Assembly (NCBI GenBank): GCA_018829965.1
Contig: JAHJTG010000013.1
Span: 1-57,920, forward strand
DNA length: 57,920 nucleotides
Source of the DNA: Patescibacteria group bacterium
Lineage (GTDB): Bacteria; Patescibacteriota; Minisyncoccia; Minisyncoccales; Staskawiczbacteraceae
Reading direction: 5' to 3'
Both the position numbers and the translations under genes were made by a program. Positions within the stretch are counted from its first letter, which is position 1. Every line of letters starts with the position of its first letter. Below are positions 1 through 57,920 of this stretch, in pieces. The notes beneath the pieces are model-generated. The model was not told where the DNA came from and searched no databases. It was given only the letters and a program-made list of their open reading frames with translations.

Positions 1-1
1 A

Positions 2-121
2 GAACTTCAGAATCAAATTCAGACATTAGAGCAAGAGCAAACAAGAATTGAAAGCTTCGTAAAAGATCAGGAGGGCAAATTCAGTTTATTCGGTTGGTTT
101 GTAAAATTGTTTAATAAATAA
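2..121 (+). CDS. 3' end of an upstream gene (partial, coiled-coil-like tail ...GWFVKLFNK*)
   Basis: Frame 2 is the only frame open from the window edge. It stops at TAA 119-121 and is followed by a hairpin plus T-tract. Confidence 0.4.
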   Translation, partial: ELQNQIQTLEQEQTRIESFVKDQEGKFSLFGWFVKLFNK

Positions 122-148
122 CTAGATAATAGGCGCAAATTGTTTAAA

Positions 149-176
149 AGTCGCCTCTTTGGGAGGTGGCTTTTTA
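149..176 (+). terminator. Rho-independent terminator
   Basis: AGTCGCCTC-TTTG-GGAGGTGGCT followed by TTTTT. Confidence 0.6.
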
Positions 177-316
177 TACCAGATAGGTTTTAATATCATC
201 CATTATTTCTTCAGGGTGCTTAATAGCATCAACCCACCTTAAAGTTCGAATCTTTCGGTTGTACTCAGGACATACTGAATCGTCCTACCTGCGGGGCTTA
301 GTTAAGTCGTGTCAAG

Positions 317-345
317 AACCACCTTTTAATTGGGGTGGTTTTTTG
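317..345 (+). terminator. Rho-independent terminator closing a ~170-nt non-coding stretch
   Basis: AACCACC-TTTTAATT-GGGGTGGTT followed by TTTTT. Confidence 0.6.
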
Positions 346-387
346 ATAAGATAAGATAAGAATAATAAATAGATAAAAATATTTAAA

Positions 388-660
388 ATGCAGGGAATAA
401 AAGATAAAATTAAAAATAGAAGCAAAGAAGTTAAAAGAGAAATTCGTCAAAAAATAGTCGGTTATATATTAGCTGCTTTTGGATTAGTAGCTGCGCTTTC
501 TTGGAATGAATCGATAAAAGGTTTGATAGAATACTTTTTTCCGATTAGTAAGAATACAGTTTCAGCTAAATTTATTTATGCTATTGTAATAACTTTTGTG
601 GTGGTAATAATTTCTATTTATCTGACAAGATTGTTAGATAACAAAAACGAAGATAAATAA
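388..660 (+). CDS. Small membrane protein (DUF5654-like, typical of CPR)
   Basis: 90-aa ORF with a basic N-terminus, two hydrophobic spans, and an AALSWNESIKGLIEYFFP motif. Confidence 0.55.
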   Translation: MQGIKDKIKNRSKEVKREIRQKIVGYILAAFGLVAALSWNESIKGLIEYFFPISKNTVSAKFIYAIVITFVVVIISIYLTRLLDNKNEDK

Positions 661-937
661 AACAAAAGTTATTCAAAATAAGTTTTAGCATCAGACCATA
701 TTTTTTTATCATAACTTAATCGGAGCAGATTTTTTCTGTGAGATTGACTCCGATGGGTTTATATTTTTTTAATTTTGTTGTAGAATATAATAAAAGGTAA
801 AATTATAATTAATAATAAAAAAAATTTAAAAATATCTCTTTGAAATTAGAGAAGAAGACATATCGTTTTTCTTTGGTTTTGAAAGGTTGGCAAAGAGTTC
901 AGAAATGAGTAACTAATAAATAATAGAAAAATAAAAT

Positions 938-1015
938 ATGGCAAAAAAACGCTCAAAAAAATCTCGTCCTGTAAAAAAAGCTAAGACAAAAAAACGCTCA
1001 AAAAGTAAAAGATAG
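938..1015 (+). CDS. 25-aa Lys/Arg-rich peptide MAKKRSKKSRPVKKAKTKKRSKSKR (hypothetical)
   Basis: ATG 938 to TAG 1013-1015, with its own terminator 1039-1065. Too short for the ORF track. Confidence 0.3.
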   Translation: MAKKRSKKSRPVKKAKTKKRSKSKR

Positions 1016-1038
1016 TAGGATAAGGGTCTATTAGGGGA

Positions 1039-1065
1039 AGCTCCGATATTTTATCGGAGTTTTTC
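1039..1065 (+). terminator. Rho-independent terminator
   Basis: CTCCGAT-ATTTT-ATCGGAG followed by TTTTT. Confidence 0.6.
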
Positions 1066-1180
1066 CATATTACGAGTTCCCTTTTTCGGTCGCCTTAGGC
1101 GACCTACGGATGGACACAGCCGGACGGACGAGGTCTTCCTTTGCTTGCGAGCTTTGGATGGACGCGGTAGCATAAATCAA

Positions 1181-2311
1181 ATGTTTTACCAATTCAAGAT
1201 ATTTATCGTTTCATTATTTATTGTAATTATTCTCGTTGGTTTTTTTTATTACATCGATATTTTCAAAAAAGATAATGAGTTAAAAAATAAAATTGGACAG
1301 ATGCTAATGGTGGGTTTTCGTGGAACCGAAATATCGACCGATTCCTATATTGTGGGTGTTGTTAAAAATCTAAAAGTGGGAGGAATAATTTTATTTGATT
1401 ATGATGTCCCTACCAAAAGTTTTCCCCGAAACATTATTAATCCAAAACAAACAAAAAAACTTATTTCAGATTTGCAATCTTATACCACAGCCCCTCTATT
1501 AATTGCAGTTGATGCAGAGGGAGGGAGTGTTAATCGTTTAAAGTTAGATTATGGTTTTCTTAATATTCTTTCTGCGAAAGAGATGGGACAGAGTATAGAA
1601 ACAACAGTTAAAGAATCTGAAAAATTAGCCACGGAACTTAAAGAATTAGGATTTAATATGAATCTTGCGCCTGTTATTGATGTTGATATAAACCCCAATA
1701 ATCCAATAATCGGTGGACTAAACCGCTCCTTTTCTTCTGACCCAAACAAAGTTATAACATACGCAACAGCCTTTATAAAAACACATCATGAGAAAAATAT
1801 AATCATTGTAGGAAAACATTTTCCTGGACACGGTAGTTCAATGGGCGATAGCCACTTAGGTATAGTTGATGTCACGAATACTTATCAGGAAAAAGAATTA
1901 ATGCCATATATAGAGCTTCAAAAAGAGGGATTGCTTGACGTTGTAATGACTGCTCACATTATTAATCGAAATATAGATAAAAGTTATCCCGCAACACTTT
2001 CTTCAAATTTTCTTCAAAAAATATTACGGCAACAAATAGGATTTAAAAGTGTTATTATCTCAGATGATTTAAATATGAATGCCATCGTTGATAATTATGG
2101 ATTCGGAGAAGCAATAATTAAAGCCGTTAATGCTGGCTGTGACATCCTTTTAATTTCTAATAATGGTACCTCAAAATATGACGAGCAGTTACCGTACAAA
2201 GCTCGGGATATTATTTATGAAGCAGTAAAAAACGGTAAAATTTCCTTAGAAGCGATAACAGAATCCTATAATCGCATCTATAATTTGAAGAAAAAATTTG
2301 GAATAATCTAA
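1181..2311 (+). CDS. Membrane-anchored glycoside hydrolase family 3 (beta-N-acetylhexosaminidase, NagZ-like)
   Basis: GKHFPGHG motif plus the GH3 N-domain pattern. Start moved to ATG 1181 (MFYQFKIF.. TM anchor); the track start at 1145 is a TTG inside a GC-rich leader. Confidence 0.85.
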   Translation: MFYQFKIFIVSLFIVIILVGFFYYIDIFKKDNELKNKIGQMLMVGFRGTEISTDSYIVGVVKNLKVGGIILFDYDVPTKSFPRNIINPKQTKKLISDLQSYTTAPLLIAVDAEGGSVNRLKLDYGFLNILSAKEMGQSIETTVKESEKLATELKELGFNMNLAPVIDVDINPNNPIIGGLNRSFSSDPNKVITYATAFIKTHHEKNIIIVGKHFPGHGSSMGDSHLGIVDVTNTYQEKELMPYIELQKEGLLDVVMTAHIINRNIDKSYPATLSSNFLQKILRQQIGFKSVIISDDLNMNAIVDNYGFGEAIIKAVNAGCDILLISNNGTSKYDEQLPYKARDIIYEAVKNGKISLEAITESYNRIYNLKKKFGII

Positions 2312-2397
2312 AAGATGTGGTAGGATAAAAATAGTACTTATTAAAGAGGGGAAAAGCTAATTATAAAAGGTCGCGATTTTAATTAAATTAAATTCAT

Positions 2398-2453
2398 CCA
2401 GTTAAATAATTTCGCCGATAGCGAAATTACTGCAAAAAGCAGTATTTAACTGG
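2398..2453 (+). promoter_or_regulatory. Perfect three-way-junction structure in the leader of the ATP-cone gene
   Basis: P1 is CCAGTTAAATA/TATTTAACTGG (11 bp), enclosing hairpins ATTTCGC-CGATA-GCGAAAT and TACTGC-AAAAA-GCAGTA. It ends 14 nt before ATG 2467. Confidence 0.3.
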
Positions 2454-2466
2454 GTAAATATTTATT

Positions 2467-2751
2467 ATGGCAAAAGAAGTTATAAAAAAAGATGGGACAA
2501 AAGAGCCATTTGATGCAGGAAAAATCAGAAACGCAATTGTCGCCACTGTTGCATCGGTTGCTCTTTCAGAAGAAAGAAAAAATGAAGTAGTGGAGCAAGT
2601 GGTTTCCAAGGTAACCCAAACAATAGTAGAAGGAAAAGACGAAATACCAACCAGCGAAATTAAAGAAAATATTCTTAGCGAATTGGATAGTATAGAACCA
2701 TCGGTTTCTGCGGCATGGAGAAAGTATGAACAGGAGAAACAAGCGCCTTAA
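2467..2751 (+). CDS. Stand-alone ATP-cone domain protein
   Basis: VIKKDGTKEPFDAGKIRNAI... matches the ATP-cone N-terminal pattern of NrdR/NrdD-type proteins. Confidence 0.7.
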   Translation: MAKEVIKKDGTKEPFDAGKIRNAIVATVASVALSEERKNEVVEQVVSKVTQTIVEGKDEIPTSEIKENILSELDSIEPSVSAAWRKYEQEKQAP

Positions 2752-2774
2752 TCTATTTTTGATAAATTGTAACA

Positions 2775-2817
2775 AAAATCGCTCGGTCGCCTAAGGCGAC
2801 ATAGAGCGATTTTTGTT
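2775..2817 (+). terminator. Terminator hairpin (outer AAAAATCGCTC/GAGCGATTTTT, inner GGTCGCC-TAA-GGCGAC)
   Basis: Nested perfect inverted repeats followed by TTTTGTTT. It shares the AATCGCTCGGTCG word with the leader-cassette family. Confidence 0.6.
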
Positions 2818-2867
2818 TACATTAAACTTATTCAAATGGTAAAGTAAGTAAATACAAATAAAATTAT

Positions 2868-3782
2868 ATGCAAGAAATCTTTTTAGACGCTTTAATGGAC
2901 ACCATAAAAATGGTTCCATTATTATTAATAATTTATATTGGAATAGAAATAGCAGAGTATAAGTTTGGGAACAAAACAAGAGAAAAAATCCAAAAAGCAG
3001 GAATGGCTGCTCCGGCAGTGGGGGCAGTAGTTGGAATTTTTCCCCAGTGCGGATTTTCAGTTGTTACTACTGCTCTGTATACCAAAAGGCTTGTTACCAT
3101 AGGAACATTATTAGCTGTTTATCTTTCTACTTCTGACGAGGCAATCCCAATAATTTTATCTCAGCCAGATAAAGTCGGGATTATTTTGCCGTTGATTTTA
3201 ACAAAAATTTTCATTGCTTTAATTGCTGGATATGCTATTGACTTCGCTTTTAGAAAAGCAAAGAAGAAAACATCAGCACACATAGAATCTTATATACAAG
3301 GCAAGGACGATAAAGATTATAAACACGAATCAATAGTAAATGAAAAAGCTTGTTGTGGGCACAGTACGAGTTCAATTGCCAAAAAGTTTAATCCGAAAGA
3401 AATATTTATACATCCAATAGTTCATACGATAAAGATATCTGTTTTTATTTTTGTTGTTTCATACTTAATTAATTTTGTAATTTTCCAAATAGGAGAAGAA
3501 GCATTCGGCAAATTATTTTTGAACCATAGTTTTTTTCAGCCTTTTTTGATGGCATTGGTCGGGCTTATCCCAAATTGTGCGGCATCTGTTGCTGTGATAG
3601 AATTGTACCTTAAGGGTTTAATTTCCTACGGCTCTGTTATTGCTGGATTATGCGCAAGCGGTGGATTAGGAATATTGGTTTTATTCAGAGAGGAGAGAAA
3701 GAAAAAAGATGTATTTAAAATTTTATTTTTACTTTTTGGAATAAGCGTTTTGGTTGGATTAATTATTCAATATATTTTTTAA
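2868..3782 (+). CDS. Polytopic membrane protein, putative 10-TM metal (Mn/heavy-metal) transporter family
   Basis: Two pseudo-repeats, each with a Cys-containing motif (FPQCGFSVVTTALY and IPNCAASVAVIELY). Family assignment is from memory. Confidence 0.5.
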   Translation: MQEIFLDALMDTIKMVPLLLIIYIGIEIAEYKFGNKTREKIQKAGMAAPAVGAVVGIFPQCGFSVVTTALYTKRLVTIGTLLAVYLSTSDEAIPIILSQPDKVGIILPLILTKIFIALIAGYAIDFAFRKAKKKTSAHIESYIQGKDDKDYKHESIVNEKACCGHSTSSIAKKFNPKEIFIHPIVHTIKISVFIFVVSYLINFVIFQIGEEAFGKLFLNHSFFQPFLMALVGLIPNCAASVAVIELYLKGLISYGSVIAGLCASGGLGILVLFREERKKKDVFKILFLLFGISVLVGLIIQYIF

Positions 3783-3787
3783 AAAAA

Positions 3788-4105
3788 ATGACAACCATTT
3801 TAACTGATGAAAATTTCGAAAAAGAAATACAGGATATAAATAAACCGGTTTTGGTCGATTTTTTTGCTACTTGGTGCGGACCATGCGCTATTTTAGGCCC
3901 GATTTTAGAAAAAATAGCAAATGAATTAAAAGATAAAATTGTTTTAATAAAAGTTGACCTTGATAATGTTCCCTTAATTGCCCAAAAATTTGGAATTGAT
4001 AGAATTCCTACTGTTATTCTTTTCAAGGCTGGAAAGCCAGTAGATGGTTTTATGGGATTAAGAGTAGAAGGGGATATTAAAGAATGGTTAGAAAAGATAA
4101 TATAG
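3788..4105 (+). CDS. trxA: Thioredoxin
   Basis: WCGPC active site, 105 aa. Confidence 0.92.
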   Translation: MTTILTDENFEKEIQDINKPVLVDFFATWCGPCAILGPILEKIANELKDKIVLIKVDLDNVPLIAQKFGIDRIPTVILFKAGKPVDGFMGLRVEGDIKEWLEKII

Positions 4106-4178
4106 GCGACGAATCGCCTATATATTTAATCGCTCGGTCGGAATAAAAATAAATTTTTATTTCTCCCTCGCTCATAAA
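4101..4178 (+). repeat. Leader cassette family F, copy 1
   Basis: Hairpin ATAGGCGA-CGAA-TCGCCTAT, then TATATTTAATCGCTCGGTCGGAAT..hairpin..TTCTCCCTCGCTCATAAAT. It ends 9 nt before ATG 4188. Confidence 0.8.
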
Positions 4179-4187
4179 TATAAAAAT

Positions 4188-4469
4188 ATGAAAAAAGATA
4201 ATATCCAAGATAAAATCGATGATTTGAATAAATGGTATGCTGATTACGCTAAAGAGAACGGATTCAAATTAAATCCCAAAAAAGAAATTACGCAAAAATT
4301 AATGAGAGGTTTATTGGAAAACGAGAAAAAATATGGTCAAAGATGTTGTCCGTGTAGAAGAGCCACGGGAGACAAAGAGACGGATGCAAAAATCGTTTGT
4401 CCTTGTTCTTACCATCGCGACGAGATTGAGAAAAATGGGCAGTGTCTTTGCGGATTGTTTATAAAGTAG
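4188..4469 (+). CDS. Ferredoxin:thioredoxin reductase catalytic-subunit-like protein
   Basis: CPC-x16-CPC-x...-C-x-C pattern (CCPCRR..VCPCSYH..QCLCGLF) typical of the FTR catalytic chain. Confidence 0.7.
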   Translation: MKKDNIQDKIDDLNKWYADYAKENGFKLNPKKEITQKLMRGLLENEKKYGQRCCPCRRATGDKETDAKIVCPCSYHRDEIEKNGQCLCGLFIK

Positions 4470-4481
4470 TATAATAAATAA

Positions 4482-4598
4482 ATATATAGATTTTTAAAAA
4501 TCTATATATTTGTGCGTTCGGTCGGAATGAAAATTTCGGTTGTTAAAAATAAAAACGTTATTTTCTCCTTCCTTAGCTCTCATCCCTTCCTCATTTAC
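4482..4598 (+). repeat. Leader cassette family F, copy 2
   Basis: Palindrome ATATATAGATTTTTAAAAATCTATATAT, then TTGTGCGTTCGGTCGGAATGAAAAT...CATCCCTTCCTCATTTAC. Confidence 0.8.
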
Positions 4599-4626
4599 AA
4601 ATATAATTAATAATCATTTTAATAAT

Positions 4627-4836
4627 ATGAGTAAAATATCTATTCTCGCGAAAATAATTTTTATAGTTATATTTCTGATTTTTGCTGTTGCCTTTTTTCT
4701 GTATAAGCAGTATATGTTTTCTTTCCTTACGCTTGTCGTTATACTTGTTATTTCAAGATGGGATAGGGTAAAGAAATTAATTGCCGGCCGAGGCAGGGTA
4801 GAGGTTCAGATAGAAAAAGATAAGGATGTAAAATAA
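4627..4836 (+). CDS. Small membrane protein (hypothetical)
   Basis: Start moved from 4540 to ATG 4627 because the first 29 track codons lie inside repeat F2. Hydrophobic 69-aa product. Confidence 0.45.
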   Translation: MSKISILAKIIFIVIFLIFAVAFFLYKQYMFSFLTLVVILVISRWDRVKKLIAGRGRVEVQIEKDKDVK

Positions 4837-4846
4837 GGGAAAAAGA

Positions 4847-4875
4847 TTGACTTTTAACAACGGCTAGGCTACTAT
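4847..4875 (+). promoter_or_regulatory. Sigma70-like promoter candidate (TTGACT-17-TACTAT)
   Basis: -35 at 4847-4852 and -10 at 4870-4875, about 110 nt upstream of the RRM gene. Confidence 0.4.
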
Positions 4876-4984
4876 AATATAGTAAGTTTCTATTGAATTT
4901 TCTTTCCCTTCTAATTTATTAATTTGGAAAAGAAACGAGATAGCAGGTCGGCTTACTCATTAATAAATTATTAAGGAAAAAAAT

Positions 4985-5242
4985 ATGTCCAAAAAATTAT
5001 TTGTAGGTGGATTATCATATGAAACCACCGGTGAAACCTTGAAAGAGGCTTTTGCTCAGATTGGAACAGTTGAATCAGCAAATGTGATCACTGATAAAAT
5101 ATCCGGTCGTTCAAAAGGATTTGGTTTTGTTGAAATGTCTTCTGAAGAAGAAGCTAAAAAAGCTATTGAAACATTGAATGGCAAAGAGATTGATGGAAGA
5201 AATGTTACAGTGAACGAAGCTAAACCTTTAGCGCCTCGTTAA
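4985..5242 (+). CDS. RRM-type RNA-binding protein
   Basis: RNP-2 LFVGGL and RNP-1 KGFGFVEM. Confidence 0.88.
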   Translation: MSKKLFVGGLSYETTGETLKEAFAQIGTVESANVITDKISGRSKGFGFVEMSSEEEAKKAIETLNGKEIDGRNVTVNEAKPLAPR

Positions 5243-5267
5243 GTAGACAGTTTCAAAGTTTGAAAAA

Positions 5268-5306
5268 GTCCCCTATACAGCTATGCTGTCGGGGATTTTT
5301 TCTTTT
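5268..5306 (+). terminator. Rho-independent terminator
   Basis: GTCCCC..ACAGC-TAT-GCTGT..GGGGAT followed by TTTTTTC. Confidence 0.6.
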
Positions 5307-5333
5307 TAAGCGTTGTGGTATTATAGAATAATT

Positions 5334-5452
5334 ATAGAGATTATTAGTAATCTATATAATTGGTTCGCTCGCTCGGAATGAAAATTTCGGTTGTCAAAAT
5401 AAAAGTAAATTTTTATTTTTTCCTCCCTCAGTTTTCATTCCTTACTCGCTGC
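5334..5452 (+). repeat. Leader cassette family F, copy 3
   Basis: TATAGAGATTA-TTAG-TAATCTATATA, then ATTGGTTCGCTCGCTCGGAATGAAAAT...TTTTCATTCCTTACTCGCTG. Confidence 0.8.
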
Positions 5453-5476
5453 CAATTATTAACATCATTTAAAAAC

Positions 5477-6535
5477 ATGATATCAAAATACAAAGTTCTA
5501 TTAACTCTTTTTATATTCCTCGGAGCAATTTTAATTGCTCCTTTAGCCGTTAGCGCCCAAGAAGAAAATGCAGTTATCACCAGTGAAGCCGACCAGGCGT
5601 TAGCTGAAAGCGCCGATTTGTCTGATGAGCCGGAAGTATTAGAATCAGTTACTATTGAAGAGCCTAAAAGCATTCCCTCTAATTTCGGGCTTTGGTGGCG
5701 TAATTTAAAAGAACAGATTTCTTTAGTAATAACCTTTAATCCAGTAAAAAAAGCTGAAAAACAATTAAAATTTGCTGAAGAAAGAATAAAGTTAGCTGAA
5801 TATACTCTTCAAAATAGTACTGGTCCAAAAATTCAGGAGAAAGCTCAAAAAATGGTAGAAAAGGCTAATGAGTATATACAGAAAGTTGAAGAGAAAAAAA
5901 ATGAATTAGCCCAGAGCTCTGATTTAAAAGCTAAAACAATATTAAAAGATGTGGCAAAACATTATTTAAATACAGAACGGGTTTTTGAAAAAATAGAAGA
6001 CAAATTGCCTCCAGAAAAATTAGAACAATTTCAACAAATTCGTGAGCGAATAGAAGAAAGACAAGGGTCTGTTTTAGAAGAAATAAAAAATAACTTTAAT
6101 GTTTCTCAAGAAATAAAAGATAAAGTAATTGAAGTCGGGAATAAAATAAAAGAAAAATTGCAGATTAGAGAAGAGTTTAGAGCAGAGCAAAAAGATATTT
6201 TAGATGAGATAAAGGCTGGAAATCAAGAGGCTAAAAATGAATTTCAACAGTTGAGGCAAGAAAAAGAGCAGAAAACAGAAGAACTGCGCCAGCAATATAA
6301 AGAAGAAAAAACCGAAATTATTGATAAGGTAAAATCCGGCGATGAAACAGCCGTTAAAGAATTAAAAGAGCTCAACCAAAAACAGCAAGGCAAACTTCAA
6401 GAAGTTCGCCAAGAGGTTACAGAAAAAGCCAAAGAAATCAAACAGGAAGTGATTAAAAATGTGCAAGTGAAAAAAGAACAGATGCAGCAAAATAGAGAAG
6501 AGCTTAAAGAAACTATTAAAGCAAATAAACCATAA
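5477..6535 (+). CDS. Secreted Lys/Glu-rich coiled-coil protein (DUF5667-like)
   Basis: Start moved from 5360 to ATG 5477 (the upstream codons are repeat F3). Signal peptide ...APLAVSAQ, then long EK-rich heptad-like sequence. Confidence 0.6.
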   Translation: MISKYKVLLTLFIFLGAILIAPLAVSAQEENAVITSEADQALAESADLSDEPEVLESVTIEEPKSIPSNFGLWWRNLKEQISLVITFNPVKKAEKQLKFAEERIKLAEYTLQNSTGPKIQEKAQKMVEKANEYIQKVEEKKNELAQSSDLKAKTILKDVAKHYLNTERVFEKIEDKLPPEKLEQFQQIRERIEERQGSVLEEIKNNFNVSQEIKDKVIEVGNKIKEKLQIREEFRAEQKDILDEIKAGNQEAKNEFQQLRQEKEQKTEELRQQYKEEKTEIIDKVKSGDETAVKELKELNQKQQGKLQEVRQEVTEKAKEIKQEVIKNVQVKKEQMQQNREELKETIKANKP

Positions 6536-6562
6536 ATAGCAAAAAAAACATTGTTATAAATA

Positions 6563-6603
6563 AAAAAACCGCCCTGTGCCTTTTGGCCGGGGCGGTTTTT
6601 TTT
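6563..6603. terminator. Bidirectional terminator between convergent genes
   Basis: AAAAAAACCGCCC-loop-GGGGCGGTTTTTTTT, with an A-tract and a T-tract on either side. Confidence 0.7.
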
Positions 6604-6605
6604 AA

Positions 6606-6794
6606 CTAACGACTAAATCTTGGCGGTCTTTTCTTTGACCAACATTCTCTACAATAAATAGGTCTGTCTGGAGCTGGTTCGAATGGTAGCTCTGTTATTG
6701 CTACTGCGCATTCTGAACATTTCCAGTCACCTTTTACCATAGGTCTTGGTTCAAAGTTTCCGCGTGATCTGTCATCAAATTTTTTGAAGACCAT
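6606..6794 (-). CDS. CxxC-x18-CxxC zinc-ribbon protein
   Basis: KCSEC...PIYCRECW, with basic N- and C-termini. Resembles the CxxC-x17-CxxC family common in CPR. Confidence 0.65.
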   Translation of the reverse strand: MVFKKFDDRSRGNFEPRPMVKGDWKCSECAVAITELPFEPAPDRPIYCRECWSKKRPPRFSR

Positions 6795-7001
6795 GATAAC
6801 GTATATAACTTTACTAAATAAAAAAAGCGACCTTTTTCTGACTTCTAAGCCGCTCTACTTTTTGGGTCTTCAACTTTTAAGATTAAAAACTTATTTAAGA
6901 TGCCTCGACTTATTAGTCTACTTAGTACGATTTTTCAATCTTATTACTAAGTCTATAATTACTATACTCCTAATCCTACGTATGTCAATGGTTGGAGGGA
7001 A

Positions 7002-7032
7002 TAAAAAAGCCTAAGATATTTCTACCTTAGGC
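7002..7032 (-). terminator. Rho-independent terminator (minus strand)
   Basis: On the minus strand: GCCTAAG-loop-CTTAGGC followed by TTTTTT. Confidence 0.6.
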
Positions 7033-7056
7033 CAGGGCTTTTAGAGGATTGTTCAA

Positions 7057-7533
7057 TCAGCTGACAATTCTTACTTGATAACGATTGATTCCTTTTGCAG
7101 GAACACTTAGGCCAGCTCCCCATTGTTCGCAAACAAGATCGTCTCCTTTTACCACTTCTCCCATAGCAATAATTTCTGGCTTAAGAAGTGATGCTTCGGA
7201 CGGTTTGCATATAAATCGAAAACCGATAAAAGATTCTTTCCTTAGCCATTCGATAGTAAAGCTGTCTGATTTGGGAATTTTATTAAATTCGTCCTGTGTG
7301 AATTCAATGATGGGATATTTTTCTATCCTTCTCCTTTCTTCGCTAATTTCTCCCCATGTTTTCTTCCGTGGCTTCTTAGGTTTTTGTGGTTTCTTAGATT
7401 TTTGTTCAAGTTCCCCTCTTTTTTTATTCGATTTTCGTCTAAAGTACTTTATTAACCGGAAGGTTGCGAGAAGACCAATAATTGATATTAAAGAGAAAAA
7501 ATAAAAATTAGGCACGTCTTTTAACATATCCAT
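7057..7533 (-). CDS. N-terminally anchored hypothetical protein with a basic linker
   Basis: 158-aa ORF with one N-terminal TM span and a KKPQKPKKPRKK stretch. The antisense ORF 7085-7504 is treated as a shadow. Confidence 0.5.
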   Translation of the reverse strand: MDMLKDVPNFYFFSLISIIGLLATFRLIKYFRRKSNKKRGELEQKSKKPQKPKKPRKKTWGEISEERRRIEKYPIIEFTQDEFNKIPKSDSFTIEWLRKESFIGFRFICKPSEASLLKPEIIAMGEVVKGDDLVCEQWGAGLSVPAKGINRYQVRIVS

Positions 7534-7643
7534 TTCCTACCTTTCATATTAATCAGAATTAATAGTAATATTATTTTTAAACGAACAGGTTTATTTCTAT
7601 CACTATTTGTCTTTTCTGTCAAAAAGTATTGTATAATAAGCGT

Positions 7644-7791
7644 ATGCCCAGTAATACAACCTCCAGTAATTTTTCGCCAAACACGAAAATATCGGAAAAT
7701 TATCAAGGAAGTATATCTGGGTTCAAGCAATCAATACCACTACCTACGCGAAAAATAGTGTTTGGTTCTGGAGGTTGATATACTGGGTATG
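7644..7791 (+). repeat. Element K, copy 1: 148-nt structured leader whose closing helix contains the rlmN start codon
   Basis: ATGCCCAGTAATACAACCTCCAG pairs with CTGGAGGTTGATATACTGGGTATG. There is an inner helix GCCAAACAC/GTGTTTGGT. Homologous to 18927-19073. Confidence 0.8.
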
Positions 7792-8856
7792 GATTTAAGT
7801 AAGCTCAACGAAGTTTTAAAAGACGAACCGTCTTATCGTCAAAAACAGGCGCAAAAAGCTGTTTTTCAGGATTTAGCGGATAATTGGATGCAGGTACAAA
7901 CTCTACCTATTGAATTGAGAAAAGAACTGAAAAAGAGTTGTCCGCTAAAAATAGATTTTCAAGCGTCTGTTTCTCAAGACGAGAAAGTGATTAAAGGATT
8001 GATCACTCTTAAAGATGGATTGAAGGTAGAGACGGTTTTAATGAAGCATGGCGATAATCGAAATACGGTTTGCGTTTCTTCCCAAGTCGGATGCCCTTTG
8101 GGATGTGTCTTTTGCGCAACAGGGAATATCGGTTTTAAAAGAAGTCTTAGTATCTACGAAATTGTCGAGCAAGTGCTGTTTTTCGCCCGTTATTTGAAAA
8201 GCAAGGGACCTGCCCGCAGTGGCTTCGCCCGCCAGACACGCCGACTCGAGTCGCGCGGGCTGGCTACAAGCGATGCAGGCGGGGAGAGGATAACAAATGT
8301 CGTATTTATGGGAATGGGTGAGCCATTCTTGAATTACGATAATGTTCTGGGGGCGATACGGATACTAAATGATGAAGAGAGGTTTAATTTAGGCGCTCGG
8401 CATTTTTCTATCTCTACTGTCGGGATAATAGAAGGAATTGAAAAGTTTTCTCAAGAAAAACTGCAAGTTAACCTAGCTATTTCTCTGCATGCTCCGGATG
8501 ATAAATTACGGTCAGAGATTATGCCGATTAACAAAAAGTATTCTGTGAAAGAAGTATTAAAGGCAGTGGACGAGTATATAAAAAAAACAAAAAGAAGAGT
8601 AATGTTTGAATATGTTATGATAAAAGATGTAAATGATACTGATGAGTGCGCGAAAGAATTAGCAAAATTAGTAAAGAAGCCACTTTACTTCGTAAACTTA
8701 ATTTTGTACAATCCGACTGGCATTTTTAAGTCATCTGAACCCGCAAGAATTAAAAGGTTCAAAGAGATTTTAGAAAAGTATGGCGTACCGGTTACTCAAA
8801 GGTATCGTTTTGGTAAAGACCTTAAAGCTGCTTGTGGCCAGTTAGCGGGAAAATAA
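7789..8856 (+). CDS. rlmN: 23S rRNA/tRNA adenine-C2 methyltransferase (radical SAM) RlmN
   Basis: CPLGCVFCATG radical-SAM cluster and RlmN-like ends. Start moved to ATG 7789, since the track start 7762 lies in element K. Confidence 0.9.
   Translation: MDLSKLNEVLKDEPSYRQKQAQKAVFQDLADNWMQVQTLPIELRKELKKSCPLKIDFQASVSQDEKVIKGLITLKDGLKVETVLMKHGDNRNTVCVSSQVGCPLGCVFCATGNIGFKRSLSIYEIVEQVLFFARYLKSKGPARSGFARQTRRLESRGLATSDAGGERITNVVFMGMGEPFLNYDNVLGAIRILNDEERFNLGARHFSISTVGIIEGIEKFSQEKLQVNLAISLHAPDDKLRSEIMPINKKYSVKEVLKAVDEYIKKTKRRVMFEYVMIKDVNDTDECAKELAKLVKKPLYFVNLILYNPTGIFKSSEPARIKRFKEILEKYGVPVTQRYRFGKDLKAACGQLAGK
8209..8284 (+). repeat. GC-rich intragenic hairpin element, family GCI-1 (in rlmN)
   Basis: CCTGCCCGCAGTGGCTTCGCCCGCCAG...GGCTGGCTACAAGCGATGCAGGCGGGG, read through as PARSGFARQTRRLESRGLATSDAGG. 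Confidence 0.8.
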
Positions 8857-8873
8857 AAATAAAAAAAAATGAA

Positions 8874-9006
8874 CCCCGTTAGAGGTCTTTGATAGAAAAA
8901 TTTTATTAAAATTTTTCTATGTTGACCGGACGGGACTTCTTAATATAATAATATGGCTGTCTGAAATTGACTATTTTAGTCATATAAAGATAAGTCTCTA
9001 ACGGGG
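8874..9006. repeat. Family H element, copy 1 (TIR CCCCGTTAGAGGTC / AGTCTCTAACGGGG)
   Basis: 13-14-nt terminal inverted repeats ~120 nt apart, plus an inner perfect hairpin ATAGAAAAATTTT-ATT-AAAATTTTTCTAT. The last G is the first base of the GTG start at 9006. Confidence 0.7.
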
Positions 9007-9836
9007 TGAATAAAAAAATATTTATAATCTTAATCATAGTATTATTAATAGGCATTTCAGCTTTAATAATTTTTGAAAAGTATAAGACAAAACCAATAAT
9101 AGAAGAGATTAAAAAGGGAATGGTGGTTCTTTCTCCAAGAGCCGGAGAAGAGATTGCTTCACCTGTAAAAATCACAGGATATGTTAATGGCGATGGTTGG
9201 ATAGGATTTGAAGGACAAGTTGGTTCAGTTAAGCTATTGGATAGCAATAGTAATGAGATAGCCTCTAGTATATTGAGTGCTGTAGGCGATTGGATGACTT
9301 CATTAATTAATTTTGAAGCAAATTTGAATTTTATATCTTTGAAAGATCAATCTGGCGTACTTGTTTTTTCAAATGAGAACCCGAGTGGATTATTAGAAAA
9401 AGATAAAGAGTTTCAATTGCCCGTAAAGATTAAAAGACCTAGCGGGGAAACAACTAAGATAAAAGTATATTTTAATAATAATGAAATGGATTCTGAATTT
9501 TCTTGTAATAAAGTTTTTTATACAGAAAGGGAAATTTTAAAAGTACCATCAATTGCAACAGCTACTTTACAAGAACTTTTAGGCGGGCCGAGTGATGCAG
9601 AGAAATCTCAAGGATTCTTTTCTAGTATAAAACAAGGAGTCGAAATTCAATCTTTAATTATTGAGAACGGTGTGGTAAAAGTTGATTTCAGCGAACAATT
9701 AGAATACAAGGTGGGTGGATCTTGCATGGTTTCGGCAATAAGGGCGCAGATTACAGAGACATTGAAGCAGTTCCCGACAATTGAAAGCGTAGTCATTTCA
9801 ATAAACGGTCGGACAGAAGATATTTTACAGCCATGA
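9006..9836 (+). CDS. Secreted Gmad2 Ig-like + GerMN domain protein
   Basis: GTG start, N-terminal TM/signal, and a C-terminal GerMN-like pattern (LQELLGGPSDAEK..GGSCMVSAIRAQITETL). Confidence 0.65.
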   Translation: MNKKIFIILIIVLLIGISALIIFEKYKTKPIIEEIKKGMVVLSPRAGEEIASPVKITGYVNGDGWIGFEGQVGSVKLLDSNSNEIASSILSAVGDWMTSLINFEANLNFISLKDQSGVLVFSNENPSGLLEKDKEFQLPVKIKRPSGETTKIKVYFNNNEMDSEFSCNKVFYTEREILKVPSIATATLQELLGGPSDAEKSQGFFSSIKQGVEIQSLIIENGVVKVDFSEQLEYKVGGSCMVSAIRAQITETLKQFPTIESVVISINGRTEDILQP

Positions 9837-10972
9837 TAGAGTTTAAAATTTTAAAGAAGTCAAAAAAAAGTCGGGCAAGATTAGGATTATTAGAAACAAG
9901 TCATGGCGTTGTTGAGACGCCTTCTTTAGTTCCGGTTGCTACACAGGCAGTTATTAAAACTTTAACCAGCGAAGAAGTTTTACAAACTAAATCACAGATT
10001 TTAATTTGCAATACTTTCCATTTACATTTAAAGCCCGGCGAAGAAATAGTAAAAAAGTCAGGAGGTTTGCATAAATTTATGAATTGGCAAAAACCCTTGA
10101 TGACTGATTCAGGTGGGTTTCAGGTTTTTTCTTTGGGTTTTGGAAAGGATTTAGGTGTCGGTAAAATAATAAAAAATTACAAAAGAAAGAAGGTTATAAA
10201 ATATAGAAGCCAGCCAGTATCAATTAAAATAAATCAAGACGGAGTTTATTTCCGTTCACCAGTAGATGGAAGGAAGATATTTTTAGGGCCCAAGGAATCA
10301 ATTAGAATTCAAGAAAAACTGGGGGCTGATATCATTTTTGCTTTTGACGAATGCACTCCGCCTTTAGCTGAAAGAAAATATATTGAGAACTCGCTGGAAA
10401 AAACTCACAGATGGGCGAAGATATGCTTAGAGTCTAAAAAAACAAATCAGGCTTTGTTCGGCATCACCCAAGGCTCTAATTTTAAAGATTTGCGCATAAA
10501 AAGCGCCAAATTTATCAATTCTTTAGGATTTGATGGTTTTGGCATTGGCGGAGATTTAGGGGAAAGTAAAGAGGGGACGGAAAAGATATTGGAATGGACG
10601 ATTCCTTTATTGGAAGAGAAAAAACCGCGTCATTTATTAGGCATAGGATACCTTGAAGATATGGAGAATATTATAAAAGGCGGGGTTGATTTATTTGATT
10701 GTACGGTTCCGACGCATTATGCGAGAAGAGGGATTGCTTTTGTTTCAACAGGCAGATTAGATATGCAAAAATCAAAGTTTTTAAAGGATTTTAATCCTTT
10801 AGATAAAAAATGCGGTTGTTTCGTTTGCCAGAATTATAAAAGAAACTATATTTGCCATCTTTTCAGAGCAAAAGAAATTACTGCCTTGAAATTACTCACT
10901 TTCCACAATCTATATTTTTTCAATACTTTTGTAGGAAAGATACGAGAGAAGATAAAAAATGGGAAGTTGTAA
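9833..10972 (+). CDS. tgt: tRNA-guanine transglycosylase (queuine tRNA-ribosyltransferase)
   Basis: MTDSGGFQV catalytic motif and CGCFVCQNY...H zinc site. The ATGA overlaps the upstream stop. Confidence 0.9.
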   Translation: MIEFKILKKSKKSRARLGLLETSHGVVETPSLVPVATQAVIKTLTSEEVLQTKSQILICNTFHLHLKPGEEIVKKSGGLHKFMNWQKPLMTDSGGFQVFSLGFGKDLGVGKIIKNYKRKKVIKYRSQPVSIKINQDGVYFRSPVDGRKIFLGPKESIRIQEKLGADIIFAFDECTPPLAERKYIENSLEKTHRWAKICLESKKTNQALFGITQGSNFKDLRIKSAKFINSLGFDGFGIGGDLGESKEGTEKILEWTIPLLEEKKPRHLLGIGYLEDMENIIKGGVDLFDCTVPTHYARRGIAFVSTGRLDMQKSKFLKDFNPLDKKCGCFVCQNYKRNYICHLFRAKEITALKLLTFHNLYFFNTFVGKIREKIKNGKL

Positions 10973-11001
10973 GATTAGGGCGTTTATTATAGAATAAATT
11001 C

Positions 11002-11664
11002 ATGATTAATTTAGCTCAAGTAAAAAAGAATCCGTTAATCTCTGAATATATCAGGCAGACAGAGAAATCTCTGGCTGCCCTTTCATATACCGACCATGGA
11101 CTTAGGCATTGTAATTTAGTTGCTGATAGGGCAAGAAACATTGCCAAGGAAATCGGTTTAGCCCAAAAAGAGCAGGAACTGGCATCAATTGCTGCTTTTT
11201 GCCATGATATGGCTAATTTTTTAAGCAGAACCTATCATAACTATTTAGCCCCGTTGCTTTTTCAGCAGGTTTTTATCAACCAATTTACTCCGGAAGAAAT
11301 GACAGAAATTATGCAGGCGATTGCAAATCACGACAAAGATGAAATGAATTTTACTACTAAAATTTCAGCAATAGTCGTCTTGGCTGATAAATCCGATGTT
11401 CATCGCTCAAGGGTAACTGTCAGCAAGATGGAGGATATAAAGGCAGATATTCACGATAGGGTGAATTATGCCACGAAAGAAAGTAAGCTTAAGGTTGAAA
11501 AAGATAAGAAAAGAATTACTTTAACTTTAAAGATTGATACAAATTTTGTTCCAATAGTAGGGTATTTCGAGATTTTCACGGAAAGAATGGTTTTTTGCAG
11601 AAAAGCAGCCGAGTTTTTAGGTTATAATTTCGGGCTTGTAATAAATAAGTTCAGATTGCTTTGA
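11002..11664 (+). CDS. HD-domain phosphohydrolase
   Basis: H...HD pattern (HGLRHC, FCHDMAN, NHDKD). Confidence 0.7.
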   Translation: MINLAQVKKNPLISEYIRQTEKSLAALSYTDHGLRHCNLVADRARNIAKEIGLAQKEQELASIAAFCHDMANFLSRTYHNYLAPLLFQQVFINQFTPEEMTEIMQAIANHDKDEMNFTTKISAIVVLADKSDVHRSRVTVSKMEDIKADIHDRVNYATKESKLKVEKDKKRITLTLKIDTNFVPIVGYFEIFTERMVFCRKAAEFLGYNFGLVINKFRLL

Positions 11665-11725
11665 AAACGATAATCATAGTCGTAACACTAAAGGTCGTTG
11701 GCTACAAAATTAACAAACATAGAAC

Positions 11726-11843
11726 AAATCCTAAACACTAAATCCTAAATCCTAAATAAATTCAAAATAACAAATCCAAAAGGTTTTGAATTTTAAAATT
11801 TAGATTTTGAAATTGTTTAGAGTTTAGATATTAGAATTTAGGG
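11726..11843. repeat. Intergenic palindromic element family B (CCTAAATCC/GGATTTAGG words), copy 1
   Basis: AAATCCTAAACACTAAATCCTAAATCCTAAAT...centre...TTTAGAGTTTAGATATTAGAATTTAGGG. Confidence 0.75.
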
Positions 11844-11854
11844 CTTGTAATTGT

Positions 11855-12130
11855 ATGACGCCAGATCAATTTGTAAAATTAATGGAGAACCCGACAACAA
11901 GCGTACCACTTTTCTCTGCGTGGTTTTTATTAGTAGCTTGGTCTCTTATTTGGAAAGGTATTGCCTTATGGAAGGCGAGTCAAAATCGTAGCAAGGTTTG
12001 GTTTATTCTTCTTTTGATAGTAAACACTATGGGCATATTGGAAATCCTCTATATTTTTTGGTTCAGCAAGAAAAGCTGTTGTTTTGGAAAGAAAAAAGAA
12101 GAGCAGTTGCCGATGAACCCGCCACAATAG
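11855..12130 (+). CDS. Small membrane protein (DUF5652-like)
   Basis: WSLIWKGIALWKASQNRSKVWFILLLIVNTMGILEILYIF, two TM spans. Confidence 0.55.
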   Translation: MTPDQFVKLMENPTTSVPLFSAWFLLVAWSLIWKGIALWKASQNRSKVWFILLLIVNTMGILEILYIFWFSKKSCCFGKKKEEQLPMNPPQ

Positions 12131-12147
12131 AATCTCCTAAAAACAAT

Positions 12148-12726
12148 ATGCACGATGCTACTTTGTGTCTTTTAATAAAACCTGCCCGCAATGCTTCGCC
12201 CGCCAGCAACGCTTCGCCCGCCAGAAACGCTGTATCTGCTGCGGACTGGCGTAGCGATGCGGGCTGGTATAGCGACGCAGGCGGGGATAACGAAATTCTT
12301 TTAGCGATGAAAAAGCGCGGTTTTGGAATGGGTAAATGGAATGGGGTGGGCGGAAAGCCGGATTTAGAAAAAGGGGATAAGACTATTATTGACACGGCTA
12401 TTAGAGAAACAGAAGAAGAAATTGGAGTTAAGCCGTCTAATTTAAAAAAGGTTGCATTATTGCGCTTTCGTTTTCCCTATGAGGAAAACTGGAATCAAGA
12501 TGTCTATGTTTTTTTAACTAATAATTGGGAAGGCGAATTAAAAGAATCAGAAGAAATGCTTCCGAAATGGTTTAAAACCAGCGAGATTCCTTATCAAGAA
12601 ATGTGGGATGATGATAAGTTTTGGTTGCCTCATATTCTGGCCGGAAAGAAATTAGAAGCCGACTTTATCTTTAAAGAAGGGGAGAAGATAGATAAGCATA
12701 CTATTAATTTTGTTTCAGAAATATGA
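12148..12726 (+). CDS. Nudix hydrolase (MutT-like)
   Basis: Nudix-box-like GGKPDLEKGDKTIIDTAIRETEEEIGV. Start moved to ATG 12148, because the track start 11998 overlaps the previous gene out of frame. Confidence 0.8.
   Translation: MHDATLCLLIKPARNASPASNASPARNAVSAADWRSDAGWYSDAGGDNEILLAMKKRGFGMGKWNGVGGKPDLEKGDKTIIDTAIRETEEEIGVKPSNLKKVALLRFRFPYEENWNQDVYVFLTNNWEGELKESEEMLPKWFKTSEIPYQEMWDDDKFWLPHILAGKKLEADFIFKEGEKIDKHTINFVSEI
12181..12286 (+). repeat. GC-rich intragenic hairpin element, family GCI-1 (in the Nudix gene)
   Basis: CCTGCCCGCAATGCTTCGCCCGCCAG...GCGACGCAGGCGGGG. Its reverse complement is near-identical to 15024-15111. Confidence 0.9.
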
Positions 12727-13274
12727 TTGATATTTATGAAGCAATAAAAAAGCGAAGAAGCGTAAGGCTTTACAAAGAGAAAAAGATAGAAAATGCTGTT
12801 TTAAACAGAATTTTAGAGGCAGCAAGGTTGGCTCCTTCAGCCAATAATGTCCAAGGATATAAGCTGATAATTGTTAAAGATAGTCAGAAAAGACAACAAC
12901 TTGCTAAGGCTGGTTTATACCAAAGCTTTATTTCCCAAGCCCCGATTATAATAGTAGGCGTGGCCGTAAATCCAGAATTAGACCAAACATCTGAAAATCC
13001 TTTTTACGCTATTGATTTAGCAATTGCTTTTGATCATTTAACGCTGGTGGCAGCAAGCGAAGGCTTAGGCACTTGCTGGATTGGCGCTTTCAAACAAGAT
13101 AAAGTTAAAAAGATTTTAGAAATTCCGGAAAAATGCAAGGTCATTGTTTTAATGCCCATTGGTTTTCCAGATGATAAGCCAAAAAACAGATCAAGGAAAA
13201 GCTTAAAAGAATTAATTTATTACGAGAAATTTTCAAATAGGATTGGACTTGGTGCTTGGGTTGATATAATATAA
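12723..13274 (+). CDS. Nitroreductase family protein
   Basis: KRRSVRLY N-terminal motif and nitroreductase-fold length/pattern. ATGA overlap with the Nudix gene. Confidence 0.8.
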   Translation: MIDIYEAIKKRRSVRLYKEKKIENAVLNRILEAARLAPSANNVQGYKLIIVKDSQKRQQLAKAGLYQSFISQAPIIIVGVAVNPELDQTSENPFYAIDLAIAFDHLTLVAASEGLGTCWIGAFKQDKVKKILEIPEKCKVIVLMPIGFPDDKPKNRSRKSLKELIYYEKFSNRIGLGAWVDII

Positions 13275-13285
13275 TAAGTGAAGTT

Positions 13286-13325
13286 ACCTGTGCCTGCCGA
13301 AAGGGAGTGTGCAGGTTTTTATTTT
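13286..13325 (+). terminator. Rho-independent terminator
   Basis: ACCTG..loop..CAGGT followed by TTTTTATTTTATT. Confidence 0.5.
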
Positions 13326-13327
13326 AT

Positions 13328-13336
13328 TGGTATAAT
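13328..13336 (+). promoter_or_regulatory. Extended -10 promoter candidate (TGgTATAAT) for the toxin-antitoxin pair
   Basis: Exact TGnTATAAT about 40 nt upstream of ATG 13379. Confidence 0.4.
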
Positions 13337-13367
13337 TATAAAAGAAGTTAAAAAACTATTGACATCG

Positions 13368-13387
13368 ATATATCATATATGATATAT
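13368..13387. promoter_or_regulatory. Perfect 20-bp palindrome ATATATCATATATGATATAT spanning the toxin start codon (candidate operator)
   Basis: The sequence is its own reverse complement. It lies between the promoter candidate and the first codons of the toxin-antitoxin operon. Confidence 0.45.
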
Positions 13388-13756
13388 AATAAAGAAGAAG
13401 AATATAAAGTAAAATTTTATAAAAGCACCAAAACCAACAAAAGTCCTGTTTTAGATTATATTGATAAATTAAATGTTAAAGAAAAAGCCAAGGTATTAAA
13501 ATATATTGAGTTTTTGAGAGTTAATAAAGGAGTTTTAGATGAACCATACTCAAAGCATATTAAAGGAAAAATTAGGGAATTAAGAGTTGATTTTTTCAAG
13601 TCAAAACACAGAATACTTTATTTTACCTTTATTAAGAGAAATATAATTTTACTTCACGCGTTTTTGAAAAAGACCGCCAAAACGCCGATAAACGAAATTA
13701 GGATAGCAGAAGAGAATTATAATAATGTTATAAATAATAACAAAATCTATGAATAA
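13379..13756 (+). CDS. RelE/ParE-superfamily toxin (Gp49/HigB-like)
   Basis: YKVKFYK..KSPVLDYI..L pattern, 125 aa, 8-nt overlap with a downstream HTH gene. Confidence 0.7.
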   Translation: MIYNKEEEYKVKFYKSTKTNKSPVLDYIDKLNVKEKAKVLKYIEFLRVNKGVLDEPYSKHIKGKIRELRVDFFKSKHRILYFTFIKRNIILLHAFLKKTAKTPINEIRIAEENYNNVINNNKIYE

Positions 13757-14039
13757 AAGTAAAAAGGCAATTGATTTTCAAGATTACCTTAAAGAACAAC
13801 TTAAGAATCCGATACTCAAAAAGCATTACGACGAATACGGTAAACAATTAGAAATTGCTTATCAGATTTTGAAACTTCGCAAACAAAAAAAGATGTCGCA
13901 AGCAGAGTTTGCTAAAAGATTAAAAACAAAACAAAGTAATGTGGCGAGAATGGAATCTGGCCAGCAAAATTTTACTACAGATACATTGCAGAAAATTGCT
14001 GATATTTTTAGTATGGATTTAAGGGTAGAATTTCAATAA
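13749..14039 (+). CDS. XRE-family HTH antitoxin
   Basis: LRKQKKMSQAEFAKRLKTKQSNVARMESG helix-turn-helix. Confidence 0.75.
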   Translation: MNKSKKAIDFQDYLKEQLKNPILKKHYDEYGKQLEIAYQILKLRKQKKMSQAEFAKRLKTKQSNVARMESGQQNFTTDTLQKIADIFSMDLRVEFQ

Positions 14040-14127
14040 CTAATACTACCCATTTGAAACATACACTGCATAAGGAAGGCAAGAAGTAGGTTCCAGAATG
14101 GTAGGTAGTTAAAAAACAATAAACATT

Positions 14128-14153
14128 AATCCGAGTCAGCGCTCGGATTTTTA
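14128..14153 (+). terminator. Rho-independent terminator
   Basis: AATCCGAG-TCAGCG-CTCGGATT followed by TTTAG. Confidence 0.6.
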
Positions 14154-14182
14154 GTTGGAAGAGGCGAAGACCTAAATTGCGC

Positions 14183-14211
14183 TTGACACTATATCTTGAC
14201 CTTGCTACAAT
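14183..14211 (+). promoter_or_regulatory. Sigma70-like promoter (TTGACA-17-TACAAT) of the Rrf2-iscS-iscU-mnmA cluster
   Basis: -35 at 14183-14188 and -10 at 14206-14211, followed by the hairpin AAAGCCGACA-AGATT-TGTCGGCTTT. Confidence 0.5.
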
Positions 14212-14264
14212 AAAAGCCGACAAGATTTGTCGGCTTTTAAATTAATTCACTCACCAAAACTTAT

Positions 14265-14660
14265 ATGCGTATATCAAAAAAATCACAATACGGCCTTCGT
14301 TCAATGGTTTATCTTGCAAAAAAATCTTCAAAAGATAACCCTTGCTCGATAAACGAAATCTCAAAAAAAGAGAATGTCCCTTTTGAGTTTCTGGGGAAAA
14401 TAATGTCTGAATTGGAAAAAGCGAATTTGGTTAAAACAAAAAAAGGAGTAAGCGGAGGATATTTTTTAGCAAAGTCGGCAAACAAAATTACGCCAGGCGA
14501 TATAGTTTTAGCATTAGAGGAAAATACCGAATTGGTTAATTGTTCTGGTTGTCCGATGGCAGGCAGCTGTTCCAGCGAAGATGTTTGGGACGAGGTTCAA
14601 GAATCAATGGACAACAGCTTGAATGCAAAAACTTTAGCAGACTTAATTAAGAGAAAATAA
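14265..14660 (+). CDS. Rrf2-family transcriptional regulator (IscR-like)
   Basis: MRISKKSQYGLRSMVYLA N-terminus and a C-terminal Cys cluster CSGCPMAGSC. Confidence 0.85.
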   Translation: MRISKKSQYGLRSMVYLAKKSSKDNPCSINEISKKENVPFEFLGKIMSELEKANLVKTKKGVSGGYFLAKSANKITPGDIVLALEENTELVNCSGCPMAGSCSSEDVWDEVQESMDNSLNAKTLADLIKRK

Positions 14661-14748
14661 TATAGAAATGGCTTCACCGTTTATATAATTAATCGTTCGG
14701 TCGGAATATATAAAAACGAGTTTTCATATATTCCTCCCTTTTTCATAA
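14661..14748 (+). repeat. Leader cassette family F, copy 4
   Basis: TATAGAAATGG..CCGTTTATATA, then ATTAATCGTTCGGTCGGAATATATAAAAAC-GAG-TTTTCATATATTCCTCCC. It ends 2 nt before ATG 14751. Confidence 0.8.
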
Positions 14749-14750
14749 TT

Positions 14751-16001
14751 ATGAAGCATGTATATTTTGATTATGCGGCGACAACGCCGGTTGATTCTCG
14801 CGTAAAAAAAGCGATGCTCCCTTATTTTTCAGAAAAATTCGGGAATACAATGTCTCTCCATAGTTTCGGCCAAGAGGCAAAATTAGTTTTAGAAAAGAGC
14901 AGGGAAACAGTGGCGGATTTAATTAGAGCTAAACCTGAAGAAATAATTTTTACCGGTTCGGCAACCGAAAGCAATAATTTGGCGTTAAAAGGCATAGCAT
15001 TTGCGAATCAGAATAAGGGGCATACCCGCCTGCATCGCTATGCCAGCCCGCATCGCTACGCCAGTCCGCAGCAGATACAGCGTTTCTGGCGGGCGAAGCG
15101 TTGCGGGCAGGTAATAATTTCTCCGATTGAACATCCTTGTATTATTGAAACTGCAAAATGGCTGCAAAAGCAGGGTTTTCAGATAACAAAACTAAAGGTT
15201 GATAAATACGGAATGGTTAATCCTTTAGCTCTTGAAAAAGAAATTAGGAAAGATACTATTTTAGTTTCTGTGATTCACGCCTCAAATGAAATCGGCACAA
15301 TCCAACCGATAGAAAAAATTGGAAAGATCTGTCGCAACAAGGGAGTATATTTCCACACAGATGCTGTTCAAAGCTTTGGAAAAATCCCCATTGATGTAAA
15401 TAAGATGAACATAGATTTGCTGACTGCAAGCTCTCATAAGATGTATGGTCCCAAGGGAGCTGCTTGTTTGTATATAAGAGAGGGTGTAAGAATAGAGCCG
15501 ATTTTGCACGGTGGAGGCCAAGAAAGAGGATTAAGGTCTTCAACTGTGAATATTCCTGCAATTGTCGGTTTTGCCAAGGCTTGTGAAATCTGCAAGAAGG
15601 AAATGGGGAAAGAAGCTCAAAGGTTGATTAAATTAAGAGATAAATTAATAAGGAATGTTTTAAAGATAAAAGGCAGTTATTTAAACGGTCATCCTCAAAA
15701 AAGATTGCCGAATAATGCTAATTTCCGTTTTGATTTCATAGAAGGGGAATCAATAATTTTACGATTGGATCTGCTCGGAATAGCTGTCTCAACCGGTTCT
15801 GCTTGTTCTTCAATAAAATTAGAGCCAAGTTCTGTTCTTTTAGCAACAGGCTTGAAGCCGGCAGAAGCTCATGGTTCTTTGCGCATTTCTTTGGGTCGCT
15901 GGACTACGGAAAAAGAAATCGATTATTTAATAAAAGTTTTGCCGGGAATAATAAATCAATTAAGAAAAATTTCACCGTTTAAGGTTATAAAATCCGCATA
16001 A
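14751..16001 (+). CDS. iscS: Cysteine desulfurase (IscS/NifS type)
   Basis: PLP-lysine motif SSHKMYGPKG and catalytic loop GSACSS. It contains a ~29-aa insert. Confidence 0.9.
   Translation: MKHVYFDYAATTPVDSRVKKAMLPYFSEKFGNTMSLHSFGQEAKLVLEKSRETVADLIRAKPEEIIFTGSATESNNLALKGIAFANQNKGHTRLHRYASPHRYASPQQIQRFWRAKRCGQVIISPIEHPCIIETAKWLQKQGFQITKLKVDKYGMVNPLALEKEIRKDTILVSVIHASNEIGTIQPIEKIGKICRNKGVYFHTDAVQSFGKIPIDVNKMNIDLLTASSHKMYGPKGAACLYIREGVRIEPILHGGGQERGLRSSTVNIPAIVGFAKACEICKKEMGKEAQRLIKLRDKLIRNVLKIKGSYLNGHPQKRLPNNANFRFDFIEGESIILRLDLLGIAVSTGSACSSIKLEPSSVLLATGLKPAEAHGSLRISLGRWTTEKEIDYLIKVLPGIINQLRKISPFKVIKSA
15024..15111 (-). repeat. GC-rich intragenic hairpin element, family GCI-1 (in iscS, inverted orientation)
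   Basis: ACCCGCCTGCATCGCTATGCCAGCCCGCATCGCTACGCCAGTCCGCAGCAGATACAGCGTTTCTGGCGGGCGAAGCGTTGCGGGCAGG is the reverse complement of the Nudix copy minus one 18-nt unit. Confidence 0.9.
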
Positions 16002-16087
16002 ATCAGTCGTATCAGCATAAATCAGCGGTCAATCATATTTAGTCATTTAGACATCATCCACTGATTTATACAGATTTCGGCGGATTA
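16002..16087. repeat. Intergenic element, degenerate relative of family A (ATCAGC/GCTGAT, GCGGATT words)
   Basis: AAATCAGTCGTATCAGCATAAATCAGCGG...CCACTGATTTATACAGATTTCGGCGGATT fills the whole iscS-iscU spacer. Confidence 0.55.
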
Positions 16088-16495
16088 ATGCCGATAAAAA
16101 TTATGTATTCAAAAAAAGTAATGGAGCATTTTCAAAAACCCCACAATTACGGGAGAATGAAAAATCCTGATGGGGTTGGTTGCGTTGGTAATCCTCAATG
16201 TGGAGATGTAATGAAACTATATATCAAAGTATGGAAGAATAAGAAAGGGGAAGAGATAATAAAAGATATATTATTCGAAACTTTTGGGTGTGCGGCCGCT
16301 ATAAGCACGAGCAGTGTTGTTACCGACTTAGCAAAAGGGAAAACATTAAAAGAAGCTTTGAAGATAGATAATAAAAAAATCGTTGAGTCATTAGGCGGCT
16401 TACCCTTGATAAAAATCCATTGTTCCGTGCTTGGCGCTGACGCTCTAAAAAAAGCAATTCAAGGTTATCAATCAAAGAAGAAAGATGATAAATAA
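16088..16495 (+). CDS. iscU: Fe-S cluster scaffold protein IscU/NifU-like
   Basis: Three conserved Cys (GNPQCGD, FGCAAAI, IHCSVL). Confidence 0.9.
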   Translation: MPIKIMYSKKVMEHFQKPHNYGRMKNPDGVGCVGNPQCGDVMKLYIKVWKNKKGEEIIKDILFETFGCAAAISTSSVVTDLAKGKTLKEALKIDNKKIVESLGGLPLIKIHCSVLGADALKKAIQGYQSKKKDDK

Positions 16496-17690
16496 AGAGA
16501 ATAAACCCCGCATCAGAACATTCGGTTCAGTACGGGGAAAGAAAGTAATAGTGGCGATGTCGGGAGGTGTTGATTCAAGCGTGGCGGCGGCTCTGTTGAA
16601 AAGAGATGGTTTTGATGTTGTTGGTGTACATCTCAAATTTTGGTCAGAAGGTAAGAGTAGCGCAGAAAATAGGTGTTGCACATTAGAGAGCGAAAAAAGA
16701 GCGAGAATAGTTGCCAAAAAATTAAATATTCCTTTTTATGTTTTTAACTTTGAAAAAGAATTTAAAAGAAAAGTAGTCGGGTATTTTTTAAAAGAATATA
16801 GGGCTGGCAGAACACCTAATCCATGTGTTGTTTGTAATAAAGAAATTAAATTCGGTTTATTGATAGAAAAAGCATTAAAATTAGGTGAGGATTTTGTGGC
16901 CACGGGACACTACGCCCGCCTCGGGCGGGAAATCCCAAATCCCAAATCTCAAACCCCAAACAAACCCAAAACCCAAAACCCAAAACCTATAAAACTTTTT
17001 AAAGCCAAAGATGAGAATAAAGACCAGTCGTATTTTTTATGGCAATTAAATCAAAGGCAATTAAATAGAGTTTTATTTCCCATAGGCAATTATACTAAGC
17101 CTCAAGTTCGCGCTTTGGCTAAAAAGTTTAAATTACCGGTTGCCGAGACCCCGGAATCTCAAGAGGTTTGTTTTATCAAGAATAAGACAAATGATTTTCT
17201 CAAAAAATATATTAAAATAAAAATAGGTGAGATAAGGGATAAACAAGGTAGGTTGTTAGGTGAGCATCAAGGTTTATGTTTTTATACTATCGGTCAAAGA
17301 AAAGGAATCGGTTTACCCGGCGGTCCATATTATGTTTTAGATAAAGATATTAAAAAGAACATTTTAGTTGTTACGCAGGACGAAAAAGATCTATTAAGGA
17401 AAGATTTGATTGTTGGAAATGTAAACTGGATTTCTGGTAAAAAACCCCGCCTTCGCGAAGGCTATAGCGGGCAGGCGAAAATGCCGATTAAAGTAATGGC
17501 GAAGATAAGGTATAGGAATAAAGGCGCGTCAGCTGTCATTAAAAAAGCCGCCGTAGGCGAGCCTCGCCAAGGGCGGGAAAACAGAAAGATAAAAGTAATT
17601 TTTTCAAAGCCGCAGAGAGCAATCACTTCAGGCCAGTCAGCGGTCTTTTACCGAGGAGGCGAATTGCTGGGAGGTGGAGTAATAGAATAA
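16485..17690 (+). CDS. mnmA: tRNA 2-thiouridine(34) synthase MnmA
   Basis: PP-loop VAMSGGVDSSV plus CCTLE, TGHYAR and KDQSYFL motifs. It carries three repeat-derived inserts. Confidence 0.9.
   Translation: MINKENKPRIRTFGSVRGKKVIVAMSGGVDSSVAAALLKRDGFDVVGVHLKFWSEGKSSAENRCCTLESEKRARIVAKKLNIPFYVFNFEKEFKRKVVGYFLKEYRAGRTPNPCVVCNKEIKFGLLIEKALKLGEDFVATGHYARLGREIPNPKSQTPNKPKTQNPKPIKLFKAKDENKDQSYFLWQLNQRQLNRVLFPIGNYTKPQVRALAKKFKLPVAETPESQEVCFIKNKTNDFLKKYIKIKIGEIRDKQGRLLGEHQGLCFYTIGQRKGIGLPGGPYYVLDKDIKKNILVVTQDEKDLLRKDLIVGNVNWISGKKPRLREGYSGQAKMPIKVMAKIRYRNKGASAVIKKAAVGEPRQGRENRKIKVIFSKPQRAITSGQSAVFYRGGELLGGGVIE
16913..16990 (+). repeat. Composite in-frame insert in mnmA: GC hairpin plus family-B-like CCCAAA(T/A)C tract
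   Basis: CCCGCC-TCG-GGCGGG, then AAATCCCAAATCCCAAATCTCAAACCCCAAACAAACCCAAAACCCAAAACCCAAAACC, translated GREIPNPKSQTPNKPKTQNPKP between HYAR and KLFKAKDENKDQSYFL. Confidence 0.8.
17445..17475 (+). repeat. Short GC element family GCI-3 (in mnmA)
   Basis: CCCCGCCTTCGCGAAGGCTATAGCGGGCAGG. Related to 28046-28075 and 47874-47900. Confidence 0.65.
17547..17577 (+). repeat. Short GC element family GCI-4 (in mnmA)
   Basis: GCCGCCGTAGGCGAGCCTCGCCAAGGGCGGG. It shares GGCGAG-S-CTCGCC...GGGCGG with the rplF insert. Confidence 0.6.
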
Positions 17691-17737
17691 TTAAAGAAGT
17701 TTTAAAATAAATTAAGGTCGTGGTAAAATAATAGGCA

Positions 17738-18883
17738 ATGAAAAAGATTCTCTTATTTCTCATCTTGTTTGCTACTCTTTCAAGCTTTATTGTAAAAGCT
17801 GATTTTGTTTCTGCTCAACAAGTAAGGCCAGAAATTACTTTATTCTATAGTTCTACTTGTCCAAATTGCGTTAAAGAAGAAGAATTTCTTAAAGATTTAA
17901 TAATAAGATATCCGGAGATAGACTTGAAAGAATATGAGGTGATGCAAAGTCAGGATAACCAAAAACTTTTAGGAGAATTTTATCAGAAATACAATGTACC
18001 TAAAAACGAACAAGGATTTGTTCCAGCTACATTCACAGCAGCTAGGTATTTTATTGGTTTTAACGAGCAAATAGGAAAAGATATAGAAAATTGTTTAGAA
18101 GAATGTATCGGGCATGGGTCCGTTATTTACCAACAGAAGGTTAAAGTTCCTTTTTTTGGAGAAATTGATTTAGCGAGATTATCTTTACCGACTCTAACAA
18201 TAGTTTTAGGAACTTTAGATGGTTTTAATCCCTGCGCAATGTGGGTTTTGGTAATTTTAGTCTCGCTTTTGCTTTCTTTAAAATCGCGGAAAAAAATAGC
18301 GCTAGTCGGAGGAACGTTTATTTTTGCAGAAGGACTCCTGTACTTTTTATTCATGGCTGCCTGGCTGAACGCTTTCATAGCCTTAAGCTATACTTATTTG
18401 GTCAGGATTCTGGTCGGTATTTTCGGCATTATATTCGGTGTTTGGAGGATAAGAGATTTCATTAATTGGAAGCCGGGGGTTTGCAAGGTTGTAAAAAACG
18501 TTAAATCTCAGGCAAAGTTAATGGATAAAATTAAAAATGTTTTAAAACCATCAGCAGTACCTGCTACGATTTTAGGGGTAGTTGGATTGGCTTTCAGCGT
18601 AAATTTAGTTGAATTTTTCTGTTCAGCTGGTTTCCCGACAATATACACAAGGATTTTATCTTTGCAGGGATTGAGCTCTCTACAATATTATCTTTGGCTA
18701 GTTTTCTACAACATTTTCTATATGCTGGACGACTTCATAGTTTTCGGGGTAGCTTTCTTTACGATGAGTCGGTATAATTTTTCAGATAAATATAATCGCT
18801 GGTCAACTTTAATAGCCGGTCTTTTGATATTAATTTTGGGAATTTTACTGATATTAAGGCCGGAGCTGTTAATGTTTGCATAA
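17738..18883 (+). CDS. Secreted thioredoxin-fold domain fused to a DsbD/CcdA-like membrane domain
   Basis: Signal peptide, CPNC motif, then multi-TM region with DGFNPCAMWVL. Confidence 0.6.
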   Translation: MKKILLFLILFATLSSFIVKADFVSAQQVRPEITLFYSSTCPNCVKEEEFLKDLIIRYPEIDLKEYEVMQSQDNQKLLGEFYQKYNVPKNEQGFVPATFTAARYFIGFNEQIGKDIENCLEECIGHGSVIYQQKVKVPFFGEIDLARLSLPTLTIVLGTLDGFNPCAMWVLVILVSLLLSLKSRKKIALVGGTFIFAEGLLYFLFMAAWLNAFIALSYTYLVRILVGIFGIIFGVWRIRDFINWKPGVCKVVKNVKSQAKLMDKIKNVLKPSAVPATILGVVGLAFSVNLVEFFCSAGFPTIYTRILSLQGLSSLQYYLWLVFYNIFYMLDDFIVFGVAFFTMSRYNFSDKYNRWSTLIAGLLILILGILLILRPELLMFA

Positions 18884-18926
18884 ATAGTGGTAGAATTAAA
18901 TTAATAATAATTAATATTTAAATAAT

Positions 18927-19073
18927 ATGCCCAGTAATACAATCCCCAGTAGTTTTTTGCCAAACGGGAAAGGAGCGAAAAACTATCGAAGGATGTGTCT
19001 GGGCTTAAACAATCAATACCATCGCTAACGCAAAAAACAGCGTTTGGTTCTGGGGATTGATATACTGGGTATG
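18927..19073 (+). repeat. Element K, copy 2: structured leader whose closing helix contains the SDR start codon
   Basis: ATGCCCAGTAATACAATCCCCAG pairs with CTGGGGATTGATATACTGGGTATG. The inner helix is GCCAAACG/CGTTTGGT. Compensatory changes relative to copy 1. Confidence 0.8.
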
Positions 19074-19913
19074 TTTTTAAGAAAAGCCCTAAGACACAAT
19101 TTTTGTAATTTAGTAGACAAGGTAGCAATTATAACCGGAGCCAAGCAGGGGATGGGGAAAGCCCATGCTTTAAAATTAGCTAAAGCGGGAGCTAATGTAG
19201 TAGTTTCTGATATCTCTCAAGAGGAATGCCAAATTGTTGTAGATGAAATAAAAAAAGCCGGCGGTAAGGCCATAGCAGTAAAATGCGATATAAGCAATAA
19301 AACAGAAGTTGAGCAATTAGTTAAAAAAACAGTTGAAACTTTTGGTAAATTAGATATTTTAGTAAATAACGCTGGTATTTGTCCCTTCAAGCCATTTTTA
19401 GAAATGACCGAGGAAGAATTCAGCAAGGTGATAGATATAAACCTTAAGGGATACTTTTTATGCGCCCAAACAGCAGCCAAAGAAATGTCCCGACCCCGAC
19501 CTGTCGTGGGTCGCGGATCCTCGACGGCTTCGCCGTCGGGAGCAAAATCTGGCGGAGCGATTGTTAATATCGCTTCAATTGCAATGGGGCAGGTGGGAGT
19601 TGGGTTTCAGGGTTTAACGCATTATTGCGCTTCAAAGGGCGGTATTGTAGCTATGGCAGAAGCAATGTCTTTAGAGCTGGCCCCGCTTGGCATAAGAGTA
19701 AACACAATTGCTCCGGGAGCGATTGATACTCCGATGGCGGCTTCAGTAAAGCAGGATATGAAAACCTTAGAAGCGACCTTATCGGGTATTCCTTTGGGCA
19801 GAATGGGCAATCCAGAAGAAATTTCCAACGCAGTTCTATTTTTAGCTTCAGATGAGTCTTCATATATTACAGGTTCAGTTGTTGTAGTTGATGGAGGTTG
19901 GCTTGCCGGTTAA
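19071..19913 (+). CDS. Short-chain dehydrogenase/reductase (FabG-like)
   Basis: TGAKQGMG, NNAG and YCASKGG motifs. Start moved to ATG 19071. It carries a ~19-aa GC insert. Confidence 0.85.
   Translation: MFLRKALRHNFCNLVDKVAIITGAKQGMGKAHALKLAKAGANVVVSDISQEECQIVVDEIKKAGGKAIAVKCDISNKTEVEQLVKKTVETFGKLDILVNNAGICPFKPFLEMTEEEFSKVIDINLKGYFLCAQTAAKEMSRPRPVVGRGSSTASPSGAKSGGAIVNIASIAMGQVGVGFQGLTHYCASKGGIVAMAEAMSLELAPLGIRVNTIAPGAIDTPMAASVKQDMKTLEATLSGIPLGRMGNPEEISNAVLFLASDESSYITGSVVVVDGGWLAG
19487..19543 (+). repeat. GC-rich intragenic element family GCI-2 (in the SDR gene)
   Basis: GTCCCGACCCCGACCTGTCGTGGGTCGCGGATCCTCGACGGCTTCGCCGTCGGGAGC (57 nt = 19 codons), with hairpin CGACGGC-TTC-GCCGTCG. Confidence 0.75.
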
Positions 19914-19934
19914 ATATTTGACTTAAAACATGTA

Positions 19935-19960
19935 TTAAAGTAGGATAAACCTACTTTTAA
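19935..19960 (+). terminator. Terminator-like hairpin
   Basis: AAAGTAGG-ATAAA-CCTACTTT followed by TAATAAAAAA. Confidence 0.45.
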
Positions 19961-19996
19961 TAAAAAACATAATCAAGGTCGAGCTCTTAAAATAAA

Positions 19997-20061
19997 CCTT
20001 ACGAATTACAAATCAAACCGAATTACGAATTCGTAATTCGAAAATATTCGTAATTCGTAGG
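19997..20061. repeat. Intergenic palindromic element family D (ACGAATTACGAAT / ATTCGTAATTCG), copy 1
   Basis: CCTTACGAATTACAAATCAAACCGAATTACGAATTCGTAATTCGAAAATATTCGTAATTCGTAGG. Confidence 0.8.
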
Positions 20062-20074
20062 AAATTAGGAAATT

Positions 20075-20236
20075 ATGACAGAAGCATACTGCGTAAAATG
20101 TAAAGCCAAAAGAGAAATGAAAGACGAAAAAGAAGTTTCTTTTAATGCAAAAGGAGGCAAAAAGAGAAACGCTATGTCAGGTATATGCCCAACTTGCGGA
20201 ACCAAGATGTTTAGAATTTTGGGTAATAAGAAATAA
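20075..20236 (+). CDS. 53-aa zinc-ribbon protein (DUF5679-like)
   Basis: MTEAYCVKCKAKREM...GICPTCGTKMFRILGNKK with two CxxC pairs, AGGA 7 nt upstream, and a strong terminator downstream. Not in the ORF track (<60 aa). Confidence 0.6.
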   Translation: MTEAYCVKCKAKREMKDEKEVSFNAKGGKKRNAMSGICPTCGTKMFRILGNKK

Positions 20237-20252
20237 AACCAAAAAGAATCTC

Positions 20253-20295
20253 GCAAACGCCCCGACCCGTAGGGAACTCGGGGCGTTTGCTTATT
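20253..20295 (+). terminator. Rho-independent terminator
   Basis: GCAAACGCCCCGA-loop-TCGGGGCGTTTGC followed by TTATT. Confidence 0.7.
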
Positions 20296-20301
20296 CAAAA
20301 A

Positions 20302-21168
20302 ATGAAGTATTCTAAAAACAAAGTCGTTTTTATATTTGTCAGTTCGTTGTTTTTATTAAATATTTTTGCTTGGCAAATAGTTTGGGATTTATCTCAAAGC
20401 CGTGATTTAATGGTGGATTTTCTAAATATTGGGCAAGGAGATTCTATTTTTATTGAAACTCCCTGGAATCAACAGATATTAATTGACGGCGGTCCCGATT
20501 CTAAAATTTTAGAGAAATTAGGCAAAGAAATGCCTTTTTACGATAAAACAATTGATTTAATAATTTTAACTCATCCTGAAAAAGACCATTTGGCCGGATT
20601 ATTAGAGGTTTTAAAAAGATATAAAGTTAAAAATATTTTATGGACTGGTGTTGTAAGGGATACAGTTGAATGGCAGGAGTGGGTTAATTTAATTAAAAAA
20701 GAAAAAGCAGAAATTAAAATAGCAAAAATAGGGGCTCGGATTATTTTTAAAAAAGAAAACCCCCAGATTTTTATTGATATTTTAAATCCAGTAGATAGTT
20801 TAAATGGCAAAGAATTAAAAGACAGCAACGATAGTTCCATAGTTGCTTATTTAACAATTGGAAAAAATTCCTTTTTGTTCACCGGTGATATAGGTTTTGC
20901 AGTTGAAAAACAATTAGCAAAAGAAGATATTAACGCGGATGTTTTAAAGATAGCTCATCACGGAAGTAAATATTCCAGTTCGGAAGATTTTCTAAAAGCT
21001 GTTTTGCCGAAATTTGCAATAATTGAAGTTGGAGAAAATAATTATGGGCATCCGACTAACGAGGTCTTGGCAAGATTAAGTAATTTTGGTATAGAAACAT
21101 TAAGAACAGATAAAGACGGAGATATCAAAGTCTTTTCTGACGGAGAGAGTGTTAGTATAAAAAAATAG
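20302..21168 (+). CDS. MBL-fold metallo-hydrolase (ComEC C-terminal-domain-like), membrane anchored
   Basis: LTHPEKDH and IAHHGS motifs. Start moved to ATG 20302, since the TTG at 20287 lies in the terminator. Confidence 0.75.
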   Translation: MKYSKNKVVFIFVSSLFLLNIFAWQIVWDLSQSRDLMVDFLNIGQGDSIFIETPWNQQILIDGGPDSKILEKLGKEMPFYDKTIDLIILTHPEKDHLAGLLEVLKRYKVKNILWTGVVRDTVEWQEWVNLIKKEKAEIKIAKIGARIIFKKENPQIFIDILNPVDSLNGKELKDSNDSSIVAYLTIGKNSFLFTGDIGFAVEKQLAKEDINADVLKIAHHGSKYSSSEDFLKAVLPKFAIIEVGENNYGHPTNEVLARLSNFGIETLRTDKDGDIKVFSDGESVSIKK

Positions 21169-21173
21169 ACTAA

Positions 21174-21310
21174 AATTCTAAGCACTAAACTCTAAATCCT
21201 AAACAAATTCAAATGTTTCAAATTCCAAATTCCAAACGACGACGGGTTTGTGATTTATAGTATTGTGATTTGGGATTTATTTAGAATTTAGAAATTAGGA
21301 TTTAGAATTT
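21174..21310. repeat. Intergenic palindromic element family B, copy 2
   Basis: TTCTAAGCACTAAACTCTAAATCCTAAAC...TTTAGAATTTAGAAATTAGGATTTAGAATTTC. It ends 4 nt before ATG 21315. Confidence 0.75.
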
Positions 21311-21314
21311 CATT

Positions 21315-22385
21315 ATGAAGGATATTAATTTTCCGATATTCAAAACAAAAAGCGATACATACAAAAAATTTGACTTAACCAATTTTGACCAAAGACAGGC
21401 GTATTTTGAATACAAGACAGGAGAAGAAATAAAAAAACTTAGAGAATATTTAAAGAAGAATACTTTTGTGGTTTACCTTTTAGGGAAAAAAGGTTCTGGG
21501 AAAGGGACTTATTCAAAAATGCTGAAAGAGGTGATTGCTCCGGATAAAATAGCCCATTTTTCTATTGGAGATATGGTGAGGTCCTTTGATGAAATTATAG
21601 GAGATGAAAAGAAAAAAAAAGAATTAATTTCTTTCTTGGAAAAAGAATACAGGGGATTTGTGCCGTTACAGGATATAATCAAATCATTAGAAAATAGAAG
21701 CACGAAAACTCTTTTGCCGACTGAATTAATTTTGGCATTGGTAAAAAGAGAAATTCAAAAATTGGGCAAGAAAGCAATTTTTATTGACGGATTTCCGAGA
21801 GACCTAGATCAGATTTCCTACTCCCTATTTTTTAGAGATTTGATAGGATATAGAGATGACCAGGATATTTTTGTGCTTATTGATGTTCCGACTTCGGTTA
21901 TTGACGAAAGGATAAAATTTAGAGTAATTTGCCCTCTTTGCCAAACTTCAAGAAGCTTGAAGCTTTTGCCTACAAAAAAAGTTGAATACGACAAGGAAAA
22001 TAAAAAGTTTTATCTCGTCTGCGACAATCCTGATTGCAGCGGGGCAAAAATGGTTACGAAAGAGGGAGATGAATTAGGGATAGGACCGATTAAAGAAAGG
22101 TTAAGCAAGGACGAAATTTTAATAAAACAGGCATTTTCATTAAACGGAATACCAAAAATTCTTTTAAGAAATTCTATTCCAATTGATAAAGCAAAAGAAT
22201 TTGTTGACGATTATGAAATTACTCCGGAATATTGCTATGCTTTTAATGAAAAAGAAGACAAAGTTGAAGTAATAGAAAAGCCATGGCAGGTCTTAAATGA
22301 TGAAGGGGTTGCTTCAAACAGCTTAATGCCTCCACCGGTAGTAGTTTCTTTAATAAAGCAATTAGTAAAAATTCTTAATATTTAA
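21315..22385 (+). CDS. Long adenylate-kinase-like NMP kinase paralog with a zinc-knuckle lid
   Basis: P-loop LLGKKGSGKGT plus CPLC...CDNPDC. 356 aa, against the canonical adk at 55878. Confidence 0.55.
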   Translation: MKDINFPIFKTKSDTYKKFDLTNFDQRQAYFEYKTGEEIKKLREYLKKNTFVVYLLGKKGSGKGTYSKMLKEVIAPDKIAHFSIGDMVRSFDEIIGDEKKKKELISFLEKEYRGFVPLQDIIKSLENRSTKTLLPTELILALVKREIQKLGKKAIFIDGFPRDLDQISYSLFFRDLIGYRDDQDIFVLIDVPTSVIDERIKFRVICPLCQTSRSLKLLPTKKVEYDKENKKFYLVCDNPDCSGAKMVTKEGDELGIGPIKERLSKDEILIKQAFSLNGIPKILLRNSIPIDKAKEFVDDYEITPEYCYAFNEKEDKVEVIEKPWQVLNDEGVASNSLMPPPVVVSLIKQLVKILNI

Positions 22386-22386
22386 T

Positions 22387-22414
22387 TTGACTTACTTTTT
22401 TTAAGAGTTAAAAT
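22387..22414 (+). promoter_or_regulatory. Promoter candidate TTGACT-16-TAAAAT
   Basis: Hexamers at 22387-22392 and 22409-22414. It would drive a ~165-nt non-coding transcript ending at terminator 22556-22586. Confidence 0.35.
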
Positions 22415-22555
22415 TAAAGTAGTCCTGCTTTTTCTATATTAAAATTTCTAACAAACCTTTTTTAAAGGAGTTCAATATTTATTCAGGCTGTGGTCTGAAT
22501 GTGAGAGCACCTACTTTGATTTTTTTAGAAAATCAATAGAGAAAGGCACGACACC

Positions 22556-22586
22556 AAAAAAGCGACGCTTCACGTCGCTTTTTTAG
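22556..22586 (+). terminator. Rho-independent terminator
   Basis: AAAAA-AGCGACG-CTTCA-CGTCGCT-TTTTTT. Confidence 0.7.
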
Positions 22587-22636
22587 TTTTCTTTGATTAG
22601 TATCTCAAATTATTATAAAATAAAAATAGCTGTTCT

Positions 22637-22808
22637 CAACACCCGGTGTTGTTAAATCAATTAAATCAACACCCGGTGTTGAACACCCGTGTTGTATAAA
22701 ATATTTGTAAAAAAGTACACAAAAGTAAAACAATAAAACAATTAGAACACTTCGCATTAACGGAACACTAACGGAACACCCGGTGTTCCGTTAATAAACG
22801 GTGTTCTA
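22637..22808 (+). repeat. REP-like cluster (left of the RAYT gene)
   Basis: CAACACCCGGTGTTG at 22637 and 22667, CGGAACACCCGGTGTTCCG at 22782, and degenerate half-sites between them. Confidence 0.85.
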
Positions 22809-22820
22809 TTAATAAATTAT

Positions 22821-23546
22821 ATGCCTTCAAGAGAAGTTCAATTTTATCCAGGAGAATTTTATCATATTTATAATCGTGGCAACGCAAAGCAGGATATTTT
22901 TTATAATGACAGGGATAGATATAGATTTCTTCAAGCAATGTATTTATCAAATAATAGCGATTGTTCTGTTCGGCTAATGGAATTAGAAAAAAATAAAAGC
23001 GGATATACCCTTGCCGATATAAAAAAAGTTTTTAATGAAGGAAAAATTTCTTATAATCCATTGGTTAGAATAAGCGCTGATGTTTTAATGCCTAATCATT
23101 TTCATTTGCTGATTGAGGAACTGCAAGAGAAGGGGATCAGTCGTTTTATGCAGAGGTTGGGAGATAGTTACGGGAAATATTTTACTATAAAATATGATCG
23201 TCCGGGCAGTTTGTTCCAGGGTCGTTTTAAGGCAGTTCATATAAAAAATGACGATCAACTTAGATATTTATTGGCTTATATTAATGCGATAAACCCGGCG
23301 CAATTAATAGAACCAAAAATTAAAGAAAAAGGTATTGAGGATTTCCAAAAAATATTAGAAGGAATAAATAAATATTCATGGGGTACTCATTTTGAATATA
23401 TGGGCAAGAGAGAATCTGCTATTATTGATAAAGGATTATTGGGAAAAATTTTTTCAACTCCAGAAATTTATTACGAATTTATCAAAGAAATTTTACATGG
23501 GAAAGAAGATATGTGGAGCCCCATAGAAGGATTAATGCTTGATTGA
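22821..23546 (+). CDS. IS200/IS605-like HUH Y1 transposase, REP-associated tyrosine transposase (RAYT)-like
   Basis: HUH motif LMPNHFHLLIEE, Tyr motif LAYINAINPA, N-terminal FYHIYNRGN. Confidence 0.75.
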   Translation: MPSREVQFYPGEFYHIYNRGNAKQDIFYNDRDRYRFLQAMYLSNNSDCSVRLMELEKNKSGYTLADIKKVFNEGKISYNPLVRISADVLMPNHFHLLIEELQEKGISRFMQRLGDSYGKYFTIKYDRPGSLFQGRFKAVHIKNDDQLRYLLAYINAINPAQLIEPKIKEKGIEDFQKILEGINKYSWGTHFEYMGKRESAIIDKGLLGKIFSTPEIYYEFIKEILHGKEDMWSPIEGLMLD

Positions 23547-23554
23547 TTGAAAAT

Positions 23555-23670
23555 GGTGTTTCAACACCCGGTGTTGAACACCAGGGAATCAACACCCGGT
23601 GTTGATTGAACGCCCCTCAACACCCGAAACGCTCAACACGAATACTCAACACCCGGTGTTGAACACCCGA
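23555..23670 (+). repeat. REP-like cluster (right of the RAYT gene)
   Basis: TCAACACCCGGTGTTGA at 23561, 23589 and 23646, plus half-sites CAACACCCGAAAC and GAACACCCGAAAA. Confidence 0.85.
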
Positions 23671-23796
23671 AAATTTATAACCGGTACCAATTTTTTTAAC
23701 AAAATACTTGGCTTGACAGAGATTTTTATGGTAAAATATATTAATTATAAGCATATTTTGGGATTAAGAACTCCCAGAAGTTTTATTGCATAAAAA

Positions 23797-26700
23797 ATGT
23801 TGTGGCAGATGAAAAATAAAACAAGCGGGTTTCGTAAATCTGGCTTGTGGAACACCCGGTGTTCCACAAGTGGTAAATCCGCCAGGCTAAAATCTTTTTT
23901 GAGTTCGCTATTAAACGGGATTATAATCGCCGGTATTTTTTCATTTATCTTTTACGCTTTTGCCGCGCCACCCGATAGTCCCTATAATCCAGGAGAAATT
24001 CTTAATCCCAGTTGTGCGCCGGGGGATGCTTATTGTACAGTGCTTACGCCAGCAATTTCTGGTAATAATACTGACATCACCGGCCTAAGAGGACTGAATA
24101 CTCAAGAAGCAATTAAAATTTCGCCTTTTGGAACTTCAACAGGTGAAACAGGAGAAATTAGATTTTTGGAATTATCTGCCGGTGGAACTAATTATATTGG
24201 CTTTAAATCTTCGGATAGTTTAACTGCTAATGTTATTTGGGTTTTGCCGGATGCAGACGGAAGTACAAGTCAAGCTTTAATAACCAATGGCTCAGGTAGT
24301 TTAAGTTGGGGAGACGTTCAAGCTTACGATGCTGATTTAACAACTTACGCGGGAATAACTCCAAGCGCTAATATTCAATCATTTCTTGGTTCAGCCGACT
24401 ATGCTACTGCAAGAACTAATCTCGGAGTTGCTATTGGAAGCAATGTTCAAGCTTACGAAGCAACACTTACAGGGCTCGCTAGCATGCCAGCTACTGTAGG
24501 TTTTGTGAAACAGACAGCAGAAAATGTATTTGGAATAGATGAGAGCGTTTATCTCACTGCTGAAACCGACCCTGTTGTGAAAGCCCTTACTGGCATAATT
24601 AAATCTGATGGTTCTACAATATCCGCAATTACCGACAATTCTTCTAATTGGGACGCGGGATATACTTATCGTCTCATTTCTGCCAGCGGAACTTCTCCTT
24701 TAACCTTAACTTTAGCGAGCAATGGATTAACAGGGAGCATAGCCGATGCTACCGCTTCAACAAAAGGAATTGCATCGTTCAATTCCACAAACTTTTCTGT
24801 AGCTTCTGGCGCGGTAAATACGATACAGGATATAGCGACAACTTCTAGCCCTACTTTTGCAGGACTGACTTTAAGCGCCGCAAACATTGTAACCGACACG
24901 ACAACAGGAACAAAAATAGGAACAGCAACTGACCAGAAGCTCGGGTTTTTCAACGCTACTCCTGTTATTCAGCCGACAAGCACCACTGAACTAAGACAAG
25001 CTTTAATTGATCTGGGGTTATACGCTTCAGGCGGAGCAACTCCGCTTAATTTAAATGGCGGGGCGTTTACCACCACAGGCACTCTCGGAGCAGGGGCGAT
25101 AACAGGGACTTCTCTGAGTGCTGGTTCTGGAACACTTACCGCGGGGATAGGAACATTAACAAGCCTTAATCTTACGGCAGATACCAATCAGATAGTTTTA
25201 GATTCCGATGGGACATATACCACTACCCTTACAGGTGGTGCAACTGGTTCATCTAAAATTATTACTTTTCCCGATATTACTGGGACCGTTGCCCTTACTA
25301 CAGGAGCAGGTGGTTTATCTTCTTATCTACCACTTGTAGGTGGCACTATGGCAGGAGATATTTTACTTACGGGAACAGTAAATCTTGGTGCTACTGGAAG
25401 CCGTTTTACTAATATATGGGGAACGACCATAACAGGGACTTCTCTTACCGACGGCACAGCAACTTTATCAGGGGGAAACCTAACTGGTATGGGTGATATT
25501 ACAGGAACGGATATTGACTTATCTTTAGGCACTGGTGATATTTTAACCTCTGGGACTTTAGGTGCAGGGGCTACTACTTTAACAGGTGATTTGATTGTAG
25601 ACGAACATAGCGTTTATATAAATAGTGCTTTGGGGGACGAAATTGCACCTGCACTTGAAGCCGCTAATTGGACTTTAGGTGCTATGTGGTCAGCAGGAGC
25701 AGGACAATTAGTAAGAACTTTCATTTATCCCGCATCAAGCACAGCAACCCCGTCAGGAACTTTTACGATTACAGCAGGTCATCTTTATAAAGTTACAATT
25801 ACCGCCTCTGCAGTTAGCGGAACAATTACTTATACGCTTGGTGGTGTGTCGGGAACGGCTATCACAGCAACGACAATTACAGATTATATAACAGCCACAA
25901 CTACTGGTAAGATAATCTTTACAGGTGCACCATCGGCTACTTGCACGATAACTTCTGTAAGTGTTAAAGAGGTTACTACTGATGGTGATTTGACGGTTCA
26001 GGGAGATGCGTCTATTTGGGGTGATTTGACAATTACGGGCACGGTTCTAGATGTAGCGAAAATTGAGAGAGCTTATATAGGAACATCTGGTTATGACTTG
26101 CCGTCAGCTACAAGTTATTTCACAGTAGCACATGAAGGTTCTGGATTTATTAAAATGGCTGGTTTTACAAACGTTGCGGAAAGTGGCACTGCTATTCGTG
26201 CTATGAGAGGACGAGGAACGATAGCATCTCCAGCAGTTGTCGCTGAGAATGATAGAATGTTTGCGTTTCAAGCGGGTGCTTTGGATTCCGACCTTGCCGA
26301 GAACTTTCCCGCACAAATGGCTTTTTATGTTGATGGTGCTGTTAGTGCTGGGAATATCCCCACAAGGTTTTCTATCAGCACAGGATATTCAGCAGGAACA
26401 AGAACAGAATATTTAATAGTAAAATCATCAGGTGATGTATGGTTGCCCGTAGATGACCAAGAATTATTATTTGGCACGGCACACGACTTTGGAATAACCT
26501 TTAACGGAAGTGGTGGTGTAATTCAATCTGATTTAGTAACCGCAACCGACTACTTACAACTGCGTGGCGGGACAAATGGGATAGATTTTAATATAGGGGC
26601 AACGGAACAGATAAGTTTAATTGATGGTGTATTGCAACCCACAACTACAAATGATATAGATTTAGGAACTTCCTCGTTGCTTTACAAAGATATTTGGGAA

Positions 26701-28143
26701 ACAGGGAATCATTATTTTAGGGATAGTGCTATTTATATCGCAAGTTTAGATGATGGACACCTTGACTTGACGGCGGATGTTAGTATTGATTTGAATGGGG
26801 TAGTTATGCTCGGAACTTTAGGAGTCACCGATACCGCTACTCATCTTTGTAGAAATAGCAGTAATCAAATCGCTGGTTGTAGCGCCGATATTTCAGAATA
26901 TGCGCCGACAGCAGATGATGTTGGAGCTGGCGATATCGTAATGGTAAGCAAAGACAAGGAAAATCCAATTGAAGACCCGACCACTCCTTTCTTATTAGAA
27001 AAATCTTCTGAAAAAAATCAAAAAGAAATTATAGGGGTGATAGCGGATATTGCTGGCGGCGCATCAATTGGAGAGAAGAAAGGGGAACATTACAAACCAT
27101 TGGTTTTAGTTGGAAGGGTGCCTGTTAAAGTATGTGGAGAGAACGGCGCCATTGAACGGGGCGATTATCTTACTTCTTCTTCAATCCCGGGAGTAGCAAT
27201 GAAGGCAATAGAGCAAGGTTCAGTTATAGGAAAAGCATTAGAGAGCTATAACGGATCAGAGGTTGGTAATATTATGACTTTTGTTAATCTCGGTTGGTAT
27301 GGAGGAGAGATTGTTGGAAGCGGTTCTTTGGCGGATGTGGGAATTGAAGACAATGTAAGCCTTATTCAGAGAATAAAAGATATCTTTGTCTCATTGGGTG
27401 TCGCGATTGAAAACGGCGTAATGACCTTAAAAGAAATAATTGCTGATAAACTTACGGTCAAAGTCGCTAAAATAGAAAAATTGGAAATGGTTGATGGCAC
27501 GACCGGCGAAATTTACTGTACCTGGATTGAAAATGGAGAATGGCAGAAGGTAAAAGGAGAGTGCGGAATAGAGCAATCTCCGGTGCCAGAAGTTTGCGAT
27601 TCAAACCATCTGAATTTATGCCAAAATGAAACAGATTGCACAGTTGCCAGTGGTCATTGGTATAATGAAGTTTGCAATAATGAGCAACAAAATGATGGCG
27701 GTCAAGAACCTGTGGCGGTTTGCGATATTGATAATTTGAATCTGTGTTTGATTCAAACTGATTGTGAGGCTAATGTCGGCTATTGGTACAACGAAATTTG
27801 TAATAGCGAACAACAGGTGGTAGTTTGTGTCCCTGGCTGGCAATGTAGTGAATGGCAGCTGACTGCGGACACTGTTGCTTGCAATGAAACTTTTACTCAA
27901 ATTCGAATCTGCGCTGATTTAAATAATTGCGGCTCTGATGAAGGGAAACCAACCGAACAACAAGAAGCCGTTGGAATTCAAAATTGTCAGACCGGATTTG
28001 AGCCTGAACCTGAACCCGAGCCTGAACCTGAACCGACACCCGAACCCCCGCCTTCGCCAGAGGCTACGGCGGGCGAACCAGAACCCCTGAACCAGAACCC
28101 GAGCCTGAATCTGAGCCCGTTGAAACACCATAATAATTTTTAA
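23797..28143 (+). CDS. Giant (1448-aa) N-terminally anchored surface protein with Thr/Gly-rich fibre-like repeats, Cys-rich modules and an (EP)n tail
   Basis: Long uninterrupted ORF with a TM span at residues ~35-55, TGT/GTL-rich beta-like repeats, and duplicated CD..NLNLC..TDC..G.WYNE.CN modules. The start is uncertain because a REP copy lies in codons 18-24. Confidence 0.7.
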   Translation: MLWQMKNKTSGFRKSGLWNTRCSTSGKSARLKSFLSSLLNGIIIAGIFSFIFYAFAAPPDSPYNPGEILNPSCAPGDAYCTVLTPAISGNNTDITGLRGLNTQEAIKISPFGTSTGETGEIRFLELSAGGTNYIGFKSSDSLTANVIWVLPDADGSTSQALITNGSGSLSWGDVQAYDADLTTYAGITPSANIQSFLGSADYATARTNLGVAIGSNVQAYEATLTGLASMPATVGFVKQTAENVFGIDESVYLTAETDPVVKALTGIIKSDGSTISAITDNSSNWDAGYTYRLISASGTSPLTLTLASNGLTGSIADATASTKGIASFNSTNFSVASGAVNTIQDIATTSSPTFAGLTLSAANIVTDTTTGTKIGTATDQKLGFFNATPVIQPTSTTELRQALIDLGLYASGGATPLNLNGGAFTTTGTLGAGAITGTSLSAGSGTLTAGIGTLTSLNLTADTNQIVLDSDGTYTTTLTGGATGSSKIITFPDITGTVALTTGAGGLSSYLPLVGGTMAGDILLTGTVNLGATGSRFTNIWGTTITGTSLTDGTATLSGGNLTGMGDITGTDIDLSLGTGDILTSGTLGAGATTLTGDLIVDEHSVYINSALGDEIAPALEAANWTLGAMWSAGAGQLVRTFIYPASSTATPSGTFTITAGHLYKVTITASAVSGTITYTLGGVSGTAITATTITDYITATTTGKIIFTGAPSATCTITSVSVKEVTTDGDLTVQGDASIWGDLTITGTVLDVAKIERAYIGTSGYDLPSATSYFTVAHEGSGFIKMAGFTNVAESGTAIRAMRGRGTIASPAVVAENDRMFAFQAGALDSDLAENFPAQMAFYVDGAVSAGNIPTRFSISTGYSAGTRTEYLIVKSSGDVWLPVDDQELLFGTAHDFGITFNGSGGVIQSDLVTATDYLQLRGGTNGIDFNIGATEQISLIDGVLQPTTTNDIDLGTSSLLYKDIWETGNHYFRDSAIYIASLDDGHLDLTADVSIDLNGVVMLGTLGVTDTATHLCRNSSNQIAGCSADISEYAPTADDVGAGDIVMVSKDKENPIEDPTTPFLLEKSSEKNQKEIIGVIADIAGGASIGEKKGEHYKPLVLVGRVPVKVCGENGAIERGDYLTSSSIPGVAMKAIEQGSVIGKALESYNGSEVGNIMTFVNLGWYGGEIVGSGSLADVGIEDNVSLIQRIKDIFVSLGVAIENGVMTLKEIIADKLTVKVAKIEKLEMVDGTTGEIYCTWIENGEWQKVKGECGIEQSPVPEVCDSNHLNLCQNETDCTVASGHWYNEVCNNEQQNDGGQEPVAVCDIDNLNLCLIQTDCEANVGYWYNEICNSEQQVVVCVPGWQCSEWQLTADTVACNETFTQIRICADLNNCGSDEGKPTEQQEAVGIQNCQTGFEPEPEPEPEPEPTPEPPPSPEATAGEPEPLNQNPSLNLSPLKHHNNF
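23848..23866 (+). repeat. REP-like copy inside the annotated 5' end of the giant gene
   Basis: TGGAACACCCGGTGTTCCA, translated LWNTRCS. Confidence 0.8.
28046..28075 (+). repeat. Short GC element family GCI-3 (in the giant gene tail)
   Basis: CCCCGCCTTCGCCAGAGGCTACGGCGGGCG, translated PPSPEATAGE. Confidence 0.6.
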
Positions 28144-28190
28144 CTAAAATAGCTATTACAAAAATCGTAATTTTATGTTAAAATAACAGT

Positions 28191-28505
28191 ATGAAAACGC
28201 TCCAAAAAACCTCTCTTTCAAATTTAAAGAAGTATTTTTGGGAAGTGGATGCCGATAAACTTGATTTTAAAAAATATCCAGAATATGTTATTTCTCGGGT
28301 TTTGGAATATGGCGACGAAACGGCAGTAAGATGGTTATTTAAGAATTTTAAAAAACCATATTTAAAAAGAGCATTAATTAAAAGACGAGACATTTCAGCT
28401 AAAACCGGTAATTATTGGGGATTAATTTTGGGTATTCCTAAAAATAGGATTTTATGTTTGAAGAAACAATCTCGAAACAAACAAAAGAAAACCTGGAAAT
28501 TTTAG
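28191..28505 (+). CDS. Small partner protein of the AbiEii-like gene (putative antitoxin, DUF6922-like)
   Basis: KYFWEVDADKLDFKKYPEYVISRVLEYGDETAVRWL pattern. Overlaps the downstream NTase-like gene by 52 nt. Confidence 0.45.
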   Translation: MKTLQKTSLSNLKKYFWEVDADKLDFKKYPEYVISRVLEYGDETAVRWLFKNFKKPYLKRALIKRRDISAKTGNYWGLILGIPKNRILCLKKQSRNKQKKTWKF

Positions 28506-29095
28506 GAAAGTTAAAGGTATTAAAGGATGCTTATCTCGCCGGCGGCACTGCCTTGGCTTTGCAAATAGGCCATAGGGTTTCTTACGACCTCGATTTTTTT
28601 ACTGACAAGAAATTTCAGGCCCAGATTTTTTTAAAAAAAATTAGCCAGATTAAATCATATCGTCACGAACTGATTGAATGGGGAACAATATTGGGAAAAT
28701 TGGGTAATGTAAAATTTAGCGTTTTTTATTATGATTATCCATTATTAAAAAAAACAATCCAATTTAAAAATATCAATATAGCCAGTATCAATGATATAGC
28801 CGCCATGAAAATAGCGGCAATTAGTGAAAGGGGCGCAAAAAGAGATTTTATAGATTTATATTTTATTCTCCAAAAATTTACTCTTCCTGAAATACTTGAT
28901 TTTTATAATCAAAAATACAAAAAATTGTCCTCCAATCTGATTCATATAAAGAAAAGTTTAGTTTATTTTAATGATGCTGAAGAAGAAGAAATGCCGAAGA
29001 TGTTAAAACGAATTTCTTGGAATGAGGTAAAATTATTTTTCCAAAAAGAAATAACCAAATGCGCGGCTTATGAATTATTAATTAAGAAAATTTAA
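28454..29095 (+). CDS. Nucleotidyltransferase AbiEii/AbiGii-like toxin family protein
   Basis: YLAGGTALALQIGHRVSYDLDFF and AAMKIAAISERGAKRDFIDLYFIL motifs. Confidence 0.6.
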   Translation: MFEETISKQTKENLEILGKLKVLKDAYLAGGTALALQIGHRVSYDLDFFTDKKFQAQIFLKKISQIKSYRHELIEWGTILGKLGNVKFSVFYYDYPLLKKTIQFKNINIASINDIAAMKIAAISERGAKRDFIDLYFILQKFTLPEILDFYNQKYKKLSSNLIHIKKSLVYFNDAEEEEMPKMLKRISWNEVKLFFQKEITKCAAYELLIKKI

Positions 29096-29109
29096 AAATT
29101 ATAAAAACT

Positions 29110-31440
29110 ATGCCAAAAAATTCATCTTCCGTGATAAGCGTTTGCGAAAAAATTTCAAAAATCAGCGTCTATTTACTTGTTTTTTTATTGCCTATTTTCT
29201 TTTTACCTTTAACTGTTAGTCCATTAGAAATCAACAAACAGATGCTGGCTTTAATTTTGGTTTTTATTGCTTTCCTTTGCTACCTTATCCGTTCTATTAA
29301 TAGTCGGACTATTTCTTATCCTAAAAACCTTTTAGGTTTAGCAGTTTTGTCTCTTTTAATAGTAACAGGCATAAGCGCTATTTTTTCTAGAGCTCGGGGA
29401 GTTAGTTTTTTCGGAAATTTCGTTCAAGTTGACACTTTTTTATGCTTTATTATCTATGGCTTAGTTTTCTTTTTAGCCGCAGTTTTATTTAAAAAAGAAG
29501 ATTTTTCAAAAATTGGTCTCTGTTCTTTGGGTGGTTTTGTTTTATTGATGATTTTTGGCTTGTTTCAAATTTTCGGTAAGTTTATTTTACCTTTTGCTTT
29601 CACTCATTTTATTAATTTCAATACTATCGGATCAGTCGTCAGCTGGGGCATTTTTATTACTCTTGGCTTAGTAACAATTATAACGGTTTTGACCAATTTT
29701 AAACTTTCCAAGTTCTTAAAAATTATTTTATTTTTAGTCGGTCTTTTAACGGCAATAGTTCTATTTTTACTTAATTATCAATTGATTTGGGTTGAGTTAG
29801 TTTTGATAATGTTCTTACTTATGGTTTTGCGATTTGCGTCAAAGACGGATATAAATTTGCCTTTAATAATTCTTACTGTTTCTCTGCTTTTTATTTTTAT
29901 CAATCAACAATTGCCGTCTTTGATAACAATGCCGGTAGAGCTGCGTCCCAATCTTAGTACTACTTTAACAGTGGCTAAGGATGTTTTATCCGGTAATTCC
30001 TCACCGAATATTTTATATGGGGCAAAACAATTTATAGTTGGTTCTGGTCCCGCCACTTTTGGTTTTTACTATTCTCGTTTTAGACCCGCGGATTTAAACC
30101 AAACTAATTTTTGGTCAGTAAGATTTAATCAGGGCTTCAGTTTTTTAACTACTCTTTTATCAACTTTAGGTATTTTGGGGCTCGGCGCTATCATTTTCTT
30201 GCTCGTTTCTTTTATTCTAAAATTGTTGAAAGATTGGAAACCTCAAAAAAATTTAGTTATTTTTATCGGCGTAAGCTTTCTGTTTATTAGTTTGTTTTTC
30301 TATCAGGCCTCTTTCAGCCAAATGGTTTTTATCTTTCTTGGTTTGGGTCTTTTGTCTATTAATTCTATTCAGAGCTTCAATATGGAGTTTTATTCAACTA
30401 ATAAATGGCAGAATATCAGAAGCTTTATGGTTTTTCTGGGAATTATTATTTTATTGAGTCTTTCTTTGTTCTTTATTTATTTAGCAAGTTTAAAATATAC
30501 AGCTGCTATTTATTACGAAGCTGGAACAAAAAGCGCCTCTTTAGCACAAGTAGCGGGCTATTTAGAAAAAGCTGTGAAATTAAACCCTCAATCAGATTTG
30601 TATTTGCGGGTTCTTAGCCAAGCACGACTTAGCCAGGCCAATGAGTTAACTAACACTGCTAATCAGCAAAATATTAAAGATGCGCAAGTCCAGTTCCAGA
30701 ATCTTATTGCTTATGCTATTAATGCCGGTCTTCGGGCAACAGAAATTAATCCGATAGATTCTGTAAATTGGTCTAATTTGGGTAGCGTTTATGAAAGTAT
30801 TATTCCAATGAATGGGGCAGAAGCTTTTGCTGAAACTAGCTATATTAAAGTAATGGAGCTTGACCCAAAAAACCCCCAATATCTTGTTGATTTAGCCCGG
30901 GTTTTAATAATTTCTGCTGACCAAGAAACCGATAAGAGTAAAGATAATAAAGCTTGGCAAGAAAAATTAGACAAAGCTAAAACCGCCTTAGATAAATCCA
31001 TTAAGCTCAAATCAGATTATGCGCCTGCTCATTTTTTAATTTCTCAAATTTATGTGCGCGAAGGCGAGCTTCAGAAAGCTATTGGAAAAGTTAATGAACT
31101 TACGATTACTAATCCGCAAGATTCCGGGTTGGCTTTTCAACTAGGTTTGCTTTATTACCAAGACGATCAGCTGGATGGGGCCCAAAATGAATTCGAGAGA
31201 GCAATTAGTTTGAATGAAAATTATTCAAACGCCCGCTATTTTTTAGGATTAATATTTAGCAAGAAAGGGCAGAAAGAAGCAGCCATCGTTCAGTTTGAAG
31301 AGATTGAAAAACTTAATCCTGAGAACGAGGAAATAAATAAAATTCTTAATAATCTGCGTTCTGGCAAAGCCGCTTTGGAGGGGGTTGTTCCGCCAGCTGA
31401 ATCACCGGCTAAACGTACTGAAACGCCTGTTTCGGATTAA
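29110..31440 (+). CDS. Polytopic O-antigen-ligase-like membrane protein fused to C-terminal TPR repeats
   Basis: About 12 TM spans, then TPR-like units (AISLNENYSNARYFLGLIFSKKGQKEAAIVQFEEIEKLNPENEE). Confidence 0.6.
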   Translation: MPKNSSSVISVCEKISKISVYLLVFLLPIFFLPLTVSPLEINKQMLALILVFIAFLCYLIRSINSRTISYPKNLLGLAVLSLLIVTGISAIFSRARGVSFFGNFVQVDTFLCFIIYGLVFFLAAVLFKKEDFSKIGLCSLGGFVLLMIFGLFQIFGKFILPFAFTHFINFNTIGSVVSWGIFITLGLVTIITVLTNFKLSKFLKIILFLVGLLTAIVLFLLNYQLIWVELVLIMFLLMVLRFASKTDINLPLIILTVSLLFIFINQQLPSLITMPVELRPNLSTTLTVAKDVLSGNSSPNILYGAKQFIVGSGPATFGFYYSRFRPADLNQTNFWSVRFNQGFSFLTTLLSTLGILGLGAIIFLLVSFILKLLKDWKPQKNLVIFIGVSFLFISLFFYQASFSQMVFIFLGLGLLSINSIQSFNMEFYSTNKWQNIRSFMVFLGIIILLSLSLFFIYLASLKYTAAIYYEAGTKSASLAQVAGYLEKAVKLNPQSDLYLRVLSQARLSQANELTNTANQQNIKDAQVQFQNLIAYAINAGLRATEINPIDSVNWSNLGSVYESIIPMNGAEAFAETSYIKVMELDPKNPQYLVDLARVLIISADQETDKSKDNKAWQEKLDKAKTALDKSIKLKSDYAPAHFLISQIYVREGELQKAIGKVNELTITNPQDSGLAFQLGLLYYQDDQLDGAQNEFERAISLNENYSNARYFLGLIFSKKGQKEAAIVQFEEIEKLNPENEEINKILNNLRSGKAALEGVVPPAESPAKRTETPVSD

Positions 31441-31448
31441 CGAGAAAG

Positions 31449-31500
31449 CGGTGTTCAACACCCGGTGTTGCGGAGTGGTGCGTTCAACACCCGGTGTTGC
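31449..31500 (+). repeat. REP-like pair
   Basis: CAACACCCGGTGTTG at 31456 and 31485, both preceded by GTGTT/GCGTT. Confidence 0.85.
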
Positions 31501-31581
31501 AGGGTTTAGGATTTAGAGGAAAACATTTAATGGAAAACGTGGAACGAAAAATTTTAAAATCATTTAATAGAAATCAGTAAA

Positions 31582-32964
31582 ATGATTGGTAGCTTAATAA
31601 AATCTGTAAATAAAAATTCTACTAAATCTTATATCCTATGTTCTATATTCCTTTTTTTATCCCTATATTCTATATTCTATATCCTATATCCTAAAACTAT
31701 CTTCGCTTCAACAACTGACGGTACGATCAACGCTATTTATAAATACTCTTGGTCAGAAAATATGGGCTGGCTTAATTTTGGTACTAGCGGCGGAAATGTT
31801 CATATTACCGATACTGCTTTGACAGGTTATATTTGGAGCACGAATTATGGTTGGATTAATCTAAATCCCACAGAAGCCGGCGTGACAAATAATGGAGAAG
31901 GAACTCTTTCTGGTTATGCTTGGGGTGAGAATTGCGGTTGGATAAATTTCAATGGCGTTGCTATAAATTCTGATGGTGAGTTTGCTGGTTATTCTTCAGG
32001 GGTAATCAGTGGTGATATTAGTTTTGATTGCGCTAGTTGTATGGTGAAAACTGATTGGCGACCAAGAAGTTCAAGACCTGCTTGTAATAATGCTTTAGAC
32101 GATGATAGCGATGGAAAAGTTGATTATCCAGATGACCCAGGTTGTTCTTCTTTGGATGATACTGACGAAACAGACGCTGTTGTGCCACCATCTGGAGGGG
32201 GTGGCGGAGGTGGAGGATCAGCTATTATTACTCAGCAAGTAATATTTAGCGGTCGGGCTTATCCTTTAAGCAAAGTTACTATTTTAAAAGACGGACAAAC
32301 AGCAATAAATACTGTAGCTGGGCTTGATGCTACTTTTAATGTTTCTTTAGCAAACTTGTCTTCAGGTAGTTATACGTTTGGTGTTTTTAGCGAGGATAGC
32401 CAGGGGAGGCGTTCTACCCTGTTTACTTTTCCGGTAACAGTTACTTCAGGTGCTACCACAACTATTAGCGGTATTTTTCTTTCTCCAACTATAGATGTTG
32501 ATAAAATTGAAGTAAAGCGGGGAGATAATATTACTATCCTTGGGCAGAGTGTTCCTGTTAGTGAAATTACCATCGCCGTAAACTCAAACGAAGAATTATT
32601 TGCTAAAACTAAAGCTGATAAAGACGGAGTTTATTTATACAACTTTGATACTTCGCCGCTTGAGTTGGGTCAGCATAATACTAAATCTAAATCAACCCTT
32701 GATGGACTAATAACTTCCTATAGTTTAGCCGTTGATTTTAAGGTAGGCACAAAAAATATTGTTAAAGTCCCAACAAAGTGTCCGGTAAAGGCTGATTTAA
32801 ATAATGATTGTAAGATTAATTTAATAGATTTTTCCATCGCCGCTTATTGGTATAAAAGACCTTTAAGCGAAGCATTTTCAAAAATAGAAAAGGAAAAATT
32901 GAACGCTGATGGAAAAATTACATTAGTTGATTTTAGTATAATGGCTTATTATTGGACTGGATAA
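31582..32964 (+). CDS. Secreted protein with GW(I/L)NF repeats, a poly-Gly linker, an Ig-like region and a C-terminal dockerin-like module
   Basis: GWLNFG/GWINLN/GWINFN repeats, GGGGGGGG, and two EF-hand-like dockerin segments (DLNNDCKINLIDFSIAAYW, LNADGKITLVDFSIMAYYW). Confidence 0.6.
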   Translation: MIGSLIKSVNKNSTKSYILCSIFLFLSLYSIFYILYPKTIFASTTDGTINAIYKYSWSENMGWLNFGTSGGNVHITDTALTGYIWSTNYGWINLNPTEAGVTNNGEGTLSGYAWGENCGWINFNGVAINSDGEFAGYSSGVISGDISFDCASCMVKTDWRPRSSRPACNNALDDDSDGKVDYPDDPGCSSLDDTDETDAVVPPSGGGGGGGGSAIITQQVIFSGRAYPLSKVTILKDGQTAINTVAGLDATFNVSLANLSSGSYTFGVFSEDSQGRRSTLFTFPVTVTSGATTTISGIFLSPTIDVDKIEVKRGDNITILGQSVPVSEITIAVNSNEELFAKTKADKDGVYLYNFDTSPLELGQHNTKSKSTLDGLITSYSLAVDFKVGTKNIVKVPTKCPVKADLNNDCKINLIDFSIAAYWYKRPLSEAFSKIEKEKLNADGKITLVDFSIMAYYWTG

Positions 32965-32974
32965 ACAAAAGATT

Positions 32975-33880
32975 ATGAATAAATATTTAGCAATAATCAT
33001 TTTAATAATAGCGTTAGCGGGTTTTAATTTCTTTACGTCTTCAGCGGAAGCGGCTAATTTTTTTGTAGTTCCGCCAGTGTTGGCTACTGGGCAGGAGACC
33101 ACGATTATTTTGGGAATAAACACTGAAAATCAAAATATTAACGCTGTGGAGTTAAATCTTAAATTTTCAAACGATGATTTTCTTATTAAAAATATTAATG
33201 ACGGTAACTCAATCATTAATTTTTGGGTGGAAAGACCGAAGTTTTCCAATGAACAAGGGGAAGTTAGTTTTTCTGGTATTATTGCCGGCGGGTATTCCGA
33301 CAAAGACGGGGGATTGATAAAAATTGATTTAATAGCAAATAGAGAGGGAGAAAAAGAATTTTCCGTTCAAAACGCTAAAGTTTTATTAAATGACGGGCAG
33401 GGCACTGAAGCTAAGCTCACGGCAAATAGTTTGAAGCTTAGCGTCGTCGGCGCAGTTGAGCCGTCAATGGATACAAAGCCGTTAATAATTAAAGATAACG
33501 ATTCTCCAGAATCATTTCTGCCTCAGGTAGCCCAAGACCCGAATGTTTTTGACGGAAAATATTTTTTAGTATTTACTGCCCAAGATAAAAATTCCGGCAT
33601 AGACCATTATGAAATTAAAGAAAAGCGCGTATTTGAAATACTTGGTCTTAAGATAGGGGTTGCAAAATGGATTGAAGTAGAGAGTCCGTATATTCTAAAA
33701 GACCAAAAATTAAAAAGATATATTTATGTGAAAGCGATTGATAGAGCTGGCAATGAAAGAATTGAGACTTTATTGCCACAGACACCAGCGGTTTGGTACG
33801 AAAAATATTTGATTTGGAGTATACTGATAATAATAGTAATAATTGTTTTATATATTAGTAGAATTTTATGGAAAAGATAA
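32975..33880 (+). CDS. Cohesin-like domain surface protein (C-terminal TM anchor)
   Basis: The N-domain is paralogous to the next gene (SIINFWVERPKFSNEQGEVSFSGI vs SIINLWVQDPSFSNSAATINFEGI), with shared SGIDHYEI and AIDRAGN motifs. The cohesin call is tentative. Confidence 0.5.
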   Translation: MNKYLAIIILIIALAGFNFFTSSAEAANFFVVPPVLATGQETTIILGINTENQNINAVELNLKFSNDDFLIKNINDGNSIINFWVERPKFSNEQGEVSFSGIIAGGYSDKDGGLIKIDLIANREGEKEFSVQNAKVLLNDGQGTEAKLTANSLKLSVVGAVEPSMDTKPLIIKDNDSPESFLPQVAQDPNVFDGKYFLVFTAQDKNSGIDHYEIKEKRVFEILGLKIGVAKWIEVESPYILKDQKLKRYIYVKAIDRAGNERIETLLPQTPAVWYEKYLIWSILIIIVIIVLYISRILWKR

Positions 33881-35607
33881 ACTACAAAACAGACGCGAAA
33901 TTATACGTAAAACAGACGCGAAGTTTTTGTGCTGGTTTAGCGTTATTGTTTAGCGTCAGTTTAGCGTTGCCTCTCGGTTTAGCGTTGCCACTTGCCGTTC
34001 AAGCGGCAAGTTTGTATTTTTCTCCTTCCGCCGGTTCCTATGCGGTTGGCCAAAATTTTTCTGTAGGAGTCTATGTTTCCAGTTCTAACCAAGCGATGAA
34101 TGCGACTTCGGGCGTTATTTCTTTTCCTAAAGATAAGATAGGAATTACTTCTCTTTCTAAAACAGGTTCCATAATCAATTTATGGGTTCAAGATCCAAGC
34201 TTTTCAAACAGCGCTGCTACAATAAATTTTGAAGGCATTGTTTTAAATCCAGGGTTTACAGGTTCCAGCGGGAAAATTATCAGCATAAATTTTAAAGCAA
34301 AAGCAGCGGGCAACGCTTCTTTAAATTTTTCTTCTGGCTCTGTTTTAGCTAATGATGGCAGTGGTACGAATATCTTAAAGAATTTGAGTAGCGCCAAATT
34401 TGCCATAGGAATTCAAGGTCTGGAAGAATTAAAGGCGCCAAAAATTTATTCACCAACACATCCTGACCAAGGAAAATGGTACAGCAATGCTAATCCAAAA
34501 TTCACGTGGTCATTATCAGCCGATATAACTGCGATAAGAACGTTGTATAACAAAGACCCAGATTCTCAACCAACAATTTTTCTTTCTCCGGCGGTTTCTG
34601 AGCAAGAACTAAAAAATATTAAAGATGGCATCTGGTATTTTCATCTTCGACTCCGCGATGCTAGCGGATGGAGCGCAGCCTCTCGTTTTCGTTTCCAAAT
34701 TGATACCGGGAAGCCCAATTATTTTGATATAAAAGAAATAAAACGAGAAGATTTAACAGAGCCGAAAGTTAAATTTACTTTTGATTCAAGCGATGCAGTT
34801 TCAGGAATTGACCACTATGAGATTCAAATTGATAACGAAAATTTTCAAACTTGGTACGAAGGCGACTTTTATGAGACACCAGTCTTAAGCCCCGGTAAAC
34901 ATATTTTTATTGCTAAAGCCGTAGATAAAGCCGGAAACTTTTTAGCCAATTCAACAGAAATTTTTGTTCAAGCATTAGAATCGCCGAGAATTGTTGATTA
35001 CACTGAAAAATTAGTAGAAGGAGAAACATTTATTATTAAAGGTATAACTTATCCAAGAATAACCGTTAGAATGTTTTTGCAGGGAACAGATAACGGGAAA
35101 ATCATTGAGCAGGAAGTTAAAAGCAACGGAAAAGGGGATTTCTCTTTGATTTGGGAGAAAAAAATATCAAATGGTATTTATAAGTTTTGGCTGGAAGTTA
35201 TTGACGAAAGAGGCGCTAAAAGCGAACCAACAGATAAATTCAGTTTAATAATTGTTCTCCCGACCATTATAAAAATTTTAGGGATAGCTATAAACTATTT
35301 AGTTGTAATAATGACTTTATTTATTTTAATCGTTGGCGCTCTAATAATCATTCTTTATGTATGGTATCGCTTTAAAATTTGGCGGAAGAAAGTTAGAAAA
35401 GAAACTCAAGACATAGAAAAAACTTTACGCCAATCGTTTGATTTTCTTAGAGAAGAAATAGAAAAACAGGTAGCGAAATTAGATGGTAGGCCAGGTTTAA
35501 GCGAAAGAGAAAAAGAAATTTACGATGAGCTTAAAGAAGCATTAAAGATTTCCGAAGAAGCAATTAATAAAGAAGTAAAAGATATAAAAGATTTAACGGA
35601 GAAATAA
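33868..35607 (+). CDS. Cohesin-like domain surface protein, larger paralog (C-terminal TM anchor plus coiled coil)
   Basis: See the paralog. The signal peptide region is built from four GTTTAGCGT repeats. Confidence 0.5.
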   Translation: MEKINYKTDAKLYVKQTRSFCAGLALLFSVSLALPLGLALPLAVQAASLYFSPSAGSYAVGQNFSVGVYVSSSNQAMNATSGVISFPKDKIGITSLSKTGSIINLWVQDPSFSNSAATINFEGIVLNPGFTGSSGKIISINFKAKAAGNASLNFSSGSVLANDGSGTNILKNLSSAKFAIGIQGLEELKAPKIYSPTHPDQGKWYSNANPKFTWSLSADITAIRTLYNKDPDSQPTIFLSPAVSEQELKNIKDGIWYFHLRLRDASGWSAASRFRFQIDTGKPNYFDIKEIKREDLTEPKVKFTFDSSDAVSGIDHYEIQIDNENFQTWYEGDFYETPVLSPGKHIFIAKAVDKAGNFLANSTEIFVQALESPRIVDYTEKLVEGETFIIKGITYPRITVRMFLQGTDNGKIIEQEVKSNGKGDFSLIWEKKISNGIYKFWLEVIDERGAKSEPTDKFSLIIVLPTIIKILGIAINYLVVIMTLFILIVGALIIILYVWYRFKIWRKKVRKETQDIEKTLRQSFDFLREEIEKQVAKLDGRPGLSEREKEIYDELKEALKISEEAINKEVKDIKDLTEK

Positions 35608-35744
35608 TACTCAGCAATAGCGCTCGGCAACAAGTTTGAAAGTACCGATAGTCAAAATTCCCAGTGCCGATTGTATAACAATCGAGCATCCTCGATTTCT
35701 TTCAGAAATCGGGACGAGGTTTTGCTATCTAAATTCTCGCGACT

Positions 35745-35821
35745 CCGCAACACTGACTCCGCAACACCGGGTGTTGAACACATTGAACACAATGTCCGGG
35801 TGTGGAACACCGGGTGTTCCA
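35745..35821 (-). repeat. REP-like cluster, inverted orientation (AACACCGGGTGTT)
   Basis: GCAACACCGGGTGTTGA at 35761, TGGAACACCGGGTGTTCCA at 35803, with degenerate copies between them. Confidence 0.85.
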
Positions 35822-35825
35822 CTAT

Positions 35826-35862
35826 AAAAAAATAGCCCAGTAAGGTATAACCTTAAAGGGCT
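35826..35862 (-). terminator. Rho-independent terminator (minus strand)
   Basis: On the minus strand: GCCC..TAAGGT-TAT-ACCTTA..GGGC followed by TATTTTTTT. Confidence 0.55.
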
Positions 35863-35888
35863 TTGAGAGAAATTACTGGTTAATGTTC

Positions 35889-36077
35889 CTACGTGGAAAC
35901 TTTTTGCCAGGTACAAGCACTGTGTGAAATTCGCTCATACACTACCTTGATTCTCTTGGTTTTGGAGACTTGAAGCCAACCAATATTGTACTCAATTTTT
36001 TCTGCTAAGATATTCCCGGTAGAAGATGAGTACGCTTCTCCTACCACTGACTTTTCTTTGTTGTTTTCAATGGTCAT
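35889..36077 (-). CDS. Hypothetical 62-aa protein
   Basis: AAGGAG Shine-Dalgarno 5 nt upstream of the ATG, and its own terminator. Confidence 0.5.
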   Translation of the reverse strand: MTIENNKEKSVVGEAYSSSTGNILAEKIEYNIGWLQVSKTKRIKVVYERISHSACTWQKVST

Positions 36078-36130
36078 GTGAGCTCCTTTTTGATAGAGTT
36101 GCGTTAGTTTTTTTCATCTTGCGTCAGCAC

Positions 36131-36163
36131 CGCAAAACAAAACGAGCTCTTTCAAGAGCTCGT
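36131..36163 (-). terminator. Rho-independent terminator (minus strand, downstream of rpmB)
   Basis: ACGAGCTCT-TGAA-AGAGCTCGT followed by TTTGTTTTG on the minus strand. Confidence 0.65.
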
Positions 36164-36362
36164 CATTATAATATAATAAAAAGAAAAATTAAATAGCAAT
36201 AACCAGCCCTTGAATCAAAGGTTGGTTATGATGATTAATCAAATTTTTTACCTGATTTTTCATACAATTTAACAATACTATTTAATTAGATAATTGTCAA
36301 ATATTTTTACCTGCCTAAATTTTAAAGTTTCGGGTTGCTGGGATTTGTACCCAGGTACTCCA

Positions 36363-36393
36363 CAACACCGGGTGTTGAACACACGGGTGTTGG
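36363..36393 (-). repeat. REP-like pair, inverted orientation
   Basis: CAACACCGGGTGTTG plus degenerate AACACACGGGTGTTGG. Confidence 0.8.
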
Positions 36394-36400
36394 ATACACC

Positions 36401-36465
36401 CTAGAAAAATCCCAAGTCCCAAATTCTATTTTCTATTTTCTATATTCTAAATTCTAAATTCTATC
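36401..36465. repeat. Family-B-like AT-rich tract abutting the rpmB stop
   Basis: CCCAAGTCCCAAATTCTATTTTCTATTTTCTATATTCTAAATTCTAAATTCTATC. Confidence 0.5.
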
Positions 36466-36690
36466 TTACTTCGTTTTCGAGAAGGCCTTGATGCATTTAG
36501 CGCAAGCTAAAACTCTTTTTCCATATAATGGCTTCGCTGCTTTTGGAGATTTTGCTCCGATAGGCACTATAGTCCATTGCAAGTTAGGATATTTTCTGTA
36601 TTTTCTGGTAGGATTATATTTACCTCTAAGTTTTTTTAACTTCCAATTTACAGTAGAAGTTTTTCCGCAGATTGAACAAATTTTGCTCAT
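36466..36690 (-). CDS. rpmB: 50S ribosomal protein L28
   Basis: MSKICSICGK...NLQW pattern, 74 aa. Confidence 0.85.
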   Translation of the reverse strand: MSKICSICGKTSTVNWKLKKLRGKYNPTRKYRKYPNLQWTIVPIGAKSPKAAKPLYGKRVLACAKCIKAFSKTK

Positions 36691-36840
36691 TTTCTTGAAA
36701 CTTGTAACTTATAACTCATAGCTTATAGCTTAAAGCTCATAGCTTATGTTTTAGGTTTTAAGCTTCATGTTTTATGAATTGATAACTTTTTTATATTATC
36801 CTAACTTTCAATTTTTTACAATATCCGCTATAATCATAAT

Positions 36841-37467
36841 ATGATCGCCCTAACTATTTTCGCATTAATTATACTACTTTTTTCAGTTATTATCCATGAA
36901 ATTGCTCATGGATTTATTGCTTTATTGCTAGGGGATACTACCGCAAAAAGAGAAGGAAGGTTAACTTTAAATCCTATAAAGCACCTTGACCCTATTGGTT
37001 CTATCGCCGTTCCTTTACTTTTACTTTTAGTAAACAGCGGAATTATTTTTGGATGGGCAAAACCCGTTCCAGTAAACCCTTATAATTTTAAAGACCAGAA
37101 ATATGGACAGGCGAAAGTGGCTTTGGCAGGTCCCGCAGTTAATTTTTTAATCGCCATAATTTTTGGAATTATTATAAGATTTATTCCCGAACAAGCAAAT
37201 CTTTTTTATCAGAATTTAATAACTACTTTCGGATTTATAGTCTGGATAAATCTTCTTTTAGGGATATTTAATCTTATACCAATTCCACCATTAGATGGGT
37301 CGCACATCCTTTTTACCTTTTTACCCGACTCTTCTCAAAAAATAAAAATCTTCTTTAGCAGATACGGCCTTTTCTTCCTGCTCTTTTTTATTTTTTATCT
37401 TTTCCCTTTGATTATTCCAATAATTAGTTTCCTTTTTAAATTAATCACAGGGATATCCTTTTATTAA
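36841..37467 (+). CDS. Site-2 protease family (M50) zinc metalloprotease
   Basis: HEIAHG motif in TM1, LIPIPPLDGSHIL. A TATAAT ends 6 nt before the ATG, so the mRNA may be leaderless. Confidence 0.75.
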   Translation: MIALTIFALIILLFSVIIHEIAHGFIALLLGDTTAKREGRLTLNPIKHLDPIGSIAVPLLLLLVNSGIIFGWAKPVPVNPYNFKDQKYGQAKVALAGPAVNFLIAIIFGIIIRFIPEQANLFYQNLITTFGFIVWINLLLGIFNLIPIPPLDGSHILFTFLPDSSQKIKIFFSRYGLFFLLFFIFYLFPLIIPIISFLFKLITGISFY

Positions 37468-37522
37468 AATTTACAAAATTTACAAAGTTGACAATCTAAA
37501 ATCTGTTTGCTAATCTATGTTA

Positions 37523-37546
37523 TAAGCGCTCTGCGCTTTATTTTTA
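37523..37546 (+). terminator. Rho-independent terminator
   Basis: AAGCGC-TCT-GCGCTT followed by TATTTTT. Confidence 0.55.
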
Positions 37547-37661
37547 AAACCAAAACTCAAAAATCAAATACCAAAACCACAAACCAAAAATAAAAAGATA
37601 AAAAGTTTAAAGGTCTTTAATCTGTATTTTTGATTTTTGATATTTGGTCTTTGGTTTAATT
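37546..37661. repeat. Family-B-like palindromic element (CCAAAA/TTTTGG variant) upstream of rpsL
   Basis: AAAACCAAAACTCAAAAATCAAATACCAAAACC...GTATTTTTGATTTTTGATATTTGGTCTTTGGTTT. It ends 3 nt before ATG 37665. Confidence 0.65.
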
Positions 37662-37664
37662 CAA

Positions 37665-38075
37665 ATGCCGACAATTCATCAACTTATTAAAAAGGGAAGA
37701 AAGCAACAAAAAAAGCGCACAAAAATGGTGGCGCTTGAATTTGGTTTCAACGTTTTAAAAAATAGACCAACGACATACCCTTCACCATTTAAAAGAGGAG
37801 TTTGTGTTAAGGTTTTTACTACTACTCCAAAAAAACCAAATTCTGCTTTAAGAAAAGTTGCGAGAGTTAAACTCTCAAATGGCATGGAAGTCTCTGCCCA
37901 TATTCCAGGAGAAGGTCATAATTTACAAGAACATTCGGTAGTTATAATTCGTGGAGGCAGAGTTAAAGATTTACCAGGGGTAAGATACCATATTGTTAGA
38001 GGAATTTTAGATACAGCGGGCGTGGAGGGGAGGAAACAGGAAAGAAGTAAATATGGCGCTAAAAAACAAAAATAA
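37665..38075 (+). CDS. rpsL: 30S ribosomal protein S12
   Basis: [14 protein letters not shown] and [13 protein letters not shown]. Start moved to MPTIHQL (ATG 37665). Confidence 0.95.
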
Positions 38076-38078
38076 ACT

Positions 38079-38172
38079 ATCAGCGTAAATCCGCTATCAT
38101 CGGCGTAATCAAAAAAGGTATTTCAATACACAGAAAAGATTACCGCTGATTAATAGCTGATTGTCACAGATA
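38079..38172 (+). repeat. Intergenic palindromic element family A, copy 1
   Basis: ATCAGCGTAAATCCGCTATCATCGGCGTAATC...GATTACCGCTGATTAATAGCTGATTGTCACAGATA fills the rpsL-rpsG spacer. Confidence 0.85.
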
Positions 38173-38177
38173 AAAAA

Positions 38178-38648
38178 ATGGCAAGAAAGTTCAAAAAACA
38201 TACAATTGAACCAGACAGACTATATAATGATGTTGTTATTGCTCGATTTATAAATAAAATTATGGAAATGGGCAAGAAAACAGTTGCCCAGAAAATTGTT
38301 TATGGCGCTCTTGATATTATAAAAGAAAAAACAAAAAAAGATCCTTTAGAAGTTTTTAGACAGGCGATTGATAATGCTTCGCCGGTTTTAGAGGTAAAAC
38401 CAAAAAGAATAGGTGGCGCAACATATCAGGTTCCAATGGAAGTAAAAGGAGAAAGAAGATTGGCATTGGCCATAAGATGGATACTTATTGGAGCAAGGGC
38501 TAAAAAAGGGAAACCAATGGCAGAAAAGTTAAGTCAAGAATTGATTGATGCTGCTAACGATACTGGGTCCGCGATTAAAAAGAAAAATGATACACATCGT
38601 ATGGCCGAAGCGAATAAGGCATTTGCTCATTTTGCGAGAAAGAGATAA
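38178..38648 (+). CDS. rpsG: 30S ribosomal protein S7
   Basis: [17 protein letters not shown]... Confidence 0.95.
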
Positions 38649-38786
38649 TCGCTCGGTAGTAGCCATAAAAGTGGCGATAATCCAAACCCCTTACTCCGCA
38701 ACACCCGGTGTTGCGGACGTCAATCGGAGAAACCATGCAAAATCGCCTGCGAGAGGCACTTTTATAACTACCACCTCGCTTAACAG
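38647..38786 (+). repeat. Element with CGCTCGG...CCTCGCTTAACAG termini carrying a nested REP copy
   Basis: Left end AATCGCTCGGTAGTAG, right end CTACCACCTCGCTTAACAG, and inside them CCGCAACACCCGGTGTTGCGG (38696-38716). Confidence 0.65.
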
Positions 38787-38836
38787 TTTAAAAGTTAAAT
38801 CATTAAAAATTTATTAGAAATTAAAAATTCGTTATT

Positions 38837-40912
38837 ATGCCTAGGCTTTCCCCAATAGAAAGAAATAGAAATATCGGAGTTATAGCTCACATTGATGCTG
38901 GTAAAACTACGGTTTCCGAGCGTCTGATTTTTTATACAGGCGCTTCTCATAAAATAGGCGAAGTGCATGAAGGAGAAGCAGTTATGGATTGGATGGCTCA
39001 AGAGAGAGAAAGAGGTATTACTATTACCTCCGCCGCAATCACTTTATCTTGGAAAAATCATCAAATAAATTTAATTGATACTCCGGGTCATATTGACTTT
39101 ACAGCAGAGGTTCAGCGATCTTTGCGTGTTTTAGATGGCGCAGTTGTCGTATTTGATGGTGTGGCCGGAGTAGAGCCTCAATCGGAGACAGTCTGGAGAC
39201 AAGCTGACCGTTATGGCACTCCAAGGATTTGTTTTATAAATAAACTTGATAGAATGGGCGCTAATTTTGAGGCTGACATTCAATCAATACATGATAAGCT
39301 CACTTTAAATGCAGTTCCTGTTCAGATACCAATGGGCGTGGAGGAAAAACTTCAAGGAGTGGTTGATTTGTTTAATATGAAGGCCCTTTATTTTGAGGGT
39401 GAGATGGGAGAAAAAATTGTAGAAAAAGATATTCCGGAAGAGTTTAAAGAAATGGCAGAAACCTATCGCCAAAAAATGGTAGAGAAAATTGCCGCTGAAG
39501 ATGAAGCGTTATTAGAAAAGTTTTATGCAAAAAAAGAAATTACTGTTCCAGAATTAAAAACAGTTTTAAGAAAATCATGTTTGGCTTATAAGCTAGTCCC
39601 TATATTTTGTGGTTCTGCTTTAAAAAACAAAGGAGTTCAACCAGTTCTTGATGCAATTGTTGAATATCTGCCTTCGCCGATAGATTTGCCGCCAGTGCAG
39701 GGGATTGATACTAAAACAGGCCAAACAATTGAAAGAAAGCCAGATGATAAAGAGCCTTTTTCAGCTTTAGTGTTTAAGGTTGCAACTGATCCTTATGTCG
39801 GGACATTAACTTACTTTAGAATTTACTCAGGTACTTTAAATAAAGGTTCTTATGTTTTAAATTCAATCACTGGAGAACAAGAAAGAATTAGTAGAATTAT
39901 AAGAATGCATTCAAATACAAGAGCAGAATTAGATTCTTTATGCGCTGGTGAAATTGGAGCTACTGTTGGTTTGAAAAATACAGTTACTGGTAATACTCTT
40001 TGTGATATAGCCAGCCCGATTATTTTAGAAAAAATAGTGTTTCCAGAACCTGTTATCTCAATGAGGGTTGAGCCAAAAACAAAAGCAGATCAAGAAAAAT
40101 TGATTGCTTCTTTGAGAAAATTAACCACCGAAGATCCGACCTTTAGAATAAAAGAAGACCAGGAAACAGGAGAAACAATTATTTCCGGCATGGGAGAGTT
40201 GCATTTAGATATTATTGCCGATAGATTAAGAAGAGAGTTTAATGTAGATGCTAATTATGGCAGACCGCAAGTAGCCTATAAAGAAACTATTTTAGGAGAA
40301 GCTGAAGCTGAGGGAAAATATATAAGGCAGTCAGGCGGCAAGGGTCAGTATGGTCATGTTTGGTTGAGAGTTAAACCAAAAGAAAGAGGAGCCGGATATG
40401 AATTTATAGATGAAATTAAAGGAGGAGCTATTCCAAAAGAATTTATTGCACCAACCCAGAAAGGCATTAAAGAGGCTATGGATAAAGGTATTTTGGCGGG
40501 TTATCCTGTTGTTGATGTTGAGGTTACTCTTTTTGATGGTAGTTTTCACGAAGTTGATTCTTCAGAATTTGCTTTTAAAATCGCAGGTTCTATGGCTTTT
40601 CAAGCAGCTGCAAAGCGAGCCAAAACTATTATATTGGAACCTATTATGAAAACCGAAGTTATTACTCCGCCGGATTTCTTTGGTCAGGTTATTTCTGATT
40701 TAAATTCAAGGCGCGGCAAAATTGAAGAAACAAAAGAAAGAGTTGGCGTAAAAGTAATTGATGCCCTAGTCCCACTTTCTGAAATGTTTGGTTATGCCAC
40801 AAGTATCCGTTCTTTAACTGAAGGCAGGGCATCGTTTACAATGCAATTTGACAGGTATGATAGAGTCCCTGAGAATGTGGCTAAAGAGATTATTGAGGGG
40901 AAGAGGAAATAG
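38837..40912 (+). CDS. fusA: Elongation factor G
   Basis: AHIDAGKTT and DTPGHIDF G-domain motifs, 691 aa. Confidence 0.97.
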
Positions 40913-41133
40913 CGCTCGGCAATAATATATGCGGGAGCACGGCGTCGGCTTAAGCAAAAACAGATTTATTCTCCCGCCGCGCCTATTTCTCGCCAAGCAC
41001 GTAGACAATATTATTCCGAGCCCTCATTAACAGCTTGTCTCCGAAGTGCTCCCGTATACATTATTGCCTCGCTCAACAGATTGGGAATTGAGCCTGCGAA
41101 ATTTACTTTTAAACTTATCGTCTCGCTTAACAG
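40912..41133 (+). repeat. Nested/tandem array of CGCTCGG...CCTC(G/A)YT(C/T)AACAG elements
   Basis: CGCTCGGCAATAATATATGCGGGAGCAC (40913-40940) pairs with GTGCTCCCGTATACATTATTGCCTCGCTC (41046-41074). Three right-end motifs lie at ~41023, 41067 and 41120. Confidence 0.65.
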
Positions 41134-41154
41134 TAATAAATGAGAATCTAGAAA

Positions 41155-41230
41155 ATATGAACTTCGTTCATATAATTACGTCGCTCGGTCGGAATGAAAA
41201 TAAATTTTCACTCCTCCTTCGTTAGTAATT
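41155..41230 (+). repeat. Leader cassette family F, copy 5 (orphan, no downstream plus-strand gene)
   Basis: ATATGAAC-TTC-GTTCATAT, then AATTACGTCGCTCGGTCGGAATGAAAAT-AA-ATTTTCACTCCTCCTTCGTTAGTAATT. Confidence 0.75.
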
Positions 41231-41259
41231 ATAGAAAGTAGAAAATAGAATTTTGAAAA

Positions 41260-41296
41260 TAAAAAAACGCCAAGCTCCGATTAAGGAATTTGGCGT
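41260..41296 (-). terminator. Rho-independent terminator (minus strand)
   Basis: On the minus strand: ACGCCAA-loop-TTGGCGT followed by TTTTTTT. Confidence 0.6.
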
Positions 41297-41343
41297 ATAC
41301 TACGAGTGGTTGGCCATTGGCGTGAATCGTAGAGCTATGTCGG

Positions 41344-41517
41344 CTACGGTTCGGGAATTTCCCGTTCCAATAATAGGTTGCTAAGATCGCTAAAAATAGA
41401 AGAAGGAACCAATCTCCATCCATTTTCCCCTTCTTCATTAAGCGTTTTAATCACTTCAAATAAACATTTTAAGCCGGTAGGTATTTTAACAATTTTGTAT
41501 TCGTACTTCTTTCCCAT
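41344..41517 (-). CDS. 57-aa DUF4177-like protein
   Basis: MGKKYEYKIVKIPTGLK...LNEEGENGWRLV pattern, in a different frame from track ORF 41229-41438. Below the 60-aa track cutoff. Confidence 0.55.
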   Translation of the reverse strand: MGKKYEYKIVKIPTGLKCLFEVIKTLNEEGENGWRLVPSSIFSDLSNLLLEREIPEP

Positions 41518-41715
41518 CTTAAGCCCTTTCGTATAAAAATAAAAAGAACAATTAATTTAACAGTATAATTTTATTAACAAAATAAACCATGATTGTCAGG
41601 ATTTTTGAAAATTAGACTATTCCAGAGTTAATTTCGCTTGACTATATCCCAAATATTTAATAAGATAACAGATATTGTTTAAAAATTAAAAAATTAATAA
41701 TTAATTAAAAATATT

Positions 41716-41833
41716 ATAGAGGCGATAAATCGCCTATATATTTAATCGCTCAGTCAGAATGAAAGTTTCGGTCGTCGAAAATAACTTTGTTATTTTCTCC
41801 CTTCCTCAGTTTTCATTCTTTCTTCGCTCATAA
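41716..41833 (+). repeat. Leader cassette family F, copy 6 (upstream of tuf)
   Basis: AGGCGA-TAAA-TCGCCT, then ATATATTTAATCGCTCAGTCAGAATGAAAGT...TTTTCATTCTTTCTTCGCTCATAAAT. It ends 2 nt before ATG 41836. Confidence 0.8.
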
Positions 41834-41835
41834 AT

Positions 41836-43032
41836 ATGGCAGTAGAAAAATTCGAGAGGTCAAAACCTCATATAAATATCGGTACCATTGGTCACGTTGA
41901 CCATGGCAAAACCACTTTATCGGCCGCAATTATGAAGATTTCAAAATTGCGCGGTTTTAAGTGTTCGGATAAGAGCGTTGATCAAATCGACGCATCTCCG
42001 GAAGAAAAAGCAAGAGGGGTGACGATTTCAATTACTCACTTAGAATTTGAAACAGAAAAAAGGCATTATGCTTTGATTGATTGCCCGGGTCACGCTGACT
42101 ATATTAAAAATATGATTACAGGAGCTGCCCAAATGGACGGCGCGATTTTATTAGTTTCTGCCCCAGATGGGCCAATGCCTCAAACAAAAGAGCATGTTCT
42201 TTTAGCCCGTCAGGTTGGTTTGCCAACCTTAGTTGTCTTTTTGAATAAAGTTGACCAAGTTGATGACCCAGAAATTTTAGAATTAGTTGAATCAGAGGTA
42301 AAAGAATTATTGAAGAAATATAAATATCCTGGAGATGAAATTCCTATTATAAGGGGTTCAGCTTTGAAGGCTTTAGAAGCTAAATCAGCTGATGATGAAA
42401 ATGCAAAGTGTATTATTCAATTGTTAGACGCAGTAGACAACTATATTCCCGAACCTTCCAGAGAATTAGATAAACCTTTTATTATGGCAGTTGAAGATGT
42501 TTTCTCAATTGAAGGTAGGGGAACAGTAGCTACGGGAAGAATTGAAAGAGGTATTGTCAAATCTAATGAAGAAGTAGAAATAGTCGGTATTAAACCAACT
42601 TCAAAAACAGTCGTGGTTTCAGTTGAAATGTTTAATAAGTCCTTAGATGAGGGAAGAGCGGGCGATAATGTAGGCTTGCTTTTGAGGGGTATTAAAAAAG
42701 AAGATATTGAAAGAGGTCAGGTTTTGGCTAAAGCCGGTTCAATTACTCCTCACACTGAATTTGAAGGCGAAGTTTATGTTTTAACAAAAGAAGAAGGCGG
42801 TCGTCATACCCCGTTCTTTTCAGGTTATAAGCCACAACTTTATATTAGAACAACTGATATTACTGGTGACGTAACATTGCCAGCAGGAACTGAAATGGTA
42901 ATGCCAGGTGATACCGCCAATTTAACAGTTAAATTAATCGCCCCAGTTGCATTAGAAGAAAAACAAAGATTTGCGATTAGAGAAGGAGGCAAAACAGTCG
43001 GCGCAGGAGTAGTTACCAAAATTATCAAATAA
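41836..43032 (+). CDS. tuf: Elongation factor Tu
   Basis: [22 protein letters not shown]. Confidence 0.97.
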
Positions 43033-43035
43033 TTT

Positions 43036-43170
43036 TGGAAATCCCAAATCCAAAATCCTAAATTCTAAACAAATCCAAATATCAAAATCAAAAATCCAAA
43101 ACACGTTTTGAATTTTGAAAATTTGAGTTTTGAACTTATTTAGGATTTAGTGCTTAGTATTTAGAATTTC
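43036..43170. repeat. Intergenic palindromic element family B, copy 3
   Basis: GGAAATCCCAAATCCAAAATCCTAAATTCTAAAC...AAACACGTTTTG...TTTAGGATTTAGTGCTTAGTATTTAGAATTTC. Confidence 0.75.
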
Positions 43171-43190
43171 AAAAAATTAGATTTTTTGTC

Positions 43191-43592
43191 ATGCCAGTAA
43201 AGAAAGTAATAAAGTCCCGACTTAGTCGAGGATCCTCGTCAGAGACGGGAAAAATTGAAAAAGCAGAAGAAAAGGTTGCTGAAGAAGCAAAGCCTCGACT
43301 TCGCATCAAACTCCAAGCTTATGACCATAAGATAATTGATAATAGTGCTCGGCAAATTATTGATATTGCAACAAGATATGGGGCAGATGTGATAGGGCCT
43401 ATTCCTTTACCAACTGAAATATTAAAATTTACCGTGGACAGGTCTAGTTTTATTCATAAAGATGCAAGAGAACAGTTTGAAATGAGAGTCCATAAACGTA
43501 TAATTGACATTTTAAATCCTAATCCGGATATTTTAGAAGCATTGAGAGACATAAACCTTCCTTCCGGGGTTGATATTGCTGTAAAGATTTAA
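43191..43592 (+). CDS. rpsJ: 30S ribosomal protein S10 with a ~30-aa N-terminal extension
   Basis: RLRIKLQAYDHKIIDNS core. The extension contains a GC element. Confidence 0.9.
   Translation: MPVKKVIKSRLSRGSSSETGKIEKAEEKVAEEAKPRLRIKLQAYDHKIIDNSARQIIDIATRYGADVIGPIPLPTEILKFTVDRSSFIHKDAREQFEMRVHKRIIDILNPNPDILEALRDINLPSGVDIAVKI
43214..43250 (+). repeat. GC-rich intragenic element family GCI-2 (in the rpsJ N-terminal extension)
   Basis: GTCCCGACTTAGTCGAGGATCCTCGTCAGAGACGGGA. It shares GTCCCGAC...GGATCCTCG...CGGGA with the SDR insert. Confidence 0.7.
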
Positions 43593-43724
43593 AGTAGTCC
43601 CTCTTGTAATTGAGAGGGATATATTGTAGAATTGCAATAATTATGGAGATAAAATATTTTTAATAAAAAATCCGAAGTTAAGTCCTTAGTTTTTAAATAC
43701 CGGGCTTAATGCCCGGTATTCAGT

Positions 43725-43806
43725 TATATGGATAGTGAAGCTATCCATATAATTAATCGTTCGGTCGGAATGATAATGAATTCTCATCCCTTCCTCACTC
43801 ATAATT
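43725..43806 (+). repeat. Leader cassette family F, copy 7 (upstream of rplC)
   Basis: TATATGGATAG-TGAA-CTATCCATATA, then ATTAATCGTTCGGTCGGAATGATAATGAATTCTCATCCCTTCCTCACTCATAATT. Confidence 0.8.
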
Positions 43807-43813
43807 ATAAAAA

Positions 43814-44452
43814 ATGAAATTTATTCTTGGTCAAAAAATTGGAATGTCACAATTATTCGGTAAGGATAGCAAAGTGGCGCCAGTAACCCTGATTGAAGTC
43901 GGGCCTTGTTATGTTTTACAGAAAAAGACTAAAGAGAAAGATGGATATGAAGCGCTTCAAATAGGATTTAATAAAATTGAGAAAAAGAATAAGATTTTAA
44001 AATCTCAAAAAGGAAAAGAGTACAAATATATAAAAGAGTACCGATTGCAAAGCAATCGAGTATCCTCAATAGAATCGGGACAAAATATAAAAGATCCTTT
44101 AGATATTAAAGTCGGAGATAAGATTGATGTATCAATTTTTAAAGAAGGAGACAAAGTAAAGATTGCTGGTATTTCTAAAGGAAAAGGTTTTCAGGGAGCA
44201 ATAAAAATGTGGAACTTTGCCGGGAAGTTTGCTTCGCACGGCGTAAAGCACGAGCACAGAAGCATAGGATCAATCGGCGGTCGTTTTCCACAAAGAGTTG
44301 TTCCGGGAAAGAAAATGCCGGGTCGTATGGGAGGGGAAAGAATAACAGTAAAAAATTTAGAAATAATGAAAATTGATTTGGAAAACAATTTATTAATAAT
44401 TAAAGGAGCGGTTTCGGGGAGAAAGGGAACTTTGTTAGAGATTAAAGGATAA
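43814..44452 (+). CDS. rplC: 50S ribosomal protein L3
   Basis: FKEGDKVKIAGISKGKGFQG...HRSIGSIG. Confidence 0.92.
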   Translation: MKFILGQKIGMSQLFGKDSKVAPVTLIEVGPCYVLQKKTKEKDGYEALQIGFNKIEKKNKILKSQKGKEYKYIKEYRLQSNRVSSIESGQNIKDPLDIKVGDKIDVSIFKEGDKVKIAGISKGKGFQGAIKMWNFAGKFASHGVKHEHRSIGSIGGRFPQRVVPGKKMPGRMGGERITVKNLEIMKIDLENNLLIIKGAVSGRKGTLLEIKG

Positions 44453-44527
44453 AATATTTAAGTAAATTTAAAACAAAAAGGCGCCTATTTTCATAGACGC
44501 CCTGGATAGACGATTCTGTCGGTTTAT

Positions 44528-44809
44528 TTAAGCAGTTTTTTCGGCGGTAGCGGCGGTAGGCTTTTTGGAGATTTTAGGCATAATTGTTTCGATGCTTATC
44601 TTTCTGAATTTTTCCTTTACGGCCTTAATCGTTGCGAAAAGCATAGGCAGTATGATCGAGCTTGAAACTATTGCAACCGCTAAAATCAGGCCAACAAAAA
44701 TAGGTTTATTATTACCCCTATAAAGGAAATAATTTGAAAAAGAAATAACGAGGAGGAAAAGACTATAACCGGCGAGCATTGAATAACCAAACCAAAGATT
44801 TTTATCCAT
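44528..44809 (-). CDS. Small 3-TM membrane protein encoded antisense between rplC and rplD
   Basis: AAGGAGA 7 nt upstream of ATG 44809 (MDKNLWFGY...), three hydrophobic spans. The track start 44857 is rejected. Confidence 0.5.
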   Translation of the reverse strand: MDKNLWFGYSMLAGYSLFLLVISFSNYFLYRGNNKPIFVGLILAVAIVSSSIILPMLFATIKAVKEKFRKISIETIMPKISKKPTAATAEKTA

Positions 44810-44882
44810 TTTTTGTCTCCTTGTATAAAAAAAGAAATAAATATTTTTAAACAGCAATTAATAAATAGTATAAGTTAAAAAC

Positions 44883-45563
44883 ATGAATGTCAAGGTTTTA
44901 AATCAAAAAGGGAAAGAAGTTGGAAGTGCCTTATTGCCAAAGGAAATTTTTGATGTAAAGATGAATTCTGATTTAGTCCATCAGGTTAAAGTTTCTCAGA
45001 TGTCTAACCATAGGCAAGGGTCAGCCCATACAAAAGACAGATCAGAAGTGAGAGGAGGGGGGAAAAAACCATGGAGGCAGAAAGGAACAGGCAGAGCTAG
45101 AAGTGGTTCCAGTCGTTCGCCAATTTGGAAAGGTGGTGGAGTGACCTTTGGTCCTAGAAATGATAAGAATTACAAAAAAGAGATTCCAAGGAAAATAAGG
45201 AGAAAAGCCTTACTTATGGTTTTGTCTCAAAAATTTAGAGAAAACTTATTAGTTGTTTTAGATGAATTAAAATTGGAAAAATCCCAGAACGAAAACCTTC
45301 GGTTTTCTACGGGGCAGGCAAAAACAAAATTAACCAAATCAATGGCAGAAATTATAAAAAAATTACCATTTCAAGATAAAAGCTGTTTAATTGCTTTACC
45401 TAATTATGACAAGAAAATAATTTTAGCAGCAAGAAATATTCCTAAGGTTAGCACAATTGAAGCAAGAAACCTTAATGTTTTAGATTTATTGAATTCTAAA
45501 TACTTATTGATGTCAAAAGATACGATAAAAGCAATTAAAGAAACATTCCTTGGTAGCGTCTAG
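44883..45563 (+). CDS. rplD: 50S ribosomal protein L4
   Basis: GGGKKPWRQKGTGRAR. Confidence 0.92.
   Translation: MNVKVLNQKGKEVGSALLPKEIFDVKMNSDLVHQVKVSQMSNHRQGSAHTKDRSEVRGGGKKPWRQKGTGRARSGSSRSPIWKGGGVTFGPRNDKNYKKEIPRKIRRKALLMVLSQKFRENLLVVLDELKLEKSQNENLRFSTGQAKTKLTKSMAEIIKKLPFQDKSCLIALPNYDKKIILAARNIPKVSTIEARNLNVLDLLNSKYLLMSKDTIKAIKETFLGSV
45283..45319 (+). repeat. GC hairpin insert in rplD
   Basis: Perfect hairpin GAAAACC-TTC-GGTTTTC followed by TACGGGGCAGG (GCI-1-like end), translated SQNENLRFSTGQA. Confidence 0.55.
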
Positions 45564-45620
45564 GGTATAGCGTTTAGCGTATAGTTAACTGAACCCTGAA
45601 CCCTGAACCCTAAACCCTAA
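45553..45620 (+). repeat. Intergenic element family C (TAGCGTATAGGG.. / ..AACCCTAAACCC), copy 1
   Basis: TAGCGTCTAGGGTATAGCGTTTAGCGTATAGTTAACTGAACCCTGAACCCTGAACCCTAAACCCTAA. It contains the rplD stop codon. Confidence 0.8.
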
Positions 45621-45634
45621 TTATAAAAATAATC

Positions 45635-46093
45635 ATGAAATTATCAGATATTTTTAAAAAGAAAATAAAAAAACAGAAAAAAACAGAGGTTAAAGAAATT
45701 GAAACAATTGCGGAGAAGAAACCTGTCCACAATGCTCCCGCCCCAACTTCAAAGATGTTGGCGGATGCAGGCGGGGAAGCTCCAAAAAGAGAAACTGTGA
45801 AGCGCAAGAAAAGCGTAGCTACTGTCTATAACATTGTTTCAGAGCCGCATATTTCAGAAAAATCAATGGGTTTGAATGAAATTAACCAGTACATATTTGA
45901 TGTTTTTCCAAAAGCTAATAAGGTTCAGATAAAAGAGGCGATAGAAATAATTTATGGAGTAGATGTTTTATCAGTAAATATAATTAATATCGCGCCAAAG
46001 AAAAGAAGATTAGGAAAAATTCAGGGTTTTAAAAAAGGATACAAAAAGGCAATAGTAAAAGTGAAGGCTGGACAAAAAATAGAGATTTTATAA
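45635..46093 (+). CDS. rplW: 50S ribosomal protein L23 with a ~55-aa N-terminal extension
   Basis: The core IFDVFPKANKVQIKEAIEIIYGV is preceded by a K/E-rich extension. Confidence 0.85.
   Translation: MKLSDIFKKKIKKQKKTEVKEIETIAEKKPVHNAPAPTSKMLADAGGEAPKRETVKRKKSVATVYNIVSEPHISEKSMGLNEINQYIFDVFPKANKVQIKEAIEIIYGVDVLSVNIINIAPKKRRLGKIQGFKKGYKKAIVKVKAGQKIEIL
45722..45776 (+). repeat. Degenerate GCI-1 copy inside the rplW extension
   Basis: CCTGTCCACAATGCTCCCGCC...GGCGGATGCAGGCGGGG (compare CCTGCCCGCAATGCTTCGCCCGCC...GCGATGCAGGCGGGG). Confidence 0.6.
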
Positions 46094-46095
46094 AT

Positions 46096-46204
46096 ATCAG
46101 CGTAAATCCGCTATCATCAGCGTAATCAGAAGAGTCATTTCACGACCCGCAAGCGGGTACCCCGAAAAAGATAACTGCTGATTAATAGCTGATTGCCACA
46201 GATT
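46096..46204 (+). repeat. Intergenic palindromic element family A, copy 2 (with nested GC hairpin)
   Basis: ATCAGCGTAAATCCGCTATCATCAGCGTAATC..CACGACCCGC-AA-GCGGGTACCCCG..ATAACTGCTGATTAATAGCTGATTGCCACAGAT. Confidence 0.85.
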
Positions 46205-46211
46205 AAAAAAC

Positions 46212-47039
46212 ATGAAGATATATAAACCTAATACATCAAGCCAAAGAGGAATGACTGGAATTGATTATTCTATTTTAATAAAGAAAGAGCCAGAGAAGAC
46301 TCTTACCGTTTCTTTACAAAGAAGAGTTGGAAGGGCAAGTAATGGCAGAATTACTACTCGTCATAGAGGGGGTGGAGTAAAAAGAATGTATAGAATAATT
46401 GAGTTTAAGCAACCAAAGTTAGAAGTAGCAGGGAAGATTATTTCCTTAGAATATGACCCGAATAGAACGTCTTTTATTGCTTTAGTCCAATATCCAGATA
46501 ATAGCAAGGTTTATATTTTAGCCCCTAAAGATTTAAAAGTTGGGGATACGGTTATTTGTGGAGAAAAAACTCCTATAGCTCTTGGGAACAGAACAAGGCT
46601 TAAAAATTTATTGGTAGGAACTATGGTTCATAATATTGAATTTGAGCCAGGAAGAGGTGGAATAGCTGTAAAAGGAGCTGGGACAGGAGCCCAGATATTA
46701 GCTCAAGATGGCCCATATACACAATTAAAAATGCCGTCAACTGAAATCAGAAAATTAAAAAGCGATTGTTTTGCTTCAATCGGTATGGTTTCTAATTCGG
46801 AACATCGTTTTGTTAATATTGGAAAAGCAGGAAGGGCAAGATTAATGGGGAAAAGACCTGCGGTTCGGGGTACCGCTATGAACCCTTGCGACCATCCTCA
46901 CGGAGGTGGCGAAGGTAGGCAACCCATTGGCCTGAAACATCCTAAGACCCCATGGGGTAAAGCGGCTTTAGGACTTAAGACAAGAAAAAGAAGCAAACGA
47001 TCAAATAAGTTCATTATTCAAAGAAGAATTAAAAAATAA
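46212..47039 (+). CDS. rplB: 50S ribosomal protein L2
   Basis: CDHPHGGGEGR. Confidence 0.96.
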   Translation: MKIYKPNTSSQRGMTGIDYSILIKKEPEKTLTVSLQRRVGRASNGRITTRHRGGGVKRMYRIIEFKQPKLEVAGKIISLEYDPNRTSFIALVQYPDNSKVYILAPKDLKVGDTVICGEKTPIALGNRTRLKNLLVGTMVHNIEFEPGRGGIAVKGAGTGAQILAQDGPYTQLKMPSTEIRKLKSDCFASIGMVSNSEHRFVNIGKAGRARLMGKRPAVRGTAMNPCDHPHGGGEGRQPIGLKHPKTPWGKAALGLKTRKRSKRSNKFIIQRRIKK

Positions 47040-47040
47040 T

Positions 47041-47134
47041 ATTAGCGTAAATCCGCTATCATCGGCGTAATCAAAAAAAGTATTTCAACACACAGAAAAG
47101 ATTACCGCTGATTAATAGCTGATTACCACAGATA
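47041..47134 (+). repeat. Intergenic palindromic element family A, copy 3
   Basis: ATTAGCGTAAATCCGCTATCATCGGCGTAATC...GATTACCGCTGATTAATAGCTGATTACCACAGATA. Near-identical to copy 1. Confidence 0.85.
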
Positions 47135-47139
47135 AAAAC

Positions 47140-47484
47140 ATGTCCCGTAGCTTAAAAAAGGGTCCGTATATAGACCCAAGATTATTAGAAAAAATAGGGA
47201 AAGTAAGAAAGGGGGATAAGGTTATTATTAAAACATGGGCAAGAGCTTCATCAATTGCGCCAGAAATGATTGGCTTTACTTTTGGCGTTCACAATGGGAA
47301 AGAGCACATCCCAGTTTATATCACAGAAGATATGGTAGGACATAAACTTGGAGAATTTGCTTCAAGTACAAAATTCCAAAGACATGGAGGCAGGATGCAA
47401 AAGGAAATAGAAGCAGGAGCTGAACAAAAGGAGGTAGCAAAGACAGAAGCAGTAATTAAGCCGGCTGATAATCCAGTTAAATAA
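47140..47484 (+). CDS. rpsS: 30S ribosomal protein S19 (C-terminally extended)
   Basis: SRSLKKGPY and GHKLGEF. Confidence 0.93.
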
Positions 47485-47489
47485 AAACT

Positions 47490-48080
47490 ATGCAGATTAA
47501 AGTTAAATTAAATTATTCAAGAATAGCGCCCAGAAAAGTAAGACAGGTCGCAGATATGATTAGAGGGAAAGGAAGTGAACAAGCTCAGAATATTCTTGAG
47601 TTTACAGTAAGAAAGCCAGTAGTCCCAATTTTAAAACTATTAAACAGCGCATTGGCTACAGCTAAGCATGAGTTTCAGATAGAAGCTACCAATCTTTACA
47701 TTTCCAAAATCATAGTTGATGAAGGACCGAAGTTAAAAAGATTTAGGCCGGTTTCACGTGGAAGTGCCCACCCCTTATGGAAAAGAACATCGCATATCAC
47801 TTTAATTTTAGATGAGATAGATCCGACCGCTAAAAAGAAAACAGCTCGTAGCAAAGGAAAAACAAAAGGTGAATCCTCCTTCGCTAAAGCTACGGCGGAC
47901 AAGAAGGAAGAGTCTATTGAGGCAATAGAAACAAAACCAGTTCAGGAAAATGGAGAGATTTCAAAAGAGGAAGATTTTCAGAAAAAGAAACCTGCTTACA
48001 ATACTTTTGAGAGGAGAGATTTTAAAAAGAAAAAAGGTCAGAATGTTTTAAATAAAATGTTTAGAAGAAAATCCATATAA
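47490..48080 (+). CDS. rplV: 50S ribosomal protein L22 with a ~80-aa C-terminal extension
   Basis: The core ISKIIVDEGPKLKRFRPVSRGSAHPLWKRTSHIT is followed by a K/E-rich tail. Confidence 0.9.
   Translation: MQIKVKLNYSRIAPRKVRQVADMIRGKGSEQAQNILEFTVRKPVVPILKLLNSALATAKHEFQIEATNLYISKIIVDEGPKLKRFRPVSRGSAHPLWKRTSHITLILDEIDPTAKKKTARSKGKTKGESSFAKATADKKEESIEAIETKPVQENGEISKEEDFQKKKPAYNTFERRDFKKKKGQNVLNKMFRRKSI
47874..47900 (+). repeat. Degenerate GCI-3 copy in the rplV tail
   Basis: TCCTCCTTCGCTAAAGCTACGGCGGAC (compare CCGCCTTCGCCAGAGGCTACGGCGGGC at 28048). Confidence 0.45.
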
Positions 48081-48084
48081 GATG

Positions 48085-48151
48085 TAGCGTATGGGGTATA
48101 GCGTTTAGCGTATAGTTAACTAAACCCTAAACCCTAACACCTAAACCCTAA
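48085..48151 (+). repeat. Intergenic element family C, copy 2
   Basis: TAGCGTATGGGGTATAGCGTTTAGCGTATAGTTAACTAAACCCTAAACCCTAACACCTAAACCCTAA. Confidence 0.8.
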
Positions 48152-48155
48152 AAAG

Positions 48156-48809
48156 ATGACACACAAGGTTCATCCAAAATCATACAGAATTAAAGGAATG
48201 GAGGATTGGAGCATCCGCGGTTTTTACGGTAAAAAACCAGCGAAATTATTTGAAGAAGATTTTTTAATAAGAGAATTTTTACAAAAACAATTAACCGAAG
48301 CCTCGGTCGCAAATATTGAAATTGAACATTCCGCGAATAAAATGAATATTATAATTCATACAGCAAGACCAGGTTTAATTATTGGCAGGGGAGGTGAAGG
48401 AATAGAAAAACTAAAGGCGGTTTTATTTAAAAGAGCGCTTAATAGAAAAATTATAAATCCGAAAAAAGAAATAAAAATAGAAATAAGAGAAATAAAAAAT
48501 CCTTTATTGTCCGCTGTTCTTGTAGGCCAACAAATGGCGCAACAGATTGAAAAAAGACTGCCTTTCCGTCAGGTTTTAAAAAGGACAATAGAAAAAGTAA
48601 TGTTAAATAAGGAAGCAAAGGGTGTAAGGGTTGAAGTAGGGGGAAGGTTAAATGGGGTTGAAATCGCAAGAAAAGAATGGTTAAGGCAAGGACGTTTGCC
48701 TAGAAATACAATAAGAGCAGACATTGACTATTCAGAAACCCGAGCCTATTGCACTTATGGTGTGATTGGCATTAAGGTTTGGATTTACAAAGGAGACAAA
48801 TTCGAGTAA
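48156..48809 (+). CDS. rpsC: 30S ribosomal protein S3
   Basis: KH-domain GRGGEGIEKLK and a C-terminal S3 pattern. Confidence 0.94.
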   Translation: MTHKVHPKSYRIKGMEDWSIRGFYGKKPAKLFEEDFLIREFLQKQLTEASVANIEIEHSANKMNIIIHTARPGLIIGRGGEGIEKLKAVLFKRALNRKIINPKKEIKIEIREIKNPLLSAVLVGQQMAQQIEKRLPFRQVLKRTIEKVMLNKEAKGVRVEVGGRLNGVEIARKEWLRQGRLPRNTIRADIDYSETRAYCTYGVIGIKVWIYKGDKFE

Positions 48810-48810
48810 T

Positions 48811-48938
48811 CCTACGAATTACGAATTAAACCGAATTACGAATAAAAAATTCGTAGTGAAAGGTGAAAGTTCGTAAATTCGTACAACCGTACAACACTTT
48901 CCGTATATTCGTAATTCGAAAATATTCGTAATTCGTAA
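48811..48938. repeat. Intergenic palindromic element family D, copy 2
   Basis: CCTACGAATTACGAATTAAACCGAATTACGAAT...ATTCGTAATTCGAAAATATTCGTAATTCGTAAG. Confidence 0.85.
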
Positions 48939-48944
48939 GAGAAC

Positions 48945-49355
48945 ATGAGCATATTAATGCCGAAAAAAGTAAAACACAGAAAATGGCACAAGTATACGTC
49001 TAAGGGTATTGAGAATAGAGCGACTGAATTAAATTTCGGAAGTTTTGGGTTGAAATCGTTAGGAACAAAATGGGTTACAGCAAGGCAAATCGAAGCTGCG
49101 AGAAGGGTAATAATTCGTCATCTTAAAAAAGGGGGAAAACTTTGGATTCGTATTTTTCCTGATAGGCCCATAACTTTTAAAGGAAACGAAGTGCCAATGG
49201 GCGGAGGCAAAGGAGCTGTAGATCATTATGTTTTTGCAGTTAGGCCAGGGAGGATGATTTTTGAATTAGATGGTATTAAAGAAGAAGTAGCAAAAGAAGC
49301 TTTTAAAGTGGCGTCAGGTAAGTTGCCAATTAAGACTAAATTTGTTAAAAGATAA
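48945..49355 (+). CDS. rplP: 50S ribosomal protein L16
   Basis: [10 protein letters not shown] and ARQIEAARR. The start may be ATG 48945 or 48957. Confidence 0.93.
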
Positions 49356-49420
49356 TAGCGTAGGGTATAGCATCTAGGGTATAGCTTATAGTTAACTAAA
49401 CCCTAAACCCTAAAACCTAA
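49356..49420 (+). repeat. Intergenic element family C, copy 3
   Basis: TAGCGTAGGGTATAGCATCTAGGGTATAGCTTATAGTTAACTAAACCCTAAACCCTAAAACCTAA. Confidence 0.8.
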
Positions 49421-49425
49421 AAAAT

Positions 49426-49611
49426 ATGAAAGCAAGTGAATTAAAAAAGAAAAATAAAAAGGAGCTTGAAAAGGATTTGGAAAAATTGAAAGAGAATTTG
49501 AGCGGTCTTCGTTTTAAGCTTGCTGCCAATAAGTTAAAGAATGTTAGGGAAGTAAGGAATATAAAGAAAGATATTGCCAGAATATTAACCATATTAAAAA
49601 TGAAATCCTAA
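49426..49611 (+). CDS. rpmC: 50S ribosomal protein L29
   Basis: 61 aa, ELKKKNKKELEKDLEKLKENL...NKLKNVREVR. The last codons and the stop lie in repeat B4. Confidence 0.85.
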   Translation: MKASELKKKNKKELEKDLEKLKENLSGLRFKLAANKLKNVREVRNIKKDIARILTILKMKS

Positions 49612-49717
49612 ATCCTAAATTCTAAATCCTAAATAAATTCAAATATAAAAGTTCAAAATCAAAAATGTTTAGAATTTAGAAATTAGAGCTTAGAATTTCT
49701 TTTACGAAGTAAAAGTA
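49603..49717. repeat. Intergenic palindromic element family B, copy 4
   Basis: AAATCCTAAATCCTAAATTCTAAATCCTAAAT...TTTAGAATTTAGAAATTAGAGCTTAGAATTTC plus terminal hairpin CTTTTAC-GAA-GTAAAAG. Confidence 0.8.
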
Positions 49718-49719
49718 AT

Positions 49720-49953
49720 ATGCCTAAAAAAACATTACAAGGAAAAGTCGTTTCCGATAAAATGCAAAAGACAGTTGTGGTAGAGGTGGAAAGAATTAAA
49801 GAGCATCCTAAATATAGGAGAAGATTTAAGGTACATAAAAAATATAAGGCTCACGACGAGAAAGGAGAATATAAAGTTGGAGATAAGGTTACGATCGAAG
49901 AATGCAAGCCTTTATCTAAAGATAAAAATTGGAAGGTAGTTAATAAAATATAG
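49720..49953 (+). CDS. rpsQ: 30S ribosomal protein S17
   Basis: [20 protein letters not shown]. Confidence 0.92.
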
Positions 49954-50015
49954 CGTTAGCGTCTAGGGTATAGCGTATAGTTAACTAAACCCTAAATCCT
50001 AAACCATAAACCCTG
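49951..50015 (+). repeat. Intergenic element family C, copy 4
   Basis: TAGCGTTAGCGTCTAGGGTATAGCGTATAGTTAACTAAACCCTAAATCCTAAACCATAAACCCTG. Its first TAG is the rpsQ stop. Confidence 0.8.
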
Positions 50016-50020
50016 AAAAA

Positions 50021-50389
50021 ATGATTCAACCAAGGTCAATGTTAAAAGTTGCCGACAATAGTGGAGCTAGGATTATCCAATGCATGTGTGTTTTAGGGGG
50101 AACCCGCAGGCGATATGCCCAGCTGGGTGATGTTATAGTAGCTGCAGTAAAAAAGGCTGACCCAAGAAAATTGGTAAAAAAACACGAAGTGGTGAAAGCG
50201 ATAATTATTCGTCAAAAAAAAGAATATAGAAGAGTAGATGGTTCATATATCCGTTTTGATGATAACGCAGCTGTAATTATTGGAGACGAAAATAAACCAA
50301 AGGGCGGAAGAATTTTTGGTCCTGTAGCGAAAGAAATAAAAGAAAAAGGTTTTAACGATGTGGCAATGTTAGCCTCAGAGTTAGTATAA
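50021..50389 (+). CDS. rplN: 50S ribosomal protein L14
   Basis: MIQPRSMLKVADNSGA. Confidence 0.96.
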   Translation: MIQPRSMLKVADNSGARIIQCMCVLGGTRRRYAQLGDVIVAAVKKADPRKLVKKHEVVKAIIIRQKKEYRRVDGSYIRFDDNAAVIIGDENKPKGGRIFGPVAKEIKEKGFNDVAMLASELV

Positions 50390-50408
50390 AAGATCAGAAA
50401 GAATACAC

Positions 50409-50516
50409 ATCAGCGTAAATCCGCTATCATCAGCGTAATCAGAAAAGATATTTCACGACCCGCAAGCGGGTACCCCGAAAAAGATTACCGCTGATTAATA
50501 GCTGATTGCCACAGAT
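50409..50516 (+). repeat. Intergenic palindromic element family A, copy 4 (with nested GC hairpin)
   Basis: Near-identical to copy 2, including CACGACCCGCAAGCGGGTACCCCG. Confidence 0.85.
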
Positions 50517-50522
50517 AAAAAT

Positions 50523-50828
50523 ATGAAAATACATAAAAATGACCATGTCCTTATAATTTCAGGAAAAGACCGTGGAAAGACGGGCAAGGTTTTGAGCGTT
50601 CTTTCAGAGAAAAGCAAGATTGTTGTTGAAGGAGTTAATTTAAGAAAGAAATGCGTAAGGCCGAAGAAATCTGGAGAAAAAGGTCAGATTATTCAGATTA
50701 CAGCTCCGTTGAGTTCTTCAAATGTCAAGGTAATTTGCGGAAAGTGTGGAAAGGCTTCAAGAATGGGGTATAAAATTAATGGAGATAAAAAATATAGAAT
50801 TTGTAAGAAGTGTAAGCAAAAAATTTAA
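50523..50828 (+). CDS. rplX: 50S ribosomal protein L24 (with a zinc-ribbon-like C-terminus)
   Basis: KNDHVLIISGKDRGKTGKV KOW motif. The C-terminus reads CGKCGK...CKKCK. Confidence 0.9.
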   Translation: MKIHKNDHVLIISGKDRGKTGKVLSVLSEKSKIVVEGVNLRKKCVRPKKSGEKGQIIQITAPLSSSNVKVICGKCGKASRMGYKINGDKKYRICKKCKQKI

Positions 50829-50908
50829 GACACAGATTTATACAGATACTGCGGATTTATGCGGATACGTATCAGTATAAATCAGTTAAAATCAGTATTA
50901 ATCAGCGT
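50829..50908. repeat. Degenerate family-A-related element
   Basis: CACAGATTTATACAGATACTGCGGATTTATGCGGATACGTATCAGTATAAATCAGTTAAAATCAGTATTAATCAGCG fills the rplX-rplE spacer. Confidence 0.55.
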
Positions 50909-50910
50909 TT

Positions 50911-51465
50911 ATGCTAAGATTAAAAGACAAATACAAAAAAGAGGTAATACCGGTAATGATGGAAAAATTCGGGTATAAAAATGTTATGGCAATCCCAAAG
51001 ATTGTAAAAGTTGTAATAAACTCTTGCTTTGGAAAAGAAGTCGCCACTAAAACCTCGCAAGAAAGAGAAAAAGTTGTCCAGAATGTTACAAATGATTTGA
51101 CCCTAATTTCAGGGCAAAAACCAAGGATTGTGAAGTCAAAAAAATCAATTGCTGGTTTTAAATTAAGAGAAGGTCTTGATATTGCCGTAGCAGTTACCTT
51201 AAGGAAAGATAGAATGTATGATTTTTTGGAAAGATTAATTTACTTGACTCTTCCTCGTTCTAGAGATTTTCAAGGTATTAATCCAAAATCAATCGACCAA
51301 AAGGGAAATTTAAATATTGGATTTAAAGAGCACATCTCTTTCCCAGAAGTTATTACTGAAAAAGAGAAAACCATTTTTGGTTTGGAGATATCAGTTGTAA
51401 CAAATGCTAAAAATAAAGAAGAAGGCTTAAGGTTGTTTAAATTATTAGGATTTCCAATAAAATAA
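50911..51465 (+). CDS. rplE: 50S ribosomal protein L5
   Basis: [21 protein letters not shown]... L5 pattern. Confidence 0.94.
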
Positions 51466-51466
51466 T

Positions 51467-51652
51467 ATGGCTACAACCGCACAAATAGCAAAAGCAAAAA
51501 AGAAACCAAAATTCAGCTCAAGAACTATTAGGCGCTGTTTTAGATGTGGAAGAAGAAGGGGCTTTATACGGAAGTTCGGTCTTTGCAGAATATGTTTCAG
51601 AGAATTAGCCAATAAAGGAGATATACCAGGTATTAAAAAATCTTCGTGGTAG
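51467..51652 (+). CDS. rpsN: 30S ribosomal protein S14 type Z (zinc-binding)
   Basis: 61 aa, [20 protein letters not shown]. Confidence 0.92.
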
Positions 51653-51659
51653 TAGTTAT

Positions 51660-51756
51660 CCCTACGAATTACGAATTTAACCGAATTACGAATTATTCGC
51701 AGAGGAAATAAAAATTGATTCGTATTCGTAATTCGAAAATATTCGTAATTCGTAAG
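51660..51756. repeat. Intergenic palindromic element family D, copy 3
   Basis: CCCTACGAATTACGAATTTAACCGAATTACGAATTATTCG...ATTCGTATTCGTAATTCGAAAATATTCGTAATTCGTAAG. Confidence 0.85.
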
Positions 51757-51778
51757 AAAATAATTAAAATAATTATTT

Positions 51779-52168
51779 ATGGTAGATCCAATAACAGACA
51801 TGTTAAATCAAATAAGGAACGCTCAAGCCGTGGAAAAAGCAGAAGTATCTGTGCCGTTTTCGCAATTAAAGCAATCAATTGCTGAAATATTGGCGGAGGA
51901 AGGTTTCATAGGCGCTATTAAAAAGAGTTTAAAAAAAGAAAGCAGGACATTAAAGATTAATTTAAAATACAAAGAAGGCGCGCCAGTTATTGTAGGGTTA
52001 AAAAGGATTTCAAAGTCGGGACAGAGAATTTATGTAAAATCGTCTGAAATAAAAGCTGTGCGTGGCGGAAGAGGTTTCAGTATAATCTCAACGCCTAAGG
52101 GATTAATGACAAATAGGAAAGCAAGGCAGGAGAAATTAGGAGGGGAAGTTATTTGCGAAATTTGGTAA
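51779..52168 (+). CDS. rpsH: 30S ribosomal protein S8
   Basis: DPITDMLNQIRNA. Confidence 0.94.
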   Translation: MVDPITDMLNQIRNAQAVEKAEVSVPFSQLKQSIAEILAEEGFIGAIKKSLKKESRTLKINLKYKEGAPVIVGLKRISKSGQRIYVKSSEIKAVRGGRGFSIISTPKGLMTNRKARQEKLGGEVICEIW

Positions 52169-52186
52169 ATTAAAATATCAGCGTAA

Positions 52187-52270
52187 ATCCGCTATCATCA
52201 GCGTAATTAAAGAAGTCGCTTCAATAAAGAAAAAAGATTACCGCTGATTAATAGCTGATTGCCACAGATA
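52187..52270 (+). repeat. Intergenic palindromic element family A, copy 5
   Basis: ATCAGCGTAAATCCGCTATCATCAGCGTAATT...GATTACCGCTGATTAATAGCTGATTGCCACAGATA. Confidence 0.85.
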
Positions 52271-52275
52271 AAATT

Positions 52276-52872
52276 ATGTCAAGAATAGGTAAACAACCAA
52301 TTCAAATACCGGCAGACGTGAAAGTAGAAATAATAGAGGGTCCCGTCCCAGCAGGGCGAGGCTCGCCCAATTCTATTGGGCGGCAAGAAATAAAAGTTTC
52401 GGGACCACTGGGGAATTTAGCTCAAACAATTAACCCAGAGATAAAGATAGAAGTTAAGGACGGGCAGATTTTGCTTTCTCCTAAAAAAGAAGATTACTTG
52501 AAGAAAACAGGAGCTCTTTGGGGCTTATTCAGAGCTATTGTTGCTAATATGATTACTGGTGTTACAAAAGGTTTTGAAAAGAAGTTGGATATAGAAGGGA
52601 TTGGGTACAAGGCGTCTGTTGAAGGAAACGATTTATCTTTAAGCGTTGGATTTACTTTGCCAGTAAAGGTAAAATGTCCAGAAGGCGTAAAGTTTGCTGT
52701 TGAGAAAAACCTAATCTTCGTCACCGGTTCTGACAGGGCAAAAGTAGGGCAAATTGCAGCAATCATTAGAAAGGTTAAGAAAGCAGAGCCATATAAAGGA
52801 AAAGGTTTGAGATATTTTGACGAAGTAATTAGGAGAAAAGAGGGCAAAAAAGTAGTTGCAACAAAAAAATAA
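52276..52872 (+). CDS. rplF: 50S ribosomal protein L6 (with a ~15-aa insert)
   Basis: MSRIGKQPIQIP and an L6 two-domain pattern. Confidence 0.93.
   Translation: MSRIGKQPIQIPADVKVEIIEGPVPAGRGSPNSIGRQEIKVSGPLGNLAQTINPEIKIEVKDGQILLSPKKEDYLKKTGALWGLFRAIVANMITGVTKGFEKKLDIEGIGYKASVEGNDLSLSVGFTLPVKVKCPEGVKFAVEKNLIFVTGSDRAKVGQIAAIIRKVKKAEPYKGKGLRYFDEVIRRKEGKKVVATKK
52339..52383 (+). repeat. GC-rich intragenic element (GCI-4-like) in rplF
   Basis: GGTCCCGTCCCAGCAGGGCGAGGCTCGCCCAATTCTATTGGGCGG (45 nt), with palindrome GGGCGAG-G-CTCGCCC and hairpin CGCCCAAT-TC-TATTGGGCG. Confidence 0.7.
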
Positions 52873-52897
52873 ATAATCACAGATATTTGCAAAGCAA

Positions 52898-53335
52898 ATG
52901 AGTATAAAAAGTCAAAAAAGGCAAAGACGCCATAAAAAGATAAGAGCAAGAATAAAAGGCACGGCTAAAAGGCCGAGACTTTGTGTTTTTAAGTCCTCAC
53001 AACATATTTATGCTCAATTGATAGATGATGATAAAAATAATGTTATAGTCTTAGTTAGCGATTTTGATGTCAAGAAATCTTCAAAACAGAGTCCTGCCCG
53101 CATTGCTACGCCAGCCCGCATTGCTACGCAAAGCGTTGCAGGCGGGCAAAGCGTTGCTGGCGTGGTAAAGCGAGGGAATAAAGAAAATAATTCCTTTGAA
53201 GTAGGTAAGTTAATAGCAGAAAAAGCTAAAGAATTAAAAATTACAGAAGTAGTTTTTGACCGCGGAGGTTTTGTATTCCACGGGAGGATAAAAGCAGTTG
53301 CTGATGGAGCTAGAGAAGGCGGACTTAAGTTTTAA
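52898..53335 (+). CDS. rplR: 50S ribosomal protein L18 (with a ~25-aa insert)
   Basis: RRHKKIRARIKGT and FDRGGFVFHGRIKAVADGAREGGLKF. Confidence 0.92.
   Translation: MSIKSQKRQRRHKKIRARIKGTAKRPRLCVFKSSQHIYAQLIDDDKNNVIVLVSDFDVKKSSKQSPARIATPARIATQSVAGGQSVAGVVKRGNKENNSFEVGKLIAEKAKELKITEVVFDRGGFVFHGRIKAVADGAREGGLKF
53093..53166 (+). repeat. GC-rich intragenic hairpin element, family GCI-1 (in rplR)
   Basis: CCTGCCCGCATTGCTACGCCAGCCCGCATTGCTACGCAAAGCGTTGCAGGCGGGCAAAGCGTTGCTGGCGTGG, translated PARIATPARIATQSVAGGQSVAGV. Confidence 0.8.
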
Positions 53336-53351
53336 AATATTTAAAAATATG

Positions 53352-53482
53352 TCCCGTTAGAAGTCCGACAATTATAATAAAGACTTTTTATGAGGCAGAG
53401 AAAAAATATTAATTAATAATTTGTCCTTGCAATTAAGAAAAAATTTATTCAAAATTTTTTTCATCAAGGACTTCTAACGCGG
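53352..53482. repeat. Family H element, copy 2 (TIR CCCGTTAGAAGTCC / GGACTTCTAACGCGG)
   Basis: Terminal inverted repeats ~100 nt apart fill the rplR-rpsE spacer and end 1 nt before ATG 53484. Confidence 0.7.
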
Positions 53483-53483
53483 T

Positions 53484-53960
53484 ATGTTTGATTCTAATAG
53501 AAAAAGAGGTCCAAGAGAGTTTAAACCAAAAGATGAATTTGATTCAAAGCTTTTGGATTTAACTAGAGTTACTAGAGTTACTGGCGGTGGTAAGCGTATG
53601 ACGTTTCGTGCAGTTGTCGTTGTTGGCGACAGAAAGGGAAAAATTGGTTTTGGAGTTGATAAAGGTAGAGATGTTTCTCAATCAATAGAAAAAGCAACCA
53701 GACGCGCAAAAAAGAATTTAATTACAATAGCTATTAAAGAAAATACAATTCCTCATGAGGTTCAAGTTAAAGTGGGTTCGTCAGAAATTTTATTAAAACC
53801 TCAAACAAAAGGCCGTGGTTTGGTCGCAGGTGGCGTAGTTAGAGTAATTTGCGAATTAGCAGGAATTAAGGATGTATCCTCAAAAATTCTTTCAAGGTCA
53901 AAAAATAAACTTAACAATGCAAGAGCGACAATAGAAGCGTTAAAAAAACTTAATAAATAG
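53484..53960 (+). CDS. rpsE: 30S ribosomal protein S5
   Basis: RVTRVTGGGKRMTFRAVVVVGD. Confidence 0.94.
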   Translation: MFDSNRKRGPREFKPKDEFDSKLLDLTRVTRVTGGGKRMTFRAVVVVGDRKGKIGFGVDKGRDVSQSIEKATRRAKKNLITIAIKENTIPHEVQVKVGSSEILLKPQTKGRGLVAGGVVRVICELAGIKDVSSKILSRSKNKLNNARATIEALKKLNK

Positions 53961-54040
53961 ATTACTGCTGGTTAACCGCTGATAATTTCCGCGTAAATCC
54001 GCGTAGATATCCGCGTAAATCAGCGGTGAGCGAAGCGAAA
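53961..54040. repeat. Degenerate family-A-related element
   Basis: ATTACTGCTGGTTAACCGCTGATAATTTCCGCGTAAATCCGCGTAGATATCCGCGTAAATCAGCGGTGAGCG lies where rpmD would normally sit. Confidence 0.55.
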
Positions 54041-54490
54041 ATGCAATTACAAGAATTAAAACCAACACATAAAGGGAAAAGATCACAAAGAGTAGGTCGT
54101 GGCGGAAAGCGCGGGACCTATTGCGGTCGTGGAGTGAAAGGTCAAAACTCAAGAGCAGGAGCAAAAATGATGCCTATGATTAGAGAAATGATTAAAAGAT
54201 ATCCGAAACTTAGAGGTTATAGACATTCAGGGGTGCCAAAAAATATTGTTGTGGTAAACCTTGATATTTTAGAGAAAAAATTTAAAATCGGAGAAACAGT
54301 TTCTCCTGAAACTTTGCTAAAATTAAGAATTATTCGTAATATAAATGGAAAGGCTCCTAAAGTTAAAATTTTAGGCAGGGGAGAGCTAAAAAAATCTTTA
54401 ATTTTTGAAAATTGTTTAGTGTCTGGCAAGGCAAAAGAAATTATTGAAAAAGCAGGCGGCACAGTTAAAATCCTAAATCCTAAATCCTAA
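54041..54490 (+). CDS. rplO: 50S ribosomal protein L15
   Basis: RVGRGGKRGTYCGRG. Start taken at ATG 54041 (MQLQELKP), since the GTG at 54026 lies in the repeat. The tail KILNPKS* is encoded by repeat B5. Confidence 0.88.
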   Translation: MQLQELKPTHKGKRSQRVGRGGKRGTYCGRGVKGQNSRAGAKMMPMIREMIKRYPKLRGYRHSGVPKNIVVVNLDILEKKFKIGETVSPETLLKLRIIRNINGKAPKVKILGRGELKKSLIFENCLVSGKAKEIIEKAGGTVKILNPKS

Positions 54491-54575
54491 ATAAATTCCA
54501 AATTCCAAATTCCAAATTCTAAACGTGTTTAGGATTTAGATATTAGAGTTTAGAATTTCTTTTGCGAAGCAAAAG
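54467..54575. repeat. Intergenic palindromic element family B, copy 5
   Basis: AAAATCCTAAATCCTAAATCCTAAAT...AAACGTGTTTAGGATTTAGATATTAGAGTTTAGAATTTC plus terminal hairpin CTTTTGC-GAA-GCAAAAG. Confidence 0.8.
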
Positions 54576-54577
54576 CT

Positions 54578-55855
54578 ATGTGGTTAGAAAAAGTCATTTT
54601 TCTTTTTAAAAATAAAGAACTGCGCAACAAAGTGCTCTTTATCTTAGGGCTTTTTGTTGTTTTTAGAATAGCATCTAATATTCCTATTCCAGGTGTAGGC
54701 GTTGAGAACCTACGCCAATTTTTTGATAATAATCAGGTTTTTGGATTATTAAACCTTTTCACTGGCGGAGCTTTAAGTAATTTTTCAATTGTTATGTTGG
54801 GATTAGGCCCTTATATTACTGCTACGATTATTTTACAGTTATTGACAATGATATTTCCTGCTTTAGAAAAATTATACAAAGAAGAGGGTGAAGCTGGACG
54901 TCAGAAATTTAACCAATACGGACGTTTATTAGGAATTCCTTTAGCTGCTTTTGAAGGTTATGGAATGATAACTATATTCCAAAGGCAGCATTTAATAGGC
55001 GCCCTTTCTCCGTTTGTTTTATTAAGTGCGATTATAACAATCGTAGCGGGCGCAATGTTTTTAATGTGGTTGGGTGAATTAATTTCGGAAAAGGGCTTAG
55101 GCAACGGTATTTCTCTGTTAATCTTCGCTGGTATTGTGGCTCGTTTGCCAATGTCTATTTTTGAAACATTTGTTACTTGGGACCCCTCCAAAATTCCGTC
55201 TTATATTTTATTCTTTGTCTTTGCCGTAGTAATTATTGCCGGAGTAATTTTAATAACAGAAGCAAGAAGAAATATCCCTGTTTCTTATGCGAAAAGAGTA
55301 AGGGGTAATAAAATTTATGGCGGTTCTTCAACCTATTTGCCGTTAAATGTTAATCCAGCTGGCGTTATTCCTATTATCTTTGCTCTTTCCGTTTTATTAT
55401 TCCCAGGCATGATAGCAAACTTTTTAGGAGGATCAGGGGGATTTATAGGCACTGCCGCTCAAGCTGTGGGCGCATTTTTTCAGAATGTTTGGATTCACGG
55501 AGTATTTTATTTCTCGTTAGTCATCGTCTTTACTTATTTTTACACGATGGTTACATTTGACCCTAAAAATATCGCTTCTAACTTGCAAAAAATGGGCGGT
55601 TTCGTGTCGGGAGTAAGACCCGGTGAATCAACAGCCGCATTTATAAAAGTTATCTTAAACAGAGTTTTATTCACCGGCGCTATTTTCTTAGGATTAATTG
55701 CTGTTTTGCCTTCAATTGTTGCTGGGCTTACCGGCGTTCAGGGTTTTGGTTTCTTAATTGGCGGTACAAGTTTATTAATTGTGGTTAGCGTAGTTTTAGA
55801 CACTATGCGTCAAGTTGATTCTCAATTAGAAATGAGAGAATATGACACATTCTAA
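54578..55855 (+). CDS. secY: Preprotein translocase subunit SecY
   Basis: 10-TM pattern, GLGPYITATIILQLL, GNGISLLIFAGI. Confidence 0.96.
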   Translation: MWLEKVIFLFKNKELRNKVLFILGLFVVFRIASNIPIPGVGVENLRQFFDNNQVFGLLNLFTGGALSNFSIVMLGLGPYITATIILQLLTMIFPALEKLYKEEGEAGRQKFNQYGRLLGIPLAAFEGYGMITIFQRQHLIGALSPFVLLSAIITIVAGAMFLMWLGELISEKGLGNGISLLIFAGIVARLPMSIFETFVTWDPSKIPSYILFFVFAVVIIAGVILITEARRNIPVSYAKRVRGNKIYGGSSTYLPLNVNPAGVIPIIFALSVLLFPGMIANFLGGSGGFIGTAAQAVGAFFQNVWIHGVFYFSLVIVFTYFYTMVTFDPKNIASNLQKMGGFVSGVRPGESTAAFIKVILNRVLFTGAIFLGLIAVLPSIVAGLTGVQGFGFLIGGTSLLIVVSVVLDTMRQVDSQLEMREYDTF

Positions 55856-55877
55856 GTTTAATTTATAATTATTTATT

Positions 55878-56594
55878 ATGGTAGATAAGCAAAGACAAAT
55901 CGTTATTCTTTTTGGTCCGCCAGGAGCCGGCAAGGGCACTCAAGCAGAGTTATTATCAGACAAGCTAAGTTTATATGCTTTTGATACCAGCAAAATTTTA
56001 GAAGAAGGATTCAAACAGGCTAAGAATCTTACGGAAGATTCTCCAGAAAGGTTTATTGAAGTTGATAAAGAGAAATTCGATATTTTAAAAGAAAAAGAGC
56101 TTTGGACAAAAGGGGTTCTTTGCAGCCCTCCTTTCGTCACTTATTTAATAAAAGAAAAAGTCAAAAAGCTTTTTGAAGATGGTGAAAATATAATCTTTTC
56201 CGGCTCTCCGAGAACTGTCTATGAGGCAGAAGAAGAAATCCCGTATTTCATAGATCTTTACGGAAAAGGAAATATCAAAGCTTTTTTTATAAACATCAGC
56301 GCCGAACAGACAATTTTTAGAAATTCAAACAGAAAGATATGCGAATTAATGCGACATTCCATATTATTTAATAAAGAAACCGAGAATCTCAGTATTTGTC
56401 CTCTAGACGGATCAAAATTATTAAAGAGGGAATTAGATACTCTGGAAACAATTAAGGTTAGAATAAAAGAATTTCAAGAAAGAACGTTTCCCATAATCAA
56501 TGTTTTTGAAAAACAGGGTATTGAAGTTTGTGAAATCAACGGCGAACAGCCGATAGCGGATGTGTTTAAAGACATTTTATTAAAACTAACTTAA
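55878..56594 (+). CDS. adk: Adenylate kinase
   Basis: GPPGAGKGTQ P-loop, at the canonical position after secY. Confidence 0.85.
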   Translation: MVDKQRQIVILFGPPGAGKGTQAELLSDKLSLYAFDTSKILEEGFKQAKNLTEDSPERFIEVDKEKFDILKEKELWTKGVLCSPPFVTYLIKEKVKKLFEDGENIIFSGSPRTVYEAEEEIPYFIDLYGKGNIKAFFINISAEQTIFRNSNRKICELMRHSILFNKETENLSICPLDGSKLLKRELDTLETIKVRIKEFQERTFPIINVFEKQGIEVCEINGEQPIADVFKDILLKLT

Positions 56595-56631
56595 TGGAAC
56601 ACCCGGTGTTCCACGTTAACACCCGGTGTTG
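56595..56631 (+). repeat. REP-like pair
   Basis: TGGAACACCCGGTGTTCCA and TAACACCCGGTGTTGG immediately after the adk stop. Confidence 0.85.
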
Positions 56632-56668
56632 GAGAGCGTATTTGACTTACTATTAATTAAAAATTTTA

Positions 56669-57415
56669 ATGATAACTATTAAAACCACTGAAGAAATTAA
56701 AATAATGAAAGAAGGCGGAAAGATTTTGGCTAAGATTATGAAAGAATTGGAGAAGCAAATTAAACCGGGAATTACCACTAAAGAATTAGATAGGGCTGCT
56801 GAGGCCCTTATTTTAAAACACGGGGGAAAGCCTTCGTTCAAGGGCTATCTGGACTTCCCAGCCTCTCTATGTACGTCTATAAACGAGGAAATAGTCCATT
56901 GTTTTCCTTCAGAGAGACGATTACAGGAAGGGGATATAATTTCTCTGGATTTAGGCGTCTTATACAAAGATTTCCATACTGATATGGCTATAACGGTTCC
57001 GGTTGGAAAAGTGTCTCCGGAAGCTCATAGATTGATTTGGGTTACGAAAAAAGCCCTGAAAAGAGGGCTTAAAAAAGTAAAGATTGGGAATACAGTTAGC
57101 GATATTGGGAATACAATACAGAGATATGTAGAAAGCCAAGGATTAGGCGTTGTCAGAGAGCTTTGCGGACATGGGATTGGCAGAAAAGTTCACGAAGATC
57201 CTCAGATTCCTAATTTTGGGAAAAGGGGAGAAGGTTCGGTTTTAAGAGAAGGGATGATAATATGTTTAGAGCCGATGGTAACAATAGGTGATTGGCAGAT
57301 AAAAAAAGCTAGGGATAATTACGGATTTAAAACAAAAGACAATTCTTTATCTGCTCATTTTGAGCATACTATATTAGTGACTAAAGCCGGGTTTCAGGTA
57401 TTGACGGAGTTATAA
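56669..57415 (+). CDS. map: Type I methionine aminopeptidase
   Basis: Metal ligands in DIISLDLG, HTDMA, CGHGIG, LEPM, HFEHT. Confidence 0.94.
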   Translation: MITIKTTEEIKIMKEGGKILAKIMKELEKQIKPGITTKELDRAAEALILKHGGKPSFKGYLDFPASLCTSINEEIVHCFPSERRLQEGDIISLDLGVLYKDFHTDMAITVPVGKVSPEAHRLIWVTKKALKRGLKKVKIGNTVSDIGNTIQRYVESQGLGVVRELCGHGIGRKVHEDPQIPNFGKRGEGSVLREGMIICLEPMVTIGDWQIKKARDNYGFKTKDNSLSAHFEHTILVTKAGFQVLTEL

Positions 57416-57635
57416 AGTGAGCAAAAAATATTTATAATTATTAACTTAGTCTTGACTTCTTCGTAAGAAAGAATAAATTGAAGAAATAGGCAATCTTATT
57501 TGATAACTCGAAAATGGGCTTGACAAGTAATTGTTATTATTATAACGTCTAAATTAGATATAAATTACATAAAAATCAAGGCAACTCGTTGGTTGCCAAA
57601 TTAGTTATATAAAAATTAAAATTAAAAAAATAAAT

Positions 57636-57920
57636 ATGCAAAAAATATTAAATAGCTCTACTCTCTCTCTCTCTCTCTCTCTCAATAAAGCCTTAAGGGG
57701 GAAAGTTTTTTTAGTTAGTTTAACCGCAATTTTAATTATGAGCGGTTTTTTTGTTGTTGCAGGAGCTGCACTCGCAGATTCCAATGACGCCACTTTAAAA
57801 ATATTCACCATTGGAGATCAAGATGTGCGTGATCTTACAGGAATAAACGATTTAGCTGGCGCAACATTATTAATATCTGCCGATAAAATTTTAACTGGTA
57901 TCGTGGCAACCGCTAATGAC
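57636..57920 (+). CDS. 5' part of a secreted/surface protein gene containing a (CT)11 tract (partial at window end)
   Basis: ATG 57636 is in frame through the CT tract (TLSLSLSL) into a signal peptide KALRGKVFLVSLTAILIMSGFFVVAGAALA|DS, and the frame stays open to 57920. Absent from the ORF track because it has no stop in the window. Confidence 0.5.
   Translation, partial: MQKILNSSTLSLSLSLNKALRGKVFLVSLTAILIMSGFFVVAGAALADSNDATLKIFTIGDQDVRDLTGINDLAGATLLISADKILTGIVATAND
57661..57683 (+). repeat. Dinucleotide microsatellite (CT)11C
   Basis: CTCTCTCTCTCTCTCTCTCTCTC read directly from the sequence. Confidence 0.95.

Follow-up and report, generated by a model that had tools for sequence, protein, structure and literature searches.

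The window analyzed in this study, a Patescibacteria (Staskawiczbacteria-like) contig of 57,920 nucleotides with a GC content of 35.4%, contains short inserts in the genes for an SDR, MnmA, a giant surface protein and the ribosomal proteins S10, L4, L22 and L6. Those for the SDR, MnmA and the ribosomal proteins are essential genes of an ultra-small genome, and the inserts sit in frame within surface loops or tails. The GCI inserts among them are insertions that belong to dispersed, multi-copy families, are polymorphic among orthologs, are phased in length, use many reading frames and keep their structure. They are likely to be copies of several short, non-autonomous families of palindromic mobile DNA that are REP- or RPE-like. 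The GCI families are new, they are found in a phylum that is new for such elements, and their behaviour resembles that of the selfish palindromic elements of Rickettsia. A search of the literature on such elements in Patescibacteria/CPR found nothing specific and returned analogues in other taxa only. In the window, a scan with Rfam gathering thresholds gave 0 matches, and a tRNA/tmRNA scan gave none.

An earlier note on this DNA had proposed that the inserts form several lineages of a single type of intragenic element, and this was supported by the tests that the note itself had suggested. All of the sequences it listed were found, at an offset of 0 or of 1–3 nt. The family-level similarity was still there after proper alignment and reached into other genomes, and the orthologs of the SDR, L6, L4 and MnmA genes were polymorphic for the presence or absence of the inserts. 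The finding that was to speak against the proposal, the same peptide in a distant ortholog whose DNA was neither GC-rich nor palindromic, was not made: the corresponding DNA of L001, L003, L168 and L169 was GC-rich, palindromic and homologous. All inserts located in the window are on the forward strand.

The GCI-2 element of the SDR gene (19044–19913) occupies positions 19488–19541 and encodes SRPRPVVGRGSSTASPSG. The sequence at 19487–19543 reads GTCCCGAC...GGATCCTCG...CGGGAGC and is 74% GC, compared with 35.4% for the window. The insert had been described as exactly 57 nt (19 codons) long. Its length is 54 nt (18 codons), as given by the empty site of the closest ortholog, in L004 (GAAATG^GCAAAA; 87% DNA identity), which is without exactly these 54 nt; the bounds are set by this one filled/empty pair from two different genomes. 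No target duplication was found when the filled SDR site was compared with the empty site of L004. The net gain of the SDR is 17 amino acid residues, with one codon missing downstream of the insert. The element is a double hairpin, TCCCGA-(nested hairpin)-TCGC-GGATCC-TCGA-CGGC TTC GCCG-TCGGGA, whose DNA fold has an energy of -19.9 kcal/mol (z -4.0 against shuffles). In the AlphaFold model, the insert is a coil between the helix of residues 114–139 and the strand of residues 163–167 with a pLDDT below 50, and it is predicted to be disordered.

The SDR gene of L001 also contains a GCI-2 copy at the same nucleotide. The two copies are identical at 52 of 54 positions (96.3%), the rest of the gene is 70.7% identical, and the identity falls to 63–78% directly outside the element. 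Moreover, the SDR element sites of L001 and L003, which are close relatives, are 6 nt apart, and the same SDR and MnmA loops hold different element families in different lineages. An ancestral SDR element with repeated precise loss was rejected as the main explanation, given an identity of 96% for the element against 71% for the gene and the 6-nt distance between the sites of L001 and L003. Recombinational transfer including the flanks was also rejected because the identity drops at the element boundaries.

The second GCI-2 copy of the window is a short variant of 36 nt (12 codons) at 43215–43250, in the N-terminal extension of S10 (gene at 43191–43592), where it encodes SRLSRGSSSETG. It is codon-phased and has the skeleton common to the family, TCCCGAC...GAGGATCCTC...CGGGA. 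The closest S10 ortholog, in L006, is without this insert. The fold of the S10 copy is again the double hairpin, though a weak one (z -1.4), and the GC contents of the S10 copy and of the L22 copy described below are only moderate (58–59%). The pattern TCCCGA-N6-30-GGATCCTCG matched twice in the window versus 0.00 matches expected, where this and the other family search patterns were derived from the same data.

In a metagenome scan, the GCI-2 skeleton was found at 76 loci, with 66 distinct copies on low-GC contigs. Fourteen of the fetched loci had two or three copies, such as L085 with three in 11.7 kb. The hosts are unrelated housekeeping genes, including those for Mur ligase, trigger factor, PheS, the CCA-adding enzyme, UppP, acetate kinase, UvrD, enolase, AtpA and AlaRS. 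ORFs of at least 200 amino acid residues hold 47 of the 66 copies, most of the others are in truncated ORFs, and the overall intragenic share is ~70–90%. The lengths of all 47 copies within ORFs of at least 200 residues are divisible by three, and the five copies with other lengths are all in short ORFs. Relative to the host gene, 25 copies are oriented one way and 22 the other, and five combinations of frame and orientation are read. The family is patchy, as no copy was found in the ribosomal-protein loci of 80 related species (1.3 Mb). In viral contigs the GCI-2 pattern had 0 matches, which gives no hint of carriage by phages. Some GCI-2 copies were located between genes.

The units of GCI-2 are 18–30 nt long. 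In 16 copies of 48 nt, 100% of the stem cells pair, and two stem positions have changed in a compensatory way; compensatory changes are seen in the variable left hairpin. Loops are found both as a sequence and as its complement (TTT in 13 and AAA in 11 copies; TTC in 10 and GAA in 10), and this includes the loop of the right hairpin. The terminal inverted repeats TCCCGA/TCGGGA are perfect over 6–7 nt. The flank consensus is ...TTTTG^TCCCGA ... TCGGGA^C, where ^ marks the borders; on the left, T at -2 and G at -1 are each found in 49 of 64 copies, and the right flank is less constrained. The G at -1 and the C at +1 could belong to the element rather than to the target. Finally, 38 of the 66 copies are open in all six frames versus 6.5% of shuffles, an excess that is inflated by the skeleton that the copies share and that the pattern fixed in part. 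The open-frame bias over shuffled controls that the earlier note had suggested looking for is thus confounded at the level of the GCI-2 family, and it was not significant when the copies of the window were tested singly.

GCI-3 has three copies in the window and a fourth further along the same contig, in tpiA (L172:14655–14690); it was also found in L025, L045 and L032. The copy in mnmA (16485–17690), identified by its match to the family pattern, is at 17448–17477 and encodes RLREGYSGQA. The copy in the C-terminal tail of the 1448-residue surface protein (23797–28143) is at 28048–28077 and is read in another frame (PPSPEATAGE), in agreement with the claim that GCI-3 is read in different frames (PRLREGYSGQA vs PPSPEATAGE). 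A decayed copy at 47874–47900, encoding SSFAKATAD, is in the lysine-rich C-terminal tail of L22 (47490–48080), and a near-identical element (PAFAKATAGE) was found in the L22 tail of L045, an unrelated genome. The pattern CCTTCGC-N2-6-GCTAYRGCGG matched exactly at 17450, 28051 and 47878 of the window versus 0.00 expected. The mnmA copy is missing in most of 120 MnmA orthologs, and homologous GC-rich DNA is at the same site in L168 and L169. The outer stem CCCGCC/GGCGGG of the surface-protein copy forms (z -1.6), but the three copies fold no better than shuffled sequences (z -0.4, -1.6 and +0.2), and no significant hairpin is left in the L22 copy. The hairpins are significantly strong in GCI-2 (z -4.0) and GCI-4 (z ~-3); GCI-3 is a sequence family with only a weak hairpin.

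Similar to GCI-2, GCI-4 has two copies in the window. In L6 (52276–52872), a 45-nt element at 52339–52383 encodes GPVPAGRGSPNSIGR and has the architecture CCGTCCC-loop-GGGCGAG G CTCGCCC-loop-GGGCGG (z -3.1). In mnmA, a 33-nt element at 17547–17579 encodes AAVGEPRQGRE (z -3.0). The core GGCGAGSCTCGCC was found at 17556 and 52355 versus 0.01 matches expected in the window, and the family recurs in L013, L019, L023 and L037. None of 67 L6 orthologs had the L6 insert. The MnmA inserts are missing in most of the 120 orthologs, and in the loop of the mnmA GCI-4 copy other MnmA orthologs have different GC-rich inserts.

The gene for L4 (rplD; 44883–45563) contains a 15-codon insert at 45288–45332, which encodes NENLRFSTGQAKTKL and was found in 0 of 78 L4 orthologs. 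The perfect hairpin that had been reported for it, GAAAACC-TTC-GGTTTTC, is present at 45291–45307; its strength is not significant (z -1.4) and its GC content is 41%. The 3' part of the insert, TACGGGGCAGGCAAAA, resembles TATAGCGGGCAGGCGAAA of the mnmA GCI-3 copy, but its placement in a multiple alignment is not clean. Tentatively, the L4 insert may be an AT-decayed relative of GCI-3. A firm assignment to this family was not adopted: the peptide and the 3' motif are alike, but the alignment is poor.

Ogata et al. reportedly described the Rickettsia palindromic elements (RPEs) in 2000 as selfish DNA within protein-coding genes. RPEs are in-frame palindromic repeats in unrelated housekeeping genes of a small, AT-rich and gene-dense genome (PMC10969869, PMC3733652). 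Similar to RPEs, the GCI elements are in frame in unrelated coding genes and missing in orthologs. Both systems comprise several families whose presence varies between related genomes, are compatible with the protein fold and are without a known transposase. RPE-1-type elements, however, are ~100–150 bp long, with a single conserved peptide and one reading frame. The GCI elements are 27–60 nt long and GC-rich and are read in up to five frames and in both orientations. They are also from another phylum and probably unrelated in sequence, and the Rfam scan gave no match; they have neither the length nor the single peptide of RPEs.

REPs comprise GTAG- and CGTC-tagged super-families with RAYT transposases, of which the CGTC REPs have a CCA-like tail, and intragenic REP dimers encoding 20–30 residues occur in Opitutus terrae and Rickettsia conorii (PMC3733652). 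Similar to REPs and BIMEs, the GCI elements are built from hairpin units of 18–30 nt, most of them paired head to head, in which the stem foot is conserved and the top varies, and GCI-2 is a short dispersed palindrome (66 distinct copies, at most three per 11.7 kb). However, GCI elements have neither a GTAG/CGTC tag nor a CCA tail, and the CGTC in hairpin 2 is base-paired. REPs are mostly extragenic, whereas ~70–90% of GCI-2 copies are intragenic, and GCI units flank no RAYT that was found. By end tag and location, GCI elements differ from canonical GTAG/CGTC REPs. MITEs derived from DDE transposons combine terminal inverted repeats with a target-site duplication; GCI-2 has the inverted repeats TCCCGA/TCGGGA, but no duplication was found at the SDR site (one pair).

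Palindrome-associated elements derived from IS200/IS605 make no target duplication and have a hairpin at each end and a short flank motif on one side. GCI-2 may resemble them: no duplication was found (one pair), hairpins are at both ends and the left flank is conserved (T at -2, G at -1). Different from GCI, for which no parent IS is known, those elements derive from recognisable IS ends and are usually longer. Other GC-rich hairpins of AT-rich compact genomes are found in mitochondria, as GC clusters and as double-hairpin or repetitive hairpin elements (GC42 of yeast, PMC4478555; RHEs of sponges, PMC2800124). Their substitutions are also concentrated in loops, their units merge and shuffle, they transfer between species and some are in coding regions. 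However, they are organellar and mostly intergenic, putative target duplications have been reported for them, and their sequences are unrelated to GCI.

The window also contains a gene for a RAYT-like HUH tyrosine transposase of 241 residues (22821–23546, forward strand), which is given as context and has no shown action on the GCI families. Its product matched Pfam PF01797 (27.8 bits vs a cut-off of 23) and, as its sole NCBIfam match, NF047646 for REP-associated tyrosine transposases (30.9 bits vs an equivalog cut-off of 80). It has the HUH motif NHFHLLIE and the tyrosine motif YLLAYINAINP. These matches point to a distant RAYT relative and not an equivalog; a PDB sequence search with it gave no match. 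The gene is bordered by clusters of the palindrome TCAACACCCGGTGTTGA, upstream at 22637–22705 (REPtron left; repeat family D4) and downstream at 23561–23685 (REPtron right; from the repeat search and sequence reading), an arrangement like that of REPtrons. Patescibacteria have about 4000 homologs, and all those examined have a palindrome of their own on the flanks. The repeat that flanks the transposase of L170 also occurs in frame within a neighbouring ORF of 619 residues, and in L165–L167 a reverse transcriptase and an Avd accessory gene are located near a RAYT homolog. REPtrons beside in-frame copies of their own repeat would provide a tractable system for testing whether RAYTs mobilise REPs. 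No transposase was linked to GCI-2, GCI-3 or GCI-4, and that of the window is flanked by a different palindrome. Within ~5 kb of the GCI-2 copies (~0.55 Mb of flanks), tblastn with the window transposase and a scan of ORFs for the HUH...Y..NP motif found no transposase. Of the six frames, 0 are open in the intergenic, AT-rich palindromes D1 and D5 and 3–6 in the GC-rich families.

GCI-2 and GCI-4 are small hairpin units joined head to head, X-loop-X'-X-loop-X', that can form a double hairpin or a cruciform. Such elements would land all over the gene-dense genome, and an intragenic copy would be kept only if it is 3n long, free of stops in the frame used and in a loop or tail that tolerates 10–20 residues. 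A high GC content would make the hairpins stable and also keep the elements free of stop codons, which would explain why the GC-rich families are seen in genes and the AT-rich palindromes between genes. The conservation of frame suggests that the inserts are translated; they would be transcribed and translated within the host protein, where they would form disordered loops and probably be near-neutral. We infer that an HUH tyrosine transposase of the RAYT/IS200 type moves the elements as single-stranded hairpins and inserts them 3' of a T-rich ...TTG motif. A bolder proposal, possible and in our view rather doubtful, is that they represent a new class of REP-type transposons in genes, consisting of 3n double hairpins that are stop-free in nearly every frame, moved by a phylum-specific RAYT-like clade, exchanged between species and hitting the same loops again. 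This class would be a major and continuing source of insertions and extensions that set the housekeeping and ribosomal proteins of Patescibacteria apart.

The elements could also be mobile with a mover other than HUH/RAYT, either a DDE transposase acting on TCCCGA/TCGGGA as in a classical MITE or copying by a reverse transcriptase of the DGR type or group II, both of which are common in Patescibacteria. The perfect terminal inverted repeats of 6–7 nt, the reverse transcriptase and Avd gene near the RAYT homolog in L165–L167 and the finding of no cognate RAYT in the GCI-2 flanks are consistent with this. We consider it unlikely, however, as the SDR filled/empty pair is without target-site duplication, no parent IS bears GCI ends, and both orientations and both complementary loops fit DNA-level hairpins better than an RNA intermediate. 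It is very unlikely that the hairpins were selected in place as mRNA structures, for pausing during co-translational folding, RNase processing or transcript stabilisation, and spread by recruitment for function. GCI-2 has no preferred orientation relative to the host gene (25:22) and its loops occur in both complementary versions, the hosts are unrelated and the positions are arbitrary loops, close orthologs are without inserts, and GCI-3 barely folds. In favour of this explanation are strong structures with energies of -13 to -20 kcal/mol (z -2.5 to -4), compensatory changes in the stems and some intergenic copies.

Alternatively, the elements might be DNA recognition sites, such as signals for competence uptake or recombination or sites for GGATCC restriction-modification, that spread by biased uptake among co-occurring Patescibacteria. 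In the window, GGATCC sites are confined to the two GCI-2 copies versus ~5.6 sites expected, and a near-identical copy occupies the same site of a distant genome. This explanation is highly improbable, as the inserts add length and are not motifs built by substitution, the flanks are not co-converted (identity of 63–78% directly outside the element) and several unrelated families coexist. Finally, the inserts might be adaptive lineage-specific protein segments, for instance ribosomal-protein extensions of Patescibacteria, with the palindromy of their DNA being incidental. The ribosomal proteins of this clade do have lineage-specific tails and N-terminal extensions. However, the same DNA gives unrelated peptides in five frames, the closest orthologs are without the inserts and disorder is predicted for that of the SDR, and we regard this explanation as extremely improbable.

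Patescibacteria account for a large share of bacterial diversity. Their genomes are tiny and dense in genes, and unexplained insertions are frequent in their proteins. If many of these insertions are mobile palindromes, they should be masked in alignments, phylogenies and structure predictions. The spurious shared peptides that they encode (SFAKATA, GSSTASPSG, SPAR) would affect gene callers and homology searches, and the elements would provide a natural experiment on how essential proteins, including ribosomal L4, L6, L22 and S10, tolerate insertions in loops. In the window, the inserts had been said to account for much of the extra length of their host proteins. This is true for the SDR (+17 of 17 residues), L6 (+15), L4 (+15) and MnmA (~45 residues from three inserts), but the inserts contribute only 12 of ~30 extra residues in S10, ~9 of ~85 in L22 and 10 of the 1448 residues of the giant protein.

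The window, whose GC content is 35.4%, contained 24 islands with a GC content ≥70% in a 30-nt sliding window, many of which were palindromic and located within ORFs. Its gene content included the str/S10/spc ribosomal cluster, Fe-S assembly genes, mnmA, a dehydrogenase gene (SDR, 19044-19913) and the gene for a giant surface protein of 1448 aa (23797-28143), among others. The best matches of these genes were from Patescibacteria, chiefly Candidatus Staskawiczbacteria, and ribosomal protein L2 was only ~75% identical to that of the nearest species representative. Genes of toxin-antitoxin type were also found, including a Gp49/HigB-like gene (13379-13756) and, directly past the giant surface protein, a DUF6922 gene and an AbiEii nucleotidyltransferase toxin, in that order (28191-29095).

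The earlier note had proposed three families of short GC-rich inserts sitting in frame within ORFs, GCI-2, GCI-3 and GCI-4. All of its listed sequences were found in the window, and one pattern for each family matched the listed sites only, with ~0 matches expected from dinucleotide shuffles. Because these patterns were written from the same data, recurrence in other loci was the stronger test, and each family recurs outside the window. Further copies of GCI-3, whose consensus is CCGCCTTCGC-TAAA-GCTACGGCGGGC, were identified in L025 (L4 gene), L045 (L22 tail) and L032, as well as in tpiA on the same contig, 7 kb past the window. GCI-4, which reads CCGCCC-loop-GGGCGAG S CTCGCCC-loop-GGGCGG, had further copies in L013, L019, L023 and L037. 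The finding is genuine, and its interpretation as several lineages of one kind of intragenic element is essentially right. A larger family, GCI-1, comprises hairpins from 18-nt units (CCCGCCAGCAACGCTTCG) that encode SPAR/ASPA-type peptides. Its copies at 8200-8286, 12181-12288, 15025-15111 and 53089-53162, in radical-SAM, NUDIX and class-V aminotransferase genes and the L18 gene, were all in frame, and those spanning 12199-12288 and 15022-15111 were mutually complementary at 94%.

Scanning metagenome contigs with GGATCCNCGACGGCNNNGCCGTCGGGA identified 76 GCI-2 loci, 66 of which were distinct; the pattern had no match in viral contigs. The GC contents of all these loci ranged from 32 to 49%. 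Their hosts were unrelated and included Mur ligase, trigger factor, PheS, CCA-adding enzyme, UppP, acetate kinase, UvrD, enolase, ATP synthase alpha and AlaRS as well as MnmA of two other lineages (P0132 and P0171). The distribution of GCI-2 is patchy, because none of 80 ribosomal-protein loci of related species held it. A relaxed core motif was present in 2-3 copies per locus in 14 of the fetched loci, with both hairpins variable.

The GCI-2 layout is TCCCGA-[variable hairpin]-TCG N GGATCC N CGA-[hairpin]-TCGGGA, which is one hairpin unit present twice, head to head, with GGATCC in the centre. It folds as a double hairpin (z of the window copy, its fold strength against shuffled sequence, -4.0). 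Among the copies 48 nt long (n = 16), all stem positions were paired, and compensatory changes were seen at two positions of the left hairpin, which the search left unconstrained; the right hairpin, being set by the search pattern, is uninformative on conservation. Moreover, both complementary versions of the loop triplets occurred at similar frequencies (TTT 13 and AAA 11; TTC 10 and GAA 10). GGATCC itself was found only twice in the window (19515 and 43230), each time centrally within a GCI-2 copy, against ~5.6 expected from base composition, and may be avoided outside these elements, for instance through a restriction system.

Alignment of 35 SDR orthologs revealed a basic form of 263 aa that reads AAKEMAKQKKGxIVN. 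In the comparison of presence and absence among orthologs that the earlier note had suggested, the window SDR possessed 17 additional residues at the AAKEM... site, whereas P0002, its closest relative (91% identity in the alignment), had none and lacks the element. The DNA of the empty site is GAAATG^GCAAAA, and the window is filled at the caret by exactly TCCCGA...TCGGGA (19488-19541); comparison of the two detected no target duplication at this site. The length of the insert is thereby corrected from 57 to 54 nt. A more distant SDR, P0057, encoded by a locus recovered from three independent samples (L001), contained a 52/54-identical element at the identical nucleotide position. Outside the element, L001 and the window SDR were 70.7% identical, with 63% and 78% in the 100-nt flanks. 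L003, which is 82% identical to its close relative L001, had a 42-nt version 6 nt farther downstream, and the same loop of other orthologs contained different GC-rich inserts, such as SPARNASPAR... and SPARRSLGEGGG. The SDR inserts therefore represent repeated, independent insertions into a single tolerant loop. In an AlphaFold model, the insert is predicted at pLDDT <50 as a coil that links helix 114-139 to strand 163-167. The SPARNASPAR peptides, which are of GCI-1 type, were found in P0072 and P0087, in the same loop as GCI-2.

There were also signs that coding constraints had filtered the copies. The GCI-2 copies within ORFs of at least 200 aa were all of 3n length (47/47; 42, 45, 48, 51, 54, 60, 66 or 84 nt), and the five non-3n copies were all in short ORFs. 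The orientation relative to the host gene was 25:22. Of the six possible combinations of frame and orientation, five were used to read GCI-2, giving unrelated peptides (SR..GSSTA.PSG, VP..SRILDG.AVGT, SRR.SRRGS, VPTA.PSRILD and.PDG.AVEDPR). None of the six frames was open in the AT-rich palindrome families that fill the intergenic spacers, compared with 3-6 open frames in the GC-rich families. Openness in all six frames was found for 38 of 66 GCI-2 copies vs. 6.5% of shuffles, which is not an independent count, as the copies share a skeleton.

The 15-residue insert of L6 was found in none of 67 orthologs and that of L4, with its GAAAACC-TTC-GGTTTTC hairpin, in none of 78. The S10 and L22 elements are only part of variable lysine-rich terminal extensions. 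MnmA orthologs were 340-440 aa long. The window mnmA (16485-17690) contains one GCI-3, one GCI-4 and one insert originating from the intergenic AAATCC repeat. Its GCI-3 copy is common to L168 and L169, where the DNA has diverged yet is GC-rich, and in other lineages the same two loops hold other elements. The insert at 16923-16994, encoding GREIPNPKSQTPNKPKTQNPKPIK, is a stop-free variant of the AT-rich AAATCC(T/C) repeat. It is partly common to the related MnmA proteins of L168 and L169, and in L168 an additional GC-rich insert appears to be nested inside it. The NifU gene 5' of mnmA in the related contig L168 (1-1537) encodes an intein containing a LAGLIDADG endonuclease domain; no intein is present in the window NifU (16088-16495, 135 aa).

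Lack of duplication, hairpins at the ends and a flank preference on one side only would be expected from single-strand transposition by an HUH tyrosine transposase. In the left flank of GCI-2, T at -2 and G at -1 were each found in 49/64 copies. A gene for a RAYT-like HUH tyrosine transposase of 241 aa is located at 22821-23546, matching PF01797 above the cut-off and possessing HUH and Tyr motifs; its sole NCBIfam match, REP-associated tyrosine transposase (RAYT), was under the cut-off. Clusters of the TCAACACCCGGTGTTGA palindrome on both sides of this gene form a REPtron-like unit (22637-23685), and four solo copies, all intergenic, were found at about 31455, 35761, 36362 and 38668. The ~4000 homologs of the transposase were, where the source was named, essentially all from Patescibacteria-like organisms. 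On five further contigs each homolog gene had its own flanking palindrome, except for L171, where a GC-rich palindrome was downstream. In L170 the flanking palindrome, TTGCTTGGCCSGGCCAAGCAA, has copies at 1927 and 2692. A third copy, at 1193-1213, is in frame within the adjacent upstream 619-aa surface-protein ORF, encodes QLLGRAKQ and falls inside an insert missing from the homologous window protein. Thus, REPtron repeats of Patescibacteria enter genes in frame. An HUH transposase as mover of GCI-2, GCI-3 and GCI-4 would give a candidate mechanism; no transposase gene was found near the sampled GCI-2 copies. Staskawiczbacteria contigs L165 (1-1180), L166 and L167 carried a reverse transcriptase of the diversity-generating retroelement type and an Avd-like accessory gene ~2 kb from a RAYT-like gene.

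Palindromes inserted in frame are known from Rickettsia (Rickettsia palindromic elements, RPEs; PMC10969869), intragenic REPs from several bacteria (PMC3733652) and GC-rich hairpin elements from AT-rich mitochondrial genomes (PMC4478555, PMC2800124). Different from the REP super-families, the GCI elements lack the defining GTAG/CGTC tags, and different from RPE-1-type elements they are far shorter and are read in many frames. They also differ from known systems in being mostly intragenic and in a different phylum. No description of such elements in Patescibacteria was found in the searchable literature, which does not itself prove novelty. They are best regarded as new families of a known kind of selfish DNA that have some distinctive properties.

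The spacers between the ribosomal-protein genes are unusually long and full of long AT-rich palindromes closed in all frames. These consist of tandem 6-7-nt units, such as (AAATCCT)n...(AGGATTT)n, GTAGCGTATAGGG...CCCTAAACCC and (CGAATTA)n, and fall into a first group (11726-11848, 21173-21312, 43039-43171, 49603-49700 and 54461-54562), a second (45553-45631, 48084-48162, 49360-49431 and 49949-50027) and a third (19995-20067, 48808-48945 and 51658-51762). Two families of ~136-nt intergenic repeats, 79-88% identical, were also found between these genes, one at 38062-38197, 47024-47159 and 52160-52295 and the other at 46090-46226 and 50403-50539. Finally, a conserved intergenic module, in which a small hairpin is followed by AATCGCTCGGTCGGAATGAAAAT and then TTTTCTCC...TCGCTCATAAATAT, recurred at 4092-4200, 4476-4604, 5353-5459, 14655-14711, 41181-41249, 41708-41837 and 43757-43825. 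At several genes, among them EF-Tu (41836) and the gene at 43814, the module reaches the start codon or stops immediately short of it; it may represent a promoter, a leader or a further repeat family.

Follow-up and report, generated by a model that had tools for sequence, protein, structure and literature searches.

We conclude that the window, meaning the whole stretch of about 58 kb analysed here, probably carries a REPtron- or TIRtron-like locus, in which a single-copy, vertically inherited gene for a Y1 HUH single-stranded DNA endonuclease lies between its cognate hairpin palindromes. Judged by its sequence, the protein fits best as a RAYT relative that is closest to TnpA-Y1 subclass 2.1, or TIRYT, and not to the canonical GTAG-REP groups. 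This kind of system is already known; when we searched the literature on CPR/Patescibacteria for RAYT or REP, nothing relevant came up, and we found no published description of such a system in these bacteria.

Repeats and their distribution in the window

The 13-mer AACACCCGGTGTT occurs in 15 exact copies in the window, whereas none is expected: 100 dinucleotide-preserving shuffles yielded no copy at all. Twelve copies lie on the plus strand (starting at 22638, 22668, 22775, 23563, 23591, 23648, 23851, 31457, 31486, 38700, 56598 and 56618) and three on the minus strand (35763, 35806 and 36364). An earlier note on this DNA had given the same counts and strands, with coordinates that were off by 0-7 nt. 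Allowing up to two mismatches added no further copies in the window. What the note had described as a near-palindrome forms, in 15 of 15 cases, the middle of a perfectly palindromic stretch of 13-27 nt, with arms of 6-13 nt and one central base, and the degenerate half-sites that it had mentioned are visible as decayed copies adjoining the clusters. As single-stranded hairpins the palindromes are stable, with predicted energies that range from -4.7 to -11.7 kcal/mol. Because the palindromes are perfect, their two strands are nearly equivalent, unlike the asymmetry of REP/iREP sequences.

The three flanking flavours proposed earlier also proved real. They correspond to units of 20-26 nt, namely type A (TCAACACCCGGTGTTGAACACC), type B (GTGTTCAACACCCGGTGTTGCGGAGT) and type C (TGGAACACCCGGTGTTCCAC), and distant copies of these units are 100% identical. 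In the 58 kb, the repeats follow one another as direct tandem copies and do not alternate in the manner of BIMEs or REPINs.

The listed ORFs occupy 79% of the window, yet 14 of the 15 copies, together with the first copy of all seven clusters, fall outside them (binomial P = 2e-5). The sole ORF-internal copy, at 23851, lies within the first 25 codons of a 1448-aa ORF, so the description of the copies as intergenic with one exception stands. As the note had also recognised, the dense clusters flank the Y1 ORF, with three exact 13-mers upstream and four downstream. The remaining eight copies are spread over 56 kb at five to six sites, all outside ORFs. Locus and dispersed sites are listed in the table.

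Table. Coordinates of the Y1 locus and of the dispersed palindromes in the window.
Feature	Position	Strand	Details
Distal upstream repeat pair	22637..22694	+	Palindromes CAACACCcGGTGTTG (22637-22651) and TCAACACCcGGTGTTGA (22666-22682), decayed copy GAACACCCGTGTTG; 24-nt unit 22666-22689 identical to 23646-23669
Gene-proximal upstream palindrome TAACGGAACACCcGGTGTTCCGTTA	22769..22793	+	Arm 12, 27 nt before ATG; ssDNA hairpin -10.2 kcal/mol; flanked by partial arms 22746-22768 and 22798-22808
Y1 HUH protein, RAYT/TIRYT-like, 241 aa	22821..23546	+	H93/H95, putative catalytic Y153, N158-P159
Downstream repeat cluster	23560..23670	+	Starts 13 nt past Y1 stop; perfect palindromes 23560-23578, 23587-23607 and 23646-23662, decayed half-sites in between
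27-nt perfect palindrome CTTGTGGAACACCcGGTGTTCCACAAG, type C	23844..23870	+	-11.7 kcal/mol as ssDNA hairpin; in first 25 codons or 5' leader of 1448-aa ORF
Dispersed pair	31451..31500	+	Type B unit 31451-31476, second copy 31485-31499; 15 and 44 nt past stop of TPR gene 29110-31440
Dispersed pair	35756..35822	-	Type B 35756-35781, type C 35802-35822; downstream of minus-strand ORF 35889-36077
Dispersed type B copy	36357..36383	-	88 nt past stop of minus-strand 74-aa gene 36466-36690
Dispersed copy TCCGCAACACCcGGTGTTGCGGA	38695..38717	+	Within 188-nt rpsG-fusA spacer; outer imperfect inverted repeat 38655-38673 / 38757-38775
Dispersed pair	56595..56630	+	Type C 56595-56613, bare 13-mer 56618-56630; in 74-nt adk-map spacer, begins directly past adk stop

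The Y1 protein and its nearest known relatives

The 241-aa product contains the HUH motif NHFHLLIEE and the Tyr motif YLLAYINAINP, as previously described. It passes the Pfam Y1_Tnp model (27.8 bits against a cutoff of 23) but fails the equivalog cutoff of the NCBIfam model REP_Tyr_transpos (NF047646; 30.9 against 80 bits). That model is matched, weakly, by 28 of 28 aligned homologs, and no other transposase model was matched. Residues H93, H95, Y153, N158 and P159 are invariant in the alignment of 28 homologs. The AF2 model of the protein has a pLDDT of 86, and its best fold match in the PDB is 4ER8, a RAYT bound to a REP hairpin (E = 6e-6), which ranks ahead of the IS608 and ISDra2 TnpA proteins; PDB sequence searches with the protein and with its profile gave only marginal matches. 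The designation as RAYT-type is therefore upheld by the Y1_Tnp match and the fold, but not in the sense of a canonical RayT, given the score below cutoff and the missing GT[AG]G tag. PADLOC and PHROGs searches returned no match and thus give no hint that the protein acts in defence or belongs to a phage. In Patescibacteria, the Y1 nuclease family is very widespread, comprising 818 clusters at 50% identity (E <= 1e-30).

TIRYT/TIRtron (Di Nocera et al. 2013, PMC3733652), TnpA-Y1 subclass 2.1 (Quentin et al. 2018, PMC6006769) and RAYT group 1 (Bertels et al. 2017, PMC5581495) are names for the same group. Subclass 2.1 proteins are defined by NH[YF]H, FQ (or W[EQ]) and Y[IV]HLNP or YIELNP, with a median length of ~238 aa, and the class-2 Tyr motif is Y-x3-NP (Quentin 2018, PMC6006769). 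The family studied here resembles them in its length of ~240 aa, its NH[FY]H motif (NHFH in the window protein), the 'FQ' variant of the W motif (LFQGRF) and the proximal W-S-[ST] motif of the C-terminal tail, which is common to the family and subclass 2.1. It also shares low copy number, flanking inverted repeats that can be self-complementary, and moderately abundant dispersed repeat families in some genomes only. Y-x3-NP is present in 77 of 82 family proteins scanned, including all the more distant ones, and is mostly YIHLNP (Y[IV]HLNP in most of the 82); the window protein and its close relatives instead have the one-residue variant Y-x4-NP (YIN[AV]INP). Other features set the family apart from TIRYTs. 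The distal C-terminal HTH is missing in 28 of 28 members scanned, none of which matched Bac_DnaA_C, HTH_23 or HTH_28 in Pfam at E <= 1, whereas a Sporomusa plasmid relative does match Bac_DnaA_C. The family protein carries ~30 additional residues between helix A and strand 2, the GGGGWSAS motif is absent, and the flanks are perfect palindromes with loops of 0-4 nt. The host, a groundwater Patescibacteria/CPR bacterium with a tiny genome, comes from a group that the TIRYT studies did not sample.

We also compared the locus with canonical REPtrons, represented by E. coli TnpA-REP (PDB 4ER8) and the group 3 systems of S. maltophilia and Marinomonas (PMC3479197, PMC8266576). Beyond the fold, the common features are a single-copy gene with hairpin repeats of its own on either side, several subtypes of repeat in each system and intergenic copies near 3' ends. 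The short perfect stems with a loop of 3-4 nt resemble REP-Mb (5 bp) and REP-Sm (8 bp), and the concentration of repeats near the gene recalls Marinomonas. The canonical systems differ in having a conserved GT[AG]G guide 5' of the stem. No consistent tag of this kind precedes the 15 copies here; their flanks vary (TC, GG, GC), and GTGG appears in only two, where it is part of the paired stem.

Palindromes, synteny and dispersal among relatives

In 38 of 80 relatives' loci from Patescibacteria, a single perfect palindrome that is specific to the lineage stands at both ends of the Y1 gene, once 0-61 nt ahead of the ATG (10-45 nt in most cases) and once between -37 and +43 nt relative to the stop. 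Four or more occurrences of one 9-mer within 500 nt on either side were found at 49% of 77 relatives' loci, compared to 2.6% of 722 control windows, and palindrome density at the gene ends is 24 times the background. The higher the identity between Y1 proteins, the more similar are their inner palindrome arms (Spearman 0.39, permutation p <= 0.0005). Palindrome and Y1 protein therefore co-diverge. The relative L083, whose protein is 87% identical, shares the 13-mer, which flanks its Y1 gene on either side and occurs once more 3 kb away; L086 (protein 66% identical) has TTACAGACACCgGGTGTCTGTAA. We also scanned metagenomes for the motif only, using a 14-mer. Most of the 80 loci returned were single chance matches, and a Y1 gene was present at just two, L139 and L155. 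In L155 the 13-mer precedes the start and occurs twice past the stop, and in L139 it occurs twice in frame inside the Y1 gene itself. Four independent lineages show this physical link between the 13-mer and a Y1 gene.

Pairs of Y1 genes at 65-86% protein identity have 10-26 neighbouring ORFs in common, and in many pairs of relatives the neighbours have diverged as much as the Y1 gene or more. The copies in the window and in L083 occupy the same ancestral junction, between an ADK-like gene, an sRNA-like element and dprA. Such conserved synteny argues against an ordinary multi-copy insertion sequence. Family and fold, the brackets in relatives, co-divergence, the motif scan and synteny all favour the REPtron-like unit that the earlier note had proposed.

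We considered whether the conserved sRNA-like upstream element belongs to the unit and ruled this out, as L210 has the element without a Y1 gene or palindromes. Rfam searches of the whole window (gathering threshold) and of 22380-22640 (permissive threshold) gave nothing credible, and a scan for tRNA/tmRNA found none.

It is unlikely that the cassette at ~22630-23670 is an autonomous IS200-like insertion sequence with identical hairpin ends, the dispersed palindromes being solo ends or miniature derivatives. The Y1 HUH fold and the subterminal hairpins on either side of the gene are indeed shared with IS200/IS605 TnpA (IS608, ISDra2), and the same hairpin sits tightly at both ORF ends in the 38 bracketed loci, as in those elements. 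Furthermore, the L083 cassette between the sRNA-like element and dprA is missing from the equivalent junction of L210, and within the sequence at hand the neighbours of this 87%-identical copy differ from those in the window on both sides. However, the Y motif ends in NP and not in Q as in Y-x3-Q (subclass 1.1), the protein is 90 aa longer (241 against ~150 aa) and lies closer to the RayT model and the 4ER8 fold than to IS200 TnpA, and no tnpB partner was found near the gene. The same symmetric palindrome stands at both ends, the gene is present once in the 58 kb, and synteny, including the junction common to the window and L083, is kept. The ORF is consequently not classed as an ordinary multi-copy IS200 TnpA.

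Palindromes rarely occur away from the gene in relatives, where we counted three far copies in ~380 kb, and no copy of the 13-mer was found in 48 kb from three related genomes. The dispersal in the window's lineage is thus unusual for the family. Two of its sites lie inside the conserved ribosomal-protein operons str and spc, and the rpsG-fusA spacer, which measures 188 nt here, is only 2-11 nt long in three relatives. The suggestion that repeat clusters delimit accessory modules keeps some appeal, since DNA similarity to a close relative stops inside the downstream cluster, but every cluster lies 3' of a gene in any case. When public runs were compared as contigs over 21000-40900, one contig linked the repeats at 22681 and 35804 via 17 other letters; it probably represents another repeat locus or an assembly collapse.

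Proposed mechanism and other readings

By analogy with the TnpA-REP systems of E. coli, Stenotrophomonas and Marinomonas, and with IS608, we infer catalysis by the Y1 protein and mobility of the repeats. In single-stranded DNA, such as the lagging-strand template, each palindrome would fold into a stem of 6-13 bp with a CCG loop. The Y1 protein would bind this hairpin, cut nearby through Y153 and the H93/H95 metal site, and rejoin the DNA, occasionally copying units of 20-26 nt to new sites just 3' of genes. The long rpsG-fusA spacer, the full identity of distant units and the stability of the single-stranded hairpins speak for such insertion. Most relatives would keep only the home pair of palindromes, and in the window's lineage three subtypes would have grown into a small population. 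The upstream palindrome nearest the Y1 gene borders on its promoter region and may play a part in autoregulation as well.

The scarcity of far palindromes in relatives is a point against the REPtron reading, and suggests that repeat spreading may not be the family's main job. Other points against it are the RayT score below cutoff, the lack of a consistent GT[AG]G tag, the Y-x4-NP motif of the window's clade and the near-equivalence of the two palindrome strands. It is possible, though doubtful, that the Patescibacteria Y1 nuclease is a domesticated housekeeping enzyme whose substrates are the two hairpins bracketing its own gene, with repeat spreading as an occasional side effect. Such an enzyme might serve, for example, in self-regulation, locus maintenance or the processing of replication-fork hairpins, and the copies that have spread here may be co-opted as oriented 3'-end or operon-internal elements, as in the str and spc operons.

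The palindromes could alternatively be double-stranded DNA operators or RNA-level 3' elements (terminators or stabilisers), with the Y1 protein mainly a binder or regulator that moves no DNA, a reading to which we give little credence. Apart from the repeats that precede the Y1 gene, all clusters follow a stop codon at a distance of 0-112 nt, and repeat orientation tracks the neighbouring gene, with the three minus copies sitting behind minus-strand genes; this orientation fits RNA-level selection as well as it fits a replication-coupled mechanism. In relatives, moreover, the upstream palindrome adjoins -35/-10-like boxes, and most have palindromes at the gene only. Against this, the HUH and Tyr residues are invariant family-wide, which to judge from sequence conservation would imply retained catalysis, and the arms, which differ between lineages, match each other's complement perfectly across as many as 25 nt, pointing to base-pairing rather than protein contacts with double-stranded DNA. 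Nor does regulation readily account for identical 20-26 nt units at unrelated sites, a gain of 186 nt inside the rpsG-fusA operon, or the in-frame copies inside a relative's own Y1 gene. No T-runs follow the dispersed copies, and intrinsic terminators were ruled out on this ground.

Uptake signals in some bacteria are inverted pairs behind genes, CPR bacteria encode competence genes, and the L083 unit adjoins dprA-comM. Nevertheless, a DNA-uptake signal for natural transformation, the alternative raised in the earlier note, is very improbable: the 13-mer is missing from coding sequence save for one 5'-terminal copy, is clustered in tandem, is tied to Y1 genes in four lineages, gives way in each related lineage to another palindrome at the corresponding two positions and has zero copies in the 48 kb of related genomes, while dprA and comM are each adjacent at just one of 80 loci, a link that we dropped because it was seen in L083 only.

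The REPtron- or TIRtron-like reading bears on a group of proteins, RAYT group 1 or subclass 2.1, whose role is unsettled and whose genes, in published searches, had no REP-like repeats nearby (PMC6006769). In streamlined genomes of ~1 Mb, a large branch of such proteins here repeatedly presents a clean signature, with one perfect palindrome at each gene end that is lineage-specific and co-diverges with the protein. For in vitro work on binding and cleavage, a 13-nt core and a protein of 241 aa make a compact pair. The copies newly placed in otherwise invariant ribosomal-protein operons offer a natural case for how repeats spread and are tolerated or used in minimal genomes.

Y1 protein and its repeats

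The Y1 gene encodes a protein of 241 aa and is present in a single copy in the window, a point that the earlier note on this DNA had wanted checked. That note had also proposed classifying the protein by HMM search, which gave a split result: the Pfam Y1_Tnp model was matched above its cutoff (27.8 bits, cutoff 23), but the match to NCBIfam REP_Tyr_transpos was weak and fell below the threshold (30.9 versus 80 bits). Both models were matched by 28 of 28 aligned homologs, none of which matched an IS200 model, and the window protein matched no defence or phage family. The catalytic residues are conserved, with H93 and H95 (NHFH), Y153, N158 and P159 invariant among the aligned homologs. An AlphaFold model (pLDDT 86) found its best structural match in 4ER8 (E = 6e-6), the REP-associated transposase of E. 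coli in complex with a REP hairpin, and the TnpA proteins of IS608 and ISDra2 ranked behind.

Exact search of the window recovered the 15 copies of the 13-mer AACACCCGGTGTT reported previously (12 on the plus strand and three on the minus strand), although the earlier positions were off by 0-7 nt. No copies occurred in 100 shuffles of the window, and allowing up to two mismatches added none, but decayed half-sites are visible next to the clusters. Fourteen of the 15 copies lie outside ORFs, in agreement with the earlier count of a single exception, as does the start of all seven clusters (P = 2e-5). Every copy is centered in a perfect 13-27 nt palindrome whose 6-13 nt arms enclose one unpaired base. 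These palindromes have hairpin potential, and their predicted single-stranded DNA folds have 7-12 bp stems, a CCG triloop and energies of -4.7 to -11.7 kcal/mol. The repeats form three longer units, each recurring with 100% identity at distant sites.

Coordinates of repeat units, genes and other features
Feature	Sequence	Locus	Position
Type A unit	TCAACACCCGGTGTTGAACACC	window	22666, 23561, 23646
Type B unit	GTGTTCAACACCCGGTGTTGCGGAGT	window	31451; reverse-complemented at 35756, 36357
Type C unit	TGGAACACCCGGTGTTCCAC	window	23847, 56595; reverse-complemented at 35801
Y1 gene		window	22821-23546
Y1 homolog		L086	8001-8774
In-gene 13-mers		L139	361-373, 646-658
sRNA-like element		window	22387-22592 (+)
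sRNA-like element		L083	132-335
sRNA-like element		L210	5269-5461
Terminator of sRNA-like element		window	22556-22584
ADK-like gene beside Y1 unit		window	21315-22385
Ordinary adk		window	55878-56594
Variable region		window	23797-35607
rpsG-fusA spacer		window	38649-38836
Outer inverted repeat of spacer		window	38655-38673 / 38757-38775
Small ORF, 74 aa		window	36466-36690 (-)
Small ORF		window	35889-36077 (-)

Palindromes at the Y1 genes of relatives

Matches to the Y1 protein span more than 4,000 clusters at 90% identity, with proteins of about 240 aa and all named members from Patescibacteria; a profile search returned 818 clusters at 50% identity (E <= 1e-30). The S7 and neighboring genes place the host among Staskawiczbacteria-like Patescibacteria. 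We sampled 80 loci from species-representative genomes, with Y1 proteins 30-44% identical. A 9-mer repeated at least four times within 500 nt of the Y1 gene was found in 49% of these loci, compared to 2.6% of control windows drawn from the same loci. In 38 of the 80, one perfect palindrome (arm 7-25 nt, loop 0-4 nt) stands at both gene ends, 0-61 nt (mostly 10-45) 5' of the start codon and at -37 to +43 nt relative to the stop. Palindromes with arms of at least 8 nt were 24 times denser at Y1 gene ends than in the rest of the loci, showing that palindrome and gene are associated. The upstream and downstream loops have sometimes the same and sometimes inverted orientation, and in several relatives -35/-10-like boxes were read by eye in the stretch from the upstream palindrome to the ATG.

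The palindrome sequence differs per lineage (for example TACAAGGTTcAACCTTGTA, AATATTCGGTCCTTgAAGGACCGAATATT and ATCACACACCcGGTGTGTGAT) and co-diverges with the protein. Inner arms become more alike as protein identity increases (Spearman 0.39, permutation p <= 0.0005): below 35% identity their similarity is at chance level, and pairs of 65% or more match at 4.75 of 7 positions. The same 13-mer flanks the gene on both sides in L083, the locus of a relative with an 87%-identical protein, and another copy lies 3 kb off. At L086, where the protein is 66% identical, TTACAGACACCgGGTGTCTGTAA lies upstream. The L086 homolog has 257 aa, including a 16-residue C-terminal extension (NHRVISYRHPVSAKIK) that apparently results from stop-codon loss and continued translation into the downstream palindrome.

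A metagenome scan by the motif alone returned mostly single chance matches, and two of its few multi-copy contigs, L155 and L139, encode divergent Y1 proteins. The L155 protein is 25% identical and has the motif YIELNP; the palindrome lies 24 nt 5' of its start codon and two copies lie 3' of the stop. The L139 gene (34% identity, from another metagenome) holds the 13-mer twice in frame, as the peptide QHRVL. One copy is in the variable insertion region and the other directly follows the Tyr motif, which has NN in place of NP. Repeats inserted in frame within their own transposase gene are known from subclass 2.4 (Quentin et al. 2018, PMC6006769).

Inheritance of the locus and dispersal of the repeats

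Locus pairs with Y1 proteins 65-86% identical often have 10-26 neighboring ORFs in common. These neighbors have diverged as much as the Y1 gene or more, and therefore the gene behaves as vertically inherited. The window and L083 have no neighbors in common within the compared sequence. However, the window keeps an ADK-like gene and an sRNA-like element upstream of the Y1 unit (the gene and its flanking palindromes), and L083 has the sRNA-like element upstream and dprA downstream. L210, from a related genome, has the order ADK-like gene, sRNA-like element, dprA-comM-UPF0102, and both Y1 gene and palindromes are absent from this junction. Compared with this order, the retained flanks place the window and L083 copies at one ancestral junction. 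Either the unit was gained in the common lineage of the window and L083, or it was lost in L210. The window and L083 cease to resemble each other at the DNA level at window position 23576, within the downstream repeat cluster, which would be compatible with the earlier suggestion that repeats may mark rearrangement borders.

The sRNA-like element is a putative small RNA gene, placed in the window after the ADK-like gene and before the repeat cluster. Its features include a promoter-like TTGACT-16-TAAAAT and a strong terminator, its fold z-score is -4.7, and no Rfam family matched. Because it is conserved in two related genomes, one of which lacks the Y1 gene, we consider it an independent gene. 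The window has two adenylate-kinase-domain genes: the one beside the Y1 unit encodes 356 aa with long extensions and has the same place in L210, and the ordinary adk closes the ribosomal gene cluster. From the sRNA-like element to the M50 peptidase/S12/S7 genes, every relative has different content: dprA-comM-UPF0102 in L210 and L083, versus large TPR, Ig-like and a 1448-aa protein in the window and L209, another related locus. This is a variable region with surface-protein genes.

Eight copies lie away from the Y1 gene in 56 kb of the window, compared to three in about 380 kb from 37 relatives with a defined palindrome. Dispersal therefore characterizes the window's lineage rather than the family. 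Stop codons precede the dispersed copies by 0-112 nt, and two sites are within conserved operons, in the rpsG-fusA and adk-map spacers. The repeat has been gained at new sites in an insertion-like manner. In the window, 188 nt separate rpsG and fusA, versus 11, 2 and 2 nt in three relatives with S7 and EF-G of the same lengths, a clear gain of about 180 nt that includes the repeat together with an imperfect outer inverted repeat. The outer repeat is 84% complementary, gives the spacer a MITE-like shape and occurs nowhere else in the window.

Each of the three minus-oriented copies lies behind a minus-strand gene, although nearly all other genes of the window are on the plus strand; repeat orientation therefore follows the neighboring gene. 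GC skew of the plus strand is +0.14, and the 12 plus copies fit both replication-strand bias and neighboring-gene orientation. Two small ORFs are on the minus strand. One encodes a 74-aa protein with a C-x2-C ... C-x2-C pattern; it resembles a divergent ribosomal protein L28 but has no Pfam match. At the same position, preceding the M50 peptidase gene, L209, L210 and L211 (all from related genomes) each have a gene of 61-74 aa on the minus strand. One Logan contig from each of runs X1 and X2 joins repeat 22681 to repeat 35804 via 17 letters, GTGGAACAAGTGTTGAC, reflecting either an additional repeat locus outside the window or assembly collapse at repeats.

Relation to known systems

Class 2 TnpA-Y1 proteins have Y-x3-NP, and subclass 2.1 corresponds to RAYT group 1 of Bertels et al. 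(2017, PMC5581495) and probably to the TIRYTs of Di Nocera et al. (Quentin et al. 2018, PMC6006769). Subclass 2.1 proteins (median 238 aa) have the motifs NH[YF]H, FQ and Y[IV]HLNP, a tail with both a Ser motif and a distal HTH-like domain, and no REP was found near them (PMC6006769). NH[FY]H is likewise found in the relatives, with Y[IV]HLNP in most of them; the window protein shows NHFH and LFQGRF, and its tail carries a W-G-T / W-S-T motif. In contrast to subclass 2.1, none of 28 members scanned has an HTH match (a Sporomusa plasmid relative has one), there is an insertion of about 30 aa, and the window's clade has YIN[AV]INP.

The closest published description is that of TIRtrons, whose flanking repeats are sometimes self-complementary and, in some genomes only, make up families of moderate abundance (Di Nocera et al. 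2013, PMC3733652). The REPtron-like reading of the earlier note is supported, but unlike canonical REP the window repeats have no 5' GT[AG]G tag and show no alternating BIME/REPIN order. Short perfect stems, however, also occur in group 3 systems. By analogy with solved and assayed relatives, the Y1 protein would bind the hairpin on single-stranded DNA, then cut and rejoin DNA via Y153 and the HUH metal site; this activity could maintain the repeats and occasionally copy them. The home palindromes possibly have an autoregulatory role, and the dispersed copies a regulatory one at RNA 3' ends. Our literature search found no papers on REPtron/TIRtron-like systems in CPR/Patescibacteria. The window locus is a real REPtron/TIRtron-like system and adds a member to an already known kind of system.

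Follow-up and report, generated by a model that had tools for sequence, protein, structure and literature searches.

Small self-complementary, probably mobile repeats fill nearly every intergenic gap, including those of the S10-spc operon, in a Candidatus Staskawiczbacteria window

Introduction

Bacterial MITEs include the Correia/nemis elements of Neisseria and 'Chunjie' of Geobacter, which inserts into an operon without disrupting it. RNase III sites are found between the early genes of phage T7 and in the Correia elements. In the reduced genome of Rickettsia, palindromic elements (RPE) also insert in-frame into protein genes, while the eukaryotic Foldback (FB) transposons have long inverted arms made of short tandem subrepeats. 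For the REP and BIME sequences, binding of gyrase and IHF has been proposed (PMC3733652, PMC3333891). Heptameric intergenic SSRs, such as the cyanobacterial STRR, (GGGAATC)n of Xanthomonas and (GGGGAYT)n of Nostoc, have no assigned function, and polymerase slippage was proposed for them (PMC4692102).

Here we analyse one 58-kb stretch (the window) of the small genome of a Candidatus Staskawiczbacteria member. Nearly every intergenic gap is filled by small self-complementary mobile repeats, including those of the normally gapless ribosomal-protein operon.

Results

Pfam verified the operon gene order as rpsL-rpsG-fusA-tuf-rpsJ-rplC-rplD-rplW-rplB-rpsS-rplV-rpsC-rplP-rpmC-rpsQ-rplN-rplX-rplE-rpsN-rpsH-rplF-rplR-rpsE-rplO-secY-adk-map, with no L30 gene. 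From rpsJ to map the spacers measure 221, 430, 71, 118, 100, 5, 75, 135, 70, 108, 67, 133, 82, 1, 126, 107, 25, 148, 65-80, 87, 22 and 74 nt. Recomputation thus returned the 18 long junctions of 22 (here 65-430 nt) and the four tight ones (5, 1, 25 and 22 nt) of the original prediction, almost all long spacers do hold its palindromic families A, B, C, D, F and H, and the repeat-filled S10-spc operon as such is confirmed. Contrary to what had been implied, the inflation is not specific to the operon: 73% of the co-directional junctions across the window are at least 60 nt long, and co-directional spacers have a median length of 102 nt compared to 9 nt across related loci. Since the spacers fold far better than shuffled sequences (z about -2 to -7.6), their palindromes are not due to chance. 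The features of the window are as follows.

38076..38177, plus strand: family A (A1), between rpsL and rpsG, beyond the region first described
46094..46211, plus strand: family A, copy A2, rplW-rplB, with nested GC hairpin
47040..47139, plus strand: family A, copy A3, rplB-rpsS
50390..50522, plus strand: family A, copy A4, rplN-rplX, nested GC hairpin as in A2
52169..52275, plus strand: family A, copy A5, rpsH-rplF
50829..50910, plus strand: A-like palindrome with a period of 10, rplX-rplE, decamer unit ATCAGTATAA
53961..54040, plus strand: A-like palindrome with a period of 10, rpsE-rplO, decamer unit TCCGCGTAAA, GCGAAGC mini-hairpin at the end
43033..43190, plus strand: family B, tuf-rpsJ, heptamer arms AAATCCN / TATTTAG, small tail hairpin before the ATG
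49598..49719, plus strand: family B, rpmC-rpsQ, gives the last codons and stop of rpmC, tail hairpin CTTTTAC-GAA-GTAAAAG
54461..54577, plus strand: family B, rplO-secY, first 18 nt encode the rplO C-terminus ILNPKS-stop, tail hairpin CTTTTGC-GAA-GCAAAAG
11724..11848, plus strand: family B, non-operon copy
21173..21312, plus strand: family B, non-operon copy
16930: family B half-copy within the mnmA CDS
45550..45634, plus strand: family C, rplD-rplW, starts within rplD and provides its stop codon
48081..48155, plus strand: family C, rplV-rpsC
49356..49425, plus strand: family C, rplP-rpmC
49949..50020, plus strand: family C, rpsQ-rplN, overlaps the rpsQ stop codon
48810..48944, plus strand: family D, rpsC-rplP, CCTACGAATTACGAAT...ATTCGTAATTCGTAAG
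51653..51778, plus strand: family D, rpsN-rpsH, AT tail hairpin
19995..20062, plus strand: family D, non-operon, minimal 59-nt form
43696..43720, plus strand: terminator/attenuator-like hairpin, rpsJ-rplC, ACCGGGC-TTAAT-GCCCGGT followed by a T-rich run
43725..43813, plus strand: family F, between this hairpin and the rplC ATG, TATAG..CTATA hairpin, TCGTTCGGTCGGAATGA, polypyrimidine arm
53336..53483, plus strand: family H, rplR-rpsE, 14-bp stem GTCCCGTTAGAAGTCC/GGACTTCTAACGCGG, loop of about 100 nt
44528..44857, minus strand: 109-aa membrane-like ORF between rplC and rplD
56595..56668, plus strand: REP-like palindromes ACACCCGGTGT, adk-map, same family as around the RAYT-like gene
37545..37664, plus strand: heptamer-armed palindrome AAAACCA / ATTTTTG, directly 5' of rpsL
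22821..23546, plus strand: RAYT-like Y1 (HUH) transposase gene, PF01797 27.8 bits (cut-off 23)

The nested hairpin said to be identical in A2 and A4 (GACCCGCAAGCGGGT) occurs exactly twice, in these two copies, which are 88% identical; the whole element was thus copied between two operon junctions. Family B was likewise found outside the operon where it had been placed, at about 11726 and 21173. By repeat matching, the copies of A map to 38062, 46090, 47024, 50403 and 52160, those of B also to 43039, 49603 and 54461, those of C to 45553, 48084, 49360 and 49949, and those of D to 19995, 48808 and 51658. Several elements begin within the upstream CDS and provide its end, as in rplD (...LGSV-stop), rpmC (...KS-stop) and rplO (...ILNPKS-stop). 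The hairpin in the rpsJ-rplC spacer is kept in relatives and is ancestral, no invader. A second H-like copy lies at about 8880-9005. The 430-nt rplC-rplD gap is long because the minus-strand ORF, and not a repeat, occupies most of it; a promoter-like site (44893-44865) and a terminator (44503-44478) belong to this ORF, which has no match in Pfam or NCBIfam. The RAYT-like gene scores 30.9 bits against NF047646, under the cut-off of 80, and has clusters of CAACACCCGGTGTTG palindromes on either side (22638-22705 and 23555-23690), a family other than A-D.

These repeats do break short-read contigs, as would be expected if assembly or binning had falsely joined repeats between genes. However, window positions 47095-48842 recur with 100% identity in two independent Logan assemblies, which run through a whole C element and break off inside A and D repeats, and this rules out an assembly artefact; similarly filled junctions occur in many independent MAGs and metagenome contigs, and the gene order is canonical. 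We therefore give this explanation practically no weight.

A spacer table took in 80 related operons. Comparison with sister genomes, as had been suggested, showed element-free junctions of 0-27 nt in the closest relatives (L003, L004 and L005; RpsC 75-80% identical) where the window has 67-148 nt, with the exceptions of tuf-rpsJ (67 nt in L003, 34 nt in L004) and rplC-rplD (210 nt in L004). Since the flanking codons are conserved when empty and filled junctions are aligned, the window elements represent recent insertions. The operons of L012, L016, L021, L022 and L024 are also expanded. Their elements have the same architecture but belong to other or overlapping families and occupy different junctions; these more distant Staskawiczbacteria were invaded independently. 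The element arms are almost invariant while the loops vary, which marks the copies as young. Palindromes are also inserted in-frame in the L18, L6 and L4 CDSs and are missing there in relatives. Heptamer periodicity, found in 146 of 230 intergenic tandem arrays, is a hallmark of the clade.

Family D was detected in at least 118 metagenomic stretches, whose hosts span 29-48% GC. Counting only flanking ORFs of at least 150 aa, there are 23 sense, 12 antisense and 2 mixed copies, and the antisense copies are equally tight, at 3-8 nt from stop and start. An extended D subfamily is bounded by terminal inverted repeats (GTTACTATTCAGTAAC.../...GAATAGTTAC) and flanked by 8-bp target-site duplications (e.g. 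gaaatttt, gttatctt, caaaaaag, tgcaaaat, gaaaatgt and gattaaat), and is therefore a true MITE. Neither a target-site duplication nor an autonomous partner was found for the A, B, C, H and short D copies that the window itself contains. The elements are multi-copy, common to distantly related hosts and located at non-orthologous sites.

Discussion

The original prediction emphasized that the elements end at the next start codon, lie in gene orientation and precede starts with few Shine-Dalgarno sites. The elements do adjoin the ATG, but an insertion into a spacer of 1-10 nt must touch both stop and start codons, so that this position is geometry and follows trivially from ancestral spacers of 0-27 nt. 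Shine-Dalgarno sites are indeed absent; their absence is clade-wide and includes the element-free relatives. All 18 A-D copies of the window are sense, but gene orientation cannot be separated from replication direction, since nearly all genes of the window are on the plus strand. Family D largely shows neither an orientation bias nor a special relation to starts, a pattern that had been named beforehand as contrary to the prediction.

These observations bear on a co-option of the elements as RNA modules, be it as RNase III processing sites that cut the polycistronic mRNA into stable monocistronic pieces, as 3' or 5' stabilisers, or as bridges that hold stop and next start close, so that reinitiation coupling survives without Shine-Dalgarno sites. 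In agreement with such roles, the sense RNA is predicted to form long near-perfect stems (z about -2 to -7.6) whose bases lie few nt from stop and start, small tail hairpins adjoin the ATG, and all 18 window copies are sense. One tail hairpin differs on both sides of its stem (CTTTTGC/GCAAAAG versus CTTTTAC/GTAAAAG), and the overlapping or 1-5-nt junctions of relatives suggest translational coupling. However, the closest relatives do wholly without the elements, antisense D copies sit in equally tight junctions, and the same families occur within CDSs as well as in gaps that are non-operonic, divergent or convergent. Families A, C and D have no compensatory base-pair changes, start codons are no more accessible than with shuffled spacers (0.50 versus 0.50), and the elements have no match in Rfam. 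The stems are weaker on the sense than on the antisense strand, so that selection for sense pairing is not apparent. Such a co-option is accordingly unlikely.

Even less probable, to a degree that makes it a distant candidate, is a host function at the DNA level, with heptamer arrays that bind a nucleoid, topology or replication protein, or with each element serving as terminator plus promoter for its gene. The regular heptamer phasing of about four units per arm across unrelated sequences and the REP/BIME precedents (PMC3733652, PMC3333891) would fit, but the heptamers differ by family and offer no single binding motif, promoter-like sites are not enriched (37 versus 34.2 +/- 6.6 expected), hairpin-plus-T-run terminators are few on the plus strand, and sister genomes lack the elements.

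The spacers therefore probably hold several mobile MITE/REP-like families that are tolerated parasites rather than new control elements. Of the two interpretations first offered, saturation of permissive sites by MITE/REP-like elements is supported by the empty and filled junctions, the occupation of differing junctions between genomes, the GC range of D hosts, the 8-bp duplications and the RAYT-like gene with its palindromes; co-opted processing, stabilisation or initiation modules gained support from no test (covariation, accessibility, D orientation, element-free closest relatives). We propose that the elements are small non-coding MITE-like or REPIN-like 'foldback' units with arms of about four tandem heptamers (decamers in family A), which would have proliferated in the Staskawiczbacteria lineage of the window and, in separate events, in some others. 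At about 90% coding density and with junctions of 1-10 nt, survivable landing sites may exist only in the few bases that separate a stop codon from the start codon after it, and each surviving copy would thus adjoin both codons. Self-folding copies may persist by avoiding pairing with neighbouring coding RNA, and many carry stops in all frames (TAA/TAG per heptamer) that could replace a lost stop. The A-rich tail of the asymmetric families might in addition fit the A-rich start context of this Shine-Dalgarno-less clade; such a filter would explain why the asymmetric A, B and C have a single orientation while the end-symmetric D has both. For the host, the elements are most likely neutral to mildly deleterious. 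Against the mobile-element reading, the co-orientation of all 18 A-D copies needs an extra assumption, be it selection acting on the ends of the elements or a mechanism specific to one strand, and it is remarkable that a purely parasitic process should have reached 18 of the 22 junctions in an essential operon.

Like the REP/BIME/REPIN sequences with RAYT (Y1) of Enterobacteria and Pseudomonas (PMC3733652, PMC3333891, PMC3116915), the elements are high-copy extragenic imperfect palindromes without target-site duplication, often between co-directional genes just 3' of stops and also within operons. The window likewise contains a palindrome-flanked RAYT-like gene, and the D ends CCTAC...GTAGG recall the GTAG tag. 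However, this gene is flanked by the CAACACCCGGTGTTG family instead of A-D, neither A nor B has a GTAG or CGTC tag, and the AT-rich elements measure 60-135 nt and have tandem-heptamer arms, whereas a REP is one GC-rich hairpin of 20-40 nt. Their density in the S10-spc operon is also unlike E. coli.

Bacterial MITEs (reviewed in PMC3184786) are likewise small, non-coding, multi-copy, with inverted ends and co-transcribed with flanking genes, and the extended D subfamily shares their terminal inverted repeats and 8-bp duplication. In contrast, the window copies have no duplication or parent IS that could be found, and they fold back over their full length and not at the termini only. Arms of heptamer arrays are unexpected for IS-derived MITEs and suggest another generative or recognition mechanism. 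Heptameric SSRs are similarly tandem, most often with about four units, over-represented intergenically and in some inverted pairs able to form stem-loops as here, but the arrays of the window are AT-rich, not G4-forming, systematically paired as hairpins with loops and tails, and copied whole from one locus or genome to another.

In-frame insertions resembling those of RPE occur here in L18, L6, L4, IscS, a NUDIX protein and MnmA, although the sequences are unrelated, the in-CDS family of the window has an 18-nt period, and most window copies are intergenic. The FB transposons belong to another domain of life, the elements described here are far smaller and have no known associated transposase, and the shared inverted arms of tandem subrepeats are an analogy only. 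What is unusual here is the extent of saturation, together with arms that consist of about four tandem heptamers.

Filled spacers in the str-S10-spc operon

The window has a G+C content of about 35% and carries almost all genes on the plus strand, among them the str-S10-spc cluster from rpsL to map in canonical order (Pfam). The rpmD (L30) gene is absent between rpsE and rplO (53961-54040; Pfam), and Candidate Phyla Radiation genomes typically lack L30. RpsC has its nearest matches in Candidatus Staskawiczbacteria and other Paceibacteria MAGs, the best being 80% identical. Between rpsJ and map 18 of 22 junctions are long (65-430 nt) and only four are tight (5, 1, 25 and 22 nt), in agreement with the original prediction, and repeat searches of the window recovered its palindromic repeat families as genuine and at the positions it had given. 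Folding of the spacers lies far above that of shuffled controls. Window 47095-48842 is matched at 100% by two independent public assemblies, whose contigs stop inside A and D repeats; since both are identical to it, the operon structure is not an assembly artefact.

The spacers of the operon are thus filled as predicted, but the inflation is not specific to the operon and was found across the window. Co-directional spacers of the whole window have a median of 102 nt and 73% of them measure at least 60 nt (84% inside and 67% outside the operon), while the corresponding values for 70-odd related loci are 9 nt and 25%. The remaining gaps of the window are occupied by further palindrome families.

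Repeat families in the window (positions in nt)
38062, 46090, 47024, 50403, 52160: family A
11726, 21173, 43039, 49603, 54461: family B, heptamers AAATCCT / TTTAGAA
45553, 48084, 49360, 49949: family C, heptamers TAGCGTA / CTAAACC
19995, 48808, 51658: family D, heptamers TACGAAT / ATTCGTA
4092-4187, 4476-4625, 5330-5460, 14655-14750, 41150-41250, 41700-41835, 43725-43813: family F
2780, 4131, 5370, 8394, 14140, 35621, 38650, 40913, 41182: CGCTCGG heptamer, plus strand
22630-23690: CAACACCCGGTGTTG palindrome clusters around the transposase gene at 22821-23546
31455, 35761, 36362, 38668 and 56595 (adk-map gap): other CAACACCCGGTGTTG units
53090-53167 (rplR), 52339-52383 (rplF), 45282-45326 (rplD): in-frame inserts
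12184-12285 (NUDIX gene), 15021-15107 (iscS), 16932-16991 (mnmA): further in-frame repeats within coding sequences

Anatomy of the elements

The elements are 59-135 nt long and present in 3-6 copies per family in 58 kb. Each whole element is an imperfect palindrome with terminal inverted repeats, as in MITEs. Period-7 arrays of about 4-5 units form each arm in families B, C, D and others, while family A and its degenerate relatives contain decamers of the ATCAGCGTAA type. The loops are variable, some with a nested GC hairpin, and short tail hairpins sometimes follow, several of them containing GCGAAGC. Within the window, the nested hairpin GACCCGCAAGCGGGT is indeed confined to A2 and A4, the family A copies between rplW and rplB and between rplN and rplX. 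Three elements start within the upstream gene and provide its stop codon (rplD ending in LGSV, rpmC in KS and rplO in ILNPKS), and these gene ends differ in relatives. Period 7 was found in 146 of 230 intergenic tandem arrays from 81 loci, and heptamer arrays are a hallmark of the clade. A stop codon occurs in 122 of 169 heptamer units (113 ± 5 expected), a marginal excess from which no claim is made.

Family F is composite: a hairpin is followed by AATCGCTCGGTCGGAATGAAA, by the polypyrimidine stretch CTCCCTTCCTC, which resembles the 16S 3' tail, and by CATAAATAT abutting the ATG. The sequence of its inner stem TATAG-N-CTATA varies among copies with pairing kept, and the genes downstream are tuf, rplC, iscS and several small genes. 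Two F copies also lie in the fusA-tuf gap (40913-41835), which spans 923 nt with no convincing gene and holds in addition a 23-bp inverted repeat (40918-40940 / 41046-41068) and an ATAGAAA heptamer array. The CGCTCGG heptamer has nine copies on the plus strand of the window and one on the minus strand, several directly 3' of a stop codon, as at rpsG, fusA and a gene that ends at 35607. The tight 25-nt rplF-rplR spacer (52873-52897) includes CACAGATA, the motif conserved in family A tails, and may thus preserve a leftover of a deleted A element. In two other genomes a GC-rich small unit, CAGCCTTCGGGATGTCCTNNGGGNCAAGCG, is nested within other palindromic elements (L012, 8110-8260 and the rplX-rplE spacer; L024, the rplV-rpsC spacer), so mini-elements insert into elements.

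Coding sequences contain repeats as well. L18, L6 and L4 carry in-frame GC-rich palindromic inserts of 26, 15 and 15 aa, which are absent from all aligned relatives and resemble the Rickettsia palindromic elements. The GC-rich family within coding sequences repeats every 18 nt, which is divisible by 3, against every 7 nt in the intergenic families; in mnmA the insert is a heptamer array of A and C only, without stops. This distribution suggests that a reading-frame filter may decide which repeats survive where.

Empty and filled junctions in relatives

For spacer comparison the operon was annotated in 80 genomes. In the closest relatives (L003, L004 and L005, and also L009, L015, L025 and L029) almost all junctions measure 0-27 nt. 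The sister-genome comparison proposed in the original prediction revealed classical empty and filled sites, with conserved flanking codons and an extra block in the window. Expanded operons are also present in L012, L016, L021, L022, L024 and others, which belong to more distant Staskawiczbacteria. Their spacers hold other palindromes of the same heptamer-arm architecture and expanded independently of those in the window. Of the window families, D recurs in L012, L021 and L062 and B in L016, L023, L062 and L081, and families common to the window and other genomes occupy different junctions. One metagenome contig has D in its rpsC-rplP spacer, just like the window, yet its RpsC is only 58% identical. 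Since this RpsC is further from the window than that of the element-free L003, the common position is best read as an independent insertion.

The rpsJ-rplC junction is exceptional in nearly all loci, with about 85-146 nt. This spacer (43593-43724 in the window, compared with those of L003-L082) ends with a conserved GC hairpin and T-run, e.g. AATGGGCA-N-GCCCATTTTTAGTTAA, and the ancestral hairpin fits the description of an intrinsic terminator. Many relatives have a conserved GTTAAC...AACAACATTGCC upstream of it. The spacer may be a ribosomal-protein attenuator or leader, and Rfam has no match to it. Between rplC and rplD, a membrane-like ORF of 109 aa with no family match lies antisense on the minus strand (44478-44893 region); with its own promoter-like TTGACA-17-TACTAT and a strong terminator it physically interrupts the S10 cluster. 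Large rplC-rplD gaps also occur in L004, L012, L021, L066, L081 and L082.

Mobility of family D

An exact-pattern scan of metagenome contigs retrieved family D from at least 118 stretches, the host contigs spanning 29-48% G+C. AT-rich D elements are near-identical between L099/L122 (contig Ga0155307_118, 45-48% GC) and L127 (29% GC), and such likeness across so different base compositions points to horizontal spread. Orientation was counted with flanking ORFs of at least 150 aa, as a threshold of 60 aa is unreliable near short ribosomal-protein genes (e.g. in L106). Short D, the type of the window, was sense to the genes in 23 cases, antisense in 12 and mixed in 2. The distance to stop and start is just as short for antisense as for sense copies, at 3-8 nt, and divergent and convergent gaps also house D. 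A subfamily from other organisms, D-extended (14 vs 12 by orientation relative to genes), has distinct outer inverted repeats and clear 8-bp target-site duplications and is a bona fide MITE. Target-site duplications were unrecognisable at the A, B, C, H and short D copies of the window. A parent transposon for the D-extended MITE was sought in about 1.9 Mb of fetched loci and not found; no inverted-repeat pair enclosed an ORF there, which is weak evidence of absence as the own genome is represented by 58 kb. A phage vector for D or A was also rejected, with zero matches in viral contigs.

Tests of an RNA or regulatory role

The original prediction had left two options, saturation by MITE/REP-like elements or co-option as RNA modules. 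The second found no support in any of the tests. Compensatory substitutions were absent from the 27 pairs of A and the 17 pairs of C, at low power since the copies are young, and from D, where the result is uninformative because the arms are almost invariant and the 5' arm was itself part of the search pattern. Nearly invariant arms and variable loops are the pattern expected of young copies. Predicted accessibility of the start region was 0.50 for real and 0.50 for shuffled sequences. Promoter-like sites were not enriched, so a promoter in each spacer or leaderless transcripts were dismissed. By the criterion of a GC-rich hairpin plus U-run, terminators on the plus strand are few and none lies at the A-D elements. 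Rfam 15, including ribosomal-protein leaders, gave no match at gathering score in the whole window, and a tRNA scan of the window gave none. Stems of about 20 bp or more, the length of RNase III sites, are predicted in the elements.

The scarcity of Shine-Dalgarno sequences was borne out. Low usage is clade-wide and independent of the elements, so that a loss caused by them was rejected, and the region from -12 to -1 consists of about 50% A in filled and empty genomes alike. The antisense RNA fold is more stable in 15 of 19 spacers (G·U pairs 65 vs 29). Composition-matched shuffles (A 40%, T 28%, C 17%, G 15%) already yield +3.9 of the +6.9 kcal/mol strand difference, and D across genomes has 18 G·T against 19 A·C. 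The strand asymmetry, considered as a sign of antisense or ssDNA function, is therefore mostly base composition.

Interpretation

It is well supported that these elements, non-coding and self-complementary repeats, are mobile and underwent a burst in this lineage. The empty and filled sites, the mobility of D and the D-extended duplications all favour the MITE/REP-like, selfish option, while co-option as RNA modules is so far unsupported and judged unlikely. The ending at the next start codon, which had been regarded as special, loses its weight, since any surviving insertion into a spacer of 0-27 nt must do so.

All A-D copies in the window (n=18) share one orientation, which would arise once in 16,384 cases were each family oriented at random. 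This uniformity probably reflects selection on the end sequences: the asymmetric families A, B and C close in an A-rich tail, while D presents the same CGTAGG(A) end whichever way round and is found in both orientations. Alternatively, a strand-specific copying mechanism would also yield a uniform orientation.

A further reading, to which we give little credence, is that the elements form a distinct "operon-compatible" foldback class of Patescibacteria that has become part of cistron coupling or insulation. Heptamer-based generation and homogenisation would then proceed, for instance, by slippage and intrastrand template switching, or a putative protein reading 7-nt phased hairpins would be the maker. 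The resulting cassette would be self-contained, with stop codons for every frame on one side, a body that folds on itself, and on the other side an A-rich or AGGA-like start context. Its hairpin might hold stop and next start adjacent in translationally coupled operons lacking Shine-Dalgarno sequences.

Few bacterial operons are as compact and conserved as the S10-spc cluster, and Patescibacteria genomes are among the smallest and densest. The burst of mobile repeats, with 18 of 22 junctions filled and compact sisters, implies that streamlined episymbiont genomes are capable of selfish-DNA bursts. Ribosomal-protein expression tolerates hairpins of 70-150 nt between almost all cistrons without Shine-Dalgarno sites, and the empty and filled sister genomes provide a natural experiment on internal-cistron translation in such bacteria. 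The repeats also break short-read assemblies exactly in the ribosomal-protein block used for CPR phylogenomics and binning.

Comparison with known systems

In working and in siting the elements of the window are like REP/BIME/REPINs and MITEs. REPs, too, mostly follow an ORF and sit between co-directional genes, and a RAYT gene has its own repeats on either side (PMC3733652, PMC3333891, PMC3116915). The window encodes a Y1/HUH transposase related to RAYTs (22821-23546; Pfam Y1_Tnp, 27.8 bits; NCBIfam REP_Tyr_transpos, 30.9 bits, under the family cut-off), with CAACACCCGGTGTTG palindrome clusters on both sides in a REPtron-like layout. No A-D repeats flank this gene, and the cognate relation of REP and RAYT was found only for the CAACACCCGGTGTTG family; since the gene has other flanking repeats, A-D are not members of a REP-RAYT system. 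REPs and REPINs feature a GTAG or CGTC tag beside a short GC-rich hairpin (PMC3733652). In the window D ends CCTAC...GTAGG, C begins GTAGCG, A and B are without a tag, and the hairpins are long and AT-rich. With less than about 600 bp, no coding capacity and multiple dispersed copies the elements agree with MITEs in size and copy number, and MITE membership is established only for the D subfamily from other organisms. As tandem 7-nt units in intergenic regions they also agree with heptameric SSRs/STRRs. TIGR-Tas arrays, a literature match for Patescibacteria, were provisionally set aside on the usual appearance of TIGR arrays, as no array-like interspaced repeat or Tas gene stood out in the window. 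Literature searches covering palindromic and heptameric repeats as well as MITEs yielded no account of such repeats in Patescibacteria or Parcubacteria. The elements are filed as heptamer-armed foldback elements in Patescibacteria. For their heptamer arrays the nearest precedent is the unexplained heptameric SSRs found between genes in Xanthomonas, Nostoc and Calothrix (PMC4692102).
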